Virus record (IMG/VR): IMGVR_UViG_3300030012_001854
Span: 1 to 25,275 of that record
Length of the DNA stretch: 25,275 bases
Source: a virus
Taxonomy: Duplodnaviria; Caudoviricetes
Direction: 5' to 3' (one strand)
Part shown: positions 1 through 25,275 of the stretch, piece by piece
Layout: each line of letters begins with the position of its first letter
How positions within the stretch are numbered: position 1 is the first letter of the stretch
The notes under the pieces: generated by a model
What the model saw: only the letters and a program-made list of their open reading frames with translations
Database searches by the model: none
Told to the model about the DNA's origin: nothing
Position numbers and translations under genes: made by a program

Positions 1-825
1 CCTAAAATAAAAAAACCAAAGGCAAGTTTTTTTGTAGCTATATCTGATCTACAACTAGGTAAAAGAGATGGTGGTGGTACAGAAGCAATAGTAAAAAGAT
101 ACCTGGAAAAGATAGACACAGTACGAGATAGATATAATTTTTTACGGAAGGCAGGTGTCAAGTTAGATCAACTTACAGTCATAGGACTCGGTGATATTGT
201 CGAAGGTTGCGTTGGCTTCTACCCCCAAGCTATGGGACCTAACGGTGTCGAGTTAGATTATCGTAATCAAATGAAGTTAGCTAGAAGATTGATTGCTAAG
301 TCATTAATAGAATGGTCAAAAGATTTTGATGTAGTTGTAGTCGGTGCAGTTCCCGGAAATCATGGTACTAAAAGAATTGCAAAAAACTTAGCACCTACAG
401 GTGAGATGGACAACTATGACATAGAAGTGTTTGAACAGATAGCAGAAATATTTGCAGACAAACCACAGTTTGATCATATAAAATTTGTAATACCTGATGA
501 ACCACATTTATCATTAAACGTTTGCGGGACCAACATGAGTTTTACGCACGGACATTTGGCGGGCTTCTCTGGATCAGTAGAAAATAAACTTATGACTTGG
601 TGGAAGAACCAGACATTTGGCGGCTTCCATGCAGGTGCTAGTAGTATACTTGTTACAGGTCACTACCATCATCATCGTGAATTACATGACGGGCGTACAT
701 GGATACAAGTTCCTGCACTAGATGAGAGTACTTGGTTTGAACAGCAAGCAGGTAAGAAGACTAAGCAGGGCATAATGACAATGGTAGTAGACAAGAATGG
801 ACATAATAATAAAGAGATTGTATGA
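1..825 (+). CDS. Calcineurin-like metallophosphoesterase (Mre11/SbcD-fold), 5' end outside window
   Basis: Frame is open from base 1 (PKIKKPKASFFVAISDLQLG...), upstream of the track start at 232. Motifs in order: SDLQLG, GLGDIVEG, VPGNHG, FTHGH, TGHYHH. Confidence 0.88.
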   Translation, partial: PKIKKPKASFFVAISDLQLGKRDGGGTEAIVKRYLEKIDTVRDRYNFLRKAGVKLDQLTVIGLGDIVEGCVGFYPQAMGPNGVELDYRNQMKLARRLIAKSLIEWSKDFDVVVVGAVPGNHGTKRIAKNLAPTGEMDNYDIEVFEQIAEIFADKPQFDHIKFVIPDEPHLSLNVCGTNMSFTHGHLAGFSGSVENKLMTWWKNQTFGGFHAGASSILVTGHYHHHRELHDGRTWIQVPALDESTWFEQQAGKKTKQGIMTMVVDKNGHNNKEIV

Positions 826-905
826 ACGACAACGCGTGGATAATACTTGATGATGGATCGCGCGTACACGTGTCTTGGATAGATACAGAGTTTGAGGAGG
901 AGTAA
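822..905 (+). CDS. 27-aa micro-ORF MNDNAWIILDDGSRVHVSWIDTEFEEE
   Basis: ATGA overlap with the upstream stop; hand translated; TAATG-coupled to the next ORF. Confidence 0.5.
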   Translation: MNDNAWIILDDGSRVHVSWIDTEFEEE

Positions 906-964
906 TGGGCGGACCTGATTTAGATATAGAGTTTGCTTTAGCAAAATCACAAGAAGAAGAATAA
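905..964 (+). CDS. 19-aa micro-ORF MGGPDLDIEFALAKSQEEE
   Basis: TAATG overlap; SD GAGGAGG at 894-900. Confidence 0.4.
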   Translation: MGGPDLDIEFALAKSQEEE

Positions 965-969
965 CGCTA

Positions 970-1040
970 CAAATGAATAAGTCGGTCTCACAGGACCGAC
1001 TCATTCGGAAGGAGATAACAACGTTAAGATGTTATCTGAT
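970..1040 (-). ncRNA. Candidate anti-RBS small RNA (leftward)
   Basis: Minus strand reads hairpin AGAUAACA/UGUUAUCU, then CCUUCC, then a 13-bp hairpin (975-1006) that pairs fully (one G.U) only on the minus strand. Promoter immediately upstream. Confidence 0.55.
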
Positions 1041-1046
1041 CTTCCT

Positions 1047-1075
1047 AATATAACACATGCTATAATTAAGTGCAA
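1047..1075 (-). promoter_or_regulatory. Sigma70/SigA-type promoter, leftward
   Basis: TTGCAC (1075-1070), 17 nt, TATATT (1052-1047), with extended TG. Confidence 0.6.
1058..1066 (+). promoter_or_regulatory. Extended -10 promoter, rightward
   Basis: TGcTATAAT exact extended -10 consensus; no clear -35. Confidence 0.6.
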
Positions 1076-1080
1076 TCAAT

Positions 1081-1149
1081 TCACTGATAGAGGTTTCCTC
1101 CTTTACTCTATCGTGACACCAGGTTATTTTATTTTAATCTGGTGTGTCA
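1081..1149 (+). ncRNA. Two-hairpin RNA or 5' leader with anti-SD loop
   Basis: Stem TCAC-t-GATAGAG/CTCTATC-GTGA with loop GTTTCCTCCTTTA (1093-1105). Second stem ACACCAGGTTA/TAATCTGGTGT (G.U on + strand). Confidence 0.55.
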
Positions 1150-1184
1150 GTAAAATCTAGTATATAATTATATTGGAGGTAGTA

Positions 1185-1418
1185 ATGACTGCAATTAATA
1201 CTACATTTGATAGTAATGGTATGTTTGCCAAGTTATCTGATTCTGTTGGTGATACAGGACGTGGTTTTATCGTGTTCTGGAAAAGCAATCCAACATACAT
1301 AGATAGTATAAGTGGTTTACGTAATTGGTTACGTAGGCATGGGCTATACATAGAGACGTTTGAGTTTACAGGTGTCTTACATTATGTATTTGTAGCGTCA
1401 GAACGTGGCGGCGACTAA
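1185..1418 (+). CDS. Hypothetical protein
   Basis: ORF track 1173-1418; ATG 1185 preferred because SD GGAGG lies at 1175-1179. Confidence 0.75.
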   Translation: MTAINTTFDSNGMFAKLSDSVGDTGRGFIVFWKSNPTYIDSISGLRNWLRRHGLYIETFEFTGVLHYVFVASERGGD

Positions 1419-1421
1419 CAC

Positions 1422-1700
1422 ATGAACATATTTACAAATCAAAAGGAGTTAAAGAAGTGGGCTATATCTATGGCTAATGCTTGTGGCGGCATGGAAGTAG
1501 TACAAAATAATATAATTAAAAAGCAGAGTCCAAAAAAAGTAGAAAACTTAACAATAAAATTTGTGTCTGATTACAATGCTATGGTTAAGATAGCTATGGA
1601 AAAGATAGCAAAGGACACAATTATAGAGAATGGATTAGAACCAATTTCAGATGAACTAAAAGAAGAACTTAAAACAAAAGGAAAAGAAGGAGATATATAA
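1422..1700 (+). CDS. Hypothetical protein (92 aa)
   Basis: ORF packed between neighbours; TAATG overlap with the next gene. Confidence 0.75.
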   Translation: MNIFTNQKELKKWAISMANACGGMEVVQNNIIKKQSPKKVENLTIKFVSDYNAMVKIAMEKIAKDTIIENGLEPISDELKEELKTKGKEGDI

Positions 1701-2479
1701 TGGCATGGCAAGATGAGTACGATCAAGTAGAAGATAGACTTAAAAAGTTTTGGAAGGACAATCCAAACGGAAGAGTCGATACAAAAATAATACACGTAAG
1801 TGAAGATTTTAAGAATGCAATACATAGATGTGAGATATACAAAGATATTGCAGACGAGAATCCTGTAGCTACAGGCATAGCGCAAGACCAACATGGTCCA
1901 GTAGGCGCAAACAAAACATCATGGATTGAGAACGGTGAGACATCTGCAATAGGAAGAGCTTTAGCTAATTGGAAGTACGCTGCGAAGAAGCGTCCTTCAG
2001 TCACAGAAATGCAAAAAGTGGAGAACCTAAGTGGCAACATTGAGGTTACCAAGACTGTAAGTAAAACTAGCAATAGCAATACTTACAGTCCTCCACCTAG
2101 CGTTAAAAAAAAACTTGAAGGTGCAACAACTGACGAAGACTTAGAAGGTAAATCTATACAAGAGAAGTTAGATACTATAGGTGTAGATGTAGAAGAAAAA
2201 GTAGTAGTTACAAAAGGTACAGTAGAACCTAAGTGTATAAGTTGTGACAGCGAACTATGGGACAACAGAGTAGACAAAGCAACTGGCAAGATAGGACCAC
2301 GTTATCCTGATTGGAAGTGTAAAAACAGAGATTGTAAAGCAGGTAAAAATGGTACACCACGTGTATATTACATGGAGAGTTTTAACGCAGAACAACAGGC
2401 ACCAGAAGAATGGTATATGCCAGAGTTAGTAAAGGCAAAAGACGTTGAAGAAATCAAAGAAGACGAAGCGCCGTTCTAA
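1700..2479 (+). CDS. Rad52/Sak-like single-strand annealing protein with C-terminal Zn-ribbon
   Basis: YDQVEDRLKKFW...ATGIA...ENGETSAIGRALAN pattern; C-terminal CxxC-WDNR-PDWKC-x4-C; acidic tail ending APF; SD GAAGGAG. Confidence 0.65.
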   Translation: MAWQDEYDQVEDRLKKFWKDNPNGRVDTKIIHVSEDFKNAIHRCEIYKDIADENPVATGIAQDQHGPVGANKTSWIENGETSAIGRALANWKYAAKKRPSVTEMQKVENLSGNIEVTKTVSKTSNSNTYSPPPSVKKKLEGATTDEDLEGKSIQEKLDTIGVDVEEKVVVTKGTVEPKCISCDSELWDNRVDKATGKIGPRYPDWKCKNRDCKAGKNGTPRVYYMESFNAEQQAPEEWYMPELVKAKDVEEIKEDEAPF

Positions 2480-2524
2480 AAAACATATATACAAAGGTAA
2501 TCCAAATTGGGCAGGAGATGATTG

Positions 2525-2644
2525 ATGTTTACAGTAGTAGTACAAGTAACAAGCAGCGGTGAGTTTGTCGACATAGATTTTGAAGACGCGCCTATGCACA
2601 TACCGGTAAATGTAAGACAGGAGATAGTAGATGGCGAAGAATAA
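2525..2644 (+). CDS. 39-aa micro-ORF MFTVVVQVTSSGEFVDIDFEDAPMHIPVNVRQEIVDGEE
   Basis: SD AGGAG at 2513-2517; hand translated. Confidence 0.6.
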   Translation: MFTVVVQVTSSGEFVDIDFEDAPMHIPVNVRQEIVDGEE

Positions 2645-2768
2645 AAAAGATAATCCGTTTGATGGTCCAGGAGTAAAAGTAGGATCAGAAGAGTTTAAGA
2701 ATATGGTCTTAGGTGTAATGATAAATAAACATAATAATCCTGACGAAGACTTTGATCTTACAAAGTGA
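2631..2768 (+). CDS. 45-aa micro-ORF MAKNKKDNPFDGPGVKVGSEEFKNMVLGVM...
   Basis: SD AGGAG upstream; GTGA overlap with the SET gene. Confidence 0.6.
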   Translation: MAKNKKDNPFDGPGVKVGSEEFKNMVLGVMINKHNNPDEDFDLTK

Positions 2769-3070
2769 CCTATAAACCATTACCTAGTTACCTTACAATA
2801 AAACCAAGCAAGATAGATGGACTCGGATTATTTACATTAGTTGACATTGATAAAGGTGTTAACTTAGGTGTAACGCACATTCAAGTTGACTTAGACCAAT
2901 ATCCACATGTTGATGAGATTGTGCGCACACCTTTAGGTGGTTTTATAAATCACAGTGACACACCTAATCTAAAAAAAGTACAAGACCGTAAATTATTTTT
3001 TGTATACACGATCGTTGACATACCTATGGGAAGTGAATTATGCTTGAAGTACGAATGGTATAAGTTATAG
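2765..3070 (+). CDS. Stand-alone SET-domain protein (putative lysine methyltransferase)
   Basis: SKIDGLGLF (motif I), GFINHSDTPN (NHS motif), DIPMGSELCLKY (ELxxxY). Confidence 0.88.
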   Translation: MTYKPLPSYLTIKPSKIDGLGLFTLVDIDKGVNLGVTHIQVDLDQYPHVDEIVRTPLGGFINHSDTPNLKKVQDRKLFFVYTIVDIPMGSELCLKYEWYKL

Positions 3071-3082
3071 GAAGGAGATACT

Positions 3083-3364
3083 ATGAGTATGCGAGATGAC
3101 ATACTACAAATATTATCTGACAACGAATGGCATTGTGCAGGAGAACTGTATGAGCTAGGCGTATCAGCACGTAATCGTATATCAGAGATACGACAAGACT
3201 TAGGTGAAGATTACATACTAGGTGGCGAAGGTACACCATGTAAGATACCTGGACACTATCACAAAGCAAAGAACTTGTGTATGTATAAACTCAACGATCA
3301 AGAAAAAAAACAAGAATTAATAAATAGACTGGACAATGCGATACAACTAGAATTAAATGTATGA
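3083..3364 (+). CDS. Winged helix-turn-helix DNA-binding protein
   Basis: ILQILSDNEWH...EL...ARNRISEIRQDLG pattern; RBS GGAAGGAGATA. Confidence 0.6.
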   Translation: MSMRDDILQILSDNEWHCAGELYELGVSARNRISEIRQDLGEDYILGGEGTPCKIPGHYHKAKNLCMYKLNDQEKKQELINRLDNAIQLELNV

Positions 3365-3798
3365 AGGACGTTCTAAAAACTAAAGGCGGACAAGCTGCAT
3401 GGGATTTACTTAACATGTCCGATGGTATTTTAGAAGCTATTACATATTGTGAAGAGATAGAACCTGCAGATAGAATAGGTTTTTTTCCTGGTGATACAAC
3501 AGAACACAACAGTCTATATAGAAATGTTATAAAGTTAGAACCAAACATACCTACAAAAGATTGTCCGCATTACGGCGGAGTCAAAGTCGAAATTGTTACA
3601 AGTAAAGGTGTAGGTTATATAGACTTGCTATTAGATTTTAATGATTTGTTTTCTTACCAATATGTACAACGGGGTGTGCAACTTGACTACGGTAGGTTTT
3701 ATCGCGGTGAAATGCACGCATACTTAGTAGCAGTAGCACGTGTACTGAACTCACCGAAGGCATTGAAGGAGAGAAAATTAATTAAAAAGGAAGAGTGA
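3361..3798 (+). CDS. Hypothetical protein (145 aa)
   Basis: ATGA coupling; no recognised motif. Confidence 0.75.
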   Translation: MKDVLKTKGGQAAWDLLNMSDGILEAITYCEEIEPADRIGFFPGDTTEHNSLYRNVIKLEPNIPTKDCPHYGGVKVEIVTSKGVGYIDLLLDFNDLFSYQYVQRGVQLDYGRFYRGEMHAYLVAVARVLNSPKALKERKLIKKEE

Positions 3799-4175
3799 TG
3801 AGCAAACAAAAACAACAGGGTACAAAGCTAGAAACATTCGTAGCAAAAATGTTAGATGGACAACGTATCGCAGAAGGTGGCAAGAATGACAAAGGTGACG
3901 TGTTGTTTCATTGGAATGGCAATGAGTTTTTTGTAGAGTGTAAAGCTAGGCAGAGTCTCAATGTTACACGTGAGTTAGCAAAGGCAATCAAGAAGTCAAA
4001 GTCGAACTTTACAGCGTTAGTATGGAAGCGGCTAGTAAAAACTGGCGGACAAAGAAGACAACCTGACGGCGTACCTATAATTGTATGCTTACCACTAGAT
4101 ACCTTTATAGAAATAGTTGAGACTAAAGTCGGCAATAAATTCTACGATGATCCATTTTGGTCACAGCTTCCATGA
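3798..4175 (+). CDS. Holliday junction resolvase, Hjc-type PD-(D/E)xK
   Basis: SKQKQQGTKLE, DKGDV, FFVECK motifs. Confidence 0.8.
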   Translation: MSKQKQQGTKLETFVAKMLDGQRIAEGGKNDKGDVLFHWNGNEFFVECKARQSLNVTRELAKAIKKSKSNFTALVWKRLVKTGGQRRQPDGVPIIVCLPLDTFIEIVETKVGNKFYDDPFWSQLP

Positions 4176-4369
4176 CAGATATAGATAAGATTGGAAGACG
4201 TACAGCACTAACTCTACAGAGCTTGATGGCAATAGTTGAGTATGACTACAACAGACACGAATCATGTTTAGTATGCCGGGAAAAATTTATGCACCATGTA
4301 GATGGGTTACCATGCAAGACAGATGATGAACGTAAACAAATAGTAAAACGTAATAGATGGAATGCTTGA
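4172..4369 (+). CDS. Small protein, possible Zn-binding (CLVC...HH...C)
   Basis: ATGA overlap at 4172; Cys/His cluster. Confidence 0.65.
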   Translation: MTDIDKIGRRTALTLQSLMAIVEYDYNRHESCLVCREKFMHHVDGLPCKTDDERKQIVKRNRWNA

Positions 4370-4395
4370 CTTAAATTACATTATGTAGTTAAATA
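4366..4395 (+). promoter_or_regulatory. Probable promoter
   Basis: TTGACT at 4366 with AT-rich TTAAAT/TAAATA 17-18 nt downstream, in a gap before a strong RBS. Confidence 0.45.
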
Positions 4396-4422
4396 ATAAA
4401 TATCTTTTAGGAAGGAGATAAC

Positions 4423-4596
4423 ATGAATCAATTAATAGAGAGACTAACTATTGATATTGTGACAGATGATTGCGGACCAACATATTCCGCACTGGACCAC
4501 ATACATCAATGGGTAAACGACAACGGATTAGGACAAACTATTATCCGCAGCAGTACTAAAAAACTTATATTAGTAGAGCAAGATAATGCCGAGTAA
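4423..4596 (+). CDS. 57-aa protein MNQLIERLTIDIVTDDCGPTYSALDHIHQW...
   Basis: RBS GGAAGGAGATAAC-ATG; hand translated; below the track cutoff. Confidence 0.7.
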   Translation: MNQLIERLTIDIVTDDCGPTYSALDHIHQWVNDNGLGQTIIRSSTKKLILVEQDNAE

Positions 4597-4702
4597 TGAT
4601 AAGCAAACCATAAAAGAATTACGTAAAATAAATGAAGTTTTATGGGAGTACATAAGTGAAAACGACATACCAGAAATAGATATAAGATTGGAGACGATAT
4701 GA
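4586..4702 (+). CDS. 38-aa micro-ORF MPSNDKQTIKELRKINEVLWEYISENDIPEIDIRLETI
   Basis: Fills the gap; ATGA overlap with the next gene. Confidence 0.55.
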   Translation: MPSNDKQTIKELRKINEVLWEYISENDIPEIDIRLETI

Positions 4703-4914
4703 AGATTGTACTAATTAAATCATACGAAGGTAATAGTGTTGGATATACCAGATGTAAAACAATTAGCGAAGCAGAAAACCAATTAATAGATTGGGAGAAG
4801 CAAGGACTATGCACTAACAGTGATGAGATATTTTCTTTTAGCAGCATACAAAGAGCATTTATATTTTTGTTAAAAGAAATAAATAAATTAGGAGGGACGG
4901 ATAACGCAGTATGA
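4699..4914 (+). CDS. Hypothetical protein (71 aa)
   Basis: SD GGAG; ATGA overlaps at both ends. Confidence 0.7.
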   Translation: MKIVLIKSYEGNSVGYTRCKTISEAENQLIDWEKQGLCTNSDEIFSFSSIQRAFIFLLKEINKLGGTDNAV

Positions 4915-5777
4915 GACAAGCAACGTTAAAAATAAAAATGGATACATGCGATTTACGTGTATTAAAAAACTTATGTGAGTTTGCACAAGGTATCCAAAGT
5001 GAACAATTACATAAATTAGTGTTTATATGGAAACCAGGTAACAGCTTAGAAGTAAAAGCAACTGATTCTTTTATAGCACATAGAGTTAGATTCGGTAAGA
5101 TATACAAGCCGGAAATGTATTATCAATGGAAGCGACCAACTGGCGTTCAACAAGAACTTAGACTAGAGCAGCATGATGATAAGTACATAGCAGTTGTAAG
5201 AGCTGACCAGTTAAAATTAGTATTGACACAAATACTAAAGCATAAAAAATCTACGATAGATAGCACATGCTACCTAACATATCATACAAATGAATCATTA
5301 GATTATTATTTGGAAGATGGAGTAATAAGACCAGTTGATTACGAAACATTACATGAGACTGATGGTTATAAACTATTGCACATGATGAATTTTAATTTTG
5401 ACTTTAGTGACAACAGTGAAAATTATTACAATCAATTTAATGTAAAGCCACACATACAAGTACAAGACTTAAATGTTAATACGTTAATTGATAAGATATG
5501 GACAGACGAAGACTTATCTATATACGAAGAAGTACCAGAAGTATTATCAATGACAGCGCATGTACTTATGAGAGCATGCAAAGTTTATGACGTTAATAAA
5601 ACTGGTAAGTATGATAGCCGTATGAACTGGAAGTACATGAAGAATAAATGGTATATATGGCAAAACTACTTATCCGGCGCTACCAAACACATACTACGTA
5701 AAGATAATGTACAAAGCATAGAGACTTTTGTAATGACTGGACGTAGTCTTGATGAAACTAAAATCGGCGTGATATAA
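4911..5777 (+). CDS. Hypothetical protein, possible divergent beta sliding-clamp-like fold
   Basis: ORF is secure; function rests only on LCEFA...LHKLVFIW...SLEVKATDSF resembling the DnaN ATD motif context. Confidence 0.4.
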   Translation: MRQATLKIKMDTCDLRVLKNLCEFAQGIQSEQLHKLVFIWKPGNSLEVKATDSFIAHRVRFGKIYKPEMYYQWKRPTGVQQELRLEQHDDKYIAVVRADQLKLVLTQILKHKKSTIDSTCYLTYHTNESLDYYLEDGVIRPVDYETLHETDGYKLLHMMNFNFDFSDNSENYYNQFNVKPHIQVQDLNVNTLIDKIWTDEDLSIYEEVPEVLSMTAHVLMRACKVYDVNKTGKYDSRMNWKYMKNKWYIWQNYLSGATKHILRKDNVQSIETFVMTGRSLDETKIGVI

Positions 5778-5987
5778 ATGCTAGATCCATTAACAGCAGT
5801 AGGAAGTTTGTTTAGTTTTATACTTGGATTCTTTTTTGGTTACGGTACATCACAATATAACAAGAGATTGTACATCGAAGAAAAGATAAGAGCTTTACAA
5901 ACAGAGAAGCAACATTTAAAATCACATATAGATATAGTTGAAGATATAAACTTTAACTTACGGAAGGAGAAGAACGATGAGAGATAG
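5778..5987 (+). CDS. Small membrane-anchored coiled-coil protein
   Basis: Hydrophobic N-terminus AVGSLFSFILGFFFGYG followed by a heptad-like segment. Confidence 0.7.
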   Translation: MLDPLTAVGSLFSFILGFFFGYGTSQYNKRLYIEEKIRALQTEKQHLKSHIDIVEDINFNLRKEKNDER

Positions 5988-6147
5988 ACTACTACAGTTT
6001 ATACACTCTATGACAGAACGCTTTATGCGATTCTTAATGGATAATGATTATCCTATAAAGTATGACAGTGAGTTAGTATGCCAGGAAGGTACAATATTTG
6101 ACCAGTGTTATTGCCCGATACATGATACGGAGAATAACTATGCCTAA
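5977..6147 (+). CDS. 56-aa protein with C-x8-CxCxxH cluster
   Basis: RBS GGAAGGAG at 5962; hand translated MRDRLLQFIH...VCQEGTIFDQCYCPIHD. Confidence 0.65.
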   Translation: MRDRLLQFIHSMTERFMRFLMDNDYPIKYDSELVCQEGTIFDQCYCPIHDTENNYA

Positions 6148-6424
6148 GAATGAAGAAAAATTATTAACTTACAAAGGTTATGTAGAATTTCATATTGATG
6201 TTAATAATCTTGACAATGAATTTATGGAAGCACATAGCATAGAAGAAGATGATTTAGGTGTATATATATACAAAGAAAAAAGATACACTGCGGATACGAT
6301 TGTAGATGTAATCAAAGAATGTATTGTTAATGAATGTACATCATGGTTAAATGATTTAAAAATAGGTGTAGAGCTAGGTTTATCTACAGTTATAGAAGAT
6401 GGAGTTGAATCATGGACGAAGTAA
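6140..6424 (+). CDS. Acidic hypothetical protein
   Basis: Track ORF 6098-6424; ATG 6140 has SD GGAG at 6129. Confidence 0.7.
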   Translation: MPKNEEKLLTYKGYVEFHIDVNNLDNEFMEAHSIEEDDLGVYIYKEKRYTADTIVDVIKECIVNECTSWLNDLKIGVELGLSTVIEDGVESWTK

Positions 6425-6717
6425 TTACATACGAGCAATGGAAAAAGAAGTACAAGCCACGTGTAATAAAAGCGGCAGGACCTGGAAGACAGTACGTCAA
6501 TAAAGATACGAGAGAGCCGACATATACATGGTTTGATACTAACAAAAAAGACTATGACATAATGATGGCACATGCTGAACCTAATACAGTATGGACAGAG
6601 CGTTATGATGAAGACGATAAGCCGTATCTAACTAGCGGTGTAGGAATCGTAGATAGATTTTGTTATTACGTAACAGAAGTTAGTCACGATGGAAAGGATA
6701 TAACAGTATATGGATAA
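6412..6717 (+). CDS. Hypothetical phage protein (101 aa)
   Basis: SD GGAG at 6401; packed with neighbours. Confidence 0.75.
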   Translation: MDEVITYEQWKKKYKPRVIKAAGPGRQYVNKDTREPTYTWFDTNKKDYDIMMAHAEPNTVWTERYDEDDKPYLTSGVGIVDRFCYYVTEVSHDGKDITVYG

Positions 6718-6877
6718 TTGGTTAGTGTTTGAGACTGTAACATATACACATAAAGTGACAGCAGAGACAGAAGAAGAAGCGATAAAGATAGTAAAAGGAG
6801 GAGGACAGGGACAAGATAAAACTGTAAACAGCGTAGATTTTAGTGCAACTAAATATGTATCTTTACAGAGATACTAA
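6710..6877 (+). CDS. 55-aa protein with VTAETEEEAIK motif
   Basis: Hand translated; VxAxxxEEA pattern is common in small phage proteins; SD AAGGA. Confidence 0.65.
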   Translation: MDNWLVFETVTYTHKVTAETEEEAIKIVKGGGQGQDKTVNSVDFSATKYVSLQRY

Positions 6878-6937
6878 GTCAAAGTCGTATGCTTATCAAA
6901 AGTCGGCGCTTTTATTGGTTAGATCTAAAAATTAATT

Positions 6938-7018
6938 ATGTATAAATTAAAAAAGTACCAGGAATATAAAAAGAATCTAGATGACATAAAGAAGAAAAGA
7001 GAAGCACGGAAGCAATGA
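6938..7018 (+). CDS. 26-aa basic peptide MYKLKKYQEYKKNLDDIKKKREARKQ
   Basis: ATGA-coupled to the next ORF; no SD seen. Confidence 0.35.
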   Translation: MYKLKKYQEYKKNLDDIKKKREARKQ

Positions 7019-7113
7019 AAAATATATTTATAACATTATCATTAATCAGCGGCTTTATTTTGTTAGTAGCTTTTATATGGTATGGCATGAAATATATCCT
7101 TGACCTTGATTAA
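7015..7113 (+). CDS. 32-aa single-pass membrane peptide MKNIFITLSLISGFILLVAFIWYGMKYILDLD
   Basis: About 20 uninterrupted hydrophobic residues; ATGA overlap. Confidence 0.55.
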   Translation: MKNIFITLSLISGFILLVAFIWYGMKYILDLD

Positions 7114-7128
7114 GTTTTATTCTAAACT
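7100..7128 (+). promoter_or_regulatory. Sigma70/SigA-type promoter
   Basis: TTGACC, 17 nt, TAAACT, followed by RBS AAGGAAGGAAATAAA-ATG. Confidence 0.6.
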
Positions 7129-7150
7129 TAATACAAAGGAAGGAAATAAA

Positions 7151-7342
7151 ATGACGTTTTGGGAATATCCGGAATATCTGGAAAAATCAAGCACTAAAAA
7201 TATTAGTGTATATAAAAACAAAGTTAACGGCGCTTTGATATTGCATGACGCAAACGATTTTGGAACAAAAATGGTTTATATGGGTTATGGAATACAAGAA
7301 GCCAAAAGATTATTTAAATTACATTTGAAGGGGATACAATGA
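7151..7342 (+). CDS. Hypothetical protein (63 aa)
   Basis: ATG 7151 follows a strong RBS; the track start at 7100 coincides with the -35 box. Confidence 0.75.
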   Translation: MTFWEYPEYLEKSSTKNISVYKNKVNGALILHDANDFGTKMVYMGYGIQEAKRLFKLHLKGIQ

Positions 7343-7863
7343 AAAAGACAGCATTAAACAAAAAGCAATACGAAAAAGAAATTAATAAAATACGTTTATT
7401 TAATTCTTTATATGGTTTTGATTTTGAAACGGAAGTATATGACGAAAAGCTAAACGAATATACCTGGAACGGAATGACACTGGCGGACCATGTAAAAAGA
7501 GACAAGGGCGGAAAAATAAGATTTAGCGCATTAGAGCTTATAAACACCAGGAAAATCTACGTTTATGGACTTGTTAGACGTGTAAGCGCTAACGGAATGA
7601 ATCGGCAAATATCTTTATTTGCTGTTACTAAAAGCGGTGAAATATCAAATTTAACTTATATGGCGCAAATGATTCTGGAAGGTAAAGAGCCGCCAGTTAA
7701 TGCATACCATGAGCATGTTATAAAAGTAACAGGAACTGGAATGGATATGGTTTTTCATCTTGTCTATAATTTGAGTAGCATTCTTTTTGAAGGTATTGAA
7801 GGACTGGAAGGATTAGCGCAGGAAGGAAGAGAAGGATATATTTTAAATAAACGTAATCTTTAG
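7339..7863 (+). CDS. Conserved uncharacterised phage protein (VSxxGMxR...GxGMDMxFHLVY)
   Basis: Motifs RRVSANGMNRQISLF and VTGTGMDMVFHLVYNLSSILF recognised as a recurrent phage family; function unknown to me. Confidence 0.75.
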   Translation: MKKTALNKKQYEKEINKIRLFNSLYGFDFETEVYDEKLNEYTWNGMTLADHVKRDKGGKIRFSALELINTRKIYVYGLVRRVSANGMNRQISLFAVTKSGEISNLTYMAQMILEGKEPPVNAYHEHVIKVTGTGMDMVFHLVYNLSSILFEGIEGLEGLAQEGREGYILNKRNL

Positions 7864-7905
7864 TATAAGCAATTCATTTGCCCTTTGTTAGCTTATACGT
7901 ACTAG

Positions 7906-7958
7906 AGAGAAGCCGCCGCGCGTATCCGCCCAGAGCCGCCGGCGGTTTTTCTTATGTT
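7906..7958 (+). terminator. Intrinsic terminator-like stem
   Basis: AGAGAAGCCGCCG (7906-7918) pairs with CGGCGGTTTTTCT (7940-7952) using G.U on the + strand; U-rich tail; follows the last early gene. Confidence 0.65.
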
Positions 7959-8217
7959 TGACTAAAGCCGCGCGCCCTTCCGTGTTAGATCTAAACAAGT
8001 TATTAACCTGGCATGCGGTATATCGATTTTAAATAATAGTATGGTGATTCTATGGCGAACGCATGCGCAAGCAGTACAACGCAAACAGCGGACAGAACAC
8101 GACACAGCACGACATACGACCGCATACGTTATATATGCAGTATATATTAACCCCCATACTTCAACCGGCGTCGTGCGAATATGTATATGTATAACCCAAT
8201 GTTTACGTGGTAATTTG

Positions 8218-8295
8218 TGGAGGTGGCAGGAGTTGCACCTGCGTTGAGTTAGTTAATTAGGAACAAACAGCTAACTGCGATCTAGTAACACCCCC
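8218..8295 (-). ncRNA. Mini-tmRNA-like RNA: tRNA-like domain only, no internal tag reading frame
   Basis: GGGGGUG/CACCUCC acceptor with G3.U70 and discriminator A; 12-nt unpaired D region UUACUAGAUCGC; AGUUAG/CUAACU stem; AAC-GCAGG-UGCAACU-CCUGC T arm; CCA not encoded. Confidence 0.78.
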
Positions 8296-8302
8296 AGTGG
8301 AC

Positions 8303-8311
8303 ATTGTACCA
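8303..8311 (-). promoter_or_regulatory. Extended -10 promoter of the tmRNA-like RNA
   Basis: TGgTACAAT ending 7 nt before G1. Confidence 0.65.
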
Positions 8312-8353
8312 TATATAGTGGCACTATAGGTGGTATATCACTAGATATAGTGC
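8306..8353. promoter_or_regulatory. Tandem NrdR-box-like operators
   Basis: GTACCATATATAGTGG (8306-8321) and TCACTAGATATAGTGC (8338-8353) match acaCwAtATaTwGtg; 32-bp offset. Confidence 0.65.
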
Positions 8354-8404
8354 TATCGCACTATTCTTGTTATATAGAGCCGAGTCGACCGTATAGATAT
8401 AGCT

Positions 8405-8600
8405 AACCCTGTGTCACTCCCAACCCAAACCAGTTTATTAAGTGTAGTGATCAGTTTTTGCTTCTCTCTCGTATCTAATAAATAAAATGTGAGGAAGGTC
8501 CCTCAACGGACGACTAAGGCGGTCCTGCTAAGCCAACCTATCGATAACGATTCTTGAACATGTGTACCTTGTATAGGCAGGAAGCACACACTGCTTGTTC
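8405..8600 (-). ncRNA. Candidate structured RNA divergent from terL (boundaries approximate)
   Basis: Several stems (AAGCA/UGCUU, CCUGC/GCAGG, CCUAU/AUAGG, UGAGGG/UCCUCA, UCACU/AGUGA) downstream of a minus-strand promoter. Confidence 0.35.
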
Positions 8601-8604
8601 CGAT

Positions 8605-8634
8605 ATGGTACACTATAGCATATAGATATGTCAA
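8605..8634. promoter_or_regulatory. Overlapping divergent promoters at the terL start
   Basis: Plus: TGgTACACT 8606-8614. Minus: TTGACA (8634-8629), 18 nt, TACCAT, and also TGcTATAGT (8620-8612). Confidence 0.5.
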
Positions 8635-10544
8635 ATAAACAAAAAAACACACTCTGTACAGCAGGAGACTGCACCGTCCCTTTACCAGAAGGTCGTAGAA
8701 AATACTGTAGTAATACGTGTGCGGAACGCACAAAGAAGCGTGCATATAGAGCTAATAAATCTACAGAAGATTTCCAAGAAATAAAAGAAGTAGATGAACA
8801 AGTACAGAAACGACGTGGCGACTACTACGCCATTATGAAGAAAAAAAATTTTTTCGACGATATTCTAAGGGGGGACAAGACGAAAAAACAGGTATCGGAT
8901 ATACTATCCTGCAGTCCTGCAACAGTGAGTCGAGCTATGGCAGCGTATCTAGAAGATAAAGCAAAAGAAGCCGAATACGAAAAACGATCCGCAGCGACAG
9001 TGGGGGAGATACAGGAAGCCGATGTCGACGATTTCGTAAAATTTAGAGATGATTATTTCTTAACAGAACAAGGTAAAAATTATGAGACACCAGACTTCCA
9101 AAGAAGGTGGATTAGTGCTATCTTAGATAGTATACAACACGGTAAAAGGTTGATGATACTGTCACCACCTAGACATGGTAAGACAGACTTGTTAACACAC
9201 TTTTGTGTCTATATGATTGCAAAGAATCCGAACATACGTATCATGTGGTGCGGTGGTAACGAAGATATAGCAAAGAACAGTGTTGGCGCAGTGTTAGATC
9301 ACCTGGAGAACAATGAAGGACTCATACAAGATTACGGAGATTGGGACGGATTTAGACCTGCTAATAGAAGCGGAAAAAGTTGGTCGTCCAGTCAATTTAC
9401 TGTTGCAACTAGAACAGTCTCTGGTATCAAGTCACCAACTCTTGTTGCTATTGGAAAAGGAGGTAAAATTCTCTCCAGAGACGCGGACCTTATTATTGCA
9501 GACGACATCGAAGATCATGGCACAACTGTGCAACCTAGTGCTAGAGAAAACACAAGAAACTGGTGGACCACAACGCTACAGTCAAGAAAAGAAGAACATA
9601 CAGGTATGGTCGTTATCGGATCACGGCAACACCCCGACGATCTATACCATCACCTCTTAGATAACAGAGCATGGGAATCTATCATAGATAGAGCGCATGA
9701 CCTAGAAGTACCACTAGAAGACGAAACTATAGACCAAACAAAACACATGTTATGGGCAGAAAAAAGAAGTCATAAATGGTTATTAGAACAATTATCTGCA
9801 GCAGAGACAACAGGTGGTAGAAACATATTTGAGATGGTATATCTTAACAAAGCTATACCTGATGGCATGAGTTTGTTTACAGCAGAAGCAGTAGATAGTT
9901 GTTTAGATCCGTCAAGAAAACTAGGTGACATACCGCCACATACTGCATTGATAGCAGGACTCGATCCGGCAAGTACAGGATACCAGGCAGCAGTATTGTG
10001 GGCATATAACCTACAAACACAACAGATATGGTTAGTAGATATAAAAAACGATCAAGGTGGTGGTATTAAAAAAGCACATGACTTGATGAAGGAATGGTAT
10101 GACAAGTATTGGTTATCACATTGGATTATAGAAGAAAACGGTTTCCAAAAAGCTATAGGTCAAGATAGAGATATACGTAACTGGGCAGCAGCTAACGGTG
10201 TAAGAATAGAAGGACACCAGACATACAAAAACAAATGGGATCCTACCTTTGGTGTTACAAGTATGGTAGGTATGTATGAAAATCAAAAAGTAAATCTAGC
10301 ATGGGGAGACGCTGCAACAAAACGTAAAGTAAATATATTTAGACAACAACTTTTATATTTTTCACAAGCAGGTGCTTCTAATTCACGTAATGTAAAAACA
10401 AAAACTGACTTAGTTATGGCTAGTTGGTTCCCTATGAAACGTATACGTACAAGTGTAAAAATGATGTTAGCAGAAGCAGATAGCGACTATACTCCTAGTT
10501 ATAGTTATTATAAAACAAGTGATTACAATGAGGTTTTTTGGTAA
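8628..10544 (+). CDS. terL: Terminase large subunit with N-terminal Zn-finger and HTH extension
   Basis: Walker A LSPPRHGKT, Walker B LIIADDIED, VIGSRQHPDDL, nuclease AGLDPAS, IIEENGFQ, TDLVMASWF. Confidence 0.95.
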   Translation: MSNKQKNTLCTAGDCTVPLPEGRRKYCSNTCAERTKKRAYRANKSTEDFQEIKEVDEQVQKRRGDYYAIMKKKNFFDDILRGDKTKKQVSDILSCSPATVSRAMAAYLEDKAKEAEYEKRSAATVGEIQEADVDDFVKFRDDYFLTEQGKNYETPDFQRRWISAILDSIQHGKRLMILSPPRHGKTDLLTHFCVYMIAKNPNIRIMWCGGNEDIAKNSVGAVLDHLENNEGLIQDYGDWDGFRPANRSGKSWSSSQFTVATRTVSGIKSPTLVAIGKGGKILSRDADLIIADDIEDHGTTVQPSARENTRNWWTTTLQSRKEEHTGMVVIGSRQHPDDLYHHLLDNRAWESIIDRAHDLEVPLEDETIDQTKHMLWAEKRSHKWLLEQLSAAETTGGRNIFEMVYLNKAIPDGMSLFTAEAVDSCLDPSRKLGDIPPHTALIAGLDPASTGYQAAVLWAYNLQTQQIWLVDIKNDQGGGIKKAHDLMKEWYDKYWLSHWIIEENGFQKAIGQDRDIRNWAAANGVRIEGHQTYKNKWDPTFGVTSMVGMYENQKVNLAWGDAATKRKVNIFRQQLLYFSQAGASNSRNVKTKTDLVMASWFPMKRIRTSVKMMLAEADSDYTPSYSYYKTSDYNEVFW

Positions 10545-12289
10545 TGGTATATACCGCTGACGAATTATTAATTAAGACAGACGACCTTCGTGGCATGCAC
10601 GAACAGAGTGGACATTACGAATATAGAGATAGAGTCCGTTCTATTATGAACGGTGGTGCTAACGGTATAGGCGCATTACTAGGTGACGGTGCAAAAAACT
10701 ATGACACTGACTTACCTATACCTAATCTTATAAACTCCGGTCTAGAACACCTTGCACAAAAACTAGGACGTATGCCAGATATAAAAGTAGACGCATACGC
10801 AGATAGTGACAGAGCAAAAAACAAATCAGAAAAACTAGAACGTATTGTTACTGCATTAGATGGTCATTCTAAGATGGATCAACAAATGCCACAGGCAGCT
10901 AGATGGTTACCTGGTTATGGTTTTTGTGTATGGATTATTAGACAAAAAATGGGACCTGATGGTGTGTTATATCCTCACGCAGAACTCCGCGATCCTTATG
11001 ATTGTTTTCCAGGATATTACGGACCAGACCAAGATCCAAAAGAATTAGCACTTATACGTCTAGTACCTAACGCTGTTATAAAACAAATGTATCCTGCAGC
11101 AAAGATTGCAGTAGATGAGTCAAGTCAATTCCCATCTGGTTACAGTAAGTTTAAATACCATGACGGTTACCAAAGAAGTTGGGGAAACCATTTAGCAGAT
11201 GGTACAGAACTTGTAGAGTTTTATGACGAAGAAGGTACATACGTATTCTTACCAGAAACAAAACAAATATTAGATTTTACACCTAATCCATTAAAGTCAG
11301 GACCAAGATTTGTTATATCTAAAAGATTTAGTTTTGACAGATTGTCAGGTCAGTATGACCATGTACTAGGTTTGATGGCAGCTATGGCAAAAATAAATGT
11401 TTTGTCAATAATTGCTATGGAAGACAGTGTATTTACAGAGACGAATATTATTGGTGAATTAGAGAGTGGGAACTACAAGCGCGGTAGATTTGCAGTCAAT
11501 TACCTTACACCTGGTTCACAGATAGCTAAACCACCAAACAATATTCCATATCAGCTATTTACACAAATAGACAGAATAGAACGACAGTTAAGAGTTGGTT
11601 CTAGTTATCCAGTTAGTGATGACGCTATATCACCTAACAGTTTTGTAACTGGTAGAGGACTACAAGAACTATTATCTTCAGTCGATCTAAACGTAAAAGA
11701 ATATCAGCTATCACTAAAAAAAGCTATGGAAGAGCTAGATTATAAACGTTTAGAAATGGACGAAGCACTTAACGGTACAACTAAAAAACCATTAGCAGGA
11801 TTTATGAAGGGGACTGCTTTTGCAGAACAATATACACCTAGCACAGACATACAAGGTATGTACAAGACAAGACGTGTTTATGGTGTCATGGCAGGTTTTG
11901 ATGAACCTACAAAGATAGTATCTGGTTTACAGTTATTACAAGCAGGTATTATTGACAAAGAGACATTGCAAGAAAACATGGACGGACTAGACAATGTACA
12001 AAAGATAAACGACAGAATCTTAAAAGACGAAGCAGAACGTACATTGTTTGAGACACTAAAAGTACAAGCAAGTCAAGGTGATCCAAAAGCTACGATGGCA
12101 TTAGTACAGATATATAAAAATCCTAACTCTATGCAATCTATACTAGATAAATTTTATACAGCAGAAGATCCAGAAGTACCTGAAGCAGAAGCTGCACTTA
12201 TAGGTGATCAACCACAACAAGCAGTTGCACCACCAGGCGCTGCACCAGATATACGATCATTATTATTAGGAGGTGCGCAAAATGCCTAA
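10544..12289 (+). CDS. Portal (head-tail connector) protein
   Basis: About 580 aa, TAATG-coupled to terL; RDPYDCFP and GQYDHVL motifs; low-complexity P/Q/A tail typical of podovirus-like portals. Confidence 0.85.
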   Translation: MVYTADELLIKTDDLRGMHEQSGHYEYRDRVRSIMNGGANGIGALLGDGAKNYDTDLPIPNLINSGLEHLAQKLGRMPDIKVDAYADSDRAKNKSEKLERIVTALDGHSKMDQQMPQAARWLPGYGFCVWIIRQKMGPDGVLYPHAELRDPYDCFPGYYGPDQDPKELALIRLVPNAVIKQMYPAAKIAVDESSQFPSGYSKFKYHDGYQRSWGNHLADGTELVEFYDEEGTYVFLPETKQILDFTPNPLKSGPRFVISKRFSFDRLSGQYDHVLGLMAAMAKINVLSIIAMEDSVFTETNIIGELESGNYKRGRFAVNYLTPGSQIAKPPNNIPYQLFTQIDRIERQLRVGSSYPVSDDAISPNSFVTGRGLQELLSSVDLNVKEYQLSLKKAMEELDYKRLEMDEALNGTTKKPLAGFMKGTAFAEQYTPSTDIQGMYKTRRVYGVMAGFDEPTKIVSGLQLLQAGIIDKETLQENMDGLDNVQKINDRILKDEAERTLFETLKVQASQGDPKATMALVQIYKNPNSMQSILDKFYTAEDPEVPEAEAALIGDQPQQAVAPPGAAPDIRSLLLGGAQNA

Positions 12290-12524
12290 TCCATACGATA
12301 GAGATATTATGAATATGCAGTTTGCAGATATATGCGAAAACTCACTTATTGATGTATGGCAACGTGCGTCAGAACAAATACTAGATTACGAAAACGAAAT
12401 ATACAAAGATGAACCTACAGTACATGCTATGCCTACAGGTATGGTTGTGCAATACATACCAAACGGTTTACTTATTTTTTTTGGACAACCAATAGAGGAG
12501 GACTTTGATGAGTACGGATTCTAG
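12282..12524 (+). CDS. Small acidic hypothetical protein
   Basis: SD GGAGGT before ATG 12282. Confidence 0.7.
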   Translation: MPNPYDRDIMNMQFADICENSLIDVWQRASEQILDYENEIYKDEPTVHAMPTGMVVQYIPNGLLIFFGQPIEEDFDEYGF

Positions 12525-12969
12525 TAGAGCTAGAGGTAGAAGAGGTGGTGTCAAGAGACCTGCTGCTGTAAGCGGACCAGGTAGATTATCACGTAGAACA
12601 GATGGTGCTGCACCATCAATAGAAGATGTTAGAGGTATGGTTACAGAGTCAGCAGGTGAAGAAACAGAACTTGTAAATCAAGTTAGGCAAGGTAATGTAA
12701 CACCACCACCTGCAACTGTTGCTGCACCAGAAGAACCACAACAAGAATTACAAACATTACCTGCAGGTGCCGCAGAAATATTTGCAGCAGGTGATGACCT
12801 ACCTATAAATACACAATCTACAATGGCACAAGAATCATCATCGTTATTAGAACCTGATGATGTAATGCTTATAAGAGCAATGGCAAAGATAAATCCATCA
12901 CAAGAGTTAATTAGTTTATTACAATTTGCAGAACAAAAGATAAACAGAACACCACAACAATTCGGATAA
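12508..12969 (+). CDS. Portal-adjacent virion-module protein (PAAVSGPGRLSRRTDG)
   Basis: SD GAGGAGG; basic Gly/Arg N-terminus with a motif I recognise downstream of the portal in actinobacterial podovirus-like phages. Confidence 0.75.
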   Translation: MSTDSSRARGRRGGVKRPAAVSGPGRLSRRTDGAAPSIEDVRGMVTESAGEETELVNQVRQGNVTPPPATVAAPEEPQQELQTLPAGAAEIFAAGDDLPINTQSTMAQESSSLLEPDDVMLIRAMAKINPSQELISLLQFAEQKINRTPQQFG

Positions 12970-12970
12970 A

Positions 12971-15900
12971 ATGGGCGTATTTCATTTTGACAATCCTAAG
13001 TCAGAACAAGACTTATACAAAGAGCTACGACAAAGAAAAACACAATGGACAAGAGCGCAGTCTGCTGTAAATAAAGCTGACGCAGAACGTGCTACAGCAA
13101 TAGCACAGTTATATCCTAACTTTTCACCAGATGTTATTACATCATTGACAATGTTGCAGGTAAAACCAGAAGCAGAAGTATTAAATACATTGTCACAAAG
13201 AATCGTAGAACATAACAAAAAAAACACTGTAGAGAAGATATTTGATCCACTAAAAGGTGCTGTAAGGTTTGGATTGCTTGCATTAGAAGATTTATACAGA
13301 ACAACAGTAGATAGACCTATAAACTCTATTATTGCTGCAACAATAGGTGATAATGCAGAAAACTTGTCATTTGCAGACGCATATAAACAATCAGGTAAAT
13401 CTACAGTAAAACAAGTATTTAAGAACTTAGCACAAGGTAAAGACGTAAATTTAGGTGATGGACTGTTACCACAGTCAGAAGTCTTTGATCCAGACAATCC
13501 TAACAGTAAAATGTTTGACGAATACAAATATCTTATACAATCTGGTTTTGACCAACAACGTGCGCAAAGCATAATACAAAATCAATTAGGTTCTGCTATC
13601 ACAGAAATAGATAGAAACATGCAAGAAGACAGTGGTTTGTTTAATATTTCTACAACACTAGGTACAGGAGAAACTGTACAAACACCTATCTCATTAGGTA
13701 GAACTGTTGCATTAGGTGTGTCAGAACCTGGTACAAACGCATTTAACGCTATATCAGGTGTTTTAGACGCAGGTAAAGCATTGTTTTTAGATCCTGCTAA
13801 TTACCTTACATTAGGTGCTGCAGCACTAGCAAAGAGCAGAAAAACACTTAGAGCTAGTGATGACCTTATTGCACAGCTAAAAGGCATAGATGTAAAAGAT
13901 GTAAAGAAAATGACAAAAGCAGAATTAGCAGAAATAGGTATGGTAAACAGAGGTTGGGGACTATCTTTTGTTACACCTAAGTCTGTAACAGATTATCTTA
14001 ACAAAGATCCAGGTGGTATGAAACTTGTTAAGTATTTATCAAAGATAGAGTCAGAATCTAAATTTATGGATATTACAGGTATAAAAGATCCTGGCGTTGT
14101 AAAAGAGTTTATGAAGGTATCACAAGACTTTACAAAGACTGCAGACGAAAAAATATTAGATATGGCTAATTTATTAGATAAAGCTATAGGTTTTAGAGAT
14201 ATGCCGTTTGGCAATGTAAGACCTACTGTAGGTGCTATAGGTAGGTTTTTAGGTGGTACAGCAGAAGCTATTGCAGGTACTAACGTACCACAAGGTACTG
14301 GTGCATTGTTTGGTGCTAAAAAAGTATTTAAGTTAGCACTTATGGATAGTAATTCTAGGTCTGCACGTATTATGGCAACCTATACAAAAGACTTACCTTT
14401 ACGTTATTTAGATAGTGAAAACATAGAACAATCATTTGACCAGATAAAAAAATGGTTAGACCAAACAGATCTAAATAGAAATAGCAAAGATAAGTTACTA
14501 AGAGAAACTATGAATCTAAAAAACAGAGATCAAGCAGGTTTATTTAGAGTAGCTACAAGTATGTTAGAAGAAACAGGTAGAGACTTAGTAGAGAATGGAC
14601 AAGTATCTGCACAAGACGCTAGAACATTTACACGTATTTTTGAAGAAACAATCGACGATATGCGTAAATATTTTATAGATGGTTACACAGGTGACAATGT
14701 TAGACAACCAGGTATGAAGATGAATCCTATAACAGTAGAAGGCAAGATGAAGGCAATGCCTGACGCACACCTTACTACAGAGTTTATTAACAGAACTATA
14801 CCTATGCCAGACGCAGGACAGCTTGCAAAAGCTATGAACAGTATGTCAATACTTAGATCTAAAATGGGCGGTACAAAAGCATTTGATAACTTTTTAGCTA
14901 AATATCCTAAAAAAATGCAAAAAGGTATAACTGGTAGAACAGTTGACTGGTATTACACAGAGTTCTGGAAACCTGCTGTTTTGTTACGTGGTGCATGGTT
15001 ATTACGTGTTGTAGGTGAAGAACAGCTACGTATGTTTACTAGAGGTTATGACAACATATTCTCTAGACCATTATCAATATTATCTTTAGGTTTAGCAAAA
15101 GCTACAGGTGCAGGTAAAGAAGCTGCACAAGCAAAACGATGGACACAAAAAAATGTAGAGTTTAAAGATTTATTAGGTAATCCATTAGATGAGAGTTTAG
15201 AATGGAAACAAGGTTCATCACGTATGCGTGGTGCAAACAATAACGATGAGTTATTTGGTGGTGCTGCACGTAATCAAAGAAAACAACAAGGTAGACGTAA
15301 AAAAGCAGGACCACACGATTATGACGTATTAGACAGAGAAGACGCTATACGTGGTCGATTTACAGGTGATAGAGCTACTGGTAATAAATTTGTAAGAAGT
15401 TGGACAAATGAAGTTGCAAAACTATATCTAGATGATTTGTTTGATTTGTTATTTAAAAATAAATCTAATCCTAAAGCAAGACAAAATGCACTAGAAGACT
15501 GGGTAAAAGGTCAATCACCTAAAGCAAAAGCTGTTATAGAAGAATATGCAAAAGGTGGTACAAGATATGAAGATGTTATGTCTACAGCAGGTGGTAGATA
15601 TGCTTATGCTAAATCTATAGAAGCAAGATTACATCAAGCTGCAGGTGGTGCATTTGACGAAGATATAACAGTTCTAGAAGATGTTATGAATAAATTAGAG
15701 TTTGAAGATATAGATTTTGGTAAAAATCCATTTCCATTGCGTATAGATAAACCACGTAATGAAGACCTATATGCAATGATTACAACAGGTAAATTAAAAC
15801 ATATTGCAACAGAGAGAAATCAAGGTGTATGGACAGACGCTGCATTGCTTACACCTGATCAAATTAAGAACGCAGCAGGTTCTGTAGAACATGCAGGTAA

Positions 15901-18481
15901 AACTATGTATCTTATAAAAGAAGGTCAAGGATTAGATGGCATAGATAATCTAGATGATTTATTTAAAATATTCGGTAAAAGTTTTACAACGCTTGATGAA
16001 AAGAATATGAAAAAAGCAGCAAATTCATACTATGACACAATACTAAATAATTACATAAAAGATTTACCACAGTATGTAACTGCACCAATAGATGGCACAG
16101 TATTAGATGATACAAAATGGATAGAGAGATTTGTTAATAAAATGTTTGACGAGATTATGGGACAAAGAACAGATAACGCTTCTAGGTCACCAGTATTTAG
16201 ACAAGCATACTGGCGTGCTGTATATGATTTGCTACCTAGAATGACACCTGCAATGCGCACAGTATTGTTAGAAGGTAAAACATATAGACAAGGTGGTAAG
16301 ACTATAAAAGTTAGTGGTGCTAGAAAATCTAACATACCTGACGAAAACTTATTAGCAAGTATAAAAGCAGACATAGGTTTACCTACTGTCAAGTTACGTA
16401 AAGCAGATACAGAAATAAATTTAGATTTATTTGAGAGAAGAGTAAAAGAGTTAAATGCTGCTGATCTAAAAGCAGGTACAAAATATGTAGACAATACAAA
16501 CCAAATACAAAAAATGCAACAAGATGTATCTATATATAAAAGAAAACAACAAAAACTTATAGACGATATAGATGATCAAATAAATGTTGGTGGTGACGAT
16601 ATAGATTTAGATTCATTGACAGCACAAAAAGACGCATTGATAGAAGAACTAAATGCAAATGTAAAAGACTTTAACACAGCTATTGATGAAATGGGTAAAG
16701 TTGCAGGATTTGACAATAACTTTATTGACGCAGAATATGTAGATAACTTTGCAAAAGCTATAGCACTTGAAGAGCTACAAGGTTTGTTATACGATCTAAG
16801 TAAACGTAGTAAGATAACCTACAACCTTAGAGGTATATTTCCATTCGGTGAAGCATACGTAGAAATATTATCTACATGGGCTAAGTTACTTAAAGAGAAT
16901 CCAGAGATTGTAAGAAGAGGTCAAGTATCTGTACAAGCTGCACGTGACAAAAATCCATTTAGTCCTGTAGAAGGAGAAGGGTTTTTATCAGAAGACGAAG
17001 TTACAGGAGAAGAAATATTTTATTATCCATTAGTAGATGATTTAGTATCTGACGCTATATTTGGTCAAGATAGAAATGTAGGTGTTAGATTACCAGGTTA
17101 TGCAGGTTCTCTAAACATTGCATTAGAAGTTGTACCAGGTATTGGTCCTACAGCTGCTATACCTGCAGCATTCTTTTTAGAAGGTACACCTAAATTTACA
17201 GAAACACAAAAGTTTTTATTTCCTTATGGTTTACCTACAGTTAAAACACCAGGTGACTTGATACAAGAAGCAGGTGTACCGGCATGGTTAAAGAACGGTG
17301 TACGTGCTGCTTTTATGTTTAACGAAGACGCACCTCCAGGTGAGTTATCACGTATTGCAGCTAATACAACTATTGATGTTTATAGAATACTAAAAGCAAA
17401 TGGTGAAGATGATATGACACCAGAAGCACAACAAAGATTATTAGAGAGATCTAGAACTGTAGGTAGAAATCTTACGTTAATTAAAATGTTTTCACAGTTT
17501 GTAGGTCCTACAGGATTAAATCCTAGATTTGATATAGGCGATCCTAAGAATGCAGGCAACGTATATTCTATGCAAATACTTGCAGATAGATATAGAGAAC
17601 TTATAGAAACACCACCTAAAGATCCAGTCACAGGTAATTTATTATTTGCACCTGGTGATAATTATTCTGCTACAAAATATTTTATAGATGAGTTTGGTTT
17701 TAATCCGTTAGATATTGCTACACCTAAATCTATAGTTGTAGAACCTAGACCTGTAGATGAACGTGGTGTACAGTTTGAAAAAGAGAATCCAGAGTTATTT
17801 GAAGAATATAAACTTACAGCATTCTATGCAGTACCAAATGGCGGTGGTGGTCCTTTTGACTACGAAGCATACACAAGAACTATATACAATGAGCAAAGAG
17901 AACCATTGACACCAGAAGAATGGTTAGCTACACGTAATCAAAGATTAGGTGAGTTTTTTATGGAAGAAGAGAGAGTTGCTTCTTTACAACAGTTTGACAT
18001 TACAGATCCATACCAGGCAAAACAAAGATCTAGATTATTAGCATTAAAAAGAAATATAGCTGCAACTAAATATCCAGGATTCGATACATCAATACCTGGT
18101 TTACCACAGCGTGGTACATTAGACGCACAATACGAAGAGTTAAAAAACTGGGAAAATAGTCCTAAGTTACGTAAAACAGAAACAGGTAAAGCTGTTGCAC
18201 AAGTATTAGATTATATAGCAATACTAGAAAAGAAATCATTAGGTAAAGGTTTGTCATCTAACGGTTGGCGTACATCACGTACAATGTTAGTTGAGAGACA
18301 ACAACTTAGAGATTTTATAGGACAGATAGCAGTATCTAATGATGATTTTTATGTTATTGCACAAAACTTACTATTACCATTATTCCAAGAGAGGACACAG
18401 TTCTTAGAGGATCTAGAGTATGATTATGATACAATGGTTGAATACGGCGCTTATTTGCCTACGCAGCAGGGAGAAGCATGA
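12971..18481 (+). CDS. Large putative internal virion / DNA ejection protein (1836 aa)
   Basis: Size, position after the portal and helical composition; SRSPVFRQAY and FPFGEAY...W...NP segments; no catalytic motif recognised. Confidence 0.65.
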   Translation: MGVFHFDNPKSEQDLYKELRQRKTQWTRAQSAVNKADAERATAIAQLYPNFSPDVITSLTMLQVKPEAEVLNTLSQRIVEHNKKNTVEKIFDPLKGAVRFGLLALEDLYRTTVDRPINSIIAATIGDNAENLSFADAYKQSGKSTVKQVFKNLAQGKDVNLGDGLLPQSEVFDPDNPNSKMFDEYKYLIQSGFDQQRAQSIIQNQLGSAITEIDRNMQEDSGLFNISTTLGTGETVQTPISLGRTVALGVSEPGTNAFNAISGVLDAGKALFLDPANYLTLGAAALAKSRKTLRASDDLIAQLKGIDVKDVKKMTKAELAEIGMVNRGWGLSFVTPKSVTDYLNKDPGGMKLVKYLSKIESESKFMDITGIKDPGVVKEFMKVSQDFTKTADEKILDMANLLDKAIGFRDMPFGNVRPTVGAIGRFLGGTAEAIAGTNVPQGTGALFGAKKVFKLALMDSNSRSARIMATYTKDLPLRYLDSENIEQSFDQIKKWLDQTDLNRNSKDKLLRETMNLKNRDQAGLFRVATSMLEETGRDLVENGQVSAQDARTFTRIFEETIDDMRKYFIDGYTGDNVRQPGMKMNPITVEGKMKAMPDAHLTTEFINRTIPMPDAGQLAKAMNSMSILRSKMGGTKAFDNFLAKYPKKMQKGITGRTVDWYYTEFWKPAVLLRGAWLLRVVGEEQLRMFTRGYDNIFSRPLSILSLGLAKATGAGKEAAQAKRWTQKNVEFKDLLGNPLDESLEWKQGSSRMRGANNNDELFGGAARNQRKQQGRRKKAGPHDYDVLDREDAIRGRFTGDRATGNKFVRSWTNEVAKLYLDDLFDLLFKNKSNPKARQNALEDWVKGQSPKAKAVIEEYAKGGTRYEDVMSTAGGRYAYAKSIEARLHQAAGGAFDEDITVLEDVMNKLEFEDIDFGKNPFPLRIDKPRNEDLYAMITTGKLKHIATERNQGVWTDAALLTPDQIKNAAGSVEHAGKTMYLIKEGQGLDGIDNLDDLFKIFGKSFTTLDEKNMKKAANSYYDTILNNYIKDLPQYVTAPIDGTVLDDTKWIERFVNKMFDEIMGQRTDNASRSPVFRQAYWRAVYDLLPRMTPAMRTVLLEGKTYRQGGKTIKVSGARKSNIPDENLLASIKADIGLPTVKLRKADTEINLDLFERRVKELNAADLKAGTKYVDNTNQIQKMQQDVSIYKRKQQKLIDDIDDQINVGGDDIDLDSLTAQKDALIEELNANVKDFNTAIDEMGKVAGFDNNFIDAEYVDNFAKAIALEELQGLLYDLSKRSKITYNLRGIFPFGEAYVEILSTWAKLLKENPEIVRRGQVSVQAARDKNPFSPVEGEGFLSEDEVTGEEIFYYPLVDDLVSDAIFGQDRNVGVRLPGYAGSLNIALEVVPGIGPTAAIPAAFFLEGTPKFTETQKFLFPYGLPTVKTPGDLIQEAGVPAWLKNGVRAAFMFNEDAPPGELSRIAANTTIDVYRILKANGEDDMTPEAQQRLLERSRTVGRNLTLIKMFSQFVGPTGLNPRFDIGDPKNAGNVYSMQILADRYRELIETPPKDPVTGNLLFAPGDNYSATKYFIDEFGFNPLDIATPKSIVVEPRPVDERGVQFEKENPELFEEYKLTAFYAVPNGGGGPFDYEAYTRTIYNEQREPLTPEEWLATRNQRLGEFFMEEERVASLQQFDITDPYQAKQRSRLLALKRNIAATKYPGFDTSIPGLPQRGTLDAQYEELKNWENSPKLRKTETGKAVAQVLDYIAILEKKSLGKGLSSNGWRTSRTMLVERQQLRDFIGQIAVSNDDFYVIAQNLLLPLFQERTQFLEDLEYDYDTMVEYGAYLPTQQGEA

Positions 18482-20178
18482 CAGAAGAATATAAACAATC
18501 TATAGTTGACAGCATTATTGCACAAAGACAATTAGCAGACAATGATCCTTTTGTTACAGAACTTAATGGGTATGTAAAAGAAAACATATCTGATTCTCTA
18601 TTTATTGCAAAAGTAAATACTGCCTTAAAAATATACGATACAGCACAATCAAAAGATTCTGTATCTGGTTTAGGTATGACAAGCGTTACAAAAAATGTTT
18701 TCACAAATGCACTAAATGACGCAATAGGTGCAGTAGAACTAGAAGGTGATCCTGCAGGATATGCACCAGGACAATATGAAACATGGTTAGTCAATACACC
18801 TTTGGACGTAAGAATAGATGTATTTAAAGGTATGGATATATCAGCAGGTGTTATACAAGCAGATGAGTCACAAGAATATTTTGATTATCTTATTGATAAG
18901 TTAGACGATTGGTATGACTCTACAGGACAGATAGGTGCATTAGTTAAACCTGGTGGTGGTAAAGGTGTTGTGTTGTTCTCTACAGATGAGTATGACAAAT
19001 ACAAAAAAAATTATGACAATCCAGAAGATACTATGCAAATATTTAGAGATGTAGAACCTGGTAGAACAAAAGTACCTAAGCAAGGATTTAGAGCAGAACC
19101 TACTGTATTGTATGAACCTATTATGTCAGGTGATCCAGGCAAGTATGAATTTAGCGGAGAATACAACAATAGAGTAAAAGATATAAGTGATGGCACATAC
19201 AAAACTGTTAAAGAAGCAGGTGGTGCTATAACAATAATAAATAACGCTACAGGCGAAACAGAACAAAGAGTTGTTACAGATAGTGAGTTTGTACAACTAT
19301 CAGAAGGACAACTTGATGGTGGTTATACAGTTATACAAAGTCAAGAAGCTGCAATAGTAAATCAAGCTAAAGAAACATTATTAGGACAAAGTGAGTTTTC
19401 TGGTAATTATGGTTTGTTTGGCGGTATTACTCCTGGTTATACAGTATATAAAAATCCAGACTTAGCTGCTGTATTTGAAGAAGGCAGAGAACTTACACCT
19501 AGTGACATGGCAGCAGAAACAATAACACTTACAGAAGAAGATGTAAAAAATAGATATGGTAATCAAGATCACATACAAATAGGTTTTAACATGTTGCCAC
19601 AAGAGAGACTAGCTGTACAAACAGATTTATTACAAGCAGGATATTTAAGTTATGATGATTGGTTTTTTGAGCAAGGTAGTTGGGGTGCTGCAAGTCAAGC
19701 AGCTATGTTGTCAGCAATGACAAATGCTAACTATGAGTTATCAGATATAGGTACACATCTAGCAGCAGAAAAAGATAGGTTATATAAACGACCACCATTA
19801 TTACCTAAAGTATTTATAGAACCTAGTCCATCAGCTGTAAAAACAGAGATAGATGGTGCTTTACGTGCTATAGGTATAGATAGAGAATTATCAGAAGCAG
19901 AGATGGTTGCACTAGCAGATTTTTATGTAGCTAGTAGTAAGAACTATGAAACAGCAGTTGCAGATTTTAACAAGAATTATGATTTAGCGCAACGTATGTT
20001 TCCTGGTGCAGATAAAAACCTTACCGTTCCAGAGACACCAACTGCTAGTCTAGAAGAATACGCTGATGGCTTATTTGGTGCAGAAGTAGCAGCAAAAGAA
20101 AAAGCTACAAAGGAACGTAATGATCTTAGCTACTTGTTTGGTACTCTCGATTCTATGTCCAGGTTGGCTAGTGGTTGA
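18478..20178 (+). CDS. Putative virion protein with peptidoglycan-binding-like segment
   Basis: LAVQTDLLQAGYL...GSWGAASQAAM resembles the PG_binding_1 pattern; ATGA coupling. Confidence 0.55.
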   Translation: MTEEYKQSIVDSIIAQRQLADNDPFVTELNGYVKENISDSLFIAKVNTALKIYDTAQSKDSVSGLGMTSVTKNVFTNALNDAIGAVELEGDPAGYAPGQYETWLVNTPLDVRIDVFKGMDISAGVIQADESQEYFDYLIDKLDDWYDSTGQIGALVKPGGGKGVVLFSTDEYDKYKKNYDNPEDTMQIFRDVEPGRTKVPKQGFRAEPTVLYEPIMSGDPGKYEFSGEYNNRVKDISDGTYKTVKEAGGAITIINNATGETEQRVVTDSEFVQLSEGQLDGGYTVIQSQEAAIVNQAKETLLGQSEFSGNYGLFGGITPGYTVYKNPDLAAVFEEGRELTPSDMAAETITLTEEDVKNRYGNQDHIQIGFNMLPQERLAVQTDLLQAGYLSYDDWFFEQGSWGAASQAAMLSAMTNANYELSDIGTHLAAEKDRLYKRPPLLPKVFIEPSPSAVKTEIDGALRAIGIDRELSEAEMVALADFYVASSKNYETAVADFNKNYDLAQRMFPGADKNLTVPETPTASLEEYADGLFGAEVAAKEKATKERNDLSYLFGTLDSMSRLASG

Positions 20179-21022
20179 TGTACCAGAAGTCACAGCAGAT
20201 ATAAAATATCTAACGCCTGTTAATTTAAAAGGCGGTCAACAGCAATATCAAGACGAATACGAAATAAAAGAATTAAAAACATCACAAGCTGCTATAGATT
20301 TTTTAAAGAAAAAAGAAGTGTTAAGACTAGAAGCATACGATGATGGTGCAGGAACTATGACTATAGGTTATGGACATACAGGTAATGTCACCGGTACACC
20401 AGTTAGACCTGGCACAGTAATTACAGAAGAAGAAGCAGAAGAATTATTAGCACAAGATTTACAAGAGTTTGAAACAAACGTTTATAACAGAATGGTAAAT
20501 TACAATACACCATTGTCACAAAGAGAGTTTGATTACATGGTAATTGCTACATTTAACAGAGGTAATGAGATAGTAGGTAAAAAACTTTATACAGCAGTTA
20601 GTAACAGAGAACAAGAAACTATAAGTAAATTAATGGCAAAAACTATAACAGGTAGTGATCCTAATGTTATGACAGGATTAGAAAATAGAATTGCAGACGA
20701 AATAGATTTTTTGTTTGATTTTTCACAATATAGTGTTACACCTACAACATTAGGTCCAGTTAATTTACCAAGCACAACACCAACAACTATGCCTGGCAAA
20801 ACAGAAGCAGGGTATCCTTTTGATATATATATACCACCAAGTCCTAAACAAGAAAAAGATAGACTAGATGGTTTTTTTGCAAAAATGGAAGAACTAGGTA
20901 TTGCATACGAAAATAAAGTAAATGAGTTACTAGGACTAGAACCAGGAGAGAAACCACCTAAACATGGTGTGTTAGGAGATTTTATTATTAAGAAGTTTGA
21001 CAAGTGGTTTGGCAATGACTGA
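20171..21022 (+). CDS. GH24 (T4-lysozyme-like) muramidase, probably virion-associated
   Basis: E-x8-D-x5-T triad in KEVLRLEAYDDGAGTMTIGYGH; ITEEEAEELLAQDL; LSQREFD...FNRG. Start uncertain (GTG 20171 or ATG 20120). Confidence 0.88.
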   Translation: MVDVPEVTADIKYLTPVNLKGGQQQYQDEYEIKELKTSQAAIDFLKKKEVLRLEAYDDGAGTMTIGYGHTGNVTGTPVRPGTVITEEEAEELLAQDLQEFETNVYNRMVNYNTPLSQREFDYMVIATFNRGNEIVGKKLYTAVSNREQETISKLMAKTITGSDPNVMTGLENRIADEIDFLFDFSQYSVTPTTLGPVNLPSTTPTTMPGKTEAGYPFDIYIPPSPKQEKDRLDGFFAKMEELGIAYENKVNELLGLEPGEKPPKHGVLGDFIIKKFDKWFGND

Positions 21023-22787
21023 ACAATTACCTATAGATGAAACAACGCCACCTAAAAAATTATATCATGGTTCACCTGGCATAATACAAGACCTTGATTT
21101 TAATTATCGTGGATTTCATGTTGGCACATACAAAGCAGCTTTAGATAGAAGATCAGGACAATTTGGTAGTACAAACTGGAACAAACTTAGAGATACAATA
21201 TCAGCATACGTAGATAAAGAATTAGATTACAACAGTAACTTTGCAAAAGCAGCAGAAGAAGCAGCAAGCAAAGATCTAAAGAATCCATATTTTTACCAAG
21301 ATTCTGTTTTTTATAAAGTAACAACAGACAAAGATTACACACATGAGTTACGTATTATTGGTTACATGGACGGTGATACACCGACTATGAGATTGTATTG
21401 GTGTGACGACAACATGAGAAGTTACATGATGGGCATGAGACCACCACTAGAAGACACTACAGAGTTTGCACAATTTATTATGAATGATATTGGTGAAGTA
21501 GAAGACATAGCTTCTTCAAGCACAGTGCAAGATTATTTAAGAGGTGCAGCAAAAATAGATGTACCAGAAAATTTTACAAATGATTATTTGTATGAAGTAA
21601 CAATAAAAGATAATCCTAAAATAGCAGTTGTTAACGAGTTGTTAGTTTATGACGGTACAAATTTTGCATTACTCGACGCAGATAACGCAGCAAACAATAT
21701 AGAGTTGTTTAAATTCGGTAGAGAAGGAAATGTAAAATTTGATAAAGTAGGTGCTGTTTTAGAGATGACGCCAAATATGTCAAGACAAATACAGAATGGT
21801 ATACCTTTACAAGCAGTTATAAACAACGCAGGTGTTCAACCAATCTCTGCAGGTAAATATTTACAAGATAAAGTAAACGCTGATTTACTTGCTTATAAAA
21901 ATGTAGTAGAAGATAATGGCAGTACAAGTTACATAATTTTAAAAGATGACAAAGTAGATATACAATTCGCAGCACCAGAACAACAAGTACAGTTTCAATT
22001 AGAAGTAGATCAAAACCAAACAAGGACCTATTTACAAGACGCAAAAATATATACAGATTTAGATTTAACAGATCCTATAAATACTGCAGACATAGCAGAT
22101 ACTATCAATAGTCAGTATGCAATGGAAGGTATGAGAAAAACAGGAGGATATTATAAACCAACAGCTGACGCAAGAATAAAATATTTTAGCGAAGCTATAT
22201 TACCTGCAATAAAAGGTGATGATTTATACACTATAGAAAATGCAGTAATTGATACATTAAAAGCTAATGAAGAGCAAAAGAAAAAGGCAAAGCGTAGAAT
22301 ATTTAGAAAAGGTAAAAATATAGGTAAAAGATTAGGCATGGTAAATCCATTAGCAGGTGGACCATTAGGTGCAGCAATGATGGAAGCATTAGACTATTAC
22401 GAAACATTAGTTATGATAGGTGGATTGGCGTATGCTTTTGCACCGGACACAGGCAAAATTGTAAAGAACTCTGCAAACCATATATTAGAAACTATGGCAA
22501 ATGCAGCAGGTTATAACATAAAAATAGAAGATTATGACTATGACTGGCGTCGTGTTAACAATACTTTAGATTGGATAGAAGCTGTATCTCCAACAGATAT
22601 TGTGTTAAACAAAGCAGGTAAAGCATTACAAAGCGATACAGATATGAACCAACCATATATGGCAAGTTTTGGTGAAATACCTATGCCAGATAAAGTAGGG
22701 AAAACATTAACAACACAACAAGCAAAAGATACAGAGAGAGATCCTATGTATGATAGAATTATAAGGACATTTAGTGGGAAATATTAA
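21015..22787 (+). CDS. Putative virion protein with ART-PolyVal-like ADP-ribosyltransferase domain
   Basis: LYHGS, GFHVGTYKAALDR, YLYEVTIKDNP, DLLAYKNVVEDNGSTSYIIL in the expected order. Confidence 0.65.
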   Translation: MTEQLPIDETTPPKKLYHGSPGIIQDLDFNYRGFHVGTYKAALDRRSGQFGSTNWNKLRDTISAYVDKELDYNSNFAKAAEEAASKDLKNPYFYQDSVFYKVTTDKDYTHELRIIGYMDGDTPTMRLYWCDDNMRSYMMGMRPPLEDTTEFAQFIMNDIGEVEDIASSSTVQDYLRGAAKIDVPENFTNDYLYEVTIKDNPKIAVVNELLVYDGTNFALLDADNAANNIELFKFGREGNVKFDKVGAVLEMTPNMSRQIQNGIPLQAVINNAGVQPISAGKYLQDKVNADLLAYKNVVEDNGSTSYIILKDDKVDIQFAAPEQQVQFQLEVDQNQTRTYLQDAKIYTDLDLTDPINTADIADTINSQYAMEGMRKTGGYYKPTADARIKYFSEAILPAIKGDDLYTIENAVIDTLKANEEQKKKAKRRIFRKGKNIGKRLGMVNPLAGGPLGAAMMEALDYYETLVMIGGLAYAFAPDTGKIVKNSANHILETMANAAGYNIKIEDYDYDWRRVNNTLDWIEAVSPTDIVLNKAGKALQSDTDMNQPYMASFGEIPMPDKVGKTLTTQQAKDTERDPMYDRIIRTFSGKY

Positions 22788-24031
22788 TGCCAGTAGTAGA
22801 TAAATCAGAAAATAAATTAATTAACACTATCTCTAAAGATTTTGAGATATGGGAAGAAATAACAGAATTTGGTAGTAAATTTTATTTAGTAGCACAGTTA
22901 CCTAGCTTTGAAGGTACAGGCGGTGCGTTTACATGGCGTTATGATATATCAGATTATAACGCTATAAAAGATAAAACAGCTAGTAGTAATTTAGTAGCAA
23001 ATGTTGTTGTTGATAGTGAATATAACATTGTAGAAGGTGATACTGCAATAACATCAGAAGCATATAAAAATAGTTTTTATTTTGGTAATGCTAATCAATT
23101 ATTGTTTTCTACAGCAGAAGCAGGTGCGCAACCTTATGATCATCTTGTTAACGCACTTATGGAAGAAGCAAAATATAGTGAATGGATTTTATCAGAAGAC
23201 GAGAATGGTAGATTAGATTTCTTAGCAGTGGCAATAGAAGCAGCACTAGAAGGACAGACAGTCAGGCAAGCAGACTTAGAACGTACTACATGGTGGCAAA
23301 CACACACTCCTACAGAGAGAGCAGCAGCAGAATTATTTGCAAGTGATCCTGCACAATATGCACAAAAATCTTTATCTACACAACAAAGTATTGTTGATGG
23401 CATGATTAGTAGAGGTGTACAAACAATAAATAAAGATGTAGTACAAGGACTTACAAGTCTGTTTGTCAAAGGCACAATAGCTAGTGAAGACGAACTAAAC
23501 AGAATATTAGATAAAATGATAAACGATCAGATAAGATATACACCAAGTGTAGAAGTACAAGCTGTACTTACAGGTCAATCATTTGACAATATTGTTGCAA
23601 CTAGAGGTTTAGCAAAAGAAATAGATAGTGTTCTTGGACCTGGTGCTAGTGAAAATTATGATTTAGAAGCTATTGTAAAAGAAGGTCAAGCTAATCCTGC
23701 ATGGTATAACGAAGTATTTATACCACAGGTAGAAGCAGCGTTCCAAACAAAGTATTCACAATTTTCTGGTACTAATGTAAAAAGTTATGAAACTGCAGCA
23801 GGTGCATTTAGAAATGAATGGCAATCTATAACAGGACAAATGCCTGATGAAACTACAAATGATTGGCAAAAGTTTTTTGCAACAAATGACGCAAAAGAAC
23901 GAGAAGATATTGCATTTGCAGCTGCAGCTAAACTAGGTACACAAACATATAGAGATACATTACAAAGTAAACTAGATAGTACTTTTGGATCAGCAGGTAT
24001 GAGAGCAACAGGTGGAGGTAGATTTCAATGA
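22787..24031 (+). CDS. Putative internal virion protein (414 aa)
   Basis: TAATG coupling; LERTTWWQTHTPTER motif; structural context. Confidence 0.6.
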   Translation: MPVVDKSENKLINTISKDFEIWEEITEFGSKFYLVAQLPSFEGTGGAFTWRYDISDYNAIKDKTASSNLVANVVVDSEYNIVEGDTAITSEAYKNSFYFGNANQLLFSTAEAGAQPYDHLVNALMEEAKYSEWILSEDENGRLDFLAVAIEAALEGQTVRQADLERTTWWQTHTPTERAAAELFASDPAQYAQKSLSTQQSIVDGMISRGVQTINKDVVQGLTSLFVKGTIASEDELNRILDKMINDQIRYTPSVEVQAVLTGQSFDNIVATRGLAKEIDSVLGPGASENYDLEAIVKEGQANPAWYNEVFIPQVEAAFQTKYSQFSGTNVKSYETAAGAFRNEWQSITGQMPDETTNDWQKFFATNDAKEREDIAFAAAAKLGTQTYRDTLQSKLDSTFGSAGMRATGGGRFQ

Positions 24032-25275
24032 GCATATTACAAAGATTTTTAAATATAGAGAGAGCTTTTAAACCTAGTGATGTACTAACTGGTCAAAGAG
24101 AACTTAGTGCTAGTGATGATATAGGTGCTATTAGAGAAGAAGCAGCAAAGAATGCAGCAGTACAAGCAGAGAGAAGACGTAGAGAGTTTTTAGCACAACA
24201 AGAAGCTGATAGACAAGCAGCAGCACAGAGAGCGCAAGAACAAGCTGCAGCAGCAGAAGCACTCGCAGAAGCAGAAGCCGCAGCAGCTGCAGAAGCAGCA
24301 GCGGCAGAAGAAGCTGCAAGAAGAGCTGCTAATGAAGCAGAAGCAGAGAGACTTAGAAGAGAAGCACAAAGACTAGAAGAAGAGAGACGTAGGTTAGCAG
24401 ACCTATCACGTAGAAATCCACCACCATTACCTGGTCCACAAGTTGTAGTACCTGGTGATCCTGTAGAACAATTTGATGGTTTACAGTTTGCAAAAGAAAA
24501 TTATTCATGGTTAGGTGATGAACTTATAACAACATTTATTGATGAATTTAACACAAACGGTGGTGATGAAGAAGAAGCTATAAGAGTTGTAAGAAGTACA
24601 CAAGCATATAAAGATAAGTTTCCAGGTATATTTAGAGAAGATGGTAAAACGTTACGCATAGATTCACCAACACCAGAACTAGAATATGTAAAAATAAAAG
24701 AAGATTATTCTAACTTATTACAAGACTACAATCTAAATCCAGAGTATTTTGAAGATCAAATAGAAACATTGTTCCAAAATGATGTGTCACCTAGAACATT
24801 TGAAGATAGATTAAGTACAGCATATAACGCATTGTTTACACAGTTTGACGCAGTAAAACAATATTACGTTAATAACTATCCAAATGTATTTCCTAGTACA
24901 GAAGATATAACAGATGAAGCAATATTTGCTAGTTTTATATCTGAAGATATATCAGAAGAAATTATACAACAACGTGTTGACGTATCACAAATAGGTGGTG
25001 CATTACAAGAACAAGGTTTTGCTATATCTACAGAACAAGCTACAAGATTAGTAAGTGCAGGATTAACAGGAGAAGGCGCACAAAGATTAGCAGCTAGAGC
25101 AGAAACACAATTACCTAGATTACAAAGACTTGCTAGAAGATTTACAGGTAGAGAAGACATATTTGGTTTGTCAGAGTTTATTGAATCAGAAGTATTCGGT
25201 GCAGGTGTTGCAGATCAAATAAGAGACAGACTAGAAGCAGAAGCACAAACAGCATTTACAAGAGAAGGTGGTGCT
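24028..25275 (+). CDS. Putative virion protein with Ala/Glu/Arg-rich helix, runs off the right edge
   Basis: Not in the track; ATGA overlap at 24028 and open to the window end (416 codons); MSILQRFLNIERAF...AAAEALAEAEAAAAAEAAAAEEAARR...TQAYKDKFPG...NDVSPRTFEDRL. Confidence 0.8.
   Translation, partial: MSILQRFLNIERAFKPSDVLTGQRELSASDDIGAIREEAAKNAAVQAERRRREFLAQQEADRQAAAQRAQEQAAAAEALAEAEAAAAAEAAAAEEAARRAANEAEAERLRREAQRLEEERRRLADLSRRNPPPLPGPQVVVPGDPVEQFDGLQFAKENYSWLGDELITTFIDEFNTNGGDEEEAIRVVRSTQAYKDKFPGIFREDGKTLRIDSPTPELEYVKIKEDYSNLLQDYNLNPEYFEDQIETLFQNDVSPRTFEDRLSTAYNALFTQFDAVKQYYVNNYPNVFPSTEDITDEAIFASFISEDISEEIIQQRVDVSQIGGALQEQGFAISTEQATRLVSAGLTGEGAQRLAARAETQLPRLQRLARRFTGREDIFGLSEFIESEVFGAGVADQIRDRLEAEAQTAFTREGGA
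24133..24400 (+). repeat. GCA/GAA-rich low-complexity coding repeat
   Basis: Runs of gcagcagca/gcagaa encoding the A/E/R-rich helix. Confidence 0.7.

Follow-up and report, generated by a model that had tools for sequence, protein, structure and literature searches.

A candidate pair of divergent small RNAs with anti-Shine-Dalgarno motifs in a group of uncultured marine phages

Does the gap behind an exonuclease-like gene of an uncultured marine phage encode a small RNA on the strand opposite to all of the genes, and with what would such an RNA pair? The locus lies in the IMG/VR record IMGVR_UViG_3300030012_001854, whose 25,275 bases were analysed as a whole and are referred to here as the window. 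According to the original prediction, a leftward small RNA silences a set of early genes through the ribosome-binding site (RBS) that they share. Comparison with relatives supported one part of this proposal, the small RNA gene, and gave no support to the other, the specific target set.

All genes of the record, the estimated completeness of which is 60%, are oriented rightward. Left of the gap lie the exonuclease-like gene (1–825; phrog_284, E = 1.1e-49) and, with it, two tiny ORFs. Right of the gap, at 1185, begins a cluster of small genes which contains a RusA-like resolvase and is followed by the terminase and portal genes. When the first 4–6 kb were compared with 50,697 deposited phage records by megablast and blastn, no DNA match, near or distant, was found. 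A tblastn search with the terminase gave matches at only 26–28% identity, which belonged to Streptomyces phages and two unannotated records, and a host search did not reveal any terminase relative in bacterial or archaeal genome contigs. The source is an uncultured marine phage that is part of a common uncultured marine phage group, and this group is without a cultured relative.

Relatives were collected from viral contigs by a protein-guided scan for which the exonuclease served as query. This yielded 87 confirmed stretches, 80 of which were kept (85–99% identity), and the gap 3' of the exonuclease gene is conserved in them. The divergent members L102, L110, L132, L177, L191 and L194 were added by a pattern scan. 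For the comparison of the module located in the gap, 109 related loci representing 50 unique sequences were used, including L002, the 99% twin of the window, and every element of the module is present throughout this set. The module measures about 180 bp and comprises two predicted promoters, two putative seeds and two predicted terminators. From left to right it consists of hairpin T1, a Shine-Dalgarno (SD)-like box, hairpin H2, two overlapping promoters, hairpins H3 and T2, and finally a third promoter with the strong SD sequence of the first small gene (Table 1). SD and start codon of this gene are kept in the relatives.

Table 1. Predicted elements of the module and the second copy of the 14-mer, with their positions in the window.
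Feature	Position	Strand	Basis
T1: 13-bp hairpin, predicted terminator of the leftward RNA	975–1006	−	fold, covariation
SD-like box GGAAGGAGA (plus strand); putative seed (U)CUCCUUCC (minus strand)	1007–1015	−	invariant core CUCC.U
H2: 8-bp hairpin AGATAACA / TGTTATCT, 9-nt loop	1013–1037	−	fold, covariation
CTTCC, can pair with GGAAG 1007–1011 (outer helix)	1041–1045	+	plus-strand or DNA feature
Predicted leftward promoter: −35 TTGCAC (1075–1070), 17-nt spacer, TGT and −10 TATATT (1052–1047)	1047–1075	−	pattern in relatives
Predicted rightward extended −10 promoter TGCTATAAT, within the leftward spacer; predicted start about 1073–1074	1058–1066	+	pattern in relatives
H3: covarying stem, invariant loop GTTTCCTCCTTTA (1093–1105), closing pair G1092-C1106	1082–1115	+	covariation
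T2: 11-bp hairpin directly 3' of H3	1116–1145	+	fold, covariation
−10 TATAAT, SD GGAGG and ATG of the gene that opens the rightward small-gene cluster	1163–1168, 1175–1179, 1185	+	
Second copy of the 14-mer, at the RBS of the 57-aa gene	4410–4423	+	exact match

The hexamers of the leftward promoter are present in the window with the spacing originally described. They agree with the consensus at 8 of 12 positions, and a promoter scan made no call. In the relatives, the first, second and sixth positions of the minus-strand −10 element are T, A and T in 50/50 sequences, while positions 3 to 5 vary among three to four letters each (11 hexamers). Positions 1, 2 and 6 are those that matter most for a σ70 −10 element. 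The −35 element reads TTGACA in 39 of the 50 sequences, TTGCAT in five and TTGCAC in three, the other three being offset by one base. The spacer is constantly 17 nt, which gives the pattern TTGnnn-17-TAnnnT. In the lineage of the window the weaker −35 element is accompanied by TGT ahead of the −10 element. Transcription from this promoter is predicted to start at about 1040, and the RNA would extend from there to about 968; across the 50 sequences its predicted length is 72–89 nt. On the plus strand, TGnTATAAT was found in 48/50 sequences, with TGCTACAAT and TGTTATACT as the two exceptions. The two promoters overlap and point away from each other, with about 34 bp between their predicted starts, which implies that one polymerase would exclude the other.

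In the predicted fold of the leftward RNA of the window, H2 is followed by the seed CUCCUUCC, 6/8 bases of which are unpaired, and then by T1, in accordance with the original prediction. T1 is fully paired on the minus strand only, where positions 979 and 1002 form a U·G pair; on the plus strand they are A×C. Its core is formed by GTCGGTC (981–987) and GACCGAC (994–1000) around a loop at 988–993 and is followed by UUAUUCAUUU on the minus strand, with T at 6/9 following positions as compared to 3/9 on the plus strand. In the relatives T1 is a G+C-rich hairpin whose stem occurs in at least seven sequence versions. With an A-run on one side and a T-run on the other, it is predicted to terminate transcription in both directions there. 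At least six T residues among the nine positions after the core were counted in 28/50 sequences on the plus strand and in 35/50 on the minus strand. Compensatory change affects 8/10 pairs of T1, 95% of the cells being paired, and in the L038 and L034/L046 clades the hairpin has a C×A mismatch on the plus strand.

The seed between the two hairpins is the part of the left unit that changes least. Invariant alignment columns are C28, T29, C30, C31 and T33, and the 50 sequences show CUCCUUCC 45 times, CUCCUUAA three times and CCUCCAUU twice. Read on the plus strand, most clades have (G)GGAAGGAG as their box, whereas L110/L132 have TTAAGGAG and L034/L046 have ATGGAGGTGAG. In minimum free energy folds at least 6/8 bases of the seed are unpaired in 32/50 sequences. 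H2 differs between clades in sequence, loop length and even arm order, and compensatory change was found in 4/4 of its consensus pairs. Around H2, an outer helix can be drawn between the left end of the box and the CTTCC element (GGAAG:CTTCC in the window, GGGAA:TTCCC in L003, GTTAAG:TTTAAC in L110 and TGTGGA:TCCACA in L005), and the L110/L191 version represents a double compensatory change. As one arm of this helix sits between the minus-strand −10 element and the predicted leftward start, the helix is possible only in a plus-strand RNA or in DNA.

The right unit contains H3 and T2. The 13-nt loop of H3, GUUUCCUCCUUUA, is invariant in the related phages and resembles an anti-SD sequence by its letters. 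Together with its closing pair it forms the 15-mer GGTTTCCTCCTTTAC (1092–1106), which occurs exactly in 70/80 related loci; the sequences of the other ten stop before the 15-mer would be reached, either still within the exonuclease gene or no more than about 130 bases beyond it. The stem around this loop varies, with compensatory change in 7/8 pairs. T2 is followed by five to seven T residues in most relatives, where it is predicted to work as a terminator, and the T-run has been lost in the lineage of the window.

Covariation was quantified for both units. In the left unit (alignment A1; 25 sequences, 14 pairs) 94.6% of the cells are paired as compared to 31–47% in slid controls, 12/14 pairs show compensatory change, and 0/500 shuffles attained the observed score. 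The corresponding values for the right unit (alignment A2; 21 sequences, 18 pairs) are 90.6% paired cells versus 34–52% in slid controls, and 13/18 compensatory pairs. Since the sequences are related, the shuffle control overstates significance, and more reliance can be placed on the slid controls and on how many distinct stem versions exist.

As to the strand, the counts of wobble cells, which are somewhat biased by the use of pair structures predicted for the very strand under test, amount to 28 G·U versus 0 A·C for T1 in the minus-strand reading (7 versus 0 in the 6-bp core), to 14 versus 0 for H3 and to 40 versus 6 for T2. The right unit folds more stably on the plus strand in 17/18 sequences, so that its predicted strand is clear. 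For the left unit the folding evidence is split. Of 18 sequences, nine have the lower whole-unit energy on the minus strand and nine on the plus strand. The L038 and L110/L132 clades have U·G in H2 on the minus strand; in the L005 type, the largest clade, the hairpin pairs better on the plus strand, with G·U there and A×C on the minus strand.

Assembled contigs of three RNA libraries, which carry no information on strand or ends, were compared with positions 1–3000. A viral 'RNA' library, which may hold DNA, contributed one 1,854-base contig over 175–2028 with approximately 97% identity. In two marine metatranscriptomes, assembled contigs were found at 1213–1459 and 1476–1755 only, the latter identical to the window. 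As contigs hide small RNAs, their failure to cover 900–1200 in the metatranscriptomes says nothing about the module.

The targets were approached from the repeat that had drawn attention to the locus. The 14-mer GGAAGGAGATAACA is exactly identical at 1007–1020 and in front of the 57-aa gene, and shorter matches to the box are present at 3070 (11 nt), 1686 (10 nt) and 5961 (10 nt). The sole start codon after the copy at 1007 is ATG 1029, which lies 14 nt past GGAG, so that this copy is without a well-spaced start, as had been stated. As a special signal, the 14-nt match did not withstand comparison with chance: the window contains 35 identical same-strand 14-mer pairs, and dinucleotide shuffles have 5.4 on average, with at least one pair in 98.5% of the shuffles. 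When up to three mismatches were allowed, the 14-mer pattern had nine matches versus 3.9 expected, a number reached by 2/100 shuffles; a shared SD core would give the same excess. The promoter postulated before the 57-aa gene did not appear in a promoter scan of 4250–4450. A striking exact repeat can thus be ordinary though the element that surrounds it is real.

Among all related loci compared, the 57-aa gene is confined to the window and its twin L002, and L021/G007 has the identical box GGAAGGAGATAACA and no such gene. The complete genomes G001 and G002 (CheckV 100%) have no second GGAAGGAG on the gene strand besides the box. Own and foreign seeds were compared in ten genomes. The box of the window matches an RBS of G001 over 14 nt (GAAGGAGATAACAA before ATG) and RBSs of G003 and G006 over 12 nt, and the own boxes of G001, G003 and G006 differ from it, being GGAGTTGTC or GGAGACAAC. 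In G005, G006 and G008 the own box has no match of at least 10 nt in the own genome. Matches in the own genome are no better than those in foreign genomes. The foreign matches indicate that GGAGATAAC(A)ATG is a common RBS context of the phage group; the box in the lineage of the window copies this context, and the 14-nt match to the 57-aa gene is regarded as a by-product.

Co-variation between seed and target RBS in related genomes, which the original prediction had named as a check, was not found in any of three comparisons. A second copy of the box that would track it as a co-varying target was sought in each locus without success, nor does the box track the SD of the adjacent first gene, L034/L046 excepted. 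This follows from L038, L058 and L059, which share the box yet differ in the SD flank. In L034/L046 alone, box and adjacent SD are both GGAGGTG, and this agreement may only reflect the RBS style of that clade. GGAAGGAG occurs four times in the window, and three occurrences are real RBSs (3083, 4423 and 5977) of small genes within the first 6 kb; the terminase, the portal and most large late genes are without a clear SD. Such a distribution is compatible with an early-gene bias of an anti-SD RNA. With a seed that is a generic anti-SD, a fit to RBSs carries little weight as evidence.

The ORF at 1029–1160 was rejected as a coding sequence. Depending on the clade it measures 1, 2, 4, 5, 11, 13, 14, 19–20, 32, 35–36 or 43 codons, the first start codon after the box is 5 to 14 nt away, and the invariant 15-mer lies in frame 0 in the window, L003 and L033 and in frame 1 in L021 and L132. 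The inverted repeat was likewise rejected as a protein operator: arm sequence, orientation and spacing change between clades (loop 5–16 nt).

Several readings of the left unit have to be weighed against each other. That the leftward RNA represses in trans a defined set of early genes which share the GGAAGGAGAT(AACA) RBS (4423, 3083, 5977 and 1700), with the duplex at 4410 as prime target, would fit the three real RBSs of small genes, the duplex energies, which are best at 4423 and 5977, and box-RBS matches of 12 nt in L016 and 13 nt in G007. The narrow distribution of the 57-aa gene, the genomes that lack a second copy or an own match, the equally good matches of foreign seeds and the chance expectation for a 14-mer repeat make it very unlikely, and its ATAACA segment is paired inside H2, of which it forms one arm. 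The sequence of the product would be irrelevant if the leftward promoter served to occlude the overlapping rightward one and its short terminated transcript, fully antisense to 975–1040, only insulated the rightward genes from read-through at T1 via duplex formation and cleavage. Complete overlap of the promoters, with the plus-strand −10 element within the minus-strand spacer and both conserved, suits this idea, as does the bidirectional nature of T1 in the relatives. It is nonetheless regarded as unlikely, for it accounts neither for the constancy of CUCC.U between hairpins of changing sequence nor for the RBS-like sequence that the box tracks in every clade.

The plus strand itself may be the functional one at 1007–1045, with the SD-like box lying in an RNA that reads through T1, sequestered by CUUCC around H2 and acting as decoy, mini-ORF or operator; the promoter-like pattern on the minus strand would then be secondary. 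The outer helix with its compensatory change in L110/L191 speaks for a plus-strand role of the box. Such a role is also in line with the better plus-strand pairing of H2 in the L005 clade, with the letter identity between the box and genuine RBS contexts of the group, and with well-spaced mini-ORFs of 1–20 codons in five clades (L034/L046, L039, L033, L008 and L194). Upstream of the box, however, there is no conserved plus-strand promoter and T1 stands in the way, start codons of the other clades are spaced by 11–14 nt with neither length nor frame of the ORF conserved, in the L038 and L110 clades the wobbles of T1 and H2 fit the minus strand only, and the TAnnnT pattern is without an evident plus-strand explanation. 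Overall, a functional plus strand appears quite improbable. Scarcely credible is a type I toxin-antitoxin-like or sar/ant-like pair, in which the hydrophobic 43-aa ORF at 1029–1160 would be real and its sequestered RBS covered by the antisense RNA. SD and ATG do lie inside a hairpin opposite the antisense unit, and the C-terminal half of the 43-aa product is hydrophobic, but no PHROG family matches the product, and in the relatives the ORF differs in length and frame. As a conserved feature this pair is already refuted; a conserved gene on the opposite strand, as in sar/ant and type I toxin-antitoxin systems, was not found in the relatives.

What the left unit does have in common with trans-acting small RNAs is a promoter of its own, as far as its letters tell (TTGnnn-17-TAnnnT in 50/50 sequences), an intrinsic terminator on the RNA strand (T1, which covaries, has wobbles that fit the minus strand and ends in a U-rich tail) and a conserved, accessible seed with the invariant CUCC.U; target complementarity that is conserved or co-varies was not seen among the relatives compared. 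The minus strand of the window at 968–1040 is likely a small RNA gene, with a non-coding product of about 70 nt. A leftward transcript probably exists, and its action as an anti-SD riboregulator is a serious though still tentative proposal. The best reading of the module as a whole is that of two divergent small RNAs of approximately 70–90 nt, each carrying a putative anti-SD motif. Host polymerase would transcribe both units, occupying only one promoter at a time. The exposed CUCCUUCC of the leftward RNA would pair with SD sequences, and both RNAs would act as anti-SD riboregulators that block translation initiation, with strong RBSs as targets, either in small early genes of the phage itself, in the host, or in both. 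This last step is the least certain, as no specific target is conserved. Its compactness opens the module to direct tests in vitro or in a surrogate host. Regulation by small RNAs has, to our knowledge, hardly been studied in lytic marine phages.

Comparison with known RNAs places the pair apart from described families. A search of 963–1150 against Rfam 15 (E ≤ 10) returned a weak full-length match to RF00242 (ctRNA_pT181) on the minus strand at 963–1048, which spans the predicted RNA and scores 25.1 bits (E = 0.43) versus a gathering score of 56; otherwise only chance-level matches to snoRNAs and pseudoknots were obtained. Like the predicted RNA of the left unit, ctRNA_pT181 is a short antisense RNA that has hairpins and a terminator, but it belongs to a plasmid replication region, unlike the locus here. 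Nothing was found at E ≤ 1 in the relatives L007 and L038 and in six unrelated loci that bear the H3 loop. If transcribed, the two units would therefore be undescribed phage small RNAs that are absent from Rfam. A full-text literature search, surveyed at the level of abstracts, gave no description of an anti-SD mimic among phage small RNAs.

Among phage RNAs, c4 of P1/P7 is a small RNA that blocks translation by pairing around an RBS, and it resembles the left unit in that the pairing bases lie in unpaired parts of a folded phage RNA (PMC12197685). The two differ in their partners: c4 has specific, co-evolving sites in the ant operon that decide heteroimmunity, whereas the seed here is a generic anti-SD for which no such sites were found in the genomes compared. 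Moreover, c4 is processed from a longer transcript, unlike the unit described here with its own predicted promoter and terminator. The sar RNA of P22 and the OOP RNA of lambda are leftward antisense RNAs of about 70 nt with a promoter inside a rightward unit and an intrinsic terminator; sar covers an RBS, and both regulate in cis a real gene that is encoded opposite to them. In the module, by contrast, no conserved ORF lies opposite in the relatives, and the conserved part is a short seed. In cellular RNAs SD regions are bound by a conserved C/U-rich motif, which is left single-stranded between two hairpins in Yfr1 of cyanobacteria and exposed in hairpin loops in RsaE/RoxS and RNAIII of Firmicutes and 6C of Actinobacteria. 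The architecture of Yfr1, RsaE, RNAIII and 6C resembles that of both units, but these RNAs are cellular and the letters of their motifs differ. Further, the unit here is phage-borne and is paired with a second such predicted RNA from an overlapping divergent promoter, which sets it apart from Yfr1, RsaE/RoxS, RNAIII and 6C.

The loop of H3 also occurs outside the phage group. Among 74 matches to the 15-mer in viral contigs outside the group, eight are directly flanked by a stem of at least 7 bp, as compared to 0/74 in a shifted control. These hairpins represent six elements (L114/L141/L198, L125, L168, L173, L188 and L189, with L133 as a variant of L125) on contigs of 28–62% G+C. In bacterial and archaeal genomes the 15-mer was found at chance level and without hairpin enrichment (stems of at least 6 bp in 3/120 versus 5/120 in the control), and other closing pairs of the loop (C..G, A..T and T..A) gave few hairpins. 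That unrelated phages share this loop to the letter suggests a target no less universal than SD/anti-SD pairing. The H3 loop and the 3' tail of 16S rRNA presumably share CCUCCUUU. Possibly, though with rather low probability, the loop in these unrelated lineages copies the 16S anti-SD tail and, in the marine group together with the second anti-SD RNA from the overlapping divergent promoter, would yield ribosome-tail mimics which mask strong SDs throughout the cell. If true, host and early phage translation would be shut off and ribosomes shifted to the late genes, which are largely without SD. Some of the loop hairpins outside the group are followed by a T-run, and some stand 30–100 nt ahead of a gene start.

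A second small-RNA candidate, directed rightward, is predicted at positions 1058-1150 (+) of the window. On sequence grounds its support is stronger than that of the leftward candidate, a predicted minus-strand RNA of about 70 nt: as a measure of strand asymmetry, G.U cells outnumbered A.C cells by 54 to 6 in the rightward unit and its fold was more stable on the plus strand in 17 of 18 sequences. In the left unit, hairpin H2 is enclosed by an outer helix, GGAAG:CTTCC (1007-1045, +), for which a compensatory change was found in viral loci L110/L191. Formation of this helix is possible only in DNA or in a plus-strand RNA.

Elements of the rightward candidate and viral contigs sharing its loop
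Feature	Location	Strand	Sequence or remark
Promoter	within 1058-1150	+	TGCTATAAT
H3 hairpin	within 1058-1150	+	invariant loop GUUUCCUCCUUUA
T2 hairpin	within 1058-1150	+	third element, beside promoter and H3
Loop in unrelated viral contigs	L114/L141/L198, L125/L133, L168, L173, L188, L189
Loop with C-G closing pair in viral contigs	L386/L389/L414

The loop of H3 recurred identically over 13-15 nt in unrelated viral contigs whose G+C content spans 28-62%, where the stems that carry it are likewise unrelated. Stems of at least 7 bp surrounded it in 8 of 74 viral-contig matches and in 0 of 74 in the control; no comparable stem enrichment around the loop was detected among 120 matches in cellular genomes. 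The hairpins that bear this loop may represent a wider class of phage hairpins carrying an anti-SD loop. A tRNA gene (88-163; Rfam, 38.4 bits) lies immediately upstream of the loop-bearing hairpin of L168.

A perfect 12-nt complement of the loop, UAAAGGAGGAAA, forms the RBS of a 72-aa gene in the phage genomes G003 (13896) and G004 (24768) (loci L323, L327/L328); neither the window nor G001 or G002 contains this RBS. Within the window, strong SDs cluster at the small genes (1185-7200), and no clear SD was seen for the terminase, the portal, the 1836-aa protein and the majority of large late genes (8628-25275).

In the window's lineage (window, its twin L002, and L003/L004; region 1116-1168), the T-run of T2 is lost and the -10 of the next promoter (1163-1168) is shifted close to T2, so that the rightward RNA may read through into gene 1185, unlike in most relatives. 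Also confined to this lineage are two tiny overlapping ORFs (822-963; ATG 822 and ATG 905-963) between the exonuclease gene and hairpin T1. At this site L003/L004 carry an additional insert of about 450 bases (approximately 4830-5410) with its own terminator-like hairpin.

What the first reader, a model, noticed from the sequence alone, without database searches (positions are those of the whole stretch)
8218..8311. Phage mini-tmRNA: a stand-alone alanine tRNA-like domain with no message
Seen: the minus strand reads GGGGGUG UUACUAGAUCGC AGUUAGCUGUUUG UUCC UAAUUAACUAACU CAAC GCAGG UGCAACU CCUGC CACCUCC A (78 nt). It has a 7-bp acceptor with G3.U70 and A73, no D stem, and a 3' end closely resembling tmRNA (GAC GCGGG UUCAACU CCCGC CAGCUCC A). 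Helix 2 is simply capped, so there are no pseudoknots and no tag ORF. An extended -10 (TGgTACAAT) sits 7 nt upstream. Known: G3.U70 is the AlaRS determinant and SmpB binds the TLD elbow; message-less tmRNAs exist in some protist mitochondria, and reduced phage versions may have been noted before (not verified). Inference: an SmpB/EF-Tu decoy that blocks host trans-translation and degradation tagging, a tag-free rescue RNA, or a decoy for tRNA-targeting defences.
Basis: partly seen in the sequence, partly recalled or inferred. Interest (0 to 1): 0.88.

Follow-up and report, generated by a model that had tools for sequence, protein, structure and literature searches.

The report
Split phage tmRNA with partner RNA
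This marine phage carries a conserved 78-base copy of the tRNA-like head of the bacterial ribosome-rescue RNA (tmRNA) whose loop is complementary, with matching changes across relatives, to a second structured sequence just upstream that likely forms a partner RNA and may supply a two-codon message, which would let the phage free stalled ribosomes without marking proteins for destruction.

Summary
Confirmed at 8295-8218 (minus strand): a 78-nt tmRNA tRNA-like domain (TLD) with G3.U70, A73 and no D stem. It lies upstream of terL in 57 of 61 relatives scanned, with compensatory stem changes and elbow covariation. Message-less phage TLDs are published (DS6A), and this scan found them before on other DNA.

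The TLD loop (8271-8260) is complementary over 12 bp to the 5' end (8601-8590) of an unannotated structured sequence with its own -10 element. A helix of 9 bp or more is present in 50 of 51 distinct relative pairs; four tether pairs change on both sides. The partner's best resume-like site of 193 columns is followed by two codons and a stop in 10 of 13 variants.

Most likely reading: a split tmRNA giving rescue without a degradation tag (0.45). Against it, the resume codon sits in a covarying hairpin and 3 variants lack the stop. No transcript was seen. NrdR-like boxes overlap the TLD promoter.

The parts
8218..8295 (-). tmRNA tRNA-like domain (TLD), 78 nt: acceptor 8295-8289/8225-8219 with G3.U70, A73 at 8218, stemless D loop with A18-G19, P2a 8276-8271/8252-8247, connector CAAC, T arm 8242-8226
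8260..8271 (-). tether segment of the TLD arm, complementary to 8601-8590
8303..8311 (-). extended -10 element of the TLD, 7 nt before G1 (promoter function inferred)
   Evidence: a -10-like hexamer at this spacing in 32 of 33 distinct copies
8307..8352 (.). palindromic NrdR-box-like sites at 8352-8339 and 8320-8307 (32 bp apart), with a weaker one between, overlapping the TLD -10
   Evidence: 31-32 bp spacing per PMC2892513
8612..8620 (-). second extended -10 element (TGcTATAGT), predicted promoter of the partner RNA; lies just upstream of the terL start
8400..8606 (-). predicted partner RNA (3' end unknown; a terminator-like hairpin at 8505-8490 could end it near 8481)
   Evidence: no Rfam hit
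8590..8601 (-). 5' tether strand of the partner (GGAACAAGCAGT)
   Evidence: left unpaired by RNAalifold of the partner alone
8523..8590 (-). pseudoknot or kissing-loop domain: stem A 8590-8583/8568-8561, stem B 8582-8577/8528-8523
   Evidence: stem A 6 of 8 pairs changed on both sides, 100% paired; stem B nearly invariant, so untested by covariation
8503..8516 (-). resume-like context UAGUC (8516-8512), then GUC CGU UGA (8511-8503): candidate two-codon message Val-Arg-stop
   Evidence: translation not shown
8489..8511 (-). small hairpin or pseudoknot (stems C, D) that contains the candidate resume and stop codons
   Evidence: stem C 3 of 4 pairs changed on both sides; stem D 87.5% paired, no covariation
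8407..8482 (-). AU helix 8482-8476/8440-8434 and an invariant 20-mer at 8426-8407, role unexplained
8628..10544 (+). terminase large subunit (divergent neighbour, used as the marker for relatives)
   Evidence: phrog_38, E 3.8e-68

Best explanation
The 78-nt element is a conserved tmRNA tRNA-like domain whose arm loop is complementary, with compensatory changes, to the 5' end of an upstream structured sequence, and the two likely form a split two-RNA tmRNA that would rescue stalled ribosomes without adding a degradation tag. Inferred steps: each piece is transcribed from its own extended -10 promoter (or both are cut from one roughly 390-nt precursor). Host enzymes add CCA and alanine; host SmpB and EF-Tu deliver the TLD to a non-stop ribosome. 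The partner, held by the 9-12 bp tether where helix 2 normally leads on to PK1, presents UAGUC|GUC-CGU-UGA, so the chain gains Ala-Val-Arg and is released with no C-terminal ALAA degron. By using SmpB it would also compete with the host tmRNA. Shown: sequence, covariation, co-occurrence. Not shown: transcription, charging, binding, translation.
For: TLD under structural selection. It keeps equivalents of the SmpB contacts named in PMC8363625: the window has U-C-G before P2a and A at connector -2; across 33 distinct copies, G in the last two D-loop bases in 26 and A at -2 in 29. Tether: 9 bp or more in 50 of 51 distinct TLD/partner pairs. Different tether sequences in three terL subclades, with a block-diagonal duplex-energy matrix. 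Random 75-nt windows matched as well in 0-12 of 150 draws. On 18 aligned relatives, 45 named pairs are 95.9% paired, 17 change on both sides, 4 of them in the tether; 0 of 500 shuffles reach this; slid controls are 36-48% paired. Internal G.U pairs in 9 of 51 tethers fit minus-strand RNA pairing. Both parts occur together: 57 of 58 assessable loci with the partner's 20-mer carry the TLD; sister-clade loci lack the TLD (0 of 77; 0 of 33 by covariance model) and the partner's -10 (0 of 21). Resume context: natural tmRNAs have Y(-5) 69, A(-4) 70, R(-3) 70, Y(-1) 70, G(+1) 71 of 71. In the 77-80-nt clade the best of 193 columns (4.67 of 5, A(-4) in 18 of 18) is window 8511, 11 nt after stem B; E. 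coli has 11 nt ending UAGUC. A86 (-4) is the main frame determinant (PMC2481249). Two codons then a stop in 10 of 13 variants, one with UAA in place of UGA.
Against: The candidate resume codon is the 5' strand of covarying hairpin C, and its changes are explained by pairing; PMC2481249 reports that pairing around the resume codon can block activity. RNAalifold pairs the first part of the 11-nt linker, unlike the single-stranded E. coli linker. 3 of 13 variants lack the early stop and read 47-65 codons. In the 90-93-nt subclade the candidate (GILKALD-type, 7 aa in 9 of 11) is only second best of 237 columns and also lies in a stem; the 107-nt subclade is uninformative. The tether joins the 5' side of the loop in two subclades and mainly the 3' side in the third, where it shows no both-side change. 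The D-loop UCGA of typical tmRNAs is absent in 23 of 23 clade copies against 21 of 42 other phage minis. Four of 33 copies have G3-C70 and lack the D-loop G and the AC connector. One contig (L056, 95% terL) has the TLD's 3' end deleted. Element identity (0.73) is no higher than that of its near flanks (0.74-0.79). Relatives are redundant and related, so counts overstate independence.
Confidence: 0.45

Rival explanations
1. The two RNAs pair, but the partner is not translated. It is a structural or regulatory subunit: it stabilises, sequesters or times a DS6A-like SmpB decoy, or acts as a dummy mRNA-like domain that jams trans-translation.
For: All pairing evidence fits equally. The resume and stop codons lie in stems; 3 of 13 variants lack the stop. 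Copies with G3-C70 keep a 10-bp tether, and a DS6A-like molecule is reported to inhibit tmRNA whether or not chargeable (PMC4131195).
Against: Does not explain why the best resume-like column falls 11 nt after stem B with invariant A(-4), nor the UGA-to-UAA change that breaks a stem D pair but keeps a stop.
Confidence: 0.3
2. The TLD works alone as a DS6A-type inhibitor of host trans-translation. The upstream sequence is only its leader, and pairs in cis in a precursor to control processing or feedback on expression.
For: Published precedent; the class is widespread in phages. Both elements lie on one strand within 390 nt, so cis pairing is possible. The TLD has its own -10 and NrdR-like boxes.
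Against: Stand-alone minis close the arm with a short capped stem, and no tether stood out in 43 of them (one chance-like match inside a coding region) or in DS6A. This clade has open 14-45-nt loops. A separate promoter directly before G1 makes a processing leader unnecessary.
Confidence: 0.15
3. A tRNA-shaped bait or substitute against host tRNA-targeting defences, or a tRNA-like handle for genome packaging next to terL.
For: Intact elbow; position beside terL; contig ends cluster 508-607 nt upstream of terL in 6 of 30 truncated loci.
Against: No anticodon arm. The sister clade packages with a 53% identical terL and has no TLD near it. Retention of tmRNA-specific features points to SmpB.
Confidence: 0.07
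4. An attP remnant, pseudo-tRNA or decaying tmRNA fragment without function.
For: Sub-threshold Rfam score; 3' deletion in L056; acceptor identical to that of Acidimicrobiia tmRNAs.
Against: Compensatory changes in all stems and at the elbow; both tmRNA ends present; no tyrosine integrase or resolvase in 5 of 5 near-complete relatives; T stems differ from the putative host's tmRNA.
Confidence: 0.03

Closest known systems
TLD-only ('standard, no CDS') tmRNA of mycobacteriophage DS6A (tmID 11587; PMC4131195, PMC11915505; Mao et al. 2009 as cited there, not read)
   Same: One-piece TLD of about 79 nt with G3.U70, A73, stemless D loop, P2a, T arm, no encoded CCA; scores 36.8 bits on the clade model.
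   Different: DS6A keeps D-loop UCGA and closes its arm with a short capped stem; no matching partner strand was found near it. This clade has an open loop that covaries with an upstream structured sequence, an A18/G55 elbow in 13 of 33 copies, and NrdR-like boxes.
Circularly permuted two-piece tmRNA (alpha- and beta-proteobacteria, cyanobacteria; RF04321; PMC3985003)
   Same: Function split over two base-paired RNAs; opened ring; message with a free 3' end and few pseudoknots.
   Different: There the TLD itself is divided between coding and acceptor pieces of one permuted transcript. Here the TLD is whole, the partner lies upstream with its own predicted promoter and docks on the arm loop, and no degron-like tag is seen.
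Standard tmRNA (RF00023), including 2-aa Ala-Ala tags of Fermentibacterota (PMC11915505)
   Same: Order helix 2 - pseudoknot - 11-nt linker - Y-A-R-N-Y|G resume context; AAC connectors and the AG/G55 elbow also occur in natural full-length tmRNAs (L366, L372).
   Different: Not one RNA; candidate tags Val-Gly, Val-Arg, Met-Gly, Ile-Arg lack terminal Ala-Ala; resume codon inside a hairpin.
CDS-less organellar tmRNAs (jakobid and oomycete mitochondria, 65-nt Mallomonadaceae plastid genes; PMC11915505)
   Same: Reduced to the TLD, no tag frame within it.
   Different: Phage-borne, in a host that would have its own full tmRNA; has a partner element.

Membership tests
tmRNA TLD | 7-bp acceptor with G3.U70 and A73 | tested here: met
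   G3.U70 in 29 of 33 distinct copies, G3-C70 in 4
tmRNA TLD | stemless D loop, P2a, short connector, T arm with D/T elbow contact | tested here: met
   (elbow concordant in 33 of 33)
tmRNA TLD | SmpB-contact bases (E. coli A15, U17, C18, G19, A334; PMC8363625) | tested here: inconclusive
   window keeps A after the elbow pair, U-C-G and connector A; full UCGA absent in 23 of 23; G in 26 and A in 29 of 33
tmRNA TLD | Rfam RF00023 gathering score 47 | tested here: not met
   26.5 bits; relatives 27.9-52.6 bits, one above the cut-off
tmRNA TLD | CCA addition, alanylation, SmpB and EF-Tu binding | not testable with these tools
   bench work needed
DS6A-type TLD-only tmRNA | no tag frame or pseudoknot inside the TLD gene | tested here: met
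   18-nt loop
DS6A-type TLD-only tmRNA | self-contained capped arm with no partner strand | tested here: not met
   tether in 50 of 51 pairs; none evident in DS6A or 43 other minis
Permuted two-piece tmRNA | gene order T arm/CCA first, then 5' acceptor strand; TLD split between pieces | tested here: not met
   TLD is one colinear piece; RF04321 only 19.4 bits, E 0.18
tmRNA mRNA-like domain (partner) | pseudoknot, then about 11 nt, then Y-A-R-N-Y|G resume context | tested here: met
   77-80-nt clade; second best in the 90-93-nt clade, unresolved in the 107-nt clade
tmRNA mRNA-like domain (partner) | single-stranded resume region and conserved short frame | tested here: inconclusive
   resume codon in stem C; stop after 2 codons in 10 of 13
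tmRNA mRNA-like domain (partner) | tag ending in a hydrophobic ALAA-type degron (PMC3985003) | tested here: not met
   VG, VR, MG, IR; GILKALD-type
tRNA | D stem and anticodon arm | tested here: not met
   loop triplets not conserved
NrdR operator | tandem palindromes 31-32 bp apart over a promoter | tested here: met
   32 bp in the window; 31 bp before the RNR gene in putative hosts; spacing varies among relatives
NrdR operator | NrdR binding and repression | not testable with these tools
   none

The most novel reading that the evidence does not exclude
A new gene form of tmRNA: a whole alanine-accepting TLD and a separately promoted message RNA that docks on the TLD's arm loop, encodes a two-codon non-degron tag, and lets an abundant marine phage clade replace the host's rescue-and-destroy system with rescue-and-keep, switched by the host dNTP sensor NrdR. 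Some other 'message-less' phage TLDs with open loops may likewise have unrecognised partners.
Probability: 0.4. Interest if true: 0.9.

Novelty: new variant of a known kind. Interest (0 to 1): 0.74.

Why it matters
The 2025 tmRNA database lists five forms: standard, permuted, intron, and two without CDS (PMC11915505). A whole TLD with a detachable message is not among them. If real, it shows that the tRNA and mRNA halves of tmRNA can be made separately and joined by a short helix. It gives a natural test of whether ribosome rescue or proteolysis tagging is what matters to a phage, and a modular tool for re-tagging stalled proteins. Even if the partner is not translated, a covarying RNA-RNA contact between a tRNA mimic and an unknown pseudoknotted RNA is a new handle on what phage mini-tmRNAs do.

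Tried and rejected
Expression: 8 runs laid, all as contigs. Four RNA runs covered only terL pieces; one RNA-labelled viral run covered the element at background depth with its flanks. This is no evidence either way.

Loop motif as an anticodon: rejected, the triplets differ. Loop as antisense to the putative host tmRNA: no better than shuffles in 32 of 33. Tag frame starting after the second hairpin and ending at UAAUAAA: frame not conserved. The TTGACA at 8634 as the partner's -35: wrong spacing to TATAGT, and it is the reverse of the terL start codons.

attP: no integrase or resolvase. Phage SmpB: none in 5 of 5. WhiB as a host marker: 0 of 5. terL in GTDB by pattern: none. GenBank phages by blastn: none. 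Genome-wide NrdR-box counts are not enriched (11 against 5-13 in shuffles); only the local cluster is.

Partner strands for other minis: one of 43 exceeded shuffles clearly (L128, inside a coding region, not seen in similar minis). Among the longer-armed hits (47 loci) a few exceeded 5 shuffles and were not followed up. A degenerate search for the partner's 3' motif was mis-specified and found 0. The careful terL tree did not finish; the quick tree was used.

Full report
OBSERVATION. The pattern has one match in the window and none in 100 shuffles. ARAGORN calls nothing. Rfam gives tmRNA RF00023 at 26.5 bits, below the cut-off, a score that short tRNA-sized matches also reach. The window is a fragment of a tailed phage; terL (8628-10544) and portal follow on the plus strand.

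THE TLD IS REAL. Of 78 terL-related loci, 61 had DNA upstream of terL and were scanned by structure. 57 carry the element on the minus strand 310-380 nt upstream; three misses are too short and one (L056) has the 3' end deleted. More distant members add 36 of 37, 77-107 nt long. Acceptor and T stems pair in 252 of 252 cells, 26 with both sides changed, 0 of 500 shuffles. D-loop GG goes with T-loop U55 and AG with G55 in 33 of 33 distinct copies (L421 corrected by eye); on the quick terL tree this needs about three switches by my reading. The same AG/G55 elbow occurs in two natural full-length tmRNAs. G3.U70 holds in 29 of 33; the four G3-C70 copies also lack the D-loop G and the AC connector. 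The sister clade (about 53% terL identity) shows no TLD near terL: 0 of 77 by pattern (many with short flanks), 0 of 33 by covariance model, 0 of 24. These are flanks, not whole genomes. Raw identity of the element (0.73) does not exceed its near flanks, because the flanks are themselves conserved elements.

PRIOR ART. A phage 'TLD only' tmRNA is published for DS6A and reported to inhibit host tmRNA in E. coli (PMC4131195, passages; PMC11915505, passages and part 1 of section 12; the primary paper, Mao et al. 2009, was not read). I read the DS6A sequence. One pattern drew 120 of an estimated 1100 IMG/VR stretches; ARAGORN left 60 uncalled, and I picked 48 loci (42 distinct) by eye as TLD-only. 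Earlier notes of this scan report the same class on other genomes. The bare finding is therefore a known kind.

WHAT IS DIFFERENT HERE. Typical minis keep D-loop UCGA (21 of 42) and close the arm with a short stem. This clade lacks UCGA (0 of 23) and has open loops with a conserved pyrimidine-rich stretch. Aligning the intergenic region showed why. A second extended -10 at 8620-8612 precedes a sequence whose 5' end (8601-8590) is complementary to the TLD loop (8271-8260) over 12 bp. The match changes with the loop: GGAACAAGCA in the window, GGAUAAGCAU in L011, GGGAUAACUA in L027, UGUGUACAAG in the 91-nt forms, UUUUAUAAG in the 107-nt forms. A contiguous helix of 9 bp or more is present in 50 of 51 distinct pairs; the exception, L480, looks recombinant and has one mismatch. 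Cross-pairing energies are block-diagonal by subclade, and random windows do as well in 0-12 of 150 draws. On a plain MAFFT alignment of 18 relatives, 45 pairs that I named from the alignment are 95.9% paired, 17 have both-side changes (4 in the tether, 6 of 8 in stem A, 3 of 4 in stem C), against 36-48% for slid controls. RNAalifold on the partner alone recovers stems A and C and leaves the tether unpaired. In the 90-93-nt subclade the tether is 96% paired but shows no both-side change. The partner has no Rfam match. Its invariant 20-mer occurs in 61 IMG/VR loci; 57 have the TLD, 3 are too short, 1 is L056. The sister clade lacks the partner's -10 (0 of 21).

IS THE PARTNER A MESSAGE? In tmRNA, helix 2 leads to PK1, an 11-nt linker and the resume codon (E. 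coli). Among 71 natural tmRNAs fetched here the context is Y-A-R-N-Y|G at 69-71 of 71 per position; A(-4) sets the frame (PMC2481249, abstract and passages). In the 77-80-nt clade the best-scoring of 193 columns is window 8511, 11 nt after stem B, context UAGUC|G, with A(-4) in 18 of 18. Two codons and a stop follow in 10 of 13 variants (VG, VR, MG, IR), one using UAA at the cost of a stem D pair. None ends in the ALAA degron (PMC3985003, passages). Against this: three variants read 47-65 codons; the resume codon is the 5' strand of hairpin C; part of the linker can pair; the 90-93-nt candidate is second best of 237 and in a stem; three 107-nt sequences cannot decide. I put the pairing at about 0.9 and translation of the partner at about 0.45.

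MECHANISM (inferred). Host enzymes add CCA (encoded in only 2 of 33) and alanine (G3.U70 and A73 are the AlaRS keys, PMC3968760, passages). Host SmpB binds the elbow; the window keeps equivalents of U17, C18, G19 and A334 (PMC8363625, passages); the phage encodes no SmpB. The tethered partner supplies two codons and a stop, so the ribosome is freed and the product escapes tag-directed proteolysis, while host tmRNA loses SmpB. Rivals: an untranslated partner (0.3), a stand-alone decoy with a cis leader (0.15), defence bait or packaging (0.07), a remnant (0.03).

CONTROL AND HOST. Palindromes at -25, about -41 and -57 overlap the TLD promoter. Two or more such boxes (recalled consensus, up to 2 mismatches) lie within 900 nt upstream of terL in 47 of 49 clade loci and 4 of 53 sister loci. 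They are 32 bp apart in the window; NrdR sites are 31-32 bp apart (PMC2892513, passages). The 107-nt forms lack them. The host is not established. One of 65 unnamed 0.6-1.1-Mb Acidimicrobiia genomes holds contigs with 52-57% identical terL and no TLD; binning could explain this. I infer Ca. Actinomarinales from size and GC (PMC7771536 and PMC3861242, passages). Those genomes have NrdR (5 of 5), near-identical boxes 31 bp apart before their RNR gene (4 of 4 loci), and a tmRNA with the same acceptor stem and tag AKPKLALAA.

NOVELTY. Ten literature searches (listings only unless cited above) showed no whole-TLD-plus-separate-message form. The 2025 database lists none; PMC10085705 (passages) mentions only permuted tmRNAs; PMC8545117 (passages) was irrelevant. 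The library lacks most subscription papers, and I opened no supplements; the tmRNA database supplements could hold clade members. This scan's notes hold nothing on this sequence or on a split form. Verdict: new variant of a known kind, interest 0.74.

Noticed in passing
window 8352-8307; relatives L003-L079, L421-L498: Two to three NrdR-box-like palindromes over the TLD promoter, nearly identical to boxes before the RNR gene of the putative host order; no RNR among 48 proteins of two relatives scanned.
   Followed up: partly
window 8426-8407: 20-mer invariant in 18 of 18 aligned relatives, with a related form in the 107-nt subclade and none in the 90-93-nt subclade; DNA or RNA role unknown.
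   Followed up: partly
window 8620-8608: The partner's -10 overlaps a possible plus-strand -10 (TACACT) just before the terL start, suggesting a bidirectional promoter with leaderless terL.
   Followed up: no
window 8016-8150: Low-complexity stretch with 20-30-fold higher contig depth in one viral run; contig ends of relatives cluster 508-607 nt upstream of terL. Possible genome terminus.
   Followed up: no
L075, L077, L078, L426: Copies that lost G3.U70, the D-loop G and the AC connector together but keep all stems and the tether.
   Followed up: partly
L056 2667-2584: TLD with its 3' end deleted in a 95% terL relative that keeps the partner; single contig, may be an assembly error.
   Followed up: partly
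L480: Apparent recombinant joining one subtype's TLD with another's partner; tether has one mismatch.
   Followed up: partly
L643, L647, L656, L660, L663, L664, L666, L668, L672, L674, L676, L679, L680, L686: Longer message-less tmRNA-like genes (100-124 nt) with branched arms in unrelated phages; two loci (L658, L669) are minis with a duplicated 5' end.
   Followed up: no
L094 2501-2590: Open-loop TLD in a phage not linked to this terL clade here, with a similar loop motif; a 10-nt complement lies 2260 nt upstream.
   Followed up: partly
L082, L085, L096, L102, L128, L161, L186 and DS6A: Unrelated minis share a CACG(A) arm loop; no common partner found.
   Followed up: partly
window 2765-3070 and 8628-8760: SET-domain protein (PF00856) in the early region; CGNR zinc-finger-like N-terminus on terL.
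   Followed up: no
G161 C30, C36: A roughly 1.1-Mb Acidimicrobiia genome holds two 54-58-kb phage contigs with three sister-type terL copies.
   Followed up: partly
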